60,665 nt of DNA from a virus (taxonomy: Duplodnaviria; Caudoviricetes), in the IMG/VR virus record IMGVR_UViG_3300042923_000927, positions 1-60,665 of that record; one strand, given 5' to 3'. Under the pieces are notes generated by a model. It was given only the letters and a program-made list of their open reading frames with translations. It did no database searches and was not told the origin of the DNA. This document shows, in pieces, positions 1-60,665 of the stretch. Positions within the stretch are counted from its first letter, which is position 1; each line of letters starts with the position of its first letter. The position numbers and the translations under genes are program-made.

Positions 1-127
1 TTCCTTACTTGCCCATTTTACCAATTCACTCATTTCTTATTCCTCCTCTTTTTGTTCTTGCCAGAAAGCCGTTAATGTTCCGAGAATCAGCGCCAAGGCA
101 TATACTGCCGGGATTACTATCCACAGG
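1..127. repeat. Terminal direct repeat, copy 1 (circular-assembly overlap)
   Basis: Bases 1-127 are identical to 60539-60665, and ORFs read through the junction. Confidence 0.95.
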
Positions 128-132
128 CTCAT
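37..132 (-). CDS. Small membrane peptide (31 aa, MSLWIVIPAVYALALILGTLTAFWQEQKEEE)
   Basis: Translated by hand; GGAGG upstream; ATGA overlap with the stop of 129..368. Confidence 0.55.
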   Translation of the reverse strand: MSLWIVIPAVYALALILGTLTAFWQEQKEEE

Positions 133-368
133 CGGGATAACCTCCGATTATTATACTTGTGGTTCAATATCTCATTAGTGGGTCGTGGCTTATAATCGAA
201 TATCTCGATAACCATCGGCCCATTCGGATATTTGCTGTAGACCATGACTAGATCATCATGTACTATTACGTGGTAGACCATTAGATAATCCTCCCGATCA
301 CGTATATGATGCATATGATAGACCCGATAGCACAGATTATTGATAAGGTCCGAAAGAATATAGCCCAT
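129..368 (-). CDS. Hypothetical protein
   Basis: ORF in a co-directional minus-strand run; start uncertain. Confidence 0.5.
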   Translation of the reverse strand: MGYILSDLINNLCYRVYHMHHIRDREDYLMVYHVIVHDDLVMVYSKYPNGPMVIEIFDYKPRPTNEILNHKYNNRRLSR

Positions 369-700
369 AGGCGAAATCTTATTGCCGATTTGTTGAATTT
401 CCGGTTAAATCTCAATTCTATTTCCTCCTCCTGTTGTTCTCATCGTGAATCTGTTTTGCAGCTTTGACCATGAAGAATCCGCCTGTCAGGAGGAATAGAA
501 CCGTTATGATGAGTCCACATGCGATGATCAATTCCAATCCTCCTTTCTGTATATTATTAATCTTTTTGCACTTCTGCCGTATGGATTTCCCAGCCAACGT
601 ACCATCCATCAATAATTGCTTTAGCGAAATCTTCCCAAGTATCGTAAAATATTGGGCCTGTTCGTTGTCCAGTAGGTTCAGTTGCTACTACTAGTACCAC

Positions 701-1162
701 TCAATTCCAATCCTCCCTTTTCGGGTCGCGTTTTCGGTGCATCATGCGGTTGTCCTTTTGGGATTCTTTACCAAATTGACTTCCGTCTTTATTTGATGAT
801 CCGCCCATAGCATAAATCCAGGGGAATCCGGTCCGTTGGTTCTCGCTGCGGGCTTCATTCACATCAGCTGCGATGATTTTGTCGGCCTTTTTGATTTCGG
901 CTTCGACTTTCTTCTGTGTTCGAGAGTCCATTAATGCGGCAGGGGATACGTCCATTTGGTATTTGAGAACATCTTGCATTTCTTTCTTGTATGCCTCCGC
1001 TGATTCCTGGCGGCTGAAACATGCGTTATTATGCCTCAAACGTTCTTTTTTAGTCCACAATGGGAAGGGATCCTTGAAAGCATGGCATTGCCGTTTTCCA
1101 GCGTTGAAGCGAAGGCATCCATTGCAGTATTCGAGAACCTTTTCCACATGCTCGGGTTTCAT
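701..1162 (-). CDS. Hypothetical protein with Cys cluster (CxxC...C...C)
   Basis: ORF 701..1183; likely start MKPEHV after GGAGG. Confidence 0.65.
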   Translation of the reverse strand: MKPEHVEKVLEYCNGCLRFNAGKRQCHAFKDPFPLWTKKERLRHNNACFSRQESAEAYKKEMQDVLKYQMDVSPAALMDSRTQKKVEAEIKKADKIIAADVNEARSENQRTGFPWIYAMGGSSNKDGSQFGKESQKDNRMMHRKRDPKREDWN

Positions 1163-1247
1163 AGCCTTCCCACCCTCCCACATCGGTTACAATACCGAAT
1201 CCAGCTATTCTGTTTCCATTTATGGAGACCTAATTTGCATAGAATTT

Positions 1248-1505
1248 TCATTTCTTTGGATAACCCCCTTTCGTCAGTATGAATTGCTTCCATTGGTCGA
1301 ATGGCAGAGCATCTTGACCTTTTTCGATCATCCGGTTTTGGTATCGGGAGTAGAAAATCATCCATACGTATTCCTGCCTGTGGCCTTCCCGGCGATATAC
1401 TAACCACATACCGTATGGGAGGACGTCGATGCCTTTCTTATGGCATTCCTTTACGTAGAAAGCATACATGCCAGACATTGCCGATATTCCCATTATGACC
1501 ACCAC
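1248..1505 (-). CDS. Hypothetical protein, N-terminal hydrophobic segment
   Basis: ORF track; tight packing with neighbours. Confidence 0.55.
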   Translation of the reverse strand: MVVIMGISAMSGMYAFYVKECHKKGIDVLPYGMWLVYRREGHRQEYVWMIFYSRYQNRMIEKGQDALPFDQWKQFILTKGGYPKK

Positions 1506-1744
1506 TCCCCATAAATGTCGATTCTTTCGGGATACTTGGTGTAAAATTCAATTTGCAGATCGTCCCATGTGTCTTGCCACTGAATGAGTTTATCACCAAG
1601 CCGTAAGTATGTGTCAAGGGGTAATTCCCTGCCGATGAGAACTTCGAAATTTTTCTTAAAGTGTTTGTCGAAATCCATCTTCATGTCTCGTTCATCGATG
1701 GTAAGAGCTTCTAGTCGTCCTCGATCCTGACTCCGTGTAACCAT
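1493..1744 (-). CDS. Hypothetical protein
   Basis: ORF 1493..1801; likely start MVTRSQ after GGAGGGAG. Confidence 0.55.
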   Translation of the reverse strand: MVTRSQDRGRLEALTIDERDMKMDFDKHFKKNFEVLIGRELPLDTYLRLGDKLIQWQDTWDDLQIEFYTKYPERIDIYGEWWS

Positions 1745-2028
1745 TTCTCTCCCTCCTCGAATGTATGCCATCTTAACAATTCGGTTAATTCGTAAAACCA
1801 TTCCTCATCCATGGTGTCCAGTGCCACATTGATGAGTTCTGGGATGTCGAGCGAATGTGGCATGTCATATGAGAGGAATTCGACATCATCGTCTAAGTAT
1901 GTAATAACCGTTGAGTCTGATAATGGGAATTTCAATTCTACCCTCCGGCCTATGGTTTGTTCCACATATCCTAAAATCTTATTCTGTCCGAATAATACCC
2001 AACCACCGTCATATGGGAATAATGCCAT
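1711..2028 (-). CDS. IDEAL-domain protein
   Basis: C-terminal LINVALDTMDEEWFYELT matches the IDEAL motif (IDxALDxxDxexF); AGAGGTG RBS. Confidence 0.7.
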   Translation of the reverse strand: MALFPYDGGWVLFGQNKILGYVEQTIGRRVELKFPLSDSTVITYLDDDVEFLSYDMPHSLDIPELINVALDTMDEEWFYELTELLRWHTFEEGEKWLHGVRIEDD

Positions 2029-2124
2029 ATCATCACCTCTTCTTTAAAAGGAAATGGAGAAAATCATGCATTGCTTTGACCGATCTCTTTATAAGGTCCA
2101 TATGACCATCTCCCCCGCTACCGA

Positions 2125-2622
2125 TTAGAAATCGAATGGATCTTTCTTTGTTTCCTTAGATAACGTAATGCTTTCCCCCGGTTTCCTGAGATTATAGTTT
2201 TCTATGGAGCCCATTCGGCATGCCATGAATCCGACCATATGAGGAATGTAAATGAGATTAAGGTTGAGAATTTTTTGACCATTTGGGCCCGTTATTTGGT
2301 GGTTGAAAGCGAAATGCGAAGACTTATCCCTCATTTCGGTATGGATCTTATTCAGGTATTCTCTGCCGACGAATAGGGTGTCACATCTCTCATTGTAAAA
2401 CTCATAGACCAAATTCTCGTAGTCCATGATCTCGTTGATCACATTGGAGGGATCGAATGAGATGGATCGGTATTCTCGGATGTATTCGAATTCCGGTTCC
2501 TTCGTAGCCATTTTGAATTTGGCCAGCGTTTTAATGATGAAACGTGTGAGTGCATTGTCAGCCAGTTTGTAACGTGATCCTTTCTGGTTCTTCACAGAAT
2601 AGGGGATATAAATTTTTGTCAT
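2125..2622 (-). CDS. Hypothetical protein
   Basis: 165 aa ORF with AAAGGAG RBS. Confidence 0.7.
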   Translation of the reverse strand: MTKIYIPYSVKNQKGSRYKLADNALTRFIIKTLAKFKMATKEPEFEYIREYRSISFDPSNVINEIMDYENLVYEFYNERCDTLFVGREYLNKIHTEMRDKSSHFAFNHQITGPNGQKILNLNLIYIPHMVGFMACRMGSIENYNLRKPGESITLSKETKKDPFDF

Positions 2623-2688
2623 AGTGTTGCATCTCCTTTCATATAATATAGGTTAACTATAAGGCATTTGGAACAATTTGAAAATAGG

Positions 2689-3138
2689 TTAATTCTTGTC
2701 AGTCTTAAAGACTACGTATACGATCCGTCGTTTTCCATTCATATGGTCTGCCACATTTCTAACCATGTTACGGGAAACAGAAAGCTCTTCGGAGATGAAT
2801 CGCTGACTGTGTCCCTCCATTAATAAGTCTATGATGGCCGAATGTTTGCTGTCGATCGGTGAGAGAACCCCATTCTTATTAGAACGTGAGCTATACATGG
2901 ATCGTCGTCCTCTCTTGATATATCCTTTTTCGCGGAGTCTTTCAATCACAGCTTTCTTGCTCCATTTAAATCCTTTCACTGATTCCATAGGAAAGTTAAA
3001 ATCCTTAACTATATCTGTAATGAAAGGCTCTATCATTTTCTTCATGCTAACGGATTGTCCCTGCAGTATACAATACACCATGAATTTTTTGTATAAATCT
3101 TTATCGACATGTATTCGATATGGACTCTGATTTTTCAT
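2689..3138 (-). CDS. Putative DNA-binding regulator (N-terminal RHH-like, C-terminal HTH)
   Basis: IIDLLMEGHSQRFISEELSVSRNMVRNV is an HTH; GAGGTG RBS; diverges from the non-coding 3.15-3.7 kb region. Confidence 0.65.
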   Translation of the reverse strand: MKNQSPYRIHVDKDLYKKFMVYCILQGQSVSMKKMIEPFITDIVKDFNFPMESVKGFKWSKKAVIERLREKGYIKRGRRSMYSSRSNKNGVLSPIDSKHSAIIDLLMEGHSQRFISEELSVSRNMVRNVADHMNGKRRIVYVVFKTDKN

Positions 3139-3239
3139 ATTATCACCTCGGATCAATTATAACATAATAATGCATGGCGCAATTAGTTTAAAATCTTTTA
3201 CGATCTTTCTAATTTAATGCTACCGTGTCGCTAACTTCC

Positions 3240-3660
3240 CGGGCGGTGCGTTTTTACCTGGTGCGCTATGGTATATATATCCTGTAAGGATATATACCAG
3301 ATGCACCAGTACACCAGACCCGTAAATGATAACTGGTGCAAAAACTGGTGCGAACTGGTGCGAGACTTGGTGCGAGTATTGGCGCGGCGTACTTAGAGGG
3401 GGGCTGTGGAAGATATTCACCTCAAACGGCCGCTGTTCAAATAAGTGCAAATTTGGCTGCACCACTTAGCAAAATGCTCGTTCTCGTATAACAATCCATG
3501 TTTTCCATATGGATCGTATTAGTGGTGCATCATTTTTCATTTTTCAAAAGCCGAATGCAAATCAGTGGCGCAAAAATGGTGCGGACTGGCGCGGAGAACT
3601 AATCCGTCCGAAATTTTTGGAGTTCCTTCATTATATAGCGCGTAATGCGCGCGTACGTAT
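3240..3660. other. Putative replication origin: hairpin plus TGGTGC/GCACCA iterons
   Basis: Non-coding switch region; TATATCC-TGTAA-GGATATA hairpin at 3273-3295; multiple (C)TGGTGC(G) repeats in both orientations. Confidence 0.55.
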
Positions 3661-3680
3661 ACTCTCGGAGAAAGTTCCTG

Positions 3681-3709
3681 TTTACATTCTACTGTGATCA
3701 TGGTATGAT
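3681..3709 (+). promoter_or_regulatory. SigA-like promoter
   Basis: TTTACA-N17-TATGAT. Confidence 0.6.
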
Positions 3710-3742
3710 TTGACTGTACTTAAAAACGAGGAGGAATATCAT

Positions 3743-3997
3743 ATGAAATTAAAGAAACTGAGCTATGTAGCCATTAAAGGTAAAAGGAGTAAAGAACAGA
3801 AGCTGGTTAAGAAAATGAAGAAGAAAGGATTCATTCATTTAGACGACATGGATCATACTATCGACCGGGAAACTTCCATCCTGCATTTTACCCGGAGCAC
3901 GTATTCTATTAGCGGGAAGAGGGACAGGACTAATAATCCGATTCCACATCCTGACATGGAATTCGATTCGACTGAGGAAATGAACGTTCCTCGCTGA
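3743..3997 (+). CDS. Hypothetical basic protein
   Basis: GAGGAGG RBS before MKLKKL; followed by a terminator. Confidence 0.65.
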   Translation: MKLKKLSYVAIKGKRSKEQKLVKKMKKKGFIHLDDMDHTIDRETSILHFTRSTYSISGKRDRTNNPIPHPDMEFDSTEEMNVPR

Positions 3998-4014
3998 CCC
4001 TTCGGGGTCTTTTT
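3996..4014 (+). terminator. Rho-independent terminator
   Basis: GACCC-TTCG-GGGTC followed by a T tract. Confidence 0.8.
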
Positions 4015-4068
4015 ATTTGCGTTGAATGGTACTTCATGGTCAATTTGACAGTTTTTTCTTTGTGACTA

Positions 4069-4097
4069 TTTACAAAAATGAGTACAGGCTGTATAAT
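4069..4097 (+). promoter_or_regulatory. SigA-like promoter
   Basis: TTTACA-N17-TATAAT. Confidence 0.7.
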
Positions 4098-4139
4098 TGG
4101 ATTATTAGTTAAATTATACAAAAAGGTAGGTGCTAAAGC

Positions 4140-4589
4140 ATGGCGGAAATAAAAGATCCAGCTGTGGTGTTCAGTAAAGAAGGGTGGAAGGCATTTCTCG
4201 GATTTATGTCCGAGTTGATTCCCAGTACGGTCAACAGACTTGAAGATCCATCGGAAATCGCAGCTCTCATTGCCGGATATGAGGAAAGGCATTCGGAACC
4301 GAAGAATGATCATTGGAGGGAAAAGGCCCAACCAGAAATTGATGCTGTGGTATCCATATTGAAGAAGAACCGGGTCCCCATGAAGCTGAAAGAAATCGCT
4401 TTAGAAATGAATGACATTCATAGAGACAGCTCATTGGAATGGGGAATGAATGCATCTACATGGTCAACCCGCATGGAAAAGGTCCGGAAGTATGAGCCAC
4501 GTATTCAAAAGGTTGGATATGGACTTTATGATTTGATGATCGACCCGGAAGAAAGATTTAAGGAATTAGAGGAGGCTGAATCACGATGA
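4140..4589 (+). CDS. Winged-helix DNA-binding protein, Rok-like C-terminus
   Basis: VVSILKKNRVPMKLKEI...MEKVRKYEPRIQKVGYGLY resembles the Rok winged helix. Confidence 0.5.
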   Translation: MAEIKDPAVVFSKEGWKAFLGFMSELIPSTVNRLEDPSEIAALIAGYEERHSEPKNDHWREKAQPEIDAVVSILKKNRVPMKLKEIALEMNDIHRDSSLEWGMNASTWSTRMEKVRKYEPRIQKVGYGLYDLMIDPEERFKELEEAESR

Positions 4590-4837
4590 TCGAGGCACCA
4601 CAGAAATCTACCGCTCAGCAATTCGATGAAGTAGTAATGACAACTCGGGCTTACTTCATTCTTACCTTTCCTGATGGCATGAGGGCAGCCGGAACACGGG
4701 AGATGATCTTCCGATATGTATGCAGTAAATGTGGTCACGTTCCACCTGTCATGATCTCGGCCGCTTTAAAAATCCTGAAGGATCGTGGAGCAATCGTATT
4801 TGAGAATCGGGTATGGTGGTTTATGGGGGATCGGTAA
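4586..4837 (+). CDS. Hypothetical protein (possible winged helix)
   Basis: ATGA-coupled to the upstream gene. Confidence 0.55.
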   Translation: MIEAPQKSTAQQFDEVVMTTRAYFILTFPDGMRAAGTREMIFRYVCSKCGHVPPVMISAALKILKDRGAIVFENRVWWFMGDR

Positions 4838-4883
4838 CAACATTACTATCCGCATATGATGGATAAAAAGGAGGTAATATGAA

Positions 4884-5120
4884 ATGAGAATCAAAAAACT
4901 GTTTTCTTTCTTTATCGTTCCATTATATGTCGCGCTGGTGATGGTAATTTCAGTATTCTTCAATGACATCGAGATTAAACTGCTGATCGGTTACTTGGGG
5001 CTGTCTTTTACGCCCCTTCTGACCGCCATCGCATTCGCGGTATATGACCGTTACAATATAAAGGAGGTTGAGGTATATGGGAAAGTTTTTGCAGTCACTA
5101 AACAGCCGGATAACCGATAA
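4884..5120 (+). CDS. Membrane protein, two TM segments
   Basis: AGGAGG RBS; hydrophobic sequence. Confidence 0.6.
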   Translation: MRIKKLFSFFIVPLYVALVMVISVFFNDIEIKLLIGYLGLSFTPLLTAIAFAVYDRYNIKEVEVYGKVFAVTKQPDNR

Positions 5121-5232
5121 TCAAATCAGAGCCTTCGTAATGGCAATTCTCATTCTGGGAGGAACCCTATCGCTATTCGTACTCATGGCCTATATTCTTC
5201 TAATCGGTAACCTCATTACTCTCTTTAATTAA
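5077..5232 (+). CDS. Small membrane protein (51 aa)
   Basis: Translated by hand, MGKFLQSLNSRITDNQIRAFVMAILILGGTLSLFVLMAYILLIGNLITLFN; GAGGT RBS. Confidence 0.55.
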   Translation: MGKFLQSLNSRITDNQIRAFVMAILILGGTLSLFVLMAYILLIGNLITLFN

Positions 5233-5313
5233 AAATCTTCATCAGGTATTTACGTAGTCCTTTCGTCCTTGTTATAATTAACTAAAACCATTCTGCCAGA
5301 AGGAGGTCTCCAC

Positions 5314-5490
5314 ATGGAAAACGAATTGACAGTAAAAGAATTATCAGACAGAACTGGAGTTGAGGTTCGGAAGATTATGTATCGAATCACCAAAACTGGT
5401 GAAATCAAAGGTCGCAAGGTAGGGTGGATATGGTTAGTGCCTCAGTCTGAGGTTGAAGTTTTGAAATCGCTTTATCCGAAGAAAGGGTAG
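5314..5490 (+). CDS. Excisionase/MerR-type HTH protein (58 aa)
   Basis: MENELTVKELSDRTGVEVRKIMYRI...IKGRKVGWIWLVPQSEV; AGGAGG RBS; promoter TTTACG-N18-TATAAT at 5249-5278. Confidence 0.75.
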   Translation: MENELTVKELSDRTGVEVRKIMYRITKTGEIKGRKVGWIWLVPQSEVEVLKSLYPKKG

Positions 5491-5501
5491 GAGGGAGGCA
5501 T

Positions 5502-7547
5502 TTGAGCCACATAGCCATCAAGTTTCTATCCGATGTTTGGAAGGAACAATGCAAAAAGGGAGATACGGTGTTTCTCGCCAGCAAGAACCGTACAACCGAT
5601 AAATGGAGGGATTTCTCCTTCACCTATGGAACCAAACTACAAGCTGAGTTAAAGGAATGGTTCTCTGATAATCCATCCAAATCGAATGATTTGTATTTCT
5701 GCCCTCTCCCGTTCAATGGAAGAAAAAGGGATCGTAACGCCGTCATCCGTACCCACTTCCTGTGGCAAGACCTTGACTATGCAAACCCAGACTATTTGGA
5801 TAAAACGGTAACCCCGACAATCGCATGGGAATCATCACCCGGAAGGTTCCAAGGGTTATGGAGATTGGACAAGCATTACGATCCATCCGAGATTGAGGAA
5901 TTGAACCGATCGCTTTCCAGATTCACAGGGGCAGATAAAGGCGGTTGGGATCTGACCCAGGTTCTCCGGATTCCTGGAACGCACAACAATAAATATAAGG
6001 AAAAGCCACAGGTACGATTTATGTATGATAACGGCATCGTATATCATGTGGATAAACTTAAATCCATCGTAGACGCTCCCTCCGAAGAAGATCCACCATG
6101 GGATGAGAACCATTCGGCCCTGAAGGAAATGGATGCTCAACGCATTCTGAAAAAGCACCACAAAAAGATACCCAGAAAAGCTTTAACAATGCTGATGGCC
6201 AAAACTGCCACCATGGGTAAACGATCCGATATTATATGGTATCTTACCAACAAACTAAATGAGGTTGGCCTCAATCCGCATGAGATTTACTCGCTTATGA
6301 AAGCCTCCGTATGGAATAAGTATAAAGACCGACATGATGAGGAGGAGAGGTTAAGAACCGAGATAGAGAAGGTAATAGAGGGGAAGTTTTCCGATGAACC
6401 GAAAGGGAAGACAAATCCTAACCCTGAACCGATGGGAGATTCGGAGGATTCAGGAGATGCAGAAGACGATGATGACGGAAGCTTCGGACTCACCCTTGAA
6501 TCCTATCATGAAGTCATGTCCTCAATATCGGCACATCCTGGGTGGCTCGTTGAAGGTTTCTGGGGTAGGAGAAGTCACGGTATTGTGGCTGGAGAACCGA
6601 AATCTTTCAAATCGACATACGTCATCGACTTGGCGGTATCCGTAGCATCAGGAGAGCCCTTTCTGGGGCAATATCCCGTTTTAGAGCCTGGTCCTGTGAT
6701 TTACATACAGAATGAAAATGCTGACTGGATCATTCGCGATAAAGTGGAGAAAGTAATAGCTAACCGGGGCTTAGGAGGGGAAGCTGTATATCGAGAGAAA
6801 AGCAATAAGCTGAAGGTCAGGTTTCCAAAAGACCTCCCGTTATATTTTATTAACCAACAAGGATATCAAATCAATGATCCTATCCACCAGCAAATATTGG
6901 AGAAGATCATCAAGCAATATAAACCTGTATTAATCGTACTTGACCCTCTTTACCTCATGTTCGATGGGGATATTAACTCGGCAAAGGAACTCATGCCTGC
7001 ATTAGTATGGCTCCTGGAGCTGAAGAATAAGTACAAAACCGGAGTCATGGTCATTCATCATTATAATAAGGGCGGAACGAATTCTAGGGGCGGTCAGCGG
7101 ATGCTCGGTTCTACCACACTGCATGGATGGATAGAGTCGGCATGGTATATGAAGCATCTTCCGAAAGACGATGATGAGGATGAAGATGATGGAGATATTG
7201 CAAAGGTGGCCGGAGTTCCATCCCCGATCATACTGGAGCGAGAATTCCGTTCGGCTGGAGGATTTCCTAGACTGGAATTGACCTTAACGATGGGGGAAAC
7301 TGGAAACCCGCTTTACAAGGTCGATGTCGAGAAATATAATCCGAAGAAGGGGAAAGAAGGATATGTTTCGGAGGATGATGTGGAGAATGACATTCTGAAT
7401 ATTCTCGAGATGTCCGGCAGGGTGGTTTCACAAAGGAAACTGGCCGATGATACTGGGGCTAGCCGGAGGATCATTAAGAAAATATTGGATAAGCTGTCAG
7501 AGCAGGGTAAAGTCAATCTCTCATCCGGGGGAGCCACCATTATCTAA
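5502..7547 (+). CDS. Primase-helicase (RepB-type primase plus RecA-family AAA helicase)
   Basis: WQDLD, ESSPGRFQGLW and VLRIPGTHN primase motifs; Walker A GEPKSFKS; Walker B IVLDP; IHHYNK; TTG start after GGAGG. Confidence 0.85.
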   Translation: MSHIAIKFLSDVWKEQCKKGDTVFLASKNRTTDKWRDFSFTYGTKLQAELKEWFSDNPSKSNDLYFCPLPFNGRKRDRNAVIRTHFLWQDLDYANPDYLDKTVTPTIAWESSPGRFQGLWRLDKHYDPSEIEELNRSLSRFTGADKGGWDLTQVLRIPGTHNNKYKEKPQVRFMYDNGIVYHVDKLKSIVDAPSEEDPPWDENHSALKEMDAQRILKKHHKKIPRKALTMLMAKTATMGKRSDIIWYLTNKLNEVGLNPHEIYSLMKASVWNKYKDRHDEEERLRTEIEKVIEGKFSDEPKGKTNPNPEPMGDSEDSGDAEDDDDGSFGLTLESYHEVMSSISAHPGWLVEGFWGRRSHGIVAGEPKSFKSTYVIDLAVSVASGEPFLGQYPVLEPGPVIYIQNENADWIIRDKVEKVIANRGLGGEAVYREKSNKLKVRFPKDLPLYFINQQGYQINDPIHQQILEKIIKQYKPVLIVLDPLYLMFDGDINSAKELMPALVWLLELKNKYKTGVMVIHHYNKGGTNSRGGQRMLGSTTLHGWIESAWYMKHLPKDDDEDEDDGDIAKVAGVPSPIILEREFRSAGGFPRLELTLTMGETGNPLYKVDVEKYNPKKGKEGYVSEDDVENDILNILEMSGRVVSQRKLADDTGASRRIIKKILDKLSEQGKVNLSSGGATII

Positions 7548-7559
7548 AGAATTTCGCAT

Positions 7560-7588
7560 TTTACATTTTACCATTCTTCTCATATAAT
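7560..7588 (+). promoter_or_regulatory. SigA-like promoter of the nucleotide metabolism operon
   Basis: TTTACA-N17-TATAAT. Confidence 0.75.
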
Positions 7589-7617
7589 AGACATATATAC
7601 AAAAAGGAGGAAGGTGC

Positions 7618-8007
7618 TTGTTAGTCATGATGCAACCGAGAGCAGTAGCCGTATTATTACACGATAAAAAAGGACGATGCGTTAGCAGGTCGCTTCACAG
7701 GTTTCAGGAGGACATGCATATAAAGCCCTTTCGGGATCTGGTGAAAAAAGTCTATCCCACCTCCGAAACGTTCATCGTCAATGTAAGGGAGGTGACAAAA
7801 CCCGACCCAGGAGCTATCAGGTTACGAGGACAGATGTGGTGCCCATACTGTGCTGCCTACCGTCATTACAACCCGGACACTTACTTAGGAATTAATCGAT
7901 GTGAGGTATGTGGCATATCTGACAAGGATTATCACGTACAAGACATGAATGGTCTATGGCCGAAACTAGATGGGGTACCAACCAGAAAGGAGAAAAAGAA
8001 GAAATGA
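7618..8007 (+). CDS. Zinc-ribbon protein
   Basis: WCPYC...RCEVCG; AGGAGG RBS. Confidence 0.7.
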   Translation: MLVMMQPRAVAVLLHDKKGRCVSRSLHRFQEDMHIKPFRDLVKKVYPTSETFIVNVREVTKPDPGAIRLRGQMWCPYCAAYRHYNPDTYLGINRCEVCGISDKDYHVQDMNGLWPKLDGVPTRKEKKKK

Positions 8008-8588
8008 ACCTAGAACAGAAACTCATGATCGTCGTTGAAGGGTTCGATAATACGGGGAAATCCACACTGATGGAGCAAATTCGGAGTTATACTGGGGTGT
8101 CTGGTCATGCTTCCAACGGTCGCCCACACAGTACTCAAGAAATGTTCAATCGTATGCATCATTATTTGGACTATCCGCATGTCTCCCTTCATGACCGCAT
8201 TCACTGTATTTCGGAAACGGTCTACGGACCAATTATTCGGGATCAATACACTTTTACTACGCCCGATGGAAGAGAAATTGAAAAAATCTTTAAGGCAACC
8301 CCCCACCTCATTATCTACTGCCGACCACCACGAGAGTACATATTTAATTACGGAGACCGCGGGCAGATGGAAGGCGTCATCGAGAATGATGTAAAATTGC
8401 TTCATGCATATGACCAAAAGATTCGCTATATGATCAACGAAGGCGGATGGAGGATCATGCTTCACGATTACACCGACTCGAACTCATTAAAACAAATTTT
8501 ATTTACTATCGGAGGTATTTTAAATGGACAGACTAACACAGGTATTCAATCGCCAATCTCAGCTGATGGACAAATACAGAAAGATTGA
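8004..8588 (+). CDS. P-loop (deoxy)nucleoside monophosphate kinase
   Basis: IVVEGFDNTGKST, then HDR..ISETVYGPIIR (thymidylate-kinase-like). Confidence 0.8.
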   Translation: MNLEQKLMIVVEGFDNTGKSTLMEQIRSYTGVSGHASNGRPHSTQEMFNRMHHYLDYPHVSLHDRIHCISETVYGPIIRDQYTFTTPDGREIEKIFKATPHLIIYCRPPREYIFNYGDRGQMEGVIENDVKLLHAYDQKIRYMINEGGWRIMLHDYTDSNSLKQILFTIGGILNGQTNTGIQSPISADGQIQKD

Positions 8589-9144
8589 GGCAGGAAACGG
8601 ATTCCACCTTAATGTTTCTTATCCAATTGACATTAATGACCGTTTCGGGCAAGCTCGCCTGAAAGATACCGCATGGCGCATGACTGAGGAGCTCGGGGAG
8701 TCATTAGATTCCTATTTGGACAATCCTGACGGGTTTCTGGATGAAATGGCCGACGTTATGCATTTCTTGGCTGAATTCACATTGCTAGCTGGATATGTCG
8801 CCCATGATGTGGTAGATTGGACGTATGGGGATAATTCCGACATCTTACTGACATTGTTTCTGGAAGCAGAGGCCTCGGGTTATGGGGATCAGTACGAGGA
8901 CCTGACCCATCAAACGGGGCTTATGGTTCAATCCCTGGCTATGACTTGCAATACACTTAAAAATAAGCCATGGAAGCAAACCCCAAAAGAAACAGATGTT
9001 AACCTGTTCAAATCCCGCCTCCAAAAAACCTGGTCGAACTATGCCGCTCTATGCATTACCGCAGGAATCAATGACGTTAAACTGTTCGAATGCTATTTGA
9101 AAAAAGCGGCGGTAAATGAGAATCGCCAGAATACGGGCTATTGA
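8524..9144 (+). CDS. All-alpha dNTP pyrophosphohydrolase (dimeric dUTPase/dCTPase, MazG superfamily)
   Basis: EELGE, DEMADVMHF, KNKPWKQ and C-terminal KAAVNENRQNTGY motifs. Confidence 0.8.
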   Translation: MDRLTQVFNRQSQLMDKYRKIEAGNGFHLNVSYPIDINDRFGQARLKDTAWRMTEELGESLDSYLDNPDGFLDEMADVMHFLAEFTLLAGYVAHDVVDWTYGDNSDILLTLFLEAEASGYGDQYEDLTHQTGLMVQSLAMTCNTLKNKPWKQTPKETDVNLFKSRLQKTWSNYAALCITAGINDVKLFECYLKKAAVNENRQNTGY

Positions 9145-9968
9145 TGGATAAAACTTTAGCACAGCATTGGGCAGACTTCATAGAGGAAATGGTATGTGCG
9201 GATGGTTACACCTGCCAGCTTCGGAAATTCGTTCAAGGTCAGACATGGGTCATTCCTGGAGATATGTGGACAGAAGGGAAGTCATTAACATTTGAACAAC
9301 TCGATTATACGGAAAAGAACAAAATGGCTCAGCTTATGCGCAACTATTACAATGCTGAATCCATCGCCGAGGCCAATACGAAGCTCCTCTCCCGTTTCGA
9401 CGGTAAAAAGTATCAAACTTCTGTGGCGGCATCCACAGTAGGTGGTCAGAAAAAGGGAGACAGCCAAGGTCATTGCATGAGAACTGTGGTTGTAACCCAT
9501 TTCACCAAATCGGTAGCTGGTCAGGACTGCATCACAATCGACGTCATGTATCGGAGTACGGAGTTGATTAAGAAGTTCGGGGCAGACTTAATCTATCTCC
9601 AAAAGCATCTTATTCCGAAAATCATCGAAGGCGTTCCTTACCCAATCAAGGAGGTCCGATTTTACTTTTCTAACCTGTTTGTATCGTCCCTTTTTCTTCC
9701 CATACTTTATTATATGAAGGATCCGGTTAAATTATTGGAAAAAATTCGACAAGCAGACCCGGAATTCTACAAACGGTGTTTTTCACAGAATCGGACATTT
9801 CTTGAAAAGGAATATGGCCACTTCAGTTATCGTACCAGACGGGAAATGCATCACCTCGCATTGACCCTGATGGAAAAAGGGGTAATTGATCGGAAGGCAT
9901 TAACCAAATACATTTCAAAAATGGGCAAAGACATTCCCGATATCGAAGGAGAAGATGACGATGAATAA
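9141..9968 (+). CDS. Divergent thymidylate-synthase-fold protein 1
   Basis: GHC (catalytic-Cys-like), then YRSTELIKKFGAD aligning with TS RSxD...N/D; located in the nucleotide cluster. Confidence 0.55.
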   Translation: MMDKTLAQHWADFIEEMVCADGYTCQLRKFVQGQTWVIPGDMWTEGKSLTFEQLDYTEKNKMAQLMRNYYNAESIAEANTKLLSRFDGKKYQTSVAASTVGGQKKGDSQGHCMRTVVVTHFTKSVAGQDCITIDVMYRSTELIKKFGADLIYLQKHLIPKIIEGVPYPIKEVRFYFSNLFVSSLFLPILYYMKDPVKLLEKIRQADPEFYKRCFSQNRTFLEKEYGHFSYRTRREMHHLALTLMEKGVIDRKALTKYISKMGKDIPDIEGEDDDE

Positions 9969-10233
9969 AATGGCCGAATTGAAAGGCTCAATGGAAAACC
10001 CTCCGAAACGAGGACTGGATTCACTTGCACAGGAATCGCTGGGTCGAGCAATGGACTTGAGAAAATCGGTAGAGGCATTGAAAGGGGACTTATTCGGGCA
10101 TTTTCCAAATGGTGAGCATGTAGGTAGTCCCGATGAGCCAATGGGAATTCAGGATAAGCTTATGATGACATGTGGGGTTCTTGGTTCAATTGAAAGGCTT
10201 CTCGCAGAAATCATAGATGGGACTCGTTCCTAA
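9961..10233 (+). CDS. Hypothetical protein
   Basis: ORF coupled to both neighbours. Confidence 0.6.
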   Translation: MNKMAELKGSMENPPKRGLDSLAQESLGRAMDLRKSVEALKGDLFGHFPNGEHVGSPDEPMGIQDKLMMTCGVLGSIERLLAEIIDGTRS

Positions 10234-11048
10234 TGGCGATTATCTTCAAAACGTTTGAAGCTGCAATACAGGATGCGAAGGACAGGCTAGCTTCCAATGG
10301 CAGACTGGTTCACACTGAAAAATGGCAAGGAATGGACATCCGGGATAATGATATGATGACCACCCATGAACTCATGAACCATTCCTTCACCTGCAAAATT
10401 GATTCTGATGTTGATGAACTGAAGCGGCAAATCAAACCTAATCTCCCATGGGCTGATGATCATTTTTTGGAACGAGTAGGTGAAGTCGGGCTAAATCCCG
10501 GTGTCCAATACGCCAACTGGCCTTATTACAAACGGCAATCCGATAATGACCAACATCGGGTAGAGCAAGGAAAATTCAGCCACACTTATATGGAACGCAT
10601 GTGGCCGAATAATACAGACTCGACTGAGTATAATGGATACCACAATTTCATGCATGGAATTCGATATCGGTATGGAGACTTGAACGACGTTCGCCGACTA
10701 CTTCAAAAGGAACCTTTAACTCGGCAAGCATTTCTGCCAATATGGTATCCGGAGGATACTGGATCGGTCCACGGAGGTAGAGTTCCATGCACACTCGGTT
10801 ACCACTTCATGATGAGAGAGAATAAGCTCCACATGTGGTACCCCATCCGGGCCTGCGATTTCAACAGACATTTCCGAGACGATATCTATCTCGCCTGCCG
10901 ACTCCTATTATGGATGTTGGATGAGCTTCGGGAATATGGGTCAATGAGTGGAGATTATATGTGGAACTCAGTTACTCCCGGCAACCTGACAATGCAAATC
11001 TACTCACTTCATGTATTCAAAAACGAGGTACCATTGTTAAGAAGGTGA
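10233..11048 (+). CDS. Thymidylate synthase / pyrimidine (hydroxy)methylase family protein
   Basis: EPLTRQAFLPIW, RVPCTLGYHF, IRACDFNRHFRDD and IYSLHVF motifs. Confidence 0.85.
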   Translation: MAIIFKTFEAAIQDAKDRLASNGRLVHTEKWQGMDIRDNDMMTTHELMNHSFTCKIDSDVDELKRQIKPNLPWADDHFLERVGEVGLNPGVQYANWPYYKRQSDNDQHRVEQGKFSHTYMERMWPNNTDSTEYNGYHNFMHGIRYRYGDLNDVRRLLQKEPLTRQAFLPIWYPEDTGSVHGGRVPCTLGYHFMMRENKLHMWYPIRACDFNRHFRDDIYLACRLLLWMLDELREYGSMSGDYMWNSVTPGNLTMQIYSLHVFKNEVPLLRR

Positions 11049-11118
11049 TAACATGTGGACATGCTGCGATGACCCAAACTGCGAATCCTGCGAAGGTACA
11101 GGAAGGGTAGGAGATTAA

Positions 11119-11559
11119 ATGAAACATCAAATCGGGGATCGGACTTATGTCCGGTCTCTCGGCATTAATGGAACTATCGAACACATCGACTGGGATAACA
11201 TTTATATTCCATGGCTCCACCCAGTACAGTTGCTGTTAGATTCTCCGTATGACGATACTGGACATTTAATGTTCAGAACTGTCCCGATGGACTTACTACC
11301 GATTTCAGAAGGGAATGAGCAACTTGTACGTAATAAAAGCACCGGACATGCACATCGCATGGAAGTCAATCAACCTCGCAATGACCGATCCAAACGTAGG
11401 ATACAACAAATTCGCGGTGGATCATTTCTTGAATCTGTTCGATACAATGATGGTGTCATCTTCACACAGATGTCCAGTCATAACACTCGAACAATTAGCA
11501 TATTCGCCGAAGAAGGCAAATCATCTATTGAGATCATATTTGGATCCGGGGGAGATTGA
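11119..11559 (+). CDS. Hypothetical protein (N-terminal SH3-like); 3' half overlaps the next gene
   Basis: AGGAG RBS; MKHQIGDRTYVRSLGINGTIEHI. Confidence 0.5.
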   Translation: MKHQIGDRTYVRSLGINGTIEHIDWDNIYIPWLHPVQLLLDSPYDDTGHLMFRTVPMDLLPISEGNEQLVRNKSTGHAHRMEVNQPRNDRSKRRIQQIRGGSFLESVRYNDGVIFTQMSSHNTRTISIFAEEGKSSIEIIFGSGGD

Positions 11560-12115
11560 CAAATGGTTAATGAAGTTGGTGGATACTTATGTTAAGATCG
11601 GACATATTGACTCGGACATTATCTTACAAACTAAACGAGAAAGCAAACATGGAAATGGACCTTGTCTTCTCGGCTTCAGTTTCCGAACTAGAGGAGAGGA
11701 TGGTCCTACATTATCCGCATTTAGTAGAGCTGCTGAACTCCCCCAAAAGTTCGGAGCGGACATCTTACTCGCCTCTGCTCTGGGCCAAATCATATGTGAC
11801 CGACTTGGATTTGAAACCATACGAGTCACCTGGTTCATCGCCTCATCCCACATCAAATCCCGCATGGCCAACATGTTCAGACTCTTCTACTATCCCGAAG
11901 AAAACATTACCTATGGTAATGAAGAATTCCAAAAGCATGTGGAGAAAGGATGGCAGAAGTTTTTCGTAGACCAACATCCGGTTACATATGTGAAGCTGGT
12001 TAAACTGCAGGAGCTATACAATCAAAAGGTCGGAATATCTCCACCTCCTGGAACGTCAACAGATGCTGACGGGTTCAAGCAATTCATTATAGATTATATG
12101 GAAAGGGGCAGTTAA
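11315..12115 (+). CDS. Divergent thymidylate-synthase-fold protein 2
   Basis: GPCLLGFSFR...SRAAELPQKFGAD...FIASSHI; shares KFGAD and L-x-R-x-Y motifs with 9141..9968. Confidence 0.6.
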   Translation: MSNLYVIKAPDMHIAWKSINLAMTDPNVGYNKFAVDHFLNLFDTMMVSSSHRCPVITLEQLAYSPKKANHLLRSYLDPGEIDKWLMKLVDTYVKIGHIDSDIILQTKRESKHGNGPCLLGFSFRTRGEDGPTLSAFSRAAELPQKFGADILLASALGQIICDRLGFETIRVTWFIASSHIKSRMANMFRLFYYPEENITYGNEEFQKHVEKGWQKFFVDQHPVTYVKLVKLQELYNQKVGISPPPGTSTDADGFKQFIIDYMERGS

Positions 12116-12116
12116 G

Positions 12117-12551
12117 ATGGAAGAACGCGTAAGCCGGGATCAAATGTTCGCAGGCATAGCGGCCGTCATATCGCTCCGGTCAACCTGTACCCGAGCAAAG
12201 GTTGGAGCTATCATCGTAAAGAACAATCGGATCATCTCCACAGGTTATGTCGGATCGCCTCCAGGAGAGGACCACTGTCTTGATCATGGATGCCTTATCG
12301 GAGAACATGGAGGATGTGTTCGGACGATCCATGCGGAAGTCAATGCGATTAACTTCGCTCGGCTGAACGGGGTAAACCTAAAAGGAGCGGAACTGTACTG
12401 CACGTTAAGCCCATGTGAAAACTGTGCAGAGGAGATAGTAAAAGCCGGAATAACGGTAGTACATTTCAACCACGTTTACAGGAAAACGGAAGGGATAGAG
12501 TTACTTTCAAAAGGCGGGGTAGGGATTAACCACATTCTATACAAGGAGTGA
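12117..12551 (+). CDS. dCMP deaminase (ComEB-like)
   Basis: RSTC.RAKVGA, TGYVG, HAEVNAI and PCENC zinc motifs. Confidence 0.92.
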   Translation: MEERVSRDQMFAGIAAVISLRSTCTRAKVGAIIVKNNRIISTGYVGSPPGEDHCLDHGCLIGEHGGCVRTIHAEVNAINFARLNGVNLKGAELYCTLSPCENCAEEIVKAGITVVHFNHVYRKTEGIELLSKGGVGINHILYKE

Positions 12552-12556
12552 ATTCA

Positions 12557-12970
12557 ATGGACAACGAAACGTTTAAGAAAAAGATATTCCAGAAAGTGAA
12601 AGGGATGACGTATTCGAAGTTCTGGGAATGGGTTAATCATGGTCACACAGGAGCATACCGATTCGCTCAAAAGCATTATCGGGAAGCAATGGAAATAGAG
12701 CTTCAACCGAAACAGCGAAAAGCTGTTGAAGACAAAGTCATCCAGATTCGGGAGCAATGGGACAATATCGACGAAGTGGACATCGAGGATACTGGAGTAT
12801 TGGATATGATGAAAGCTGAGGTCATGAAACATTGCCACATATGTAAAAGAGGAACCGGATCGGGAATAGAAACCAAATCCGGAATCGTTATCTGTTATGA
12901 CTGCATCGATGAATTAAAAGCTAAAGCTGAGGAAACAAAAATCTTGAACGATTCAACATCGAAGAATTAA
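12557..12970 (+). CDS. Hypothetical protein with C-terminal zinc finger
   Basis: CHIC...ICYDC; AAGGAG RBS. Confidence 0.65.
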   Translation: MDNETFKKKIFQKVKGMTYSKFWEWVNHGHTGAYRFAQKHYREAMEIELQPKQRKAVEDKVIQIREQWDNIDEVDIEDTGVLDMMKAEVMKHCHICKRGTGSGIETKSGIVICYDCIDELKAKAEETKILNDSTSKN

Positions 12971-13038
12971 GTACGTTGGTTGGGATAAAATTTTTGGTAT
13001 AATTAACTATGTTATCGCATATGAAGGGAGGAAAACTC

Positions 13039-15444
13039 TTGATTCCAATAGGTAACCCCGAATGTGAGAAATGTGGTCTATGTAGAACCGCATCCACAGT
13101 CAACATTATGGGAGTTGGTCCAATTCCGGCGAAGTTCATGGTCGTTACAGACATGCCGGGATGGGCAGAGGATGAGAAGGGAGTTCCATTAACGGGGAAA
13201 GGTAAAGACATGCTTTACTCCATGCTGAAAGAAGCGGGAATTAATCCGAAGGAGTGTTACTTTACTAATGCGGTCAAATGCCGTACCCCAGAAGGACGAG
13301 CACCTAAAGCTGCTGAAATGAAAGAATGTCGGGAGTATTTGGATGGGGAGTTAGCGGTAGTTAAACCCAAGTACGTATTGCTACTCGGGTCTACCTCTTA
13401 CAAGATGATGCTCGGCTCGGGAAAGATCACGGACGATCATGGGAAGATAGTTGAAAAGAATGGTGTTAAATACATGCCATCCTTTAGCCCATGGATCGCC
13501 TTCCGTGACCCGAAAAGGGCAGAGCCTTTGAAAGCTGACCTCATGAGATTCGGTAATATGTTGAAAGGTGTATCATCTGAGCTCCCTAAATTAAATCTCC
13601 GATATGTTAAGAATTTCAATGATGTGAATGAGATGTTGGATGAAATTTCCGAGAACACCGTCGTTAGTTTCGACGTCGAGACCACATCATTAAAACGTCA
13701 TTTCGGTCATATCAACTTGCTTGGGATCGGGTTACAGGATAGTCAGTGGATTCTTCCTCTCGAATGGCATGAAGGATCATTCAAAGGTAAGTCGGCGGTT
13801 ATTAGACAGATTCTGGAATTAATAGCTGAGGCATTGAAAGGAAAGAAAGTCGTCGGGCAGAACGGGAAGTTTGATAACCTGTGGCTTAAACATCATTACG
13901 GGGTTAAATTCCCCCTCTCATTCGATACCATGATCGCTGCTTATGCTCTTAATGAAAACCGCCCGACCAACCTGAATTATCTCACCAAAGTATTCTTAAA
14001 TTGGCCAGGATACGATATTAGCACGGAGGAAAAGGTTGGTAATACCTCATTAAAGAAACTGAGCACTTATCTAGGATATGACGTATATGGAACTCGGGCT
14101 TTGTATTTCATACTAAGGGATCTTCTCAAAAAGGATCGGCCCACAGCTCGGGTATTCAAATTGTTATTGATGCCAGCAGCCAGAGCCTATGAGAATATCG
14201 AAGAGGCCGGGATGTACATCTACCCGATGAGGTTTGATGAAGTGGATAAGCACATCAGTACCCAGATGGAGAAGGTATTGGCTAAACTTCACAAATTCAA
14301 AGTCATGAATTGGGGTTCGACGAAGCAAGTTGGAGAATTTCTTTTCGGGGATTTAAAACTCCCAATTCTGGAATCCACAAAGGGTGGATCGGCTTCTACT
14401 GGTGAATCTGTTCTCATGAGGCTTCGGGATCAACATCCATGCATAGATCTGTTATTGGAATACAAAGGATTAAAGCAACAGCATTCATTTTTCATAGCCG
14501 GATGGAAGAAGCGGATGCACAAAGGAATGCTTTATCCTTCATTCAAACTGGCTCATACGGTAACTGGAAGAACGTCATGTGAAGAACCGAACCTCCAACA
14601 AGTTCCACGGGATCCTGTCATACGTTCATTAATAGGAGCTCCGAAGGGATGGACTCACGTACAGCTTGACTATTCACAAGTTGAATTAAGGGTAGTAGCC
14701 ATGATCTCCGGAGAACCGACAATGAAATGGGTCTTCCAAACTGGTCAAGACATCCACACTAAAACAGCTCAGGACATCTCGGGAAATCCTAAACCGTCGA
14801 AGGAAGAACGTAAACAGGCAAAGGCTGTTAACTTCGGATTCGTTTACGGAATGGGTTGGAGGAAATTCAAGGACTATGCTCGAGATAAATACGGGGTCAT
14901 ACTTACTGATGCTCAAGCAAAGACATTCCGGAAGAGGTTCTTCGAGTCATACAGCGGTCTAATGAAATGGCATGCTAAGCAAAGGAAGATAGTCGGCATC
15001 AGCGGACAAGTTCGTAATCTGATTGGACGTCTACGGCGTTTACCGGAAATTTATTCACCGGATCAAGGAATGAAGGCTGAGGCAGAACGCCAAGCCATCA
15101 ACTCTCCTGTTCAATCGTTCGCTTCTGATATGACTTTAATGTCGATCATCCAAATTGACAAAGAAATTCCAAAGGAAGATGCTGTATGTTTCGGGTCAGT
15201 ACATGACGCTATCCTTTTCCGGGTCAGAGATGAGGTATTGGAAGAAACTGTGATGAAAATCAAATCCATTATGGAATCTCCGAAACTGTTGAAAACCTTC
15301 GGGGTTAATATGACGGTTCCCATCATAGCCGATATGGATATTGGTGATTGGGGTAAAGGGGTTTCATTGGATGAATGGAAGGCATGGAAGAAATCTAAAA
15401 CGAAGAAGGAACTGTATGATTGGGTAAAAGAAAATGCTTCATAA
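13039..15444 (+). CDS. polA: Family A DNA polymerase with N-terminal family-4 UDG-like domain and 3'-5' exonuclease
   Basis: CEKCGLC/TNAVKCR (UDG-4); FDVETT, QNGKFD and YDVY (exonuclease); TGRTS, PNLQQ, DYSQVELR, KAVNFGFVYG and VHDA (PolA); TTG start after GGGAGG. Confidence 0.95.
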   Translation: MIPIGNPECEKCGLCRTASTVNIMGVGPIPAKFMVVTDMPGWAEDEKGVPLTGKGKDMLYSMLKEAGINPKECYFTNAVKCRTPEGRAPKAAEMKECREYLDGELAVVKPKYVLLLGSTSYKMMLGSGKITDDHGKIVEKNGVKYMPSFSPWIAFRDPKRAEPLKADLMRFGNMLKGVSSELPKLNLRYVKNFNDVNEMLDEISENTVVSFDVETTSLKRHFGHINLLGIGLQDSQWILPLEWHEGSFKGKSAVIRQILELIAEALKGKKVVGQNGKFDNLWLKHHYGVKFPLSFDTMIAAYALNENRPTNLNYLTKVFLNWPGYDISTEEKVGNTSLKKLSTYLGYDVYGTRALYFILRDLLKKDRPTARVFKLLLMPAARAYENIEEAGMYIYPMRFDEVDKHISTQMEKVLAKLHKFKVMNWGSTKQVGEFLFGDLKLPILESTKGGSASTGESVLMRLRDQHPCIDLLLEYKGLKQQHSFFIAGWKKRMHKGMLYPSFKLAHTVTGRTSCEEPNLQQVPRDPVIRSLIGAPKGWTHVQLDYSQVELRVVAMISGEPTMKWVFQTGQDIHTKTAQDISGNPKPSKEERKQAKAVNFGFVYGMGWRKFKDYARDKYGVILTDAQAKTFRKRFFESYSGLMKWHAKQRKIVGISGQVRNLIGRLRRLPEIYSPDQGMKAEAERQAINSPVQSFASDMTLMSIIQIDKEIPKEDAVCFGSVHDAILFRVRDEVLEETVMKIKSIMESPKLLKTFGVNMTVPIIADMDIGDWGKGVSLDEWKAWKKSKTKKELYDWVKENAS

Positions 15445-15462
15445 TGCAAAAGAATTTATCTA

Positions 15463-15491
15463 TTTACAATATTGACCGTCTTACCTATAAT
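15463..15491 (+). promoter_or_regulatory. SigA-like promoter
   Basis: TTTACA-N17-TATAAT. Confidence 0.75.
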
Positions 15492-15524
15492 TAACTTATA
15501 TCCTATGAAGGAGGTGATAAAAAT

Positions 15525-16523
15525 ATGCCAGGAGAAGTTATAAAGGTTTCGAATTCCAGGTTACGGCTATGGAGGAAATGCCACTATGCACACCATCTCC
15601 GTTACAATGAAAAACTGGAAAAGAAAGCCCCAGCAGTTCCATTGGTCCGAGGAAAAGTTCTCCATGAATTGATTGAAGCTCGGATATGTGGAAAGAAAAC
15701 CAAACCCATACTCCAAAGATTTACGAAGGAGTTCGATAAACTGTTTAATGAAGAAAAAGCCGAAATCGGGGATTTACCGAACGAGGTCAAACAGTTATTC
15801 GATGGCTACATAAAGCATTGGGAAGATGAAGATCTGGAGTACCTCAAAAAAGATGGAAAACGGGCCGAATTCGAATTCGAAGTTCCATTAGTACCTGGGG
15901 TCAATTTATATGGTCTTATCGATACGGTTCCTAAAGATTCTCGCGGTCGGGTATGGCTGATGGAGCATAAAACCCATAAGAAAATGCCAAGTGAATCTGC
16001 CCGATTTACAGACCTTCAAACAGTTCTTTATTGCTGGGTTCTTCCACAAATCGGATTTCCGAAACCGACTGGCGTATTATGGGACTACATTAGAACAAAG
16101 CTTCCGACGATGCCTGAACTCTTGAAAAAAGGCGGGCTGTCGAAAGCGAAGGACATCGATACCACGTATGAGGTTTACATGGGCCAAATCAAGAAATATG
16201 GTTTGGATCCGGATGACTATGAAGAAGTACTGGACAGGCTGAAGAATCGGCATGAATCTTTTTACCAACGGGTTTTCATGCCAGCTCCAGAAACGATCAT
16301 GAAAGCGGTAATCGCTGATGCTCAATCGACGGCCTGGGAAATTAAAATCCTGGGTAAAACGCTGAAGGACCGGAACATCACAAAGGACTGCAGCTGGTGT
16401 AGTTATTACTCCATATGTCAGGCAGAGTTAAGGGGATTGGATTCCGAGTTCATCCGGAAAACTGAATATGCCCCGAGGAAGGATCGGAAAGATGAGAAAA
16501 GGCAAGAATCCGAAACCGATTAA
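15525..16523 (+). CDS. PD-(D/E)XK Cas4/RecB-like exonuclease
   Basis: SNSRL..W.KC, GLIDTV, MEHKT, Q...Y and C-terminal CSWCSYYSIC. Confidence 0.85.
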   Translation: MPGEVIKVSNSRLRLWRKCHYAHHLRYNEKLEKKAPAVPLVRGKVLHELIEARICGKKTKPILQRFTKEFDKLFNEEKAEIGDLPNEVKQLFDGYIKHWEDEDLEYLKKDGKRAEFEFEVPLVPGVNLYGLIDTVPKDSRGRVWLMEHKTHKKMPSESARFTDLQTVLYCWVLPQIGFPKPTGVLWDYIRTKLPTMPELLKKGGLSKAKDIDTTYEVYMGQIKKYGLDPDDYEEVLDRLKNRHESFYQRVFMPAPETIMKAVIADAQSTAWEIKILGKTLKDRNITKDCSWCSYYSICQAELRGLDSEFIRKTEYAPRKDRKDEKRQESETD

Positions 16524-17352
16524 AGGTCGATCCAAAGGTGCTGAATACGATGAAATCGTTTCGAAGATCCGAGATGTTGGGGAGATCGAAAAGATTATAA
16601 AAGGGTTAGCATATGGGAAGTCCGGAACGGGAAAAACCACATTAGCATGCCACATTCTTCCAAAACCTTTGCTATTGATCGATATGAAGGAAGAGGGAAG
16701 CGACAGCGTACAAGATGTGGAAGGAGTAAAGGTAGTCCGATGTGAATCATGGGAGGACCTGGAGAATCTCTACTGGTATCTCGAAAGCGGGAATCATCCA
16801 TACAAATCATTCGTAGCTGACACAATAACCCAAGCTCAGGAATTGGCCCAAAAGCATGTGATGGCTGAGGAAGGTAAGGATTTCCTATCACTCCAAATTC
16901 GCGGTAAGGCATCGGAGATAATGAAGACATTATTCATCAATTTCCGAGACCTTCCATATCATTCATTCTTACTGGCACAAGATCGTACTGACGAAGTGGA
17001 TACGGAGGAAGAAGATCAAATAATGCCTTCGGTAGGCCCGGCATTAAGTCCGGGTATCGCTAAAACGGTGACTGCCATGGTAAAGTTGATTTTCAATACG
17101 TACATCCAAGAAGTAGTATCCCGTAAAGAAGGTCGCATCGAACGCCGTATGGAGTACCGGGTTAGAACTGGACCACATCCATACTACATCACGAAGGTTC
17201 GGAAACCGAAAAGTAAATCAGTTCCCGACTACGTGGTTGACCCAACCTTCGATGACGTTCTAGCATTAATGTCTGGTACGTATGTGGCCAAAGCACCAAA
17301 GGTATCCGGTGGTAAACCGAAGACGGGCAAACGTCCTCTCCGGAGAAAATAA
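16492..17352 (+). CDS. AAA_24/Sak4-like ATPase (recombinase)
   Basis: YGKSGTGKTT, LLIDMKEEG and FVADTIT; lies between exonuclease and SSB; start uncertain. Confidence 0.8.
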   Translation: MRKGKNPKPIKGRSKGAEYDEIVSKIRDVGEIEKIIKGLAYGKSGTGKTTLACHILPKPLLLIDMKEEGSDSVQDVEGVKVVRCESWEDLENLYWYLESGNHPYKSFVADTITQAQELAQKHVMAEEGKDFLSLQIRGKASEIMKTLFINFRDLPYHSFLLAQDRTDEVDTEEEDQIMPSVGPALSPGIAKTVTAMVKLIFNTYIQEVVSRKEGRIERRMEYRVRTGPHPYYITKVRKPKSKSVPDYVVDPTFDDVLALMSGTYVAKAPKVSGGKPKTGKRPLRRK

Positions 17353-17384
17353 ACCAAATCCAATTATAAGGGAGACATTTAATC

Positions 17385-18518
17385 ATGGCTAAAGCGAAAA
17401 AAGGTAAAACGGTAAAGGTTGACATGAAGGGAGTAGAATCCGGAGGAAAACGCATTCCAGAAGGAGAGTATGTGGTGGAAGTAGCGGAGGTAACCTCCGA
17501 AAAATCCAGCGAAGGAAATCCTTACCTGCAATGGGTTCTGAAAATCGTCGACGGTAAACAAAAGGGATCCAAACTCTATCACATTACTTCGCTGCAATCG
17601 CAAGCACTGTTCAATCTCCGCCGTACGCTGGAAGCCATCGGCATCGAAGTTCCGGATGGAGCAATGCAATTCGACCTCGATGAGGTAGTCGGGCTGCAAA
17701 TGGGAGTAAACGTCGAGCATGAGGAATATAACGGTAAAACGAAAAACCGGGTTACCGACATATTCAGTCTCGAAGATGAGGAAGGCGAGGAAGGTGACGA
17801 AGATGGTCACACCCAGGAATCGCTGGAGGAGATGGACGATGAGGAATTGGTGGAAGCGGCCAATGAACTCGAGGTAGAGATCGTTTACTCCAATAAGAAG
17901 AAAAAGAAAGTCAACCGGGATGCCCTCATCGCCGCTATCCTCGAAGCACAGGGAGAGGAAGAGGACGAAGAAGGGGAAGATGACTCCGATGACGAAGATG
18001 ATTCCGACGATGAAGAAGATGAAGACTACTCTGAAATGTCTGACGAAGATTTGGTAGAAGCGGCCGAGGATCGCGGACTGGAGGTTCCATACTCCAACAA
18101 AAAGAAAAAGAAAATCAACCGAGATAAATTAATCGAGCTTCTGGAAGAATACGACGAAGAAAACGGGGCCGGGGAAGACGATGAAGATGAGGAAGACGAA
18201 GAGGATGATGAGGACCTGACCGAACTCTCCGACAAGGACCTCATCGCAAAAGCTGAGGAAGTTGGGGCTGAAGCGGTTTACACTGGTAAAGGTAAGAAGA
18301 AAAAGCTGGATCGCGATGCCACAATCGCAGCTATCGAGGAAGCCGATGAAGATGAGGATGAAGACTCCGCCGATTCTCTGTCCGAACTGTCTGATGAAGA
18401 CCTTCTCGAAAAGGCCGAAGAATATGATGTGGAACCAGTATATTCCGGTAAAGGCAAGAAGAAAAAACTCGACCGGGAAGCCACAATCGATGCCATCGTA
18501 GAAGCGGCTGACCTGTAA
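17385..18518 (+). CDS. DUF669-type ssDNA-binding protein with four acidic/basic helical C-terminal repeats
   Basis: IPEGEYVVEV...GNPYLQW...VNVEHEEYNGK OB-fold; four repeats like LEEMDDEELVEAA.ELEVEIVYSNKKKKKVNRDALIAAILEA. Confidence 0.8.
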   Translation: MAKAKKGKTVKVDMKGVESGGKRIPEGEYVVEVAEVTSEKSSEGNPYLQWVLKIVDGKQKGSKLYHITSLQSQALFNLRRTLEAIGIEVPDGAMQFDLDEVVGLQMGVNVEHEEYNGKTKNRVTDIFSLEDEEGEEGDEDGHTQESLEEMDDEELVEAANELEVEIVYSNKKKKKVNRDALIAAILEAQGEEEDEEGEDDSDDEDDSDDEEDEDYSEMSDEDLVEAAEDRGLEVPYSNKKKKKINRDKLIELLEEYDEENGAGEDDEDEEDEEDDEDLTELSDKDLIAKAEEVGAEAVYTGKGKKKKLDRDATIAAIEEADEDEDEDSADSLSELSDEDLLEKAEEYDVEPVYSGKGKKKKLDREATIDAIVEAADL

Positions 18519-18586
18519 TATCTGAACTTATACAACATCATGGGGCTATGCTTTCGGGCATGGCTCCTTTTCATAGGAGGATGATC

Positions 18587-18937
18587 ATGTTAGAAAAACA
18601 TGTGGTAACAAAGATACAGGATAAGATAAAGGATGCGTACCCGAATTCCATCACATTCAAGACCCATGGAGGGCCTTTCCAAATGGCGGGGTTGCCTGAT
18701 TTAGTCGGATGTATAAATGGGAGGTTTATCGGGATCGAGGTAAAGGCTCCCGGTAAAGAGCATGAGTTAAGTAGGTTACAAATGGTATTCCTCAAGAAAT
18801 TACATAAAGCCGGAGCCATTACTTTTATGTCATCCTCAGCAGATCATTCTTTAGCTCGGATCAATGATGGATTAAAAGGTAAAGAGGTGGACCCATTTGA
18901 ATTATACAATCCTAAAACAAAGAATAAGGATACTTAG
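18587..18937 (+). CDS. VRR-NUC nuclease (Holliday junction resolvase-like)
   Basis: MLEK, GLPDL, FIGIEVKAPG and SRLQ motifs. Confidence 0.9.
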   Translation: MLEKHVVTKIQDKIKDAYPNSITFKTHGGPFQMAGLPDLVGCINGRFIGIEVKAPGKEHELSRLQMVFLKKLHKAGAITFMSSSADHSLARINDGLKGKEVDPFELYNPKTKNKDT

Positions 18938-19136
18938 GAGATATGGGTATGAAAGACGCCGTAAAACGTGGTTATATCAAAAAATGTACAGGAGAAAAAG
19001 TAGGGGCAGGTTTATGGCGGAATATGATTTGCGAGCCATTTATAAATGGACCACAGATGAACTGAGGAAGGAGCTCTATTCCATCGACACAGAAGGTTCC
19101 AGTTTAATGCGGGGCAGAAAGTGGTAGAGATTCCTG

Positions 19137-19165
19137 TTTACATTCACCTCCATATCTCTTATAAT
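19137..19165 (+). promoter_or_regulatory. Cassette promoter
   Basis: TTTACA-N17-TATAAT. Confidence 0.8.
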
Positions 19166-19190
19166 AAGGATATAACCAATTCGGGAGGTA

Positions 19191-19898
19191 ATGAAAATGA
19201 AAACTACTCAACTGTATGCATATGCAAAGCAATACGCTCAACAATACTGGGGCCTGACTTTTAATCTCCGCATCGTAGAAAATGGCCGCCTCGGGCGGGC
19301 TCGGGCACGATTCGTACGCCGGGCTGGTGAACAATACATCGATTTCAATCCAGAAATCCTGAAGCATGATTCGGAAGAAAATATCCTGATGACGTTGAAA
19401 CACGAAGTATGCCACTGGGCGGTATATAATACGAAGGGTCATCCATACCACAAAGACGGTCATCCATTCTTCGAATCGGAATTGGTTCGCATCGGGTCAC
19501 ATTCGACCGGAACGGTTGGAGCAACCGGAAATTACTACCATATATCCTGTTCAAAATGTGGTAGAGAAATGCCAATCAGCACAAGAGAATCAGTAGCCCG
19601 CAGAAGGTTAGGTTCCCAATATACCACTAAATGCTGTAAGGCCCCGACAGCATGGGTCGGATTGAAAACCATATCCCGCAAACAGGAAGAACCTAAAACG
19701 GCTGTAGCGGCCAACGTAGCGGCTATCCCGGCTCCTGTATCCGGAACCATGACCGCATCTGATGTGGCTGCAATGTTCAAACTCGATCCAAAAGTATTCC
19801 GTAAAAAGCTCCGCAATGCCGGGTATAAAAAGGAAGGATCGGGATGGACCTTCACCCAAGAAATGATAAAAGAAATAAAATCGAAATTGGGCCTATAA
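19191..19898 (+). CDS. SprT-like metalloprotease with zinc ribbon and C-terminal HTH-like domain
   Basis: NGRL.RA.ARF, LKHEVCH, CSKC...KCC; C-terminal MTASDVAAMFKLDPKVFRKKLR. Confidence 0.85.
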   Translation: MKMKTTQLYAYAKQYAQQYWGLTFNLRIVENGRLGRARARFVRRAGEQYIDFNPEILKHDSEENILMTLKHEVCHWAVYNTKGHPYHKDGHPFFESELVRIGSHSTGTVGATGNYYHISCSKCGREMPISTRESVARRRLGSQYTTKCCKAPTAWVGLKTISRKQEEPKTAVAANVAAIPAPVSGTMTASDVAAMFKLDPKVFRKKLRNAGYKKEGSGWTFTQEMIKEIKSKLGL

Positions 19899-19916
19899 TG
19901 GTCCTTTTTCTTTGTG
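19890..19916 (+). terminator. Terminator overlapping the stop codon
   Basis: GGGCC-TATAAT-GGTCC-TTTTTCTTTGTG. Confidence 0.7.
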
Positions 19917-19982
19917 ATATTACGCCATGGTGGTGCATATAATGGACTATAACCACAAACAAACATTAGGAGGAATTAACCA

Positions 19983-20399
19983 ATGGAAAACGTAGAGGTT
20001 CAAGAACAGGCGGTAACGAATGAGGTAACACCCGTACAACCAACGGAGGTAAGGACGGTATTGCTAAAGGATGTAGCAAAGCAGGTCGGCATGGATGACA
20101 AGAAGCTTCGGAGATTCCTCCGGGAAAAGAAGTTTCAGAAACCTGCTCGTCAATGGTTCTGGCCTGAGGGATCGGCCGATCTAGCAACCATCCTGGAGAA
20201 TGCCAAGAAATGGGAGAAAGAGGAAAACGATGCTAAAGCACCGAAACCCTCTGAAGCCCCAACGCCACAGGATGCCGCTGCATCCATCCCAACGGAAGCG
20301 GAACAGGAAACATCGGATGACCCATCCGAAACTCCTGAGCAACATAATGAAGGGATGGAGATGGGGCAAGAAACTATGGTAGCCGATCCGACTGAATAA
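19983..20399 (+). CDS. HTH-like domain protein with acidic disordered tail
   Basis: LLKDVAKQVGMDDKKLRRFLREKKFQKPARQWFW; AGGAGG RBS. Confidence 0.75.
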   Translation: MENVEVQEQAVTNEVTPVQPTEVRTVLLKDVAKQVGMDDKKLRRFLREKKFQKPARQWFWPEGSADLATILENAKKWEKEENDAKAPKPSEAPTPQDAAASIPTEAEQETSDDPSETPEQHNEGMEMGQETMVADPTE

Positions 20400-20427
20400 A
20401 CCCGCCATTCATGGAATCGGGAAAACT

Positions 20428-20453
20428 GGGAGCTTCTCTACGGCTCCCTTTTT
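20428..20453 (+). terminator. Rho-independent terminator
   Basis: GGGAGC-loop-GCTCCC-TTTTT. Confidence 0.75.
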
Positions 20454-20483
20454 CATGGGCAAAAAGAAATTTTGATTTGGGGG

Positions 20484-20512
20484 TATACAAAGCACTCAAT
20501 CAGTCTTATAAT
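20484..20512 (+). promoter_or_regulatory. Cassette promoter
   Basis: TATACA-N17-TATAAT. Confidence 0.75.
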
Positions 20513-20550
20513 AAGGATATAAACCAAAACACGGAAAGAAGGAATGTAAA

Positions 20551-21018
20551 ATGACAACTGCAAAATTCGTATGGGTGAAAGAAAAGGCAATAGAAATCCT
20601 GAAAGATGCTAAAATGGTGGAACTGAAGGAACTGGCCAAAACTGAAGGATGGGCAGAATTCTGGAATAACCTGAAAGATTCTATGGACGGTAAAGACCTA
20701 TCCCGGAAAATATCATTCATCGGGGTCACAAAGGCGGAACTGGTCGAATACATCGCTAACACCCAACAATTGAAATTCAACAACTCCCAAAAGGAGAAGG
20801 AACTAGCTGCTGAGCAAACCTCATCCCAACCGAAGGAAGATTCGGATGAAGAGGAATCCATCATCACACTGAAGGAAGTCGCATCCATGCTCGGAACAAA
20901 CGAGAAAGCCCTCCGCCGGAAGCTCCGTAACAAAGGAATGAAAAAGCCCGGAGGTCGCTGGGAATGGCAACCGGAAGATTCCCAATTGAAAGAAATCATG
21001 ACATGGAAAGAGGCTTAG
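20551..21018 (+). CDS. Hypothetical protein with C-terminal HTH-like domain
   Basis: ITLKEVASMLGTNEKALRRKLRNKGMKKPGGRWEW. Confidence 0.8.
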   Translation: MTTAKFVWVKEKAIEILKDAKMVELKELAKTEGWAEFWNNLKDSMDGKDLSRKISFIGVTKAELVEYIANTQQLKFNNSQKEKELAAEQTSSQPKEDSDEEESIITLKEVASMLGTNEKALRRKLRNKGMKKPGGRWEWQPEDSQLKEIMTWKEA

Positions 21019-21051
21019 GCCTTTTTCTTTGTAAATCTTTTGCATTCACCG

Positions 21052-21080
21052 TTTACATCTTGTGTGTTTTCTCTTATAAT
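21052..21080 (+). promoter_or_regulatory. Cassette promoter
   Basis: TTTACA-N17-TATAAT. Confidence 0.8.
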
Positions 21081-21117
21081 TAATCTATCAAATAAAACAT
21101 GAAAGAAGGAAACGACA

Positions 21118-21624
21118 ATGATTAAATTAACCGCAATGGAGATTAAACTGGTAAACGCTATGAGGGACAACGAATACAACGATGCAATCGAAGGAGCAAC
21201 ATGGACGTTCACGGCAATCGACAACTCCGGAATTCCTGCAAAACAAGCACGAGGAGTAATTTCCTCCCTGGTACAAAAAGGACTGGTAACGGCCGAAGTT
21301 GGGAATAAGAATATCGGGGATGAGGATAACATCGCATTCACAAACGCTGGAGTCGCCCTTTTCGATAATGCTGATGGTGAAGAATGCCAATGGGGAGGAC
21401 CTCGTCTTCTGAAAGAAATCGAAATGGGAGAAAAAGAAGTAAAGGTAACCGCACCTACCAAAATCGAAACGGTAGAAACGGTATCGGAAATCACAGTAAA
21501 AGATCTGGCTGCCATCATGGGAATCGACGAAAAAGCGGTACGCCGGAAACTTCGCAAAGCTGGACTGAAACGGGACGGAAGAACATGGAGCATCACAAAA
21601 ACTGAAATGGAGGGCCTGAAATAG
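21118..21624 (+). CDS. Winged-helix-like N-terminus plus C-terminal HTH-like domain
   Basis: ARGVISSLVQKGLV (wHTH); ITVKDLAAIMGIDEKAVRRKLRKAGLKRDGRTW. Confidence 0.75.
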   Translation: MIKLTAMEIKLVNAMRDNEYNDAIEGATWTFTAIDNSGIPAKQARGVISSLVQKGLVTAEVGNKNIGDEDNIAFTNAGVALFDNADGEECQWGGPRLLKEIEMGEKEVKVTAPTKIETVETVSEITVKDLAAIMGIDEKAVRRKLRKAGLKRDGRTWSITKTEMEGLK

Positions 21625-21641
21625 GCCTTCTTTTCTTTGTG
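21611..21641 (+). terminator. Terminator overlapping the stop codon
   Basis: GGCCT-GAAAT-AGGCC-TTCTTTTCTTTGTG. Confidence 0.75.
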
Positions 21642-21648
21642 ATTTATG

Positions 21649-21677
21649 TTTACAATCACACATTCTTCTCTTATAAT
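21649..21677 (+). promoter_or_regulatory. Cassette promoter
   Basis: TTTACA-N17-TATAAT. Confidence 0.8.
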
Positions 21678-21710
21678 AGACATATAACCAATTAAACGGA
21701 GGCGGTAACG

Positions 21711-22523
21711 ATGGCAAAGATCGAAGAAGGGACTACGGTATTATTTGAAAAGAACGGTAAACCATGGCAGAAGGTATGGCAAAAATGCTGGGGCGGATGC
21801 CGGGGAACTGGTTACATTTCATACTACGCCCATTACGCACAAGGAGTATGCTTCAAATGCGAAGGAGTTGGAGGACGCTGGAAGGAATCACGGGTACTGA
21901 ATGAAAAGGAACAAGCAAAACGGGATGCTGCTAAAGCACGAAAGGAAGCCCGGAAAGAATCTGAGATGGCTCAACGCATCGAAGCTGATAACCAAAAGGA
22001 CATCGAAAAAATGGGCTTCGAAAACGGATCAATCCATGTGGTAATCGGAGTTAATACTTTCGACATCAAAGAGGAACTGAAGGAGAAAGGAGCACAGTTC
22101 AACGGCTTCGGATGGTACTTCAAAATCCCAACGGACGGGTATCAAACGGTGGAAATCAAATTCGAAGAAGTATTCTTCAAGAATGAGAATGGAAAGCTGA
22201 TCATCACTCCTACTCCCATGGAAATGAAACGCATGGTTAAAGATCGCACCCCTAAAACAACCGAATCTCAGTACATCGGAACCATCGGAGAGAAAATCGA
22301 AATCGACATCACGGTTAAAAGAATATTCGGATTCGAATCTAAATTCGGATACAAAAAGGTGATCATCATGGAGGATGCCGATGGAAACGTCTTTAAATAT
22401 GTTACTCAATCATGCTACCTCCAAGAGGGAGAAACAGTAAAACTAGTAGGAACAGTAAAGGATCACACAGAATATGATGACGTAAAACAAACAGTTATCA
22501 CCAGATGCAAAGCTAAGGCCTAA
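21711..22523 (+). CDS. Zinc-finger plus OB-fold protein
   Basis: CWGGCRGTG...CFKCEGVG; C-terminal SQYIGTIGEK...GTVKDHTEY..KQTVITR. Confidence 0.7.
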   Translation: MAKIEEGTTVLFEKNGKPWQKVWQKCWGGCRGTGYISYYAHYAQGVCFKCEGVGGRWKESRVLNEKEQAKRDAAKARKEARKESEMAQRIEADNQKDIEKMGFENGSIHVVIGVNTFDIKEELKEKGAQFNGFGWYFKIPTDGYQTVEIKFEEVFFKNENGKLIITPTPMEMKRMVKDRTPKTTESQYIGTIGEKIEIDITVKRIFGFESKFGYKKVIIMEDADGNVFKYVTQSCYLQEGETVKLVGTVKDHTEYDDVKQTVITRCKAKA

Positions 22524-22540
22524 TGGCCTTTTTCTTTGTG
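22516..22540 (+). terminator. Terminator overlapping the stop codon
   Basis: AGGCC-TAAT-GGCCT-TTTTCTTTGTG. Confidence 0.75.
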
Positions 22541-22573
22541 TGAATTATCTTTGCATATATGCGGAAGTTTCTA

Positions 22574-22602
22574 TTTACATGTCAACAAAATTCTTGTATA
22601 AT
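22574..22602 (+). promoter_or_regulatory. SigA-like promoter
   Basis: TTTACA-N17-TATAAT. Confidence 0.75.
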
Positions 22603-22633
22603 TTAATTAATCCAATAAAAGGAGGAGAGGAAG

Positions 22634-24418
22634 ATACGACCTCCGATAAAGGTTACCTTTTATAAGCATCAGGGAATAGCATACAAAAAAGGTAGGAAGC
22701 TTCCATGCATGGCACTGCTAATGGATCCTGGAACGGGTAAAACCATAACAGCTGTGGCGATCGTGGGCTACCGATTCCTTAAGAGGCAGGTTAAGAAGGT
22801 ACTGGTAGTTGCTCCGAAGTCGGTGGTTCCGGTATGGGGTGGTAGGAAGAATGAATTTAAAAAATTCGCCGATTACCCATTCCAGACTGTTGAATTAAAG
22901 AAAGGAAGGAGGAAGCCCCTACAGTTCCCGTCTGAACCTGGGAAAGCACTGGTCGCAGTAACTACATATCAGTCTGCTTGGAGGATGGCGAAGAACATAA
23001 TCAAATGGAAGCCGGACATGGTTATACTCGATGAGAGTCATAACATAAAGAATGGTCGATCCATACAAGCCAGATTTCTACACAAGCTTTCAAGGAACGT
23101 CCAATACAAACTGATATTGACTGGCACTCCGGTATCGGAATCTCCATTGGATTTCCATTCACAGTATGTATTTCTCGATCCAACTATCTTCGGCCACAAT
23201 TTCGGGAAATTCCGCAGTAAGTATGCTATCATGGGCGGATTCATGAGGAAGCAGGTCAAACGGTATAAGAACCTGAAGGACCTATCAAGAAAAGCCCATA
23301 CGATTGCATATCGGGTCAGAAAAGAAGACTGTACGGATCTGCCACCTGTTACCACATTATTCAAATACTGTGAATTAACCGAGAAGGCCAAATCACTCTA
23401 TAATGAAATGAAAAAGGAATTTGTTATAGAGATTGGCCAAAAAGAGATTTCGGCTCCATTGGTCATTTCTCAGATGCAGAAACTTCAGCAAATCGCTGGT
23501 GGATTCGTAAAGGATGAAGATGGTGACATCCATGAAATAGGTAAAGACAAACTGAACCTTTTGAAGGAAACCATCGAAGAGTCAAAAGGTAAGAAACTGG
23601 TTATCTTCGCCCGATATGTACCCGAAATAGAAGCAATCCAAAAACTATGCACTAAAATGAAAATGGAGACCATATTGCTTTATGGAAAGTCCAAAAATCG
23701 GGAAGCAATCGTAGAGAAGTTCCAGGATGGTAAGCTGGATGCAATCATAGTCCAAATTAAAACTGGAGGAGTCGGCATCACATTAACAGCGGCCGATATG
23801 ACGATCATCTACTCTTCCACATTTTCTAATCTCGATTACGAACAAGCACTGGCTCGAACGGATCGTATCGGGCAAACTAAACCGACTACGGTGGTCCATC
23901 TGGCATGTGAGAACACCATCGATGAGGAAATATTCGAAGCATTGGTATCGAAGAGAAACCTGGCCGAACTAGTGATCGATAAATACAATCCAAACGGAGG
24001 AAAAGATATGAAAGGTAAATTTGTTAACGAACATCCAGAAGTGGTAGAGAAATTGGAGGAACTGAAGCAAGCAATTGAATCGGGAAGAAAAGTCAACCCA
24101 GATCCGGCCCGCATTCCCAATGTTGATGACGATAGCCCTTTATCATTGGTTCTATTAAGAGGAGGAGTTGAAGTCATGAGAGTCGGGGAATTCAAAGAGG
24201 AGAAAGCGAAGGAAGGCAAATCCAAGAAGGAAAAGAAAGAGAAACGTCCGGAAATCATCGGTGAAATCGTAACCATTAAGGATTTGGCGGACGAGCTTAA
24301 GATGGAACCAACCGACCTCCGTAAACGGCTTCGCGGCTCCGATTTGGAGAAACCATCAGGACGTTGGGAATGGCCTATAGACCACAAAGATTTGGCGGTG
24401 ATTAGAAAATGGAAATAA
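22634..24418 (+). CDS. SNF2-family helicase with C-terminal HTH-like domain
   Basis: MDPGTGKT, ILDESH, LTGTP, GGVGITL and QALARTDRIGQ; first ATG at 22709, probable ATA start at 22634. Confidence 0.9.
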   Translation: MRPPIKVTFYKHQGIAYKKGRKLPCMALLMDPGTGKTITAVAIVGYRFLKRQVKKVLVVAPKSVVPVWGGRKNEFKKFADYPFQTVELKKGRRKPLQFPSEPGKALVAVTTYQSAWRMAKNIIKWKPDMVILDESHNIKNGRSIQARFLHKLSRNVQYKLILTGTPVSESPLDFHSQYVFLDPTIFGHNFGKFRSKYAIMGGFMRKQVKRYKNLKDLSRKAHTIAYRVRKEDCTDLPPVTTLFKYCELTEKAKSLYNEMKKEFVIEIGQKEISAPLVISQMQKLQQIAGGFVKDEDGDIHEIGKDKLNLLKETIEESKGKKLVIFARYVPEIEAIQKLCTKMKMETILLYGKSKNREAIVEKFQDGKLDAIIVQIKTGGVGITLTAADMTIIYSSTFSNLDYEQALARTDRIGQTKPTTVVHLACENTIDEEIFEALVSKRNLAELVIDKYNPNGGKDMKGKFVNEHPEVVEKLEELKQAIESGRKVNPDPARIPNVDDDSPLSLVLLRGGVEVMRVGEFKEEKAKEGKSKKEKKEKRPEIIGEIVTIKDLADELKMEPTDLRKRLRGSDLEKPSGRWEWPIDHKDLAVIRKWK

Positions 24419-24792
24419 ACATCGGAGAGATTTTCCAGCATGAAGGAAGTAAAAGGGTCATAGAGATAGTGGCCATATCAATAGTCAAAGGAGATACTAT
24501 GGTATGGGTCAATGATTCGGTATTCGGGAAAACTCGTTATCTTTACATGGATTTGGAACGCATCCTTCAAGGTTATGTGAAGAAAGTGGTAAGCCCGAAA
24601 TTCAAGAGAGGGACGGTTTTCTCTGATGGAAGAAATGGAGGGAGATATATCCGAGTATTAGAAATATCCCCCGATGTTGATGATAAAGGTCAGTACAGTT
24701 ACTTTATACGGAGTAATTGGAATGATGGACGAATCAATTTCTCGGCGGTTCAAGAAAAATACTTAGTCGAATATGCTCGTATGGAACATTAA
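24409..24792 (+). CDS. Hypothetical protein (two SH3-like beta repeats)
   Basis: IGEIFQH.. and FKRGTVFSD.. halves; overlaps the helicase stop. Confidence 0.6.
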   Translation: MEINIGEIFQHEGSKRVIEIVAISIVKGDTMVWVNDSVFGKTRYLYMDLERILQGYVKKVVSPKFKRGTVFSDGRNGGRYIRVLEISPDVDDKGQYSYFIRSNWNDGRINFSAVQEKYLVEYARMEH

Positions 24793-24810
24793 CAAAAAGA
24801 AGGAGGTCGA

Positions 24811-27312
24811 TTATGACCTCTTTTTCTTTGCGGGTCTTTCATCTTCTTCATCGAGGTATATCATTCTCTGTCTTTCCTGGATGTACTGCAATACCTCATC
24901 AATATTCCTACCATACCTCTTCGAATGTTCCACAGTCAAGTTTGAGTTATCCATGGTTTCAAATCGTTTTCCAACTAGGTCAGGAGCTTTGGTCATAAAT
25001 GGGGCTTCGTATCTCCCGTTGGGACCTAACCAGCATGATATAAAGTTGAACCTCTCAGTTGATGACATAGCTTGCGATGGTAAGAAAGTGGGTAACAGAT
25101 ACTCCTCCAAATCCTCATATACATTGATGTTGGAGTTTTTGAATATATGCCAGTTAACCGATGATGACATGATGATGTTGTGGAGCTCTTTCAGTTCCTT
25201 CGATACATCCGGATTATGATACAGGAATAATGGAGCCATCCGGTATTTGGGACCTTCCAGCAACATCCGTTTGCAGAAGTGAATCATACCCTTTGTTAAG
25301 AATTGATGAGGCTCATTCATTACCAGAAACGTTCCCGGGCTTTGACCGTCCATTGAAATGCCCGATAGGAATGTGAGCATCGTAATCCAGTAAGTTATGG
25401 TCTTAACCGCCATCTCTCCTAGTTTTCTTGACGGTATCCGGAATATGACTACCTTTCCTTCGGACATCCATTTTCCAAGATTCACATCAGGGTTAGCCAT
25501 TTGCCCGAAGATTGGCTTCAGGAATTCATCTCCTAGTAACTCTCCGATGCGTACCAATATCGGGCTGCTAATGGCTGCTTGGCGTCCCTCATTATTATGG
25601 TAATGTTCCAGCAAGAGGGTATCCCAACCCTTTTCCTGCAATTCCCGTATTTTCTCGGATCGGAACTTTTTCGACAGGCACATGAGCTTTATGCCGACTA
25701 AATCTCCTCCTACGGCTTTTGAGAATTCTCGTAGATATTCCCGAGTTTGATGGTTATCGACATCATCGCCCATTAGAAAGTTGGTTAGGTATTGAGAGAT
25801 TAGATTCCCGCCCATGCGGTCGCTTCCCATGTCATTGGTCAGCGAGTCGAGTCCGAGGTAGACAGGCCAATCGAAGTCCCCGAGATTTATGTCGATTATG
25901 TGGTCAGGGGGTATATGATCTCGTAGGGCGTCCGACATCCCGCGATGACCATTCCGTTCATCTATGACATCGGGAACCACAGCTCCTAACCCATGTTTTA
26001 TGTGGCCTTCTACTATGAAGTTTATCGCATCTTGGTCTTTTCCCATGCGAGGAGACCCAATAAAGACCCTCGGAGTGTATGCCATGTCTTTGTCTTTCAT
26101 TGGCCAATGTACCCGATACTCCTTCCCTTTTACGGATGATGTGCCCATGAAGATTCCTGACTCATCTGCGAATACGTCAGGTATTTCAACCTCGATTCTT
26201 TGGTTGGATACTAGCGTCTCTCGGAATTCATATTGCAACTCCTTCGTCGGCAGCTGTTGGAGTTTTGCAACCTCTTCCACAGACATGATGTTCGGATCCA
26301 AATCCTTTACTCTCCAATGGGATAGTTCCTCTATTTCCTCTCGTGATTTGATATTGACTTTTACAGCTCTCAACCTGTTATCCCCAACCATCTCCGAATA
26401 TGACGTTTCCACCGTCCGTGCCAGAACTTCCCTCCGAACTGGGTGAGGAGAAGTTACTGTAAACCGGATCGCCGTTTTAAAGGATGGTAGATTTCGTTTA
26501 TGCCGAGTACGGTCAGATAAATCACCATTAACCAGTAACTGAGCTCTCTCCGGATCGACTGGGCGTTTAAGGGATGAATCAGGGACGGTAGCGGGTACTC
26601 CATGAAAGAACAGAGCCCGTTCCATCCCGGTCATTACCTCCCCCAGTATTTTCTTCGCCTCCCACATGAATGACTGGCCTAAACTGAATACCGCCTTTAC
26701 GATCCGGGATGGATCCAACTCCGACCTGTAAAGCATCCCCCCTTTATCCCAGTTCTCCCATGCATACTCTACGAGTTTCTTCCATTTGAATCGGTCCACA
26801 GCTTCGGTTCGTATAAAGATTGATATTGCCTCTCCATCCCGTAGCTCATTCGATAGCGACATGACATCTCTGATTGGCGTTGTATGCTCTTGAAAGTTCA
26901 TTTTCAATGAGAACATATTGTGTCGCTCATACTTCATCTTATACAGGTCTGTATCGTCTCTGATGAGCTCTGGGTACTCGGTCTCCTCAATGGTGCATCT
27001 CTTCCATTGTTCGAAATTCTTTATCTTGATTTTGAATGACTCGATGAAGTCTTCCGGCATGGTCACATAGAATTCGATGACCTTTCCTCTCTCATCATCG
27101 TTCGTCATTCGGATTGACCACCATAGGTTCGGGTTCTCCCTCAAAATAACCTGCATACCATTTCTGTGCTGCCATGGGTATCGGGGAAACTTGGCCGACA
27201 GCATTTCATAAAGCGACGTTTGTAGTTTCTTCGTAGATGAGTTTAAAACGGAATGATGGGGAACTATTTTCATGGTCTTATATGGAACATTTAATCTCTG
27301 AATAATACTCAT
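24811..27312 (-). CDS. VirD4/VirB4-like (HerA-FtsK superfamily) ATPase
   Basis: Degenerate Walker A FIGSPRMGKD and Walker B LVMNEPHQF; GGAGG RBS before MSIIQR. Confidence 0.65.
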   Translation of the reverse strand: MSIIQRLNVPYKTMKIVPHHSVLNSSTKKLQTSLYEMLSAKFPRYPWQHRNGMQVILRENPNLWWSIRMTNDDERGKVIEFYVTMPEDFIESFKIKIKNFEQWKRCTIEETEYPELIRDDTDLYKMKYERHNMFSLKMNFQEHTTPIRDVMSLSNELRDGEAISIFIRTEAVDRFKWKKLVEYAWENWDKGGMLYRSELDPSRIVKAVFSLGQSFMWEAKKILGEVMTGMERALFFHGVPATVPDSSLKRPVDPERAQLLVNGDLSDRTRHKRNLPSFKTAIRFTVTSPHPVRREVLARTVETSYSEMVGDNRLRAVKVNIKSREEIEELSHWRVKDLDPNIMSVEEVAKLQQLPTKELQYEFRETLVSNQRIEVEIPDVFADESGIFMGTSSVKGKEYRVHWPMKDKDMAYTPRVFIGSPRMGKDQDAINFIVEGHIKHGLGAVVPDVIDERNGHRGMSDALRDHIPPDHIIDINLGDFDWPVYLGLDSLTNDMGSDRMGGNLISQYLTNFLMGDDVDNHQTREYLREFSKAVGGDLVGIKLMCLSKKFRSEKIRELQEKGWDTLLLEHYHNNEGRQAAISSPILVRIGELLGDEFLKPIFGQMANPDVNLGKWMSEGKVVIFRIPSRKLGEMAVKTITYWITMLTFLSGISMDGQSPGTFLVMNEPHQFLTKGMIHFCKRMLLEGPKYRMAPLFLYHNPDVSKELKELHNIIMSSSVNWHIFKNSNINVYEDLEEYLLPTFLPSQAMSSTERFNFISCWLGPNGRYEAPFMTKAPDLVGKRFETMDNSNLTVEHSKRYGRNIDEVLQYIQERQRMIYLDEEDERPAKKKRS

Positions 27313-27998
27313 ATTATCAACCTCCATATGGCTCCGAGGAAGAATACGGTGAAGAGTCTTCCCAGCCATTTACCTCCAAACTGTCCGATCATTGGCCCAA
27401 TCATAACTCCTATGGCGCATATATCAACTGCCAGAATGATGATCTCTATTGAGTAACTGTTTATCACATCGATGAAGTATCCGAATCCATCTCCTACCAC
27501 TTTACCTGTTGGCTTTACCACCCACTCCATTTCTTTGTGGATGAATCCATCGGCGAACCTATTAACCTTTTCCATGAAACTCGGGTTATCTACCGCCCAG
27601 GTTTTGATGGTATCCACATACTCGGTAGGATCGACATATTGGCCGGATGAGTTCTTCATGGCAAGATGTAGATGTGGACCAGTTGAGTGCCCGGTATTAC
27701 CACTGTCACCCAGTTTCTGACCCATGGTAACATATTGATTGGCTTTTACCTTTACCTCTGATAGATGTCCGAATATGACCTCCTTTTCTTTACCACCTAT
27801 TTTCATGAATACTGCCTTACCTAAACCTCCCGTATCAATTACCTTCGATATGATGCCATTGGAGGGGCTTAAGATGTCGGTCCCAATTGGCATTGCGATG
27901 TCGACTCCGGTATGCGGTGTCACATGAACTGAGTCGATTGATCCGAATTGGGATGTGATCGTGTACACCGGACTACCGCTGATCTTTACGAGCATCAT
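27309..27998 (-). CDS. M23 peptidase with C-terminal TM helices
   Basis: HTGVD, GHLS and GNTGHSTGPHLH motifs. Confidence 0.9.
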   Translation of the reverse strand: MMLVKISGSPVYTITSQFGSIDSVHVTPHTGVDIAMPIGTDILSPSNGIISKVIDTGGLGKAVFMKIGGKEKEVIFGHLSEVKVKANQYVTMGQKLGDSGNTGHSTGPHLHLAMKNSSGQYVDPTEYVDTIKTWAVDNPSFMEKVNRFADGFIHKEMEWVVKPTGKVVGDGFGYFIDVINSYSIEIIILAVDICAIGVMIGPMIGQFGGKWLGRLFTVFFLGAIWRLII

Positions 27999-28007
27999 AA
28001 TCCCTCC

Positions 28008-36255: not shown

Positions 36256-39200
36256 TTATACCTCCTCATTATAAGAAACTTTCGTTATCTCAATGGATGA
36301 GGTATAACCGAAGTTTTCATCGGTATAAGGCAAACGAGAAATAACCCCGAACATCATCTCTCCCCGACCATCCCGATAGCACAGGATTGCTTTACGTTTT
36401 ATCAGAGATATTAGATTATTGAGCTCTAGTTTATCCCTTTTCATGTCGATTGAGAAGGTGATTGATGAAATCTCGGACCTCCCGAATTCGACCACAGGAG
36501 CTTCCCTGCCTTGGAACTGCATCATGGCCGATTCTGGTTCCCACGAATGACTCTTTCCTCCGCCATCATATGAGAATGATTTGATCGTTCCTGCCGGGTC
36601 GGTGACATCATACAAAATGACCCCGGAAAAGTTAACCGTACCCGTTTCGACATCAGATTCTGCGGGAGCCCCATTAGATCCTACGGCAACTACTTTATAT
36701 TCGTAGGTTACCCCAGATTTAACGGTGTAATCATTGAATGATGATGGGACAGCCACATTTCTTCCTGCTAAATGTACTTCAAGATTGAAGAAATCGGTAT
36801 TAATGGTAGATGGTATTGTTCCGTTTGAAGCGTCAGCGTAGGCGAGATAATGGACGAATCCGTTATTATCTAAAATGCTGGCAATTGGAGAATTACTAGA
36901 GCCTGATAATTTCCCGACTGTCGAAAGCGCGTGACTTCCGAAATTGAACCAAGAGTTTCCCGTATTGCTCCAAACGGAAAAGTATGCCTTATTTCCTGCC
37001 GGACCGCTACCGAATACCCATGCATTTCCAACTAGTTTAGAGATATTAGCCTTCAACCACGTTATCCGCTCTGCTACTGTCGCCATGGGGCCAAACGTAG
37101 CCACCCCGTATTCTCGGATAAGGTGTTCGATAAGATTTATAGATGAAAGTTGTTGAGCTAATTGTAGATTGGCCGCACCTACGGTTGTTGCATATAGTCC
37201 ATTGATTGAAGCTAGATTATTGATAACACTCTGGGCGCTTTCATAGAAATTTGCTGATCCGTCTATTATAGGTGGGAGTAGAGCTGTGGCTCCTCCTCTT
37301 GCTGCGAATCTATTGGCATTTTCTACCACACTACCAGAAACTTTACCGATGAAATCTGCCTCGCTTACAAATGACCCTGACACGTACTGCCATGTGCTAA
37401 TTGGTACTTGGGTGGCTATCCGCACCCAGTCCTGTTCACCTTGCTCCCGTCGATAAATGTCATTATATTGGGTTGTAGGATCGCTGCTCGCCCAGTTTGT
37501 AATCGAAACCCGGTTGTATAATCCAAAAGGCTGAATGACAACGTCTGGGGCTGGGGGGGCAATGTAAGAGATATTGATCCACACTTCTGCGGCATTACTG
37601 GCAATACCTTTGTCATTGTATGCGGTCACCGATATGCGGTATTGCTGACCATTTCCTAAAACGTTCCCAGTAGTAGCACTGCGGGCGGATGGATTGGAGA
37701 TTAGACCACTGTCCCAAACCGTCGTTCCTGATACATCGAACACTTTAACCTGGTATTGAGACTGGGGAAAAGCTCCAGGATCGGAGAATGACCAGTTAAT
37801 CACAGTTGAAGGTGTTTGAATAACTTGATTGGAAGTTGGGTTGGTGATTGATACCACAGGAGATGCCGCTGTCCAGAATGTGGCATAACTGCTCCATGGT
37901 CCTACCTCATCATAACTATCCCACGTTCTAACGCGCCATTGGTATTGCTGACCGTTTACGAGCAGGTTAGCAGGAGCCGAATAGGCCTGAGTAGATCCGG
38001 ACATCTTCCCAGTACTAATGAGATTACCGTCGGATACCCTTCTAATCTCGACCTCTGCGGCTGCTTGAACGTCCCCGGCATTCACGTCAGAAAATGCCCA
38101 TGTGTAAGTAGCTGCCAGAGTGGCATTGTAGTTACTCCGAGTCAAGTTTATTGGAGCAGCAGGAGCATGATTAATGAAAGTCCAATTACATATCAATGCT
38201 CCTCCTTGAATGTACCCGAAGAACCTGGTGTCATCACATACTGCCGGGGCATTGTACGATCCAGCAGAAGAAGAGATTAATACAGCAGAACCCCAAGATC
38301 CACCATACGGACGGGTGATGGTGTACAGATTGGATGCGGCCAAAAATACTGCCGTTATTGCCCCAGTGTAATCCAATATAGAGTTGGGGATCATGATTTG
38401 CTTATTATCTCCAGTGTAAATCGTTCCTCCATCGATAGTATTAAATGAGTCAGATGAGGAATAAACCTTTACTAGATATGAGGTTCCGCTGCTGTCGCTG
38501 GCCGATCCGTAGAAGACCCACATCATCCCGTCAGAATCCCTGATTAACCCTCCGACATATGGATATACCCCGAATATTCCATCTAATACGAATTTGTACT
38601 TCCAAGTTGGAAAGTCAGGAGGAGATGATCCACTAACAATGGCAGGAGAGGCTACTACAGCTTGACCCGATGACCCCCCATTGTAAGTATAGGCAACAAC
38701 TGGGATTCCATTTGCATTGGTACTGATGTCAAATGACGTGATGCTGTTTGAACTGGATGCTGACGTTATCCGGAGCATTGTAGTCCAAGTATTACCACCG
38801 TCACTAGATGACCCATACAAGAGCTCCCGGCGATTGAATGAATCACTGAAGCTGGTTCCATTCGGGGATAAAACAGCTAGAAGGTGGTATACTCCATTAG
38901 GACCTTTGTGAATGGCGGTTCCCCCGAAAGTAACGTCTGATCGATTGGAGTCTCGGGTTATTATCGGACCACGTTTGCTGGCATGACCCCATTGATTGGA
39001 ATTGGCCACGGTAGTGCAATCAACTTTGAGGAAGTAAACGTAGTTGTCTCCTCCTTCTTGTCCGGAACCTCCACCATCGGTATAATTCCACAGAATCATG
39101 CTGATAAGCATGTTGTTCCCGTCCACATCTATTCGAGGTGTTGTCCATCCAAATCCGCCATCAGTACCAGAGGGAGCAGACGGAGTAATAGAGAACATTT

Positions 39201-40047
39201 GGGACCACGTTTGACCTTTATCTGTGGACTTATAGAAGTTGGTTTGACCCGCGCCTCCGGTGGTTCCTGCGGATGCAACGCATACCAACCAACCGTTGGA
39301 CAATCTTGCCATGGTTCTTCCGGAGTATGATCCGATAGTTACAGAAGCCGCCACAGTTACTGTCGGATCGATGATGATCGGATACACCTGCTGGCTGCTG
39401 GTCATCCATTCGTTGTCGACTACAACACTGAACTCCAGAATTCCCCCTTCGTTCAAGGCAACTTGGTATCCTCCTGCGGTAACGTTTCTGGCGGGAACCT
39501 TGCTGTCGTAAACTACAATTTCCGGGAGTGAGAATACGATCCGGTCATTTTCGTCGATGATGTCAATTGCTTTGTCAGTGGTAAATGGTCCAACGATTAC
39601 CATCCCGTCGGTTCTCACCCGAAGATTTTCGGAGAATGAGAGCCTTCCACCTACGGCGAACTTTATATTGCCGCTTAACCATGGCATAGGATCCCGATGG
39701 AATCCTTGAACCAAGATTTGGTGTTTCAGAGAGTCATTCTCTTGGATAAACCAATCGTCAATGTCAGGCATGGATCTATTATACCGAACGTAATTAGCCT
39801 TTGCTTCCACAGGAACGTCCTGAACGGTATATACGAGGTCTTCCATCCCAAACTCATCAACGTATTTGATTCCAGAGGGAACCCATGTGATTTCTTCACC
39901 GCCATTGGCAATAACTACCCTATTTCCTTCCTGGTAAAACCGGGAGCAGGTAAGGTTATTACCTGCCTCATAATACTCCCCGGATTCGTTTAGTCTGATG
40001 GTATTATCCATCTCTAAGCCGTTTATATTACCAATTACTGATGACAT
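36256..40047 (-). CDS. Large tail protein (Asp-box propeller, FN3/Ig repeats, C-terminal Dit-like domain)
   Basis: YKSTDKGQTW and SSDGGNTW Asp-boxes; YQWRVRTWD FN3; position after the tape measure gene. Confidence 0.75.
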   Translation of the reverse strand: MSSVIGNINGLEMDNTIRLNESGEYYEAGNNLTCSRFYQEGNRVVIANGGEEITWVPSGIKYVDEFGMEDLVYTVQDVPVEAKANYVRYNRSMPDIDDWFIQENDSLKHQILVQGFHRDPMPWLSGNIKFAVGGRLSFSENLRVRTDGMVIVGPFTTDKAIDIIDENDRIVFSLPEIVVYDSKVPARNVTAGGYQVALNEGGILEFSVVVDNEWMTSSQQVYPIIIDPTVTVAASVTIGSYSGRTMARLSNGWLVCVASAGTTGGAGQTNFYKSTDKGQTWSQMFSITPSAPSGTDGGFGWTTPRIDVDGNNMLISMILWNYTDGGGSGQEGGDNYVYFLKVDCTTVANSNQWGHASKRGPIITRDSNRSDVTFGGTAIHKGPNGVYHLLAVLSPNGTSFSDSFNRRELLYGSSSDGGNTWTTMLRITSASSSNSITSFDISTNANGIPVVAYTYNGGSSGQAVVASPAIVSGSSPPDFPTWKYKFVLDGIFGVYPYVGGLIRDSDGMMWVFYGSASDSSGTSYLVKVYSSSDSFNTIDGGTIYTGDNKQIMIPNSILDYTGAITAVFLAASNLYTITRPYGGSWGSAVLISSSAGSYNAPAVCDDTRFFGYIQGGALICNWTFINHAPAAPINLTRSNYNATLAATYTWAFSDVNAGDVQAAAEVEIRRVSDGNLISTGKMSGSTQAYSAPANLLVNGQQYQWRVRTWDSYDEVGPWSSYATFWTAASPVVSITNPTSNQVIQTPSTVINWSFSDPGAFPQSQYQVKVFDVSGTTVWDSGLISNPSARSATTGNVLGNGQQYRISVTAYNDKGIASNAAEVWINISYIAPPAPDVVIQPFGLYNRVSITNWASSDPTTQYNDIYRREQGEQDWVRIATQVPISTWQYVSGSFVSEADFIGKVSGSVVENANRFAARGGATALLPPIIDGSANFYESAQSVINNLASINGLYATTVGAANLQLAQQLSSINLIEHLIREYGVATFGPMATVAERITWLKANISKLVGNAWVFGSGPAGNKAYFSVWSNTGNSWFNFGSHALSTVGKLSGSSNSPIASILDNNGFVHYLAYADASNGTIPSTINTDFFNLEVHLAGRNVAVPSSFNDYTVKSGVTYEYKVVAVGSNGAPAESDVETGTVNFSGVILYDVTDPAGTIKSFSYDGGGKSHSWEPESAMMQFQGREAPVVEFGRSEISSITFSIDMKRDKLELNNLISLIKRKAILCYRDGRGEMMFGVISRLPYTDENFGYTSSIEITKVSYNEEV

Positions 40048-40059
40048 GTTTCCACCCCT

Positions 40060-40362
40060 TTACTCTTGGCTTAAAGTCAATTGTCCCATTTCAGAGGTCG
40101 TGACCGTCAGCAGCGAACCGTCCTGCATTCCATACGTAACCGTAGCGGGCCGATTAACCCAAGGAACTCCATTGATGTACCAAGTTTTTAATGGAACGTA
40201 ATATGTGTGCGTAAATGTATTGTGGGAAATGCTGAAAATCTTAACCAGCTCTACAGGAACGACAGCTACGTTTTGGTCATCAGGATACAAATTGGTTTGT
40301 CCACCCCGAAGTTTGCTTCCATCCGGTAATTGGGCTTGCCACATCGTTGCTTGATAATCCAT
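40060..40362 (-). CDS. Hypothetical tail-region protein
   Basis: AGGAGG RBS; between the tape measure and large tail genes. Confidence 0.7.
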   Translation of the reverse strand: MDYQATMWQAQLPDGSKLRGGQTNLYPDDQNVAVVPVELVKIFSISHNTFTHTYYVPLKTWYINGVPWVNRPATVTYGMQDGSLLTVTTSEMGQLTLSQE

Positions 40363-40374
40363 TGAAATTCCTCC

Positions 40375-43300
40375 TTAGAATGATCGAATTGGTTGGGACA
40401 TTGTAGATCCGATAATTGGGATAGTCTTCTCTGCTACTTTCTCGCTGTCGATCTGAGTAACTACCGTAACCGATTTCAATGAAGATTCCTTTATGGCATC
40501 GGTTATAGCTTTGGTCATTTGCCCGCTGCTGTTTGCTGCAGATTTTTGGGCAGCTGATTGTGGGGCCACATTTCCTAAGTTTAATCCCGATGTCTGAGCG
40601 GCCACTTCCTGTTGACGAACCAGGAGCTCTTCCATGTCTCTTTGGGCTTTGTCGAAGGCTTCCTGAGCTTCCCGTCTTCTACGTTCGATCTCGGCTAGTT
40701 CCTGCTTGCGACGTTCTTCCTCGGCGGCTATCTCCTTATCGATACCGTCAACCTTATCGTCTGCAGCTTGGTTTGCTGCATCGATCGCATCCCTGATGGC
40801 GTTTTTCTGATCTTCGATCTCCCAATCCCTAAGCTGCTCGCCCCATGACTCCCGCTCATCCCTGATCTGACGTTCTAATGAAGCAATTTCAGAAGCAAAC
40901 TTATCTGCTCCTTGCTCCGTGTACCATGCAATTTGATCTTGTAAAGCTTTAACTCTCTCATTGAATTTATCGGTTTCTTTCGCCCGATCTTCCTGTTCGA
41001 CTAGCTTATCCAAAGCCTTGATTTGCTCATTGTATAAATCCAGCTGGCGTTGCAGTTCATCATTGACCTGTTTAATCTGGTCTCTTAATGATTCAATTCG
41101 GGCATCTGACCTGTCATTAACCTCATCGGCGGCCGCATCCAGAGCGTCATTCAATTCGGATAATTGCTTCTCGGCAGCATCCACAGCTTTGTCGGCTTCG
41201 GCTTCGAGGTCAGCTATGCGTTTTTCATGGATCTCCTTTTGGACTCGGTAAACTTCCCGGTCAATGGCGATCCTTTCCTCAGAACCGGATTTGTACCTTA
41301 ACGACATCCTTTTCCATGCCGCCAATTCTTCCTCCAGACCTAGTTGGTTATAGTATTTCCTCTCGTCAATCCATCTAACGGAGGACTCATAACCTTCACG
41401 ATATACCTGATCGGTTAATCCTTTAATCTGGAGGAGTATGTCCCTTTCATCGCTTAGATTTTCATCCAGATATGACTTATGGGCTGTCAGTACTTTCTGA
41501 TATGCCGCTATTTTCTGATTAGCGGACCAATCATACATACTGGCCTCATACTCGATACGCCTTATTTCTTCCTCGAATGCGATCTTTCGGGGGTCTTCTA
41601 CTTCCTTTTCGACTTTCGATGCCACATCTTCAGCTTTCGGGATGTCGCCTAATCCTCCGCTGTCTGCTCCTAATCCATCGAACGGATTAGTCTTAGCCCC
41701 ACCGCCTTCAATTTCCGCCAATGCCTTATCGATGTTGTTAAGAGCCACATCAGTTTGATTGAGCTGCTCATTAAGCTCTTTAAGTTTTTCGGCTTTAAGA
41801 GCTTCCTCGATAGTTGGGCTGACGGAAGGGAACCGTTCATTCAGATTATTGAGTCGGTCGGCCGTACTCTGGAATGCACTGTTGTCGGTTCTGACGTTAC
41901 CCCTAAACCTCGGATCGGTTTGAGCAGTAATAACTTCCTTCTCCTCATTAGCCAAAGCTTTATGAGCTTTCGCCAGATTTAGAAGGTTATTGATTTGGGT
42001 ACGGATTTGCTCTGCTTGAGCTGTGGTTGTGGTTCTGAGATTCTGTAGATAGGCTTTCAAACCTTCCGAAGCATTCTTAACCCATTCCTTATCGGTAGAA
42101 ATCCGGCTTCGGAGAACTTCGGTATTATGGATAATCATCCTACCTTCCAAATCTCTTGCAACCTGTAATGATGGATACTGGTTCAACAACTGCATTACCA
42201 CATCATTTAGCTCTCTTTTCTGATCGGCATTCAGTTTCTCGGCAGCGGTCAGTTCAAAGTACCTGTCTCGGAGCTGTTGGTTAGCTATAACCTGCTGGTT
42301 CTTAACTCCTAACTCCGTTATCTCTGCCTGCCTCAGCTCCAAAATACCATTGACGGAGTTACCGAGCGCAGCGTTCATTTTGTTCAAAACTTCTTGACCT
42401 GTTTTCTGGGTAGTGATATTGAATACGGCCAATTTATCATTGACGTTCTTCAATTCCTTGTTTAACTCACCGAAGGATTTGGCAAGTTTAACCGTATCAC
42501 CTTCTTTATTACCTTGGATGTCCAGTCCTTTTGACATGTTGGCGGCAGCCCGAGCTACCTTTTCCTGCAAATCAGCTTGCTGCACCAGTAACTCATTCAC
42601 AGTCTTGATGTCGGTTTCGAGTTCCGATACCTCGAGAGAACTTCTTTCCAGTGGATTCTCCCTCAGTTTCTCATTTAATTCGGTTAAACTTTGGGCGAAT
42701 ACGAATGACTCTCTAGCTGCCCGGTCAGCCGCATCAGCATAAGCTCCGGTTTGGAAGGCCGCAATGCCCGCTAGGGTCGCTATAGCCATGAATGCTATGC
42801 GTACGGGTCCAATGACAGCCAGGAAGGAACCTTGGGCCAATGTGGCTCCTGCTACGGCTACTTTATAAGCGCCCCATAGTTTCGTAATGGTTCCGATGAC
42901 TTTCATTGATATGAAGCCAGCGACTACTGCAGCGACCACAGGTGCGATCGTACTCCAGTTGTCTTTGACCCCTTTTGCGAAATCAATAGCTCCTAGAGCG
43001 AACTCTTTAATGGTTTCATAGGCATCAGATATTTTATCCCCCATATCCTCAGCCCACCTGCTTAAATCACCGCTAGCTCTAAGCTCATCGAATCTCTTAA
43101 TGAGCAGTCCCATGTCATCTACCAATCCACCAAATAGGGACTTGGTAAGATCACCTAGAGTTATAGTCAAGCTGTCCTTCAGTATGTTAGTCATACCTAT
43201 GAAAGTCTTCGACTGCTCTTCCATGGCACCTGCATACCGTTTTTGTAAACCCTCAAGTAGTGCTGGTAGTCCTTCACTAGCAAGAAACTTACCATTCTCG

Positions 43301-43908
43301 GCCATTTTCATGAGCTCAGCTTTGCTTTTCCCAAGGCTTTCTGACATCAAATCCCATGCCGCGATTCCTCGTTCTGCTAACTGGTTCATTTCCTCGGCGG
43401 ATATTTTACCCTTTGTCAACATTTGACCGATAGCCAGAGTGACCCCTTTTAAGGTTTCCTCATTACCACCTATTGCTGCAACCGCATCACCCAGAACCAA
43501 TAGCGCTGGTTGGATCTGATTTGCTGCGAATCCCATTGCAAGAAGCAGTTTTGCGGAGTTCTGGAGTCCCACAAACTCATACGGAGTATCTCGGGCCGTC
43601 TTTTGCAGGTCTTTTATCATCTGGTTTGCGGCTTCCGCCGACCCGAGTAAAGTCTCAAAGGCTACTTGTGACTGTTCCCCCAATGCATTAAATTCGATAC
43701 CAGCAGCTATTGCCCCAGTTGCCAGTGCCGCCATTGCTGCTGCCGCTATTCCTAACCACAGCTTTGCTGAGCTAGCAATGGATTCGAAGTCTCTTTTGGC
43801 CTGTTTTGACAGTTTATCCAATTCTTGTCTTGAGGTTCTCATCCCAGCCAGGAACTGACCCATGTCTACTCTTAATGATGCGAATAACGTTCCTACGCTT
43901 AATGCCAT
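40375..43908 (-). CDS. Tail tape measure protein
   Basis: Tape_meas-like FETLLGSAEAA...TPYE...GKISAEEMNQLAERGI; long coiled coils. Confidence 0.92.
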   Translation of the reverse strand: MALSVGTLFASLRVDMGQFLAGMRTSRQELDKLSKQAKRDFESIASSAKLWLGIAAAAMAALATGAIAAGIEFNALGEQSQVAFETLLGSAEAANQMIKDLQKTARDTPYEFVGLQNSAKLLLAMGFAANQIQPALLVLGDAVAAIGGNEETLKGVTLAIGQMLTKGKISAEEMNQLAERGIAAWDLMSESLGKSKAELMKMAENGKFLASEGLPALLEGLQKRYAGAMEEQSKTFIGMTNILKDSLTITLGDLTKSLFGGLVDDMGLLIKRFDELRASGDLSRWAEDMGDKISDAYETIKEFALGAIDFAKGVKDNWSTIAPVVAAVVAGFISMKVIGTITKLWGAYKVAVAGATLAQGSFLAVIGPVRIAFMAIATLAGIAAFQTGAYADAADRAARESFVFAQSLTELNEKLRENPLERSSLEVSELETDIKTVNELLVQQADLQEKVARAAANMSKGLDIQGNKEGDTVKLAKSFGELNKELKNVNDKLAVFNITTQKTGQEVLNKMNAALGNSVNGILELRQAEITELGVKNQQVIANQQLRDRYFELTAAEKLNADQKRELNDVVMQLLNQYPSLQVARDLEGRMIIHNTEVLRSRISTDKEWVKNASEGLKAYLQNLRTTTTAQAEQIRTQINNLLNLAKAHKALANEEKEVITAQTDPRFRGNVRTDNSAFQSTADRLNNLNERFPSVSPTIEEALKAEKLKELNEQLNQTDVALNNIDKALAEIEGGGAKTNPFDGLGADSGGLGDIPKAEDVASKVEKEVEDPRKIAFEEEIRRIEYEASMYDWSANQKIAAYQKVLTAHKSYLDENLSDERDILLQIKGLTDQVYREGYESSVRWIDERKYYNQLGLEEELAAWKRMSLRYKSGSEERIAIDREVYRVQKEIHEKRIADLEAEADKAVDAAEKQLSELNDALDAAADEVNDRSDARIESLRDQIKQVNDELQRQLDLYNEQIKALDKLVEQEDRAKETDKFNERVKALQDQIAWYTEQGADKFASEIASLERQIRDERESWGEQLRDWEIEDQKNAIRDAIDAANQAADDKVDGIDKEIAAEEERRKQELAEIERRRREAQEAFDKAQRDMEELLVRQQEVAAQTSGLNLGNVAPQSAAQKSAANSSGQMTKAITDAIKESSLKSVTVVTQIDSEKVAEKTIPIIGSTMSQPIRSF

Positions 43909-43920
43909 GCCGTCACCCCC

Positions 43921-44145
43921 TTACCAGTTTTTCACATCCATGATGGCGTCTGGCTGATCATCTACTTCCTCCTCATCAGTTCCATGTATCTCTAGGTGTT
44001 TCCCATAAAGAGCATTGAGTCTTCTAGGAGTACATTTCCAGAATTCCTTGTCAGACATTTGTAAGATGACAGTACCGAGGTAGTACAGCCAAACCCAATC
44101 CCACCCGTTATCCTCTTCTTGTTCGGGTGGGTTTACTTGTTTTTT
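43921..44145 (-). CDS. Tail assembly chaperone, -1 frameshift extension (G-T type)
   Basis: Slippery A AAA AAC at 44139-44145 followed by a CCCACCCG/CGGGTGGG stem; the -1 frame encodes WDWVWLYY...EFWKCTPRRL. Confidence 0.8.
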   Translation of the reverse strand, partial: KKQVNPPEQEEDNGWDWVWLYYLGTVILQMSDKEFWKCTPRRLNALYGKHLEIHGTDEEEVDDQPDAIMDVKNW

Positions 44146-44510
44146 GTTTGCTGCCTCCGAGTTGCCCGGTTAGCTTTAGGTTGTGGAATGGATTCCTTCG
44201 CGCTGTTAAAGATGGTCGAGGCAATTACAGACATATCACGAAGGTTACATAATGCCCCTACTTCATTTCTGGTCATTCCCGGATGGTGCTCTTGCATACC
44301 CGCCCACAGTAATGCGATGGTTGCTTTAGCGCTTCCTTTTGTGATCTTTTCGAACAGAACTTCGATGTCTCCGAATTCATCTTCTACGATGGCGAAAGCA
44401 TTCAGGTTAAATTCAACCTTATACAGGTTTCCTTTCAACTCTACTTCTCCATACTGGGCAAGAACATCCCGAACATTGCTGGCTCTCAAAACCTTTTTAT
44501 TCTCTTCCAT
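44133..44510 (-). CDS. Tail assembly chaperone
   Basis: FNLNAF.IVEDEFG...LLWAGM; between major tail and tape measure genes. Confidence 0.8.
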   Translation of the reverse strand: MEENKKVLRASNVRDVLAQYGEVELKGNLYKVEFNLNAFAIVEDEFGDIEVLFEKITKGSAKATIALLWAGMQEHHPGMTRNEVGALCNLRDMSVIASTIFNSAKESIPQPKANRATRRQQTKNK

Positions 44511-44588
44511 GGTTTATCCTCCTCATAGTGGGTAAAACGTAAAAAGGCCTACCGCCATAGCGATAGACCCGTTTGTTTGCCGGAATGT

Positions 44589-45164
44589 TTACTCGATATC
44601 TTCGGCCGTTTCGTTGATCACAATGTCTTTGATCTTATCGCTATTGATGGTAGCGATTGCCGTTCCAGATGCCGTAACAGTTGCATATTCTTCACCACGA
44701 AGCTCATATTGAACCGAGGAAGCTTTGCATTTGTACAGAATCAGGTGGATGTCACCAGCATCAGTGTACAGCGATTGACCCTCCAGTTTGAAGTATTTCG
44801 CGATGTCAGCACCGAGCAAGGAGTAGGTCTTTTTAGCTGCGGGAGTAACCCCAGATTCAGCTACCGTACCGCCAATTAATACTGCCAGAGCATCGAGGGA
44901 CATCAAGACGTTGGAGAAAGACCATCCGATAGTATCCAGTTTGGAATACTTATCTAGTACCTTCTCGTCTCCCCGAAGATCTTTTTCAATAAACGTAGGC
45001 GAGATTTGCAAGCTTACTGCGCCGGGAACGTCAGTTGCCGTTGCATAAGTCAGTGCGGTAGCATCATCCTGCTCCAATTCGAAAATTTTCATGTCATTAA
45101 GACCGAGAATTTTCGTTGTGCCAGTTGGTGCTGCAAACAATTGAATGTCCATCTTCACTTTCAA
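44589..45164 (-). CDS. Major tail protein
   Basis: TTG start after GAGGAG; MDIQLFAA leader; phi13-like GLND...DVPGAVSL...LRGD. Confidence 0.8.
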   Translation of the reverse strand: MKVKMDIQLFAAPTGTTKILGLNDMKIFELEQDDATALTYATATDVPGAVSLQISPTFIEKDLRGDEKVLDKYSKLDTIGWSFSNVLMSLDALAVLIGGTVAESGVTPAAKKTYSLLGADIAKYFKLEGQSLYTDAGDIHLILYKCKASSVQYELRGEEYATVTASGTAIATINSDKIKDIVINETAEDIE

Positions 45165-45180
45165 CCAACTCCTCATTAAT

Positions 45181-45564
45181 TTATTCGTCACCTTTTGACC
45201 ACATTTCAAAATTCAGAGTGAATTCCTGACGTCGGTCGCTGTCTTCTCCAATAAATCTCGGGATGTCCCGGGCTCGGCATATGATCCTTCGGCCATTCAG
45301 TAATGTAGCGAACCTAACAGCTCGGTATACCTCCCATGCTTTCGCATTGGATTGACCGTAACTCTTATTCCTTACTATCACTTGAACAGATCGAATATGG
45401 TCATGCGGAAGCTCAGATGACTGCCCTCCAGTATCGAAGATTGAAATGCAGTTGTCGTAGTTAGTCGGGAGGACTCCAACGAAGATGTCACCTTCAATCC
45501 CCTCTGGGTCGTACTTCCCGAGGTCCCACGTTTGCAGGAATATGGCTAGATCCTCGATAAGCAT
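45181..45564 (-). CDS. Tail terminator / minor capsid-family protein
   Basis: FDTGG, VQVIVR and R.EFTLNF motifs; position. Confidence 0.75.
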   Translation of the reverse strand: MLIEDLAIFLQTWDLGKYDPEGIEGDIFVGVLPTNYDNCISIFDTGGQSSELPHDHIRSVQVIVRNKSYGQSNAKAWEVYRAVRFATLLNGRRIICRARDIPRFIGEDSDRRQEFTLNFEMWSKGDE

Positions 45565-45567
45565 GGA

Positions 45568-45915
45568 CTACCTCCCTATAAACCTCGATACTTTGTCATG
45601 TACGTAGCGCTGCAAGGTGTCCTGATTTTCTTGGAAAGCCAGTTCCACCCATTTACCTCTACGTCCTTTTTGGAAGCGGAATTCGGGATGCTCATGAAGC
45701 CTAACCGCGTAAGGAGTGTTGTAACTGACCGCACCAGAAAGGTTGGACTCATCGAAAGAGGCCAAACCGGATGCCTGAAGAATTCCTTCATCATGTGGAA
45801 CGCCTTTGTTAGCTTCGTCCAACATGAATTCGGTGCAATCTTCAACGGCCTCCCACACTAAATCGCGGATTTGTCCTTCGATAAGAAGGTTGTGGGTAAC
45901 TGATACTCTAGTCAT
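45568..45915 (-). CDS. Neck protein (HK97 gp10/minor capsid-like)
   Basis: VPHDEGILQAS, YNTPYAVRLHE and GKWVE motifs. Confidence 0.8.
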   Translation of the reverse strand: MTRVSVTHNLLIEGQIRDLVWEAVEDCTEFMLDEANKGVPHDEGILQASGLASFDESNLSGAVSYNTPYAVRLHEHPEFRFQKGRRGKWVELAFQENQDTLQRYVHDKVSRFIGR

Positions 45916-46280
45916 GTTAGTACCACCTCCACATGGCTCGTCCGGTTCCCTAACCATTTCAAAGCGATGCAGGTACCGGAATAGTACTCCTGCCCATCAA
46001 TAACGATTATGGACTCGGGTCTGAGGTATGACCCATTGAACCATACCTTACCCAGCTTTTTAAGCTCCTTCCGGTTACCATTGGCATCTCTCCGATTCTC
46101 CGCTGTCTGATGGACTTCATAGTGGCATTTCACCACATATGATCCCTCGTCAGGGTCATGGGAGACAATGGTTAAAGGATCCAAATCTAAAGACCCTCCG
46201 TAAACAGGACCGTATGCGGAACTTCCTTTGTAAGGTTTGACTATTACAGTTTGATTGAGTAGAAAAGAAGGGATATTCAT
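45912..46280 (-). CDS. Head closure / head-tail adaptor
   Basis: IPSFLL.QTV..KPY.GS.AYGPVY; position. Confidence 0.65.
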   Translation of the reverse strand: MNIPSFLLNQTVIVKPYKGSSAYGPVYGGSLDLDPLTIVSHDPDEGSYVVKCHYEVHQTAENRRDANGNRKELKKLGKVWFNGSYLRPESIIVIDGQEYYSGTCIALKWLGNRTSHVEVVLT

Positions 46281-46633
46281 CTCATCTCAACCCCTCTGTA
46301 AAGCAATCCCTCACTAAACAGATACCGTTTCGCCCGTTTACACAGTTTTCCGAAATCAGCATCAACCTTTAGTGTTCCAATGGAGATTCCATTTTTCGGA
46401 TCGATGATCGAGGGCGAGTCATCACCGAGGGTTAGCCAGAATTCAACCTGAGCACAGGTGGCCATTTTCACAGCTTCCACATGGGATGAATTCGAACTAT
46501 CATACTGATTTCTGACCTGGTAGTAGACGTCCTCAGATGCTCTAGAAATCAGCCGAACGGTCATGGCGGGTAAATCCTCCATATTAATGGTTAAATAGGA
46601 AGCAACGTCATTCAGGGTAGCGTAGCTCTCCAT
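46277..46633 (-). CDS. Head-tail connector
   Basis: YAT..DV, RASE, KMATCAQVE and L...GLLYRG motifs. Confidence 0.8.
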   Translation of the reverse strand: MESYATLNDVASYLTINMEDLPAMTVRLISRASEDVYYQVRNQYDSSNSSHVEAVKMATCAQVEFWLTLGDDSPSIIDPKNGISIGTLKVDADFGKLCKRAKRYLFSEGLLYRGVEMR

Positions 46634-46645
46634 TATGAGGCCTCC

Positions 46646-46915
46646 TTATCTACGTCCGCCGTTTGCCTTCTGCTTCAACTTGGTCAGAACGTCCGGTTCT
46701 TGAGCTTCCACATCTTCCGGTTGCTCTTCCTCTTCGTCCTCATCGTCTTCAGGATCGGATGGAGGAGTATTCGGTTCAATCGGTTCATTGGGAGCCACAG
46801 GAGCAGTTGGGTCTTCGATTTGTTCATAATCTTGGCTGTTGACCAAATCCCTGATGCGATCTTCGTTGACGATTTCCCATATCAGACCTGTTTTCTTGTT
46901 TTTGAACCAAGGCAT
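46646..46915 (-). CDS. Small head-associated protein
   Basis: AAGGAAG RBS before MPWFKNKKTG; follows the capsid gene. Confidence 0.65.
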   Translation of the reverse strand: MPWFKNKKTGLIWEIVNEDRIRDLVNSQDYEQIEDPTAPVAPNEPIEPNTPPSDPEDDEDEEEEQPEDVEAQEPDVLTKLKQKANGGRR

Positions 46916-46944
46916 GATTTCTACTTCCTTTCTAAATTTTATTT

Positions 46945-47110
46945 GGCGCGCTGGACTGGTGCAGTAATACATATATATCCTGTAAGGATATATGTAATTC
47001 GCACCACCGCACCAGACGCATCTAGCACCATCACCGGACAGGGATAGTTGAACTTCAGAAAATGGCAGAAGCCATTCAATGAGAGTTTGCACCACCCCTG
47101 CACCAGTTTG
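46945..47110. other. Second copy of the hairpin/TGGTGC element
   Basis: ATATATATCCTGTAAGGATATAT at 46971-46993 is identical to 3273-3295 and is flanked by CTGGTGC/GCACCAG. Confidence 0.7.
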
Positions 47111-47139
47111 TACCAATCTGTAACGGATTAGTTCACAGA

Positions 47140-48021
47140 TTAGGCTTTGTTAGCCGTCAGAACAGCGATACCTTCTGGACGAACCAGTTTACCGCCGTAC
47201 AGGTGAAGACCTTTTACCGCATCAGCGAAGCGGCGCTCAGGACGGAAACCTTCAACCTTCGAGATTTGCTCTGCGAAAGTGATGGCACCGGAGTAGCCAG
47301 CGATGATTTTGTACTTCGTTCCAGTAACATTCGGAACGTTGTTGGATTTGAACAGGTCAAAACCAGCAGCGCGGCCGATCTTACCGTTAGTACGTGTAGC
47401 ATCTTGGCCCGGAGTGTAGGCAATGAAGCGAGTATCCTTCAGCATGAGAGCCTCATACCATGCAGGAAGAACCGCCCAACGACCTTCTTCGGGTACGTTG
47501 GCTTCTGTCAGCTTAACGCCGAGGTCAACCAGGTACTCGTAAGCATCGGCTTTCGTAGGTACCACAGGAGTAGTGTCATCGCCGATGACGTTTGCAGCGG
47601 CAACGCCAGTGTGCAGGGAAGCAATGTAAGAATCAGCAGCATTTTTCAATGCATAAGCAGCCTCTTGCATAGCTTGCGCCATAACGAGAGGGTTTTGTTG
47701 AGCCTTGTCGATGTCATCGATTTGAAAGTTGAAGAATTTGGATTGGTTGATGACCAAGTTCTGTGTGCTGTCTTCCAGCGTTTCAGGAGCATCCATGTCC
47801 GTGTTCTTAACATAGTTACCAACAGTAACTGGGCTGATACCGTTGATTTTCACAGTATCACCGAACGCCGAAATGTCGCCTTCGTAGTTCTTGTTGATGA
47901 TGCCCATTTGGCCGTAAACCAACGATTTCTTCAGAGAAACCAGCAGCTCGTTTGCCCATACCGTTGGGATAAAGTTGTCAAGCGTGAACAATTGAAGATT
48001 CATTTTGAATTTTGTTTTCAT
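47140..48021 (-). CDS. Major capsid protein (P22 gp5-like)
   Basis: NFIPTVWA, YEGDI..FGDTVKI and FADAVKGLHLYG motifs; MNLQLF leader. Confidence 0.92.
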   Translation of the reverse strand: MKTKFKMNLQLFTLDNFIPTVWANELLVSLKKSLVYGQMGIINKNYEGDISAFGDTVKINGISPVTVGNYVKNTDMDAPETLEDSTQNLVINQSKFFNFQIDDIDKAQQNPLVMAQAMQEAAYALKNAADSYIASLHTGVAAANVIGDDTTPVVPTKADAYEYLVDLGVKLTEANVPEEGRWAVLPAWYEALMLKDTRFIAYTPGQDATRTNGKIGRAAGFDLFKSNNVPNVTGTKYKIIAGYSGAITFAEQISKVEGFRPERRFADAVKGLHLYGGKLVRPEGIAVLTANKA

Positions 48022-48043
48022 GTGAAATGTCACTCCTCGAGTT

Positions 48044-48772
48044 TTATTTTCCTTTGTTAAGGAAGGCCATGACTTCGTCTCTCCGCTTCTCGTACTCAGC
48101 AGGAGACATGTTGTTGATGACATCCATCGTCAGGAGCTGAGCACCGCCAGTTCCCGGTTGCTGGAAGTTTTGTCCTCCCGAACTTGATCCAGGAAGAGCC
48201 TTTAGTTCCGGAAGGTCAGTTAGCGTCTTTTCCAACGCTGCTTTTAATGCCGCCTTATCGACTATTCCGTCTTTTACCTCCACTGCATCGATGTTCGACA
48301 GTTTCATGAGGTAATCGACCCGTTCAGGCTTTACACCCAGCTCCACAGCAAGCAGTTTAGCCTCCGTGGTCCGAAGAGTGTTATTCAGTTGTAGGGATAA
48401 TGAGTCACGTTCTTTTTGCGAGTTCGCAGCCGCTTCCTGGGCTTTTTGCAGGTCGGTCTTGTTCTTTTCGAGGTTTTCATTGTGGCTGGAAATGATTGCC
48501 TTCAAATCATCCTCTTTTTCGAAACCAAGGCCCTTAATGAACTCGCCGAATTGTTTCTTACCCTCACGCTTCATGCGCTCCATGAACGATGCCTCGTCAG
48601 GAAACGTTGCAAATGGTGCTGCAGGCGGCGTAGGTTCCACAGGTGGAGCTGCAGGCGGTGTTGCAGGTGGATTCGGTGCTGCTGGTGGTGTACCCGGCGG
48701 AGTAGCGGGCGGTGTTGGTCCTCCGGCTGGTTCATTAAACAGTTGCAGATTGAACATGAAATACTTTCTCAT
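48044..48772 (-). CDS. Scaffolding protein
   Basis: FNLQLF leader, Pro-rich linker and coiled coil; directly upstream of the capsid gene. Confidence 0.85.
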   Translation of the reverse strand: MRKYFMFNLQLFNEPAGGPTPPATPPGTPPAAPNPPATPPAAPPVEPTPPAAPFATFPDEASFMERMKREGKKQFGEFIKGLGFEKEDDLKAIISSHNENLEKNKTDLQKAQEAAANSQKERDSLSLQLNNTLRTTEAKLLAVELGVKPERVDYLMKLSNIDAVEVKDGIVDKAALKAALEKTLTDLPELKALPGSSSGGQNFQQPGTGGAQLLTMDVINNMSPAEYEKRRDEVMAFLNKGK

Positions 48773-48804
48773 TGTATTACCTCCGTTTTTAAGTGGTCGT
48801 TCCA

Positions 48805-49038
48805 CTATTCCAGCGATTGCGGTTCGCCGTCGACCGTTGGGCTAGTCCCAAAATCAATCTGTATGTCAACATAGTCAGGATACTGTTCGGCCAAATTCTG
48901 TAATCCCAAAACCGCAGTTTGTAGGATGGCAGAAATAGAAGCACATACAATGTCCTGACCATGGGGAGCGTAATTGGCATGACCCACAGCTTTGATGACC
49001 AGGTTTCCCGGTTGAATCGTGGCAGTAATTTTGGTCAT
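48805..49038 (-). CDS. prp: Prp-family cysteine protease (DUF464)
   Basis: GHA...G.DIVCASIS and LAEQYPDYV motifs. Confidence 0.85.
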   Translation of the reverse strand: MTKITATIQPGNLVIKAVGHANYAPHGQDIVCASISAILQTAVLGLQNLAEQYPDYVDIQIDFGTSPTVDGEPQSLE

Positions 49039-49226
49039 TTGATCACATCCTTTAATTCTTCCTCAGCTTCCGTTACCAGTTGCTGATAGTTTTTGGGCAG
49101 TTCGTCAAAATACACCGCATCGGCGACTGCCCCAACAAACTTAAGTTTTTCGTTTGCGCTTAGGTTTCGAATCCGATTGCTGTCCATTAGACGGGCTACC
49201 TGTCGGCTTAGCAAGATTAGAATCAT
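49035..49226 (-). CDS. Small protein downstream of MuF (candidate immunity protein)
   Basis: GGAGGT RBS; overlaps the MuF 3' end. Confidence 0.5.
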   Translation of the reverse strand: MILILLSRQVARLMDSNRIRNLSANEKLKFVGAVADAVYFDELPKNYQQLVTEAEEELKDVIK

Positions 49227-51198
49227 CTGGTACCTCCACCTCATCCGTTTGTATCCGTAATGCGGTACGATTTAGAACGTTAAAGTAGTACTGAGTTTTC
49301 GCGAAAAGGGCATCGTACCCATTTACTACCGCCCATCGTCCTGGATCGGAAACTAGGAATGCTAGGTACTCATTTTCGAACTTCGTATCATCATTAGTGG
49401 CCGTTTGTGCAGCCAGTTTATACCTATCCCGATCGGCAGTAGCTCTTTCCAAAGCTTCTTCGTATGGGATAACCTTCGCATCGGACTTTAATGACATCCT
49501 CATAATACCCGTTGTGTCCTTTCCAGAGTACGTATAAGCCACATCGTAACCCTTTAAGGCGTTCATTTTCTTCCGGGTATCATCCAACACCTCTAAATCG
49601 TCTACAGCTGTATAGGTACCATTTCCCCAGATACCCCGACCAGCGAATAGATCACCGTCGGTGAAATCCCTCATGAGGTTTTTGTTATCAGCCACAATAA
49701 CGGGATTCTTTTTGGTTCCTGTTTTAATGGTAGCAATACCACGATACATTTCTCTCTCGCCACTTGCTATATGACCATCGAGATCGGCTTTGGAAACCTT
49801 TTCTGGTAGTCCATCGTATCCCTGACGTGCTAACAGCATTTTAAGGTGAGGATCTTCCATGTCTGTGGATCCAAACCCTTTTACGTATGGAGAGCTGATG
49901 TACGACATTCTGCGGTCGAGTGGGAGCTTCATCCAGTCTGCCTCGCTGATACCCGAAATAGGAACCGTGAAAGGCTGATCATGAATGACTCGACTCATAT
50001 TCAAAGCTTCAGCAGACGTGGCGTTCGGTCGAGCGATTTGATGACCCGATGCCACAGGTACTTGAACCTCGATCTCCTTTGCCGCTGCCAGATCCCGTTT
50101 TCGACGTTGTAAAGCTTGAGTAACCCCTGCCTTACCTGCCTGAATACGTTCTCTTTCGGGCTTTCTGCGGAGGTCATAAGTATCGGTATGTTGCCTTAAC
50201 AGCCCCTGCCAATGTCGTATCTTCGCATTTGACTCTTTCTCCTGTTCAGGAGTTATAGCCACCTGCTTCCGGCGCTTCCATGCCCGAACTCTTCTTTCCA
50301 TATACCGCTGCTTCTGTCTTGCCTCATATCCGACCGGATCACCTTGAGGAGTACCGACCTTCGTCAGACCTTCGATGTAGGCATTGATCGTGTGACCACA
50401 GTTAGGATGGAACAGTCCAGCGGATCGAGCAGCCGATAAAGGAGGGTATTCAGGATCATTACCGGATATGGAAAGAATCTTTCTCTCCCATGGTCGGCAT
50501 AATGAACATTCCTGCGGGTGGTCGGATACTATGACCAGATCTCTTCTTTGCTGTACCATTCGATCGACATGACCTTGGATCGATGCCTGAGTTGTAGCCG
50601 ATCGTGTGGCCATTTCAGCATAAGATGCGAGATCCCAGTTTCTTCCGGCCTTATCCACAAAAGTAGAAATGCCTGCATCGGCGAATCGGTTTAAAGCAGC
50701 TTGGGTGGCCTGTTTCCGAGTTTCAACTCCGACGAGAACAGACCCTGCCGCTTCAGTTATGATCGATCTATAAGCATCCGAGGCTCTTCTGACTATCTGC
50801 ATATGGGATGTCTCCAGAATATCCATGGATCTACCGACCAATGCTTCTACCGCCAGCTGATTAATAACCCCGAATGATGATGCCGCATCTCCGGTAAGTA
50901 ATACTCCGGCTTTTGCAAGGTCATCGGTTGCCGAGAGAGCTCCTTCCTGATATGCCACATTAACAGCTTCAGTTATGGTTTCTCGTGCTTCCTTATCCAG
51001 ATCGTCTTTGATGCCGTACATTTCATTAATGACCCTGTTTAGTTCTGCTGCTTTCCTCTGCTGCCATGAGTTACCAGGAACATCGATTCCATCGGATAAT
51101 CTGGTTGCTATTTTACTAAGAATCTTGGCTTCGGCATCCTCATAAAGGAGTTTGACAGCTTCTGAAAGGGCATTCATTGCATCAGGTGAGATCGCCAT
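49141..51198 (-). CDS. MuF/minor capsid protein with C-terminal ADP-ribosyltransferase-like extension
   Basis: GRNW.L.SYAEM, C..CRPW, HPNCGH and QKQRYMER (MuF); YRG...GRGIWGNGTY...AY.Y (ART-like). Confidence 0.8.
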   Translation of the reverse strand: MAISPDAMNALSEAVKLLYEDAEAKILSKIATRLSDGIDVPGNSWQQRKAAELNRVINEMYGIKDDLDKEARETITEAVNVAYQEGALSATDDLAKAGVLLTGDAASSFGVINQLAVEALVGRSMDILETSHMQIVRRASDAYRSIITEAAGSVLVGVETRKQATQAALNRFADAGISTFVDKAGRNWDLASYAEMATRSATTQASIQGHVDRMVQQRRDLVIVSDHPQECSLCRPWERKILSISGNDPEYPPLSAARSAGLFHPNCGHTINAYIEGLTKVGTPQGDPVGYEARQKQRYMERRVRAWKRRKQVAITPEQEKESNAKIRHWQGLLRQHTDTYDLRRKPERERIQAGKAGVTQALQRRKRDLAAAKEIEVQVPVASGHQIARPNATSAEALNMSRVIHDQPFTVPISGISEADWMKLPLDRRMSYISSPYVKGFGSTDMEDPHLKMLLARQGYDGLPEKVSKADLDGHIASGEREMYRGIATIKTGTKKNPVIVADNKNLMRDFTDGDLFAGRGIWGNGTYTAVDDLEVLDDTRKKMNALKGYDVAYTYSGKDTTGIMRMSLKSDAKVIPYEEALERATADRDRYKLAAQTATNDDTKFENEYLAFLVSDPGRWAVVNGYDALFAKTQYYFNVLNRTALRIQTDEVEVPDDSNLAKPTGSPSNGQQSDSKPKRKRKT

Positions 51199-51200
51199 TA

Positions 51201-51383
51201 TTACACCAACTCGTATCGTTTGTCTACCTTAACCTGTAATTTCGCCAAGGATGTTGGCTGCCAGGCTTTTAAAGTAGTCTTGATGTCAGAGGCCGTAGGG
51301 TATCCGTCCCATTTGGTTGACTGGATAGCATTACCATTAGAATCCAGAACCTGCAGGTAGAATACCTCCTTCATTTCTTCCAT
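51201..51383 (-). CDS. Hypothetical protein
   Basis: GGGGTG RBS; within the operon. Confidence 0.55.
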   Translation of the reverse strand: MEEMKEVFYLQVLDSNGNAIQSTKWDGYPTASDIKTTLKAWQPTSLAKLQVKVDKRYELV

Positions 51384-51395
51384 ATCGATCACCCC

Positions 51396-53321
51396 CTAAG
51401 CTATTCCCCATTTATCCTTCAGGTAATTGTGAACGTGTTCGAGATTGGTGGATGTCAGCTTTCCGCTGTATACGATAATCTCACCTATCTCTCCCTCGAA
51501 TGGATGTGTTCCACCCATACGCATGCCTATCTTTAATCGAGCTATATCGGACAATGATGTGCTGTCATATGAGGAATGCGAGTCCATATTGGCCAATACA
51601 GCATCCTTATACAGGGTATTTGATCCTCCGCCTATAGCCACAGTAAAGATGGTTGGCTTATAAGTCTGAGCTGATATGTCTAATGTGGCTCCTGTCCCGC
51701 TCGGCGCAGTATTCCGTTGTGAGATAAGGATATTGGTAGAAGACTTATACAGCAGAACCCGTTGGAAAGAATTATCGGTTTCTGATGCTCCTGCCCATGC
51801 CTCAAACAGTGGTCGATATTTTCCATCACCATTCTGTTTAATGGCAGCCACAACGAATAAAGTAACCTGATTTGTAAGCGGTAATACGGCACTCAGATTC
51901 TGGAGGAACTGGTTTGACGTTCCATTGAATTGCATGAATGGATGAGCTACGCCATGCAGACCAGAAGCCAGTGCAGGTTGAGTAGGTGCATTAGCCTGCG
52001 AAAGGTGGTTCCCATTACCGCTCTGGTCCTCAATGGTTTGAATGTTAGATCCATTCATAGTCATTGGTGAGGTGGCAGGATCAATCCACAGTGCTAACCC
52101 TTCCAGATCGGTTGGATCTGTGAATACGAATTCGCCCGGTTCTGTATAAGGTGTACCTACAACCTCCATGACGTGAGTTGCTAACGTTTCTGTACCACGT
52201 TTAGCTAACCATTCCACCGACAGGGTTGCCCCTCCAGTATCGGTCACATTCATGATGCCATATTGGTTACCCAGTTCACCATTAAGGAAAGGTCCATAGG
52301 TATAGGGTCCACCTTTTGTACCTTCTATGCTGCTTAATGGGGCGGCTTGGAAGACCGGAATTGGAGCCCCGCCAGCATAGTCAGAGTTCGTACCATCATC
52401 AATTGCCATGCCATGCATGTCTCCGGACAGGATCATAACCCGACCTGCAAGATTCTTATCCTTGATGTACTCGGCGATCCTGGTTCTTTCATTCGTATAG
52501 CTGCCCCAGAAATCAGATCCCGGATTAGGAGCTCCGATCCATGGCATAGAGCTGACCCATATTTTCAGGGGTTCAGGTTGGATTAATTGATCGAAGAACC
52601 ACTGTAATTGGGTTTCGCCCATCATCGACTTATTAATGTCATCTGTTTGGCTCTTCGGGCTCCTAGCTGACCTTAAATCAGTTAGAATGAATCGTACCCG
52701 ACCACATACGAATGACTGATAAATCGGATGAGCTCCTTCTCCCTCGGGTAAAGTATAATGAGGAACCCGTTCGCGATAGACTAAGGTAGCTGCTTCTCTG
52801 GAAACTGCCGTACTATCAGAGTCATTGCCGCTATAATCGTGGTCATCCCAGATATAAGGCGTAGGGATTTGCCTGTAAAGCTCCTGTTGCTCAGTTACTG
52901 AGAAAACATTGTCGAATGATGTACGGTAGAGGTCAGGATCATTGACCACATGATTGTCATAATGCATGTCACCCATATGTAGAAAGAAAGCCGGGTTGAG
53001 GTCCAGAATATGGGTGAAAGGTTCCCGATTTGGGGTTATTCCTCCAGCACATGCCGAGAAGGCACATGTAAATGTGGATCCTCCAGTTGGAAACGTCTTA
53101 AAACTGCCCCGATTGACCGTTTGAAGGATGCCGCTGATTTCTACTCCATAGTAATATTGGGTATTAGCTGCAAGGCCTGTAACGGTCAATTTAGCTACTT
53201 TCTGGATGGTTTTTGTTATGGCAGAGTATACAGGAGAGGATAGGTCCTCCGACGTACTGACCACTAAACGTACCCGTGAAAAGTCCCTCGGGAACTTAAC
53301 ACTAACAACTGCCTTACTCAT
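51396..53321 (-). CDS. phoD: PhoD-family alkaline phosphatase/phosphodiesterase fused to a LamG/ConA-like domain
   Basis: HMGDMHY, WDDHDY, DLRSAR, W..Y..ER and LSGDMH; C-terminal LWID...EGEIGEIIVY...YLKDKWGI. Confidence 0.85.
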   Translation of the reverse strand: MSKAVVSVKFPRDFSRVRLVVSTSEDLSSPVYSAITKTIQKVAKLTVTGLAANTQYYYGVEISGILQTVNRGSFKTFPTGGSTFTCAFSACAGGITPNREPFTHILDLNPAFFLHMGDMHYDNHVVNDPDLYRTSFDNVFSVTEQQELYRQIPTPYIWDDHDYSGNDSDSTAVSREAATLVYRERVPHYTLPEGEGAHPIYQSFVCGRVRFILTDLRSARSPKSQTDDINKSMMGETQLQWFFDQLIQPEPLKIWVSSMPWIGAPNPGSDFWGSYTNERTRIAEYIKDKNLAGRVMILSGDMHGMAIDDGTNSDYAGGAPIPVFQAAPLSSIEGTKGGPYTYGPFLNGELGNQYGIMNVTDTGGATLSVEWLAKRGTETLATHVMEVVGTPYTEPGEFVFTDPTDLEGLALWIDPATSPMTMNGSNIQTIEDQSGNGNHLSQANAPTQPALASGLHGVAHPFMQFNGTSNQFLQNLSAVLPLTNQVTLFVVAAIKQNGDGKYRPLFEAWAGASETDNSFQRVLLYKSSTNILISQRNTAPSGTGATLDISAQTYKPTIFTVAIGGGSNTLYKDAVLANMDSHSSYDSTSLSDIARLKIGMRMGGTHPFEGEIGEIIVYSGKLTSTNLEHVHNYLKDKWGIA

Positions 53322-54237
53322 TCTCTACACCTCCTACCCATAAATATGCGACTTCATCCCCGGTTGGAGCAGATAAGGTGGTAACTTCCAATACCGTACC
53401 TGTCGTTTCGCCGATTGAATTCTTAGCCGTTACAGTGAGGGTATATGAGGTTGCAGGATCTAACCCTTCTACATCACATTCTGTGTCCGTAACGTTGCCT
53501 AGGAGGGCTCCATCGAGCTCCACATCGTAGCTGGTGGCATATTGAGCCGCATCCCAGACCAGAGTAAGACTTTCATCGGCGAGATTCGTGGTGGAAAGGC
53601 CTGTTACCTCATCAGGAATCACAGGTGCTGGCTCATCAGTGGTGGCTGTTACGCTGGTTCCAGTTGCTATGTTACCTGTGGCATCTTTCGCCTTGACGGT
53701 AAAGACGTAGGAAGTCGAATCGGTCAAGCCGGATACGGTATGAGTGAGCCCAGTTACAGTGGTAAGCAGTACTCCATCCTGCAGAACCTGATATGATTCC
53801 ACATCCGATGATACGGAAGCCGACCACGTTAATGTAACACTGGTTTCGGTGGCCGTATAGGCCAATCCGGTAACGTTAGCAGGAGCAGTGGTGTCAGGAG
53901 GGGGTGGTGTAGTACCATCAGACAGGTCTTTTTCGATGTTAATCTCGATGTACCCTTTATTAGGAAAGGTTTCTATGCTGCCATCCGAATAAGTTACCTT
54001 AAATTCCCCTAACATATGACCTACGTTGGTCAATTCCTCTCTCGTAAATGAGAAAAGGACTATTCCACCATTTTCATCGAGGATGGTAGCTGCCCTGTCT
54101 GCCACCTTCTCTCCTCTACTTTTATTGTAAAGGATAAAGTTGACTAGGCATCCTGCCAGAGGTATGGGAGTCCCAGCATTGTCCTTTAAAACTGCTCTTA
54201 TTGGTGTCTTGGTATCATATCGTTTGATGTTCAGCAC
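53314..54237 (-). CDS. BppU-N-like domain plus two FN3 domains
   Basis: IKRYDT...GEFKVTYSDGSIETFPNKGY; DTTAPANVTGL...LTW...YVFTVKAKD. Confidence 0.8.
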   Translation of the reverse strand: MLNIKRYDTKTPIRAVLKDNAGTPIPLAGCLVNFILYNKSRGEKVADRAATILDENGGIVLFSFTREELTNVGHMLGEFKVTYSDGSIETFPNKGYIEINIEKDLSDGTTPPPPDTTAPANVTGLAYTATETSVTLTWSASVSSDVESYQVLQDGVLLTTVTGLTHTVSGLTDSTSYVFTVKAKDATGNIATGTSVTATTDEPAPVIPDEVTGLSTTNLADESLTLVWDAAQYATSYDVELDGALLGNVTDTECDVEGLDPATSYTLTVTAKNSIGETTGTVLEVTTLSAPTGDEVAYLWVGGVENE

Positions 54238-54241
54238 CCTG

Positions 54242-54370
54242 CTAACCCTCCTTTCTCACCGTTTCGCATACTACAATGTTCTTTATTCCAGTAAGTGATA
54301 CAGTATTGCCTAATTTATCAATCACAACTACATTTTTAACATCTTTAATGTCTAGGTTGGTACGCATCAT
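54242..54370 (-). CDS. Small hypothetical protein (42 aa)
   Basis: Translated by hand, MMRTNLDIKDVKNVVVIDKLG...; GGGGG RBS; fills the operon gap. Confidence 0.5.
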   Translation of the reverse strand: MMRTNLDIKDVKNVVVIDKLGNTVSLTGIKNIVVCETVRKEG

Positions 54371-54377
54371 TTACCCC

Positions 54378-55913
54378 CTAGGTTATGATTTCTTCCGGAT
54401 TAGGCATCCCCATACCAGTTTGCTCAGTGATGAGTTTGACTTCCAGTTTTATTTGATCCTCAGTCCAATCAGGATGAAGCATGCGAACCTTCGTTTCAAT
54501 GGATGCAGCCGATGCACGGTTAATCATTTCGACCGCCGTAGCAAGCGATAAAGCGTCATTGGAGGCGCTGTCCTGGAACTCCACAGTAGGACGGTAGACC
54601 TCCGTTTCTCGGTTTCCTAAATGGGTCTTATCGATGAATAGCATCATTTCAAGAATGTCCCTGATGGCATTCTGCCAATAGGTTTCCTTCTTTCCCCTGG
54701 TCAACATTGATTTCCTTTCACGGATGTTCAATGCTGTACCGGATTCTGCTGATCCTTCGATATTTAAACCGAATGATTGTGGAGAGTACCCAGCAGTAGA
54801 GATGATGCGGTCAATAAGCTCCAAGGATGTGGTCTTATGCTCCTCGGTACGTATCTCGAACTGGCTTGGGGTGATACCCATTTCAGCAGCAGACAGTGGG
54901 TCAGCTTCTAAAGTGGTAAATACCTCCTGTTCGCCATCAAATACTCGCTTACCTGTAATCGGATCCTTCTTTAAGAAATGCTCAGGAACGATTATGCGCC
55001 CTTTACCGAGTCTTATATCCCTGATCCAGGAAGTCCACACTTCATCGAGAGCATCCATCATGCCTTCTGTTCCCACATAATCGGATTTACCGAACTCAGA
55101 ACCGCGGAATCGGTTGTTCGGCTTCATATTGGGAACGTATCGCGGCAGAATACCTGGTAAAAGCGTATTAACCACATCAGGGATATGCTTTGTTTCTGGG
55201 TGAGCTTGTAATGAAATGCGATAACCGAGCATATCCTCTTTACCTTTGTACAGTCCGTACAGAATTAATCCTGGTTCATGACGTTCCAGTAACCAGTAAA
55301 CATTATCCTTATCGTCTTCTGAGATAGCCTTAAAGAACGTTACAGCGGTAAGGATACCCCACTTAAATTCCGGTATGGCATTGTCGACTTGGTCCATGGA
55401 TACCATAGGATAGTCGGCTAATGACTTGTCCCACACAGGTTTAATGAAAACTCCGCCTAGTGCAGCACATGTTTCCCCACCTTCATGCAATTTGCTGTTG
55501 AAACCGGACTTTTCAATGATGTCATCCAGCCGGGATTGAGCCTTCTTGGCTTCATCTTTAGCCTTCTCCTCATGGGCCTCAGCAATCTTACTCTGAGGTG
55601 GTTCGGCGAACAGCAGGTTGGCAGAGGTTTGAGCGATATCCCCTGCTATGGGAATGTGCAACATGGTTTTACGTTCGTTGTACATTTCCTGAGCCCAGAA
55701 CATTGACCGTTGGGTGGTACCTCTAGGAGGCTTAGGTTGTCCTGTATTAAAGAACTGATGACCTAACCCTCCAGGAACAACCATATTGGAATAGACAGCT
55801 GCCAGCCGTTCAGGGCTTCCCGAGTACCATGCATCATGTTCCAAATAACCAGCATAGAGAGCTTTGAGGTTATCAGGGGGCAGTTTCATTTTTGGGTTAT
55901 CCGGTAGTGGCAC
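54378..55913 (-). CDS. Portal protein (SPP1/A118-like)
   Basis: ALGGVFIK, YVPN, G.SDY, LDEVWTSW.RDIRLGK and GYSPQSFG motifs. Confidence 0.9.
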   Translation of the reverse strand: MPLPDNPKMKLPPDNLKALYAGYLEHDAWYSGSPERLAAVYSNMVVPGGLGHQFFNTGQPKPPRGTTQRSMFWAQEMYNERKTMLHIPIAGDIAQTSANLLFAEPPQSKIAEAHEEKAKDEAKKAQSRLDDIIEKSGFNSKLHEGGETCAALGGVFIKPVWDKSLADYPMVSMDQVDNAIPEFKWGILTAVTFFKAISEDDKDNVYWLLERHEPGLILYGLYKGKEDMLGYRISLQAHPETKHIPDVVNTLLPGILPRYVPNMKPNNRFRGSEFGKSDYVGTEGMMDALDEVWTSWIRDIRLGKGRIIVPEHFLKKDPITGKRVFDGEQEVFTTLEADPLSAAEMGITPSQFEIRTEEHKTTSLELIDRIISTAGYSPQSFGLNIEGSAESGTALNIRERKSMLTRGKKETYWQNAIRDILEMMLFIDKTHLGNRETEVYRPTVEFQDSASNDALSLATAVEMINRASAASIETKVRMLHPDWTEDQIKLEVKLITEQTGMGMPNPEEIIT

Positions 55914-55916
55914 GTT

Positions 55917-56096
55917 TTATTCTCCTTCCACGAATCCATGCTTTTCACATAGTTCATCGTAACGATTGGCATAGTCACGTTTCACAGAATCAGGAATGCG
56001 GTCATCCCGAACCATGTCAGACACCAGTTCGCCTAGATCATTGATGAATGGCAGGCCTTTTATTTCGACTGTGACAGGAAAATTAATTTTGGACAT
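55917..56096 (-). CDS. Small hypothetical protein (59 aa)
   Basis: Translated by hand, MSKINFPVTVEIKGLPF...; AGGAGG RBS. Confidence 0.6.
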   Translation of the reverse strand: MSKINFPVTVEIKGLPFINDLGELVSDMVRDDRIPDSVKRDYANRYDELCEKHGFVEGE

Positions 56097-57401
56097 TTAA
56101 GCAGCCTCCTTTCTTGGAAGATCTTTAATGAGACGTTGCCAGATGCGGATAGTACCATTGGCCACATAGCGTATTGGGTCGAGAGTATGATCATGGGCCT
56201 TTATCGGCTTATCCTCGCCTCGTTGGGAGGCTTTTTCATCCCATGAGTAAGAGGAGAGTTCCCTCAGTACGTTCTTACATGACCTATGAACTCGGAATTT
56301 ATCGGAAGACATGATTGAGGATACCAATTCGATACCATCTTTCACATCATTGTTTGCAGCTGCGATCGGTAATGTCCGATCATCCTGCCATAATTGGACG
56401 ATAAAGGCCTGAGCTGATGGATCGATGTAAATGTACTCAGGCTTGTACCGAGACATATCAGCGGCAAATAGGCGTTCATCCCACCATCTGCGGAAATCCC
56501 TCGAATAATCGGATGGGGACTTTTGCTTACCTGATTCCCGACCACTGTGGTAGTATTCCTTTATCACATACATTCTCTCATCGGATCCAAGACCGATAAG
56601 GATGAACGTGGTGGCGTTGGACGTACCATAGTCGACTCCGACCCATGTTCTGGTCATTCTCGGCAGTACATCGACCACCATCTCATCGGAAAAGGCATCA
56701 TATATAATACCCTCTGCCATGACCCACAGACCAAGGATGTATCTTTTAAAGAAGACTCCGGAGAACATACGTTTGTATCTCTCTTTTACCTTCTTCGATA
56801 AAGAGTTGTTATCATCAATGGTGAAATGAAGTCTCAGGATCTTCTTCTCTTCTGACTTATCGATGTAATCAACCTTTAAGAAGTGATAAGGTCCAGCAGG
56901 GTTACAGTTCATCCAGACCTTGGAATCATCCACAGAGCAGCGGCCAATCATCTGTGTAATGAATGATTCTGGCATTAGGGCTGCCTCATCGGCATATGCT
57001 CCAGCGGCTGTTAAGCCCTGTAAAACGTCCTGAGACGCCTCCGTACTGGCACCGAAACAGTAATATGTATTGGACCCTATTTCGATGTAATTCTCGGACC
57101 TATTATAATGATATGAAATATTCAGTGCATTCAATATTTGAAACATGGGCTTCAGAACGTTACGTTTGAGAGCTCCCATGGACTTACCTGCCAGGATAAA
57201 GTCACAGTTACTGAAACTGAAGGTTGACCATTGTATGAATGAGGTAATCATGGCCACAGTCTTACCTGACCGGATGCTGCCATCACATACAATCATATCG
57301 TAATCAGCATATGGAGATTTAGGTGTCCACCATGTCAGCAGCTTCTTTTGTTTGGTAGAGAAGGGTTGAAATTCGAATGCTGCTGTCTTATTCGCCTTCA
57401 T
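56097..57401 (-). CDS. terL: Terminase large subunit (PBSX type)
   Basis: DGSIRSGKT, ADEAAL, NCNP, GVDYG, IDPSA and DHTLD motifs. Confidence 0.95.
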   Translation of the reverse strand: MKANKTAAFEFQPFSTKQKKLLTWWTPKSPYADYDMIVCDGSIRSGKTVAMITSFIQWSTFSFSNCDFILAGKSMGALKRNVLKPMFQILNALNISYHYNRSENYIEIGSNTYYCFGASTEASQDVLQGLTAAGAYADEAALMPESFITQMIGRCSVDDSKVWMNCNPAGPYHFLKVDYIDKSEEKKILRLHFTIDDNNSLSKKVKERYKRMFSGVFFKRYILGLWVMAEGIIYDAFSDEMVVDVLPRMTRTWVGVDYGTSNATTFILIGLGSDERMYVIKEYYHSGRESGKQKSPSDYSRDFRRWWDERLFAADMSRYKPEYIYIDPSAQAFIVQLWQDDRTLPIAAANNDVKDGIELVSSIMSSDKFRVHRSCKNVLRELSSYSWDEKASQRGEDKPIKAHDHTLDPIRYVANGTIRIWQRLIKDLPRKEAA

Positions 57402-58152
57402 CTTCATCACCCCAGACTTCTGCGGCCGATTTAGCCAGAGCCTGCATATAACGATCGAAGTTCGGAACATCCGATTTACCTGAGGCAGTCTCAAGTTTAT
57501 GTTGAAACTCCAGCATGCGGGCCTTTTTCTCCTGCACCTTGGTTAATTCGGCCTCAATGGTTTGAATTTGACCGAGGGTAGCAAGCTTTTTAACGGTTTT
57601 CATGTCTTTATCGCCTTTTTCACCCATGCCATGCTCCCTCGACTTCTCCACAATGGTGAAATCGCCTGCATCTTTCAATGCTTCGATGCGTTTCATCATC
57701 CGGAATTCTCGAATAGATATGACTTTCAGGGTAATAATAAGGTTAGACATGACATCTGCCTTCTGGCTTTCCCACATCTCGATTTCTTCATCATTGAATA
57801 CCGAGAATAGGATTTGCTCATATCGGCCATGGGTTACCGCATTCTTATTGCCTGGAGCTCCCTGATTATGTCCGCCATGATTTCGGCATCGGCCGTTGGC
57901 CATAGCCAGGTTCTTGCATCGTTGGCCTGTACTCTTAGTGAATGCTCCACATCGTACCACAGATCCAGTAAAGTAGGGATCGTATGATACTGCTGGATCC
58001 TTTTGAAACGTTGGTTTCTCGGCAGGTTCGGGTACCTGGATGATGCGACCTCGTATCGTATGAGACGAATCAGGTTTTTTATGACTTTGATTGGCTTCGA
58101 CTGGGGATGATGATTTTTTGCCAGCCGATTTGTTTTTCCGTGTGCTGGACAT
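57388..58152 (-). CDS. terS: Terminase small subunit with HGGxSTG-type zinc finger
   Basis: RCGAFT..GQRC...NGRCRNHGG...GAPGNKNAVTHG.Y; directly upstream of terL. Confidence 0.85.
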   Translation of the reverse strand: MSSTRKNKSAGKKSSSPVEANQSHKKPDSSHTIRGRIIQVPEPAEKPTFQKDPAVSYDPYFTGSVVRCGAFTKSTGQRCKNLAMANGRCRNHGGHNQGAPGNKNAVTHGRYEQILFSVFNDEEIEMWESQKADVMSNLIITLKVISIREFRMMKRIEALKDAGDFTIVEKSREHGMGEKGDKDMKTVKKLATLGQIQTIEAELTKVQEKKARMLEFQHKLETASGKSDVPNFDRYMQALAKSAAEVWGDEDEGE

Positions 58153-58358
58153 TTTTGCAGTCACCTCCACGTCTTAGCACATCTTTTCTGACGATTTTCC
58201 GTTCTTTTGAGCATCAGTCTCAAATAAAAAGGTGAATGCCTTTTGGATATTTGGGCACCACCGTACAAGTCATATTATAAATGATAACCACATCGAATGT
58301 AAATAGGAGAAATCTTGAAATTCGTAAATGCACAAAGAAAAAACCCGTTGTTAGCGGG

Positions 58359-58649
58359 TCATTCTTGAAATTCAAAATAATTTTGTTTCAGTTCGATTAA
58401 AGCATTGTGGTACTGTTGAAGATAAAGTATATGCATTTCATATCTCTTTATGGATTCGGCAGTTTTAGGGATTATCCTTCTGTAGGATGATTTATTAATC
58501 TTTAGCTTCCCCTTTAATTTCATCGAAGAATAATTATATTCAATTACCACATATGCTTTTCCAACCTCGATGATGGTTCCTTCATTAATGGCAGGAATTG
58601 TATCCCGGTTTCCATATGTTTTTAAGTATACTTCTTGACCTAATTCCAT
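58359..58649 (-). CDS. Hypothetical protein
   Basis: GGAGG RBS; followed by a terminator near 58338-58360. Confidence 0.65.
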   Translation of the reverse strand: MELGQEVYLKTYGNRDTIPAINEGTIIEVGKAYVVIEYNYSSMKLKGKLKINKSSYRRIIPKTAESIKRYEMHILYLQQYHNALIELKQNYFEFQE

Positions 58650-58653
58650 TTCA

Positions 58654-58830
58654 TTACCTCCTCAATGATTTCATGAATTCGCTTCCCATATGCCTTCTTA
58701 TCTCGTCTTGCTGATCCTCATCCAGTTCATCATATAAATCGGCCAGATTCTGTCTATCATGCTTATAAAGCCCATCTGACTGTCTTAAACGTTGTGCCAT
58801 GATGAACACCCATAACATATTCTGATTCAT
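58654..58830 (-). CDS. Small hypothetical protein (58 aa)
   Basis: Translated by hand, MNQNMLWVFIMAQRLRQ...; TTTACA-type promoter and AGGAGG RBS. Confidence 0.6.
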   Translation of the reverse strand: MNQNMLWVFIMAQRLRQSDGLYKHDRQNLADLYDELDEDQQDEIRRHMGSEFMKSLRR

Positions 58831-59124
58831 TAAATCTCCTCCTTTTTGGTTTACAGTCTAATAATACCACATTGCAATGAGAATGTAAATCATTTCTTTT
58901 TGGTGAGGATTACTGCTATGGTGATTGCCGACATCATAATTAAGGTTATTGCTATCATGGTGAATATGGTCATTGATTTCATCTCCTTATTCTTATTATG
59001 GTCAATGTCTGGCCGAAGTATACCAGTCCACACAAATAAAAATGACTACCGTGTAAGTTCGATAGCCATTTTCGTTTAGGTGAAAGATTGGAGAGAGATT
59101 GGGTCTGTTCTCCGTTATGGGCGA

Positions 59125-59391
59125 TTATTCGCCGGATGCAGCGTCTTTGTCCTGCCATGCTTTGATAATGGTCTTCAGTTCTTTGCTGTCAGCGTCCCAT
59201 TCATATTTGGCGCGAGGTCCGAAACCTTCTTGCTTAACTTCAGGAGCTTTGAAACCTTGAGCCCGGATGAATTGGCGAAGGATGCGGGGTTCTACGCCCA
59301 GCTGCTCCGAAAGCATACCTACCGTGATTTTACCGCCATTGCTTGCTTTTTCTACCGCATCTTTTTTCTTCTCTTTTGCTGCTTTTGCCAT
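59125..59391 (-). CDS. Stand-alone HTH-like domain protein
   Basis: ITVGMLSEQLGVEPRILRQFIRAQGFKAP...KYEW...ELKTIIKAW; GAGG RBS. Confidence 0.75.
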   Translation of the reverse strand: MAKAAKEKKKDAVEKASNGGKITVGMLSEQLGVEPRILRQFIRAQGFKAPEVKQEGFGPRAKYEWDADSKELKTIIKAWQDKDAASGE

Positions 59392-59531
59392 TGTTATTTC
59401 CTCCTTTGGATTGTATGTAACGTTCACCTTCATGTGGTGAGTACAGTTACATTATAAGATGATTCGGTTGAAAATATAACCCCTAAAAATCTTTTTTGGC
59501 GAATTATTTTCTTTTCGCCTATTTGAGACTG

Positions 59532-60116
59532 TTAAAAGCTTGGCGGTAACCCGTTTTTAAGGAGACTTATGATTTTCTCATAGAGCTGGATGGTCATCAA
59601 ACAGTCCCCCATTACATCGTGAGCATGATCCACATCCAAACCGTAATGTCGTGCAGCGGATACCAATGAAGTGGATTCTTCTGCCGGGTATAATCCCAGT
59701 TCCTTCATTAATATAATAAGAGAAGAAAGGTCAACCATCCGGTGTGAGATAAAATTACCAATGGGGTCTCCACCATGTTTATAGAAAAAGGTTGATAAGA
59801 ACGCCTTATCGAATGATGGTTGTTTCCCCATGAGGTAGAAGCTGTCCTTTCCATCAGGAAAGTTATCATGGATAAAGGCTACGATGCGGTCCATGGCTTC
59901 CAAAGGATTAATTCCTGACCGGGATACCCTGATAATGTTCAGTCCATTAACTTCGAGGGCTTCTGGGCTTACCACATAGTCCCTGTGTCTGATGAAAAAT
60001 TCTTCATGAGCCGTAACTCCTTTGTATGGGTCATATGCCATCATGCCGACTTGCAAGATAGAATGCTTTTGGGCGATAAGTCCGCCAGTTTCGGTATCAA
60101 GTACGAGATATTTCAT
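59532..60116 (-). CDS. DEDDh 3'-5' exonuclease (DnaQ-like)
   Basis: LDTETGG, SFD and HDVMGD motifs. Confidence 0.88.
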   Translation of the reverse strand: MKYLVLDTETGGLIAQKHSILQVGMMAYDPYKGVTAHEEFFIRHRDYVVSPEALEVNGLNIIRVSRSGINPLEAMDRIVAFIHDNFPDGKDSFYLMGKQPSFDKAFLSTFFYKHGGDPIGNFISHRMVDLSSLIILMKELGLYPAEESTSLVSAARHYGLDVDHAHDVMGDCLMTIQLYEKIISLLKNGLPPSF

Positions 60117-60118
60117 CT

Positions 60119-60571
60119 TTATTCCTCCTCCTTATTAATTAGGATGTACTCTGGTTCGAGTGGCACCATGAATGGGAATGTCACAGGGACTGAGCTGCTC
60201 TTTCCTTGGGAGAACCATGTCTCACCTCCATCATCGGAGAATACTTTACCTTCAATGTAATGAGCGGTAGAATTATCATGGTTATACCGGAATACCCCAC
60301 TGCATCGGTGGTTCTGCTGTACTATTCCAATGGAGAGTCTGTATTCTGGGCCCCATTCGTCATCTTCCCCAGTTAGTGGGGTAATAGGTTTCCAAGCGAG
60401 AAGCCTTTTAATGAGGTCAATGGAGTATGGTGCCGTGAATCCGGTGTGATTTTGCTCAGCGAACAGTTTGACCACATCCAGGATGTTTTTGTGTGTTGCT
60501 GATGAGTCTTCCTCTCCGACTTTGTTTAAATGATCCAGTTCCTTACTTGCCCATTTTACCAATTCACTCAT
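60119..60571 (-). CDS. Hypothetical phage protein
   Basis: GAGGAGG RBS; F..Q.HTGF.A...KPITPLTGEDDEW. Confidence 0.75.
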   Translation of the reverse strand: MSELVKWASKELDHLNKVGEEDSSATHKNILDVVKLFAEQNHTGFTAPYSIDLIKRLLAWKPITPLTGEDDEWGPEYRLSIGIVQQNHRCSGVFRYNHDNSTAHYIEGKVFSDDGGETWFSQGKSSSVPVTFPFMVPLEPEYILINKEEE

Positions 60572-60665
60572 TTCTTATTCCTCCTCTTTTTGTTCTTGCC
60601 AGAAAGCCGTTAATGTTCCGAGAATCAGCGCCAAGGCATATACTGCCGGGATTACTATCCACAGG
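60539..60665. repeat. Terminal direct repeat, copy 2
   Basis: Identical to 1-127. Confidence 0.95.

Follow-up and report, generated by a model that had tools for sequence, protein, structure and literature searches.

What would lead a phage to place three genes related to thymidylate synthase (TS) among nucleotide-metabolism genes beside its own DNA polymerase, and which base would such a gene set deliver? We addressed this question in a complete tailed-phage genome of 60.7 kb, the whole stretch of DNA analyzed (the window), which an earlier note had taken to carry a candidate base-substitution pathway. That interpretation held in part: the TS folds, the Cys and Asp residues, and the replacement-type gene set were recovered, whereas the layout is not special to this genome. 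Beside its own DNA polymerase, the window carries one divergent TS-like gene plus two members of a large uncharacterized TS-fold family. This gene set is common to many cultured phages and, if our tentative reading is true, probably yields modified cytosine.

Gene content of the locus

All genes named in the earlier note were found on the + strand at the coordinates given there (Table 1). The putative promoter, so called from its consensus only, is followed by a next same-strand copy at 15453-15523, so that positions 7618-15444 look like a single transcription unit. Pfam and PHROG searches confirmed the presence of a TS-like gene (ORF B), an NMP kinase, a dNTP pyrophosphatase, and a dCMP deaminase. 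The kinase had no Pfam family above noise and no NCBIfam family, and its PDB sequence matches were limited to the P-loop; we propose a modified dNMP as its substrate. The pyrophosphatase scored 32.4 bits against PF08761 (cutoff, 22.9), and its C-terminal part weakly resembled T4 gp56 dCTPase/dUTPase (E 0.003); the substrates assigned to it below are presumed ones. The nearest phage relatives of the deaminase belong to the same module in other phages, and the polymerase also matched TIGR00758 (E 7.8e-33). As for the uncharacterized ORFs, the position of the first one is kept in a metagenome relative, L004 (L004:5697-6056, phrog_28450, E 2.9e-15), and the 92-aa ORF was without a family in Pfam, PHROGs, and NCBIfam. 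In agreement with the earlier note, PHROG and Pfam scans of 30 further ORFs recognized no glycosyltransferase, nor any other post-replicative modifier, and neither a 5-hmdU DNA kinase nor a gene of the aGPT-Pplase type was recognized in the scans of other ORFs.

Table 1. Features of the locus and the evidence for their assignment
Feature	Coordinates	Strand	Evidence or remark
Promoter-like site TTTACA-N17-TATAAT	7560..7602	+	Direct-repeat families D1 and D2; just 5' of module
129-aa ORF, first of unit, uncharacterized	7618..8007	+	phrog_28450, E 6.9e-12
P-loop dNMP (thymidylate-kinase-like) kinase	8004..8588	+	phrog_761 'thymidylate kinase', E 1.6e-17
All-alpha NTP pyrophosphatase, dimeric dUTPase/dCTPase family	8524..9144	+	Pfam dUTPase_2 PF08761; phrog_12184, E 3.7e-34
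ORF A, TS-fold, clade I of A/C family, acidic C-terminal tail	9141..9968	+	Model, Foldseek, VIA
92-aa uncharacterized ORF between A and B, overlaps both	9955..10233	+	ORF call only
ORF B, divergent TS homolog	10233..11048	+	phrog_160 'thymidylate synthase', E 1.2e-23
ORF C, TS-fold, clade II of A/C family	11315..12115	+	Model, Foldseek, VIA, family alignment
Zinc-dependent dCMP-type deaminase (ComEB-like)	12117..12551	+	PF00383, E 6.1e-22; MafB19-deam, E 3.2e-15; phrog_174, E 1.1e-49
140-aa uncharacterized ORF between deaminase and polymerase	12548..12970	+	Weak matches only
Family-4 UDG + 3'-5' exonuclease + family-A DNA polymerase	13009..15444	+	PF03167, E 1.7e-24; PF01612, E 3.7e-15; PF00476, E 2.2e-82

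Sequence relationships of ORF B

Against the Pfam TS family (PF00303), ORF B scored 19.4 bits, under the cutoff of 24.3. A PDB search with a profile of 40 B-family sequences returned MilA as the best match (E 7e-6), together with TS and T4 dCMP hydroxymethylase (gp42), and the hhalign probability of this profile was 90.2 with T4 gp42 versus 28.3 with E. coli ThyA. Judged by these comparisons, ORF B is nearer to the CMP/dCMP hydroxymethylases than to ThyA. In the alignments to MilA and T4 gp42, Cys186 of ORF B corresponds to the catalytic Cys and Asp217 to T4 Asp179 and E. coli Asn177. Arg183 occupies the position of E. coli Leu143, Arg164-Gln165 occupies that of Arg126-Arg127, and further residues noted in ORF B were Arg206 and Asp209. 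Cys186 and Asp216-Asp217 were invariant in all 40 family members. The family has at least 2,725 relatives at 90% clustering and is present in 120 cultured-phage records; in one protein, P0191, B (residues 1 to 270) is fused to a dCMP deaminase (residues 277 to 383).

Fold and conserved residues of ORFs A and C

ORFs A and C, which have no Pfam family, both matched phrog_34294 (function uncharacterized) and are paralogs (BLASTP identity of 29% over 104 aa, E 2e-7; hhalign probability between their family profiles, 96.7). The TS fold previously supposed for them was borne out by AlphaFold2 models (pLDDT of 90.1 for A and 87.0 for C): among the Foldseek matches listed for the two models, all were TS-superfamily chains, with 74 (A) and 45 (C) matches at an E value of ≤0.001. 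With VIA-align, the A model gave Z 14.3 to a dCMP hydroxylase of phage HY126 (9iqc; 177 aa, 3.3 Å), Z 14.1 to MilA, and Z 13.1 to ThyA, and the C model gave Z 13.9 to the HY126 enzyme (9iqu; 187 aa, 3.9 Å), Z 13.1 to MilA, and Z 10.9 to TS. For C, the dCMP hydroxylase and MilA exceed the dUMP-type TSs by 2 to 3 Z units, whereas their lead of about 1 Z unit for A amounts to a tie. No significant sequence-profile link of the A/C family to any TS was found, and a PDB profile search was also without a match; the A/C and B-family profiles aligned with a probability of about 1%, which is not significant alone, and the top local alignment agreed with the placement of Cys and Asp described here.

The nucleophile Cys and an Asp at the ThyA Asn177 position, reported earlier for all three ORFs, were recovered by alignment in B and by motif spacing in A and C, where the ungapped spacing (Arg, +3 Glu, +11 Asp), together with the nonsignificant B alignment, would place the Asp at this position. 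The residues concerned are Cys111, Arg137-Ser138, Glu140, and Asp148 in ORF A (family-invariant Lys60 and Tyr68) and Cys117, Arg138, Glu141, and Asp149 in ORF C (family-invariant Lys67 and Tyr75). Position 143 is Arg in B, Gln in A, and Asn in C, neither hydrophobic nor acidic, and position 169 is Asp in B and Glu in A and C. When mapped by eye, A and C were without the Arg126/Arg127 pair of ThyA, ORF C having an invariant Asp99-Ser100-Asp101 at this place, and their helical subdomain is shorter.

The A/C family, which is borne by phages, comprises 526 clusters at 50% identity in two deep clades, each represented in the window, and no paper on it was found in the literature. The Lys, Tyr, Cys, Arg, and Asp were invariant in 160 of 160 representatives and the Glu in 156, which points to catalysis and not to a structural role; actinophage copies deviate at position 169, where the Glu is missing (Muddy gp47). 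ORFs A and C are presumably active enzymes, given that the Cys, Arg166, acidic residue 169, Asp 177, and the family Lys and Tyr are all kept.

Recurrence of the module in other phages

The gene order kinase, pyrophosphatase, A/C-type gene, B, (deaminase), and PolA was found in 11 of 11 B-family loci examined, each with the A/C-type gene directly upstream of B. These loci include phages of Mycobacterium (Muddy), Gordonia, Pseudomonas, Serratia, and Clostridium; three (Muddy, KimJongPhill, and Shrew) were chosen via B alone and had been missed by tblastn with A or C. Since the same order returns in unrelated phages, the module is far beyond chance. The layout is a widespread conserved phage module and not special to the window genome. 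What is unusual in the window is its second full-length A/C-type gene; apart from the window, the family HMM detected one in just a single other locus of the 11, that of a metagenome relative. Besides, Lebethron has a third A/C copy, truncated to 175 aa, in which the KFGAD-type motif has been lost. In seven loci (Lebethron, Tolls, P744, KimJongPhill, Serbin, Strzyga, and L004), the stop of the A/C-type gene and the start of B overlap according to the annotation or ORF calls. No deaminase is annotated in the locus shown for Muddy, Strzyga, and CPAS-15, despite their A/C and B pair.

A possible cytosine-directed pathway and its alternatives

A TS homolog with a kinase, a dNTP pyrophosphatase, a deaminase, and the phage's own polymerase corresponds to the arrangement seen in phages that replace a pyrimidine, as was pointed out earlier. 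We tentatively read positions 7618-15444 as a cytosine-directed C5-modification pathway with the logic of T4 and Xp12, in which A and C are extra active TS-fold enzymes; this is a real possibility, although short of a probable one. From the observed genes with their folds and motifs, the synteny, and the sizes of the families, we infer the following substrates, product, and order of steps, leading to modified virion DNA. The unit would rewire the pyrimidine pool and supply the phage's own polymerase. The pyrophosphatase would convert dCTP (and dUTP) to monophosphates, ORF B would put a one-carbon unit on C5 of dCMP via Cys186, and the P-loop kinase and the NDP kinase of the host would together raise the product to a triphosphate for incorporation into DNA by the UDG-fused PolA, while the deaminase would channel some of the (modified) dC nucleotides into the thymidine series. 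For their part, ORFs A and C may bind a cytosine-type nucleotide, with Cys addition at C6, and would most likely carry out a further step on the product of B or make a second product.

The narrowing of the target from a pyrimidine to cytosine nucleotides follows from the closeness of B to MilA and T4 gp42 and from the dCMP hydroxylase and MilA as the nearest structures of A and C; the P0191 fusion, the relatives of the window deaminase within the same module elsewhere, and the A/C-type gene just upstream of B in each of the 11 loci also argue for the proposed pathway. In the available portion of a virome study (bioRxiv 10.1101/2024.12.05.627091), 104 of 149 dCMP-deaminase genes on contigs scored as cytosine modified lie ≤3 kb from a TS homolog (17 of 277 on unmodified contigs), NTP pyrophosphatase and PolA are other common neighbors, five of seven such TS homologs made 5-methyl-dCMP, and the deaminases are proposed to convert 5-methyl-dC nucleotides to dT. 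Furthermore, Asp in place of Asn177 changes the preference of ThyA from dUMP to dCMP, according to the accessible text of PMC13326640. However, the published two-residue code fits none of A, B, and C because of position 143, and the Asp169-to-Asn change given in that text as the mark of 5-hydroxy-dCMP synthases is absent from all three.

The dUTPase family, dCMP deaminase, and UDG-PolA would fit a uracil-avoiding, thymidine-directed reading equally well. In such a plain thymidylate supply for canonical virion DNA, B, the deaminase, the kinase, and the dUTPase would boost dTTP from dUMP, or from 5-methyl-dCMP deaminated to dTMP (a two-step route that the P0191 fusion also suits), UDG-PolA and the dUTPase would exclude uracil, and A and C would be accessory (regulatory, scaffolding, or redundant) and bring no new chemistry to the DNA. 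Indeed, module carriers are sequenced routinely, their GenBank product names are thymidylate synthase for B and thymidylate kinase, dUTPase, and dCMP deaminase for its neighbors, and the genome announcements, in their available parts, interpret the genes as thymidine metabolism (e.g., PMC6509536 and the Azira abstract). In the searchable literature, we found neither a measured product, substrate, or virion base nor a report of modified DNA for any module carrier; the 30 further ORFs without a recognized post-replicative modification enzyme also agree with canonical DNA. Nevertheless, this explanation seems to us rather unlikely, considering the Asp at the Asn177 position in A, B, and C, the closeness of B to MilA and T4 gp42, two or three TS-fold genes whose fully conserved catalytic-type residues exceed the need for dTMP, and a dedicated kinase and pyrophosphatase locked to a polymerase, a signature of base replacement.

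TS active sites are built across a dimer, and an A/C-type protein could be an obligate partner subunit of B, with C as an alternative or additional partner. The adjoining A/C and B genes in all 11 loci and their overlap in seven are consistent with a heteromeric TS, as are the Arg126/Arg127 pair, which completes the partner's site and is missing by eye from A and C while B keeps the invariant Arg164 there, and the 175-aa Lebethron copy, whose lost motif might befit a noncatalytic partner. Yet a mere partner would not need the catalytic-type residue set that the A/C family keeps in all 160 representatives, and tight packing with overlapping stop and start codons is common in phage operons anyway. 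No A/C-B fusion occurred among the proteins listed, a weak point because the length windows of the search restrict what could appear. We consider such a complex clearly unlikely.

Thymidine replacement of the SPO1 kind, in which the deaminase would provide dUMP, a TS-fold enzyme would make 5-hydroxymethyl-dUMP, the pyrophosphatase would clear dUTP/dTTP, and UDG-PolA would clear stray uracil, could draw on the dCMP deaminase, dUTPase-family pyrophosphatase, and thymidylate-kinase-type kinase of the module and on the catalytically intact UDG-PolA fusions of SPO1-like and SP-15-like phages whose DNA is T modified (PMC13697223, available portion), but it is very unlikely in view of Asp, not Asn, at position 177 (by motif spacing in A and C), the lack of a recognized 5-hmdU DNA kinase or aGPT-Pplase-type gene in the other-ORF scans, and the cytosine-nucleotide enzymes as closest structures and sequences.

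Comparison with known systems

The flavin-dependent 5-hydroxy-dCMP synthases (RB69 gp48, DLP3 gp80, and HY126 AfhB; PDB 9iqu and 9iqc) are the nearest solved structures to A and C and, like them, are short proteins of the TS fold in which position 177 is Asp. They differ in their diagnostic Asn at position 169 (PMC13326640, accessible text), where the window proteins have Glu (A and C) or Asp (B), identity is 10 to 15%, and arabinosyl- and glycosyltransferase genes are absent from the window. MilA, the CMP 5-hydroxymethylase of mildiomycin biosynthesis (PDB 5b6d and 5jnh), heads the PDB sequence matches of the B family and ranks high among the structural matches of A and C, although it is a bacterial antibiotic-pathway enzyme with a ribonucleotide substrate and Asp at position 143.

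In the 5-methylcytosine module of the Xanthomonas phage Xp12/PaMx74 type, a TS-homolog dCMP methyltransferase and a 'dCMP' deaminase selective for 5mC are encoded next to an NTP pyrophosphatase and PolA. Similarly, in the window a PF00383/MafB19-type deaminase lies within about 1 kb of a TS homolog whose Asn177 position is Asp, and the cluster also comprises a kinase and an NTP pyrophosphatase as well as PolA with an exonuclease, which is the neighborhood profile in the available portion of bioRxiv 10.1101/2024.12.05.627091. In contrast, B shares only 24% identity over 111 aa with the AXL3-type TS and has Arg at position 143, the window pyrophosphatase is dUTPase_2 and not PRA-PH, and no Xanthomonas is among the ten organism names listed for the 120 B-family records. 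AXL3, the sole comparison phage examined with a different kind of TS, had no A/C-type gene.

The T4 set consists of gp42 dCMP hydroxymethylase, gp56 dCTPase/dUTPase, gp1 dNMP kinase, cd dCMP deaminase, and td TS. Unlike T4, the window has a family A and not a family B polymerase, no glucosyltransferase, no acidic residue at position 143, and extra TS-fold genes that are not ThyA-like. As in T4, however, there is more than one TS-fold gene per genome, the B-family profile aligns to gp42 with the Cys and Asp179 in register, and the pyrophosphatase has, weakly, the C-terminal motif of gp56. The proposed pathway would likewise share the logic of T4, in which a canonical dNTP is destroyed and its monophosphate is modified by a TS-fold enzyme, rephosphorylated, and copied into DNA by the phage's own polymerase.

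Genome organization and candidate expression unit

A repeat search found an exact direct repeat at the two termini of the window, and the record is rated DTR and 100% complete in IMG/VR; thus, the window spans an entire phage genome. In PHROG scans, the minus strand carried the terminase, portal, major head, tail, and lysis genes, and the plus strand carried the replication block. The genome also holds a family of TTTACA-N17-TATAAT sites, likely candidate promoters as judged from their consensus, most copies of which are followed by a GGAGG ribosome-binding site, and this combination hints at Firmicutes-type expression signals and so gives a pointer to the host. Since same-strand sites of this family fall at 7560-7602 and then not until 15453-15523, the genes at 7618-15444 look like one unit.

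ORF calling recovered every gene that the earlier note had named in this region. The kinase had a single PHROG match, the pyrophosphatase belongs to Pfam dUTPase_2, and the deaminase and the UDG-exonuclease-PolA fusion were both clear in domain searches, while an NCBIfam search returned no family for ORF A, ORF C, or the kinase. Outside this unit, a Rok-type winged-helix domain in one ORF is another hint, at a host similar to Bacillus. Besides, we observed a ParB-like gene, a 62-nt element in two copies (a long AT-rich palindrome between CTGGTGC...GCACCAG arms), an 852-amino-acid protein encoded between the replication block and the lysis and structural blocks, and a 641-amino-acid protein joining a hydrolase/phosphodiesterase-type N-terminal part to a virion-structural C-terminal part.

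Features of the window and of related phage loci, with the matches that identify them
Feature	Sequence	Position	Strand	Match or remark
Terminal direct repeat	Window	1-127 and 60539-60665		127 bp, exact
62-nt element, two copies	Window	3258-3319 and 46956-47017		76% identical
Rok-type winged-helix ORF	Window	4140-4589	+	PF23159, E 8.6e-10
Promoter-like sites	Window	7560-7602, 15453-15523, 19127-19197, 21052-21094, 21639-21709, 22567-22625, 29692-29762, 30977-31047		Consensus TTTACA-N17-TATAAT
Kinase	Window	8004-8588		phrog_761 'thymidylate kinase', E 1.6e-17
Pyrophosphatase	Window	8524-9144		dUTPase_2, 32.4 bits (cut-off 22.9)
ORF A	Window	9141-9968	+	phrog_34294
ORF B	Window	10233-11048	+	phrog_160, E 1.2e-23
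ORF C	Window	11315-12115	+	phrog_34294
Deaminase	Window	12117-12551		
UDG-exonuclease-PolA fusion	Window	13009-15444		
852-aa protein	Window	24811-27369	-	phrog_5156 (function not assigned), sole match, E 4.7e-164
ParB-like 'partition protein'	Window	28693-29514	-	phrog_691, E 8e-37
641-aa protein	Window	51396-53321	-	N-terminal part phrog_13624, E 1.7e-69; C-terminal part phrog_10356
CDS0042, truncated A/C copy	Pseudomonas phage Lebethron (L001)	6759-7286		175 aa
ORF027, 'pyrimidine hmase synthase'	Yersinia phage P744 (L003)	5010-5843		Label from CDD superfamily name
DNA methyltransferase	Metagenome relative (L004)	6653-7474		phrog_56, E 7.5e-61
Gene 0021, A/C family	Clostridium phage CPAS-15 (L007)	4202-4951		Oddly labelled 'colanic acid biosynthesis glycosyltransferase'

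Sequence and predicted fold of the A/C family

By sequence comparison, A and C form a paralogous pair (29% identity across 104 amino acids, E 2e-7; profile-profile probability, 96.7), and both match a PHROG family to which no function is assigned. Neither belongs to a Pfam family or matches PF00303, the thymidylate synthase (TS) family. Phmmer searches with A and with C matched nothing relevant, a 17-sequence profile gave only a chance helical match against PDB sequences, and a 160-sequence profile reached a probability of at most 0.2 when forced into global hhalign alignment with Escherichia coli ThyA and T4 gp42 (dCMP hydroxymethylase).

The earlier note had nevertheless proposed a TS fold for the two ORFs, and structural comparison bore this out. 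Models built from family alignments of 8 (A) and 9 (C) sequences had pLDDT values of 90.1 and 87.0 and pTM values of 0.88 and 0.87, respectively, and in Foldseek searches of the PDB the matches listed for both were TS-superfamily chains only (74 for A and 45 for C with an E value of ≤0.001). With VIA-align, A gave Z scores of 14.3 to 9iqc (177 amino acids, 3.3 Å), a structure of the phage HY126 dCMP hydroxylase, 14.1 to the CMP hydroxymethylase MilA, and 13.1 to ThyA, and C gave 13.9 to 9iqu (187 amino acids, 3.9 Å), from the same phage enzyme, 13.1 to MilA, and 10.9 to TS; all chains listed by VIA-align belonged to the superfamily, at a Z of 10 to 14 across about 175 to 187 residues. In BFVD, the C model matched uncharacterized phage proteins best (TM about 0.7), with viral TS and dCMP hydroxymethylases next in rank, and the ESM Atlas returned viral 'hypothetical protein' clusters only, plus TS by structure. 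Accordingly, the predicted A and C models have the TS alpha/beta fold, with a core at residues 2 to 195 and a family-specific helical extension in the final 70 to 80 residues, and it is by this modeled fold only, not by sequence, that the A/C family is joined to known TS structures.

When the A/C profile was searched against 1.84 billion representatives, 526 relatives were obtained at an E value of ≤1e-3, 284 at ≤1e-10, and 93 at ≤1e-30. Among 160 relatives of at least 200 amino acids each, Lys, Tyr, Cys, Arg, and Asp were invariant (160/160), and Glu was present in 156. The spacing of the Arg, the Glu at +3, and the Asp at +11 equals that of Arg166, Asp169, and Asn177 of ThyA (E. coli numbering is used for such positions throughout), ungapped. 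The top local alignment between the A/C and B profiles pairs the same Arg, Glu, and Asp residues, at a probability of about 1% that is not significant alone. We equate the A/C Cys and Arg with Cys146 and Arg166 from the spacing of the motif, the order of the modeled strands, and this nonsignificant local alignment. From the invariant catalytic-type residues, we infer enzymatic activity for both A and C.

ORF B as a divergent thymidylate synthase homolog

B was the only protein matched when the genome was searched with PF00303 (20.6 bits), and it scored 19.4 bits against that family, under the gathering cut-off of 24.3. Sequence matches to TS, MilA, and gp42, together with its PHROG match, identify B as a divergent TS homolog of the TS/pyrimidine hydroxymethylase superfamily (PF00303, CDD cl19097). 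The B profile is nearer to T4 gp42 and MilA than to E. coli ThyA, with hhalign probabilities of 90.2 against gp42 and 28.3 against ThyA and with MilA as the best PDB match (E 7e-6).

When clustered at 90% identity, the B family comprises no fewer than 2725 clusters, and 40 sequences share the invariant residues Arg164-Gln165, Arg183, Cys186, Arg206, Cys208-Asp209, and Asp216-Asp217. In alignments with Lactobacillus casei TS, MilA, and T4 gp42, Cys186 falls on the nucleophile Cys (Cys146), Arg206 on Arg166, and Asp209 on Asp169. Furthermore, Arg183 aligns with T4 Asp145 and E. coli Leu143, Asp217 aligns with T4 Asp179 and E. coli Asn177, and Arg164-Gln165 occupies the place of ThyA residues 126 and 127.

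Distribution and copy number of the module

The module is widespread among phages. The B family was found by tblastn in 120 cultured-phage records, with hosts including Gordonia (72), Clostridium (10), Mycobacterium (9), Serratia (6), Pseudomonas (5), Streptomyces (4), and others, and tblastn relatives of A and C were found in 28 and 48 records, respectively. A search of viral contigs for related loci with the C family yielded no relative. An ORF matching the A/C-family HMM lay directly upstream of B in all 11 loci compared, i.e., the window and ten others, 7 of which had been found through matches to A, C, or A and B, a choice biased towards the A/C gene. The remaining three, Muddy, KimJongPhill, and Shrew, were picked by B matches only and had all been missed by tblastn with A or C, and each has an A/C-type ORF (for Muddy gp47, the hhalign probability was 95.8). 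The kept order, i.e., helicase, kinase, pyrophosphatase, A/C, B, (deaminase), PolA, PD-(D/E)XK nuclease, and ATPase, is common to phages of Actinobacteria, Firmicutes, and Proteobacteria.

A similar-looking gene row in Stenotrophomonas phage AXL3, whose DNA is refractory to 35 of 37 restriction enzymes (PMC7504290), was dropped as a different system: gp29 is unrelated to A/C, the TS shares just 24% identity with B, and the methyltransferase is unrelated to that of the metagenome relative L004, in which an inserted methyltransferase gene separates the kinase from the pyrophosphatase. This L004 region occurs a second time, as L005, at a distance of 51 kb on the same 98.5-kb contig, which is probably a concatemer assembly. 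Two candidate third copies, Muddy gp45 and the 'lysin B' gene product gp46 of Tolls, are not A/C relatives. GenBank labels of the type 'Pyrimidine hmase (synthase)' stem from the CDD superfamily name TS_Pyrimidine_HMase and not from characterization.

By HMM, two full-length A/C genes occur only in the window and L004 among the 11 loci. Two copies are also probable on a 34.9-kb contig, as A, B, and C each have a relative listed on a contig of this length. Lebethron carries a truncated third A/C copy at the C position (hhalign probability, 92.7), which keeps the Cys and Arg-Ser and has lost the KFGAD-type motif. The L004 protein at the C position is 43% identical to C, and the retention of both copies at this identity argues that having two matters. 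In a quick maximum-likelihood tree of 76 members, rooted at the midpoint only, the family divided into two clades (SH-aLRT, 99), one joining the window's A to Pseudomonas, Serratia, Yersinia, and Brevundimonas copies and the other joining C to actinophage and Clostridium copies and both L004 copies. Hence, members of either clade can occupy the slot upstream of B, which weakens a strict two-step reading of A then C and allows for partial redundancy.

Possible function of the module

Most of the pyrimidine modifications known in phages (5-methyl-, 5-hydroxymethyl-, and 5-hydroxypyrimidines) begin with a TS-fold enzyme. In every locus examined, the divergent TS homolog and the phage replicase have beside them a member of a second TS-fold family, which is large and phage-borne and spans 526 clusters at 50% identity with no Pfam model and no paper found.

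The nearest experimental work is a virome preprint from New England Biolabs (bioRxiv 10.1101/2024.12.05.627091), in which deaminase genes beside Asp177-type TS homologs, NTP pyrophosphatase, and PolA are strongly enriched on contigs scored as cytosine-modified (104/149 versus 17/277). Among 7 TS homologs of this kind, 5 yielded 5-methyl-dCMP, and the proposal there is that the deaminases turn 5-methyl-dC nucleotides into dT. Because the window has this neighborhood, we favor the view that the module is a cytosine-directed pathway, in which B would act as a one-carbon transferase and the deaminase would feed the thymidine series. A 409-amino-acid protein on an 18.9-kb contig, in which a B-family TS homolog (residues 1 to 270) is fused to a dCMP deaminase (277 to 383), fits a cytosine-directed pathway, this being one sequence only that may be an assembly or frameshift artifact.

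Three other explanations carry substantial weight, because we found no report of modified DNA in any module carrier. The first is plain dTMP supply with canonical DNA, which accords with the GenBank names of B genes and their neighbors, all thymidylate-synthesis products, and with genome announcements, which read these genes as thymidine metabolism; in that case, the A/C family needs an explanation all the same. The second is a heteromeric TS, for which a predicted complex of B and A gave an ipSAE of 0.00 in both of its control-free runs, a result that speaks neither for nor against binding. The third is a 5-hydroxymethyluracil pathway. The literature searched, drawn largely from outside the subscription journals, contained no description of the A/C family or of a paired TS either.

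A further-reaching proposal, which we regard as rather unlikely, is that A/C proteins form a new class of TS-fold enzymes that carry out another Cys-dependent step, with a C5-substituted cytosine nucleotide as the substrate, so that these phages would build a previously unknown modified cytosine wholly at the mononucleotide level, without postreplicative enzymes. For example, the exocyclic methylene intermediate might be re-formed from the product of B and trapped by another nucleophile. If so, the phage of the window, with one copy from each deep clade, might perform a two-step hypermodification or make two different bases, and the base would be widespread and overlooked so far, since over 100 phages in culture, the therapy phage Muddy among them, have both A/C and B. 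If A/C proteins are catalytic, a new reaction or a new base would be added to the TS-fold repertoire, and the annotation of 'thymidylate synthase' genes would change in many cultured phages, including therapeutic and teaching-collection ones. The question is directly testable, as carriers are cultured and a coexpression and liquid chromatography-mass spectrometry assay has been published.

A weak hint that this replication scaffold carries interchangeable DNA modification cassettes comes from one report, in which phage Serbin shares 22 proteins with the 9g/CAjan group without its queuosine-type cluster (PMC6509536).

Comparison with known pyrimidine-modifying systems

In the residue code described in PMC13326640, Asn177 marks dUMP and Asp177 marks dCMP as the substrate, Leu143 and an acidic residue 143 mark methyl and hydroxymethyl transfer, respectively, and a change of Asp169 to Asn marks 5-hydroxylation. 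The observation, made by eye in the earlier note, that all three ORFs keep the Cys and carry Asp in place of Asn177 proved correct for B (Asp217) by alignment and for A (Asp148) and C (Asp149) by motif spacing, with the Asp following the Arg after an ungapped 11 residues and both Cys and Asp invariant in the family. In all three proteins, these residues favor a cytosine-type substrate. The third position ahead of the Cys is Gln in A and Asn in C, and C has Asp-Ser-Asp ahead of the strand that corresponds, as mapped by eye, to Arg126-Arg127.

In ThyA (EC 2.1.1.45), the Arg126-Arg127 pair is donated to the phosphate site of the partner subunit, and Leu143 is hydrophobic. A, B, and C have neither Asn177 nor the Arg pair with a hydrophobic residue 143. 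They share Asp177 with T4 gp42, but its acidic residue 143 is replaced by Arg in B, Gln in A, and Asn in C. Unlike the flavin-dependent 5-hydroxy-dCMP synthases (RB69 gp48 and AfhB of phage HY126), which have Asn169, they have Asp209 (B), Glu140 (A), and Glu141 (C) at this position. Thus, to judge from these residues, none of the characterized classes of the published code fits A, B, or C. As in the Xp12-type 5-methylcytosine module, an Asp177-type TS homolog lies within 3 kb of a PF00383 deaminase in the window, with an NTP pyrophosphatase and PolA nearby.
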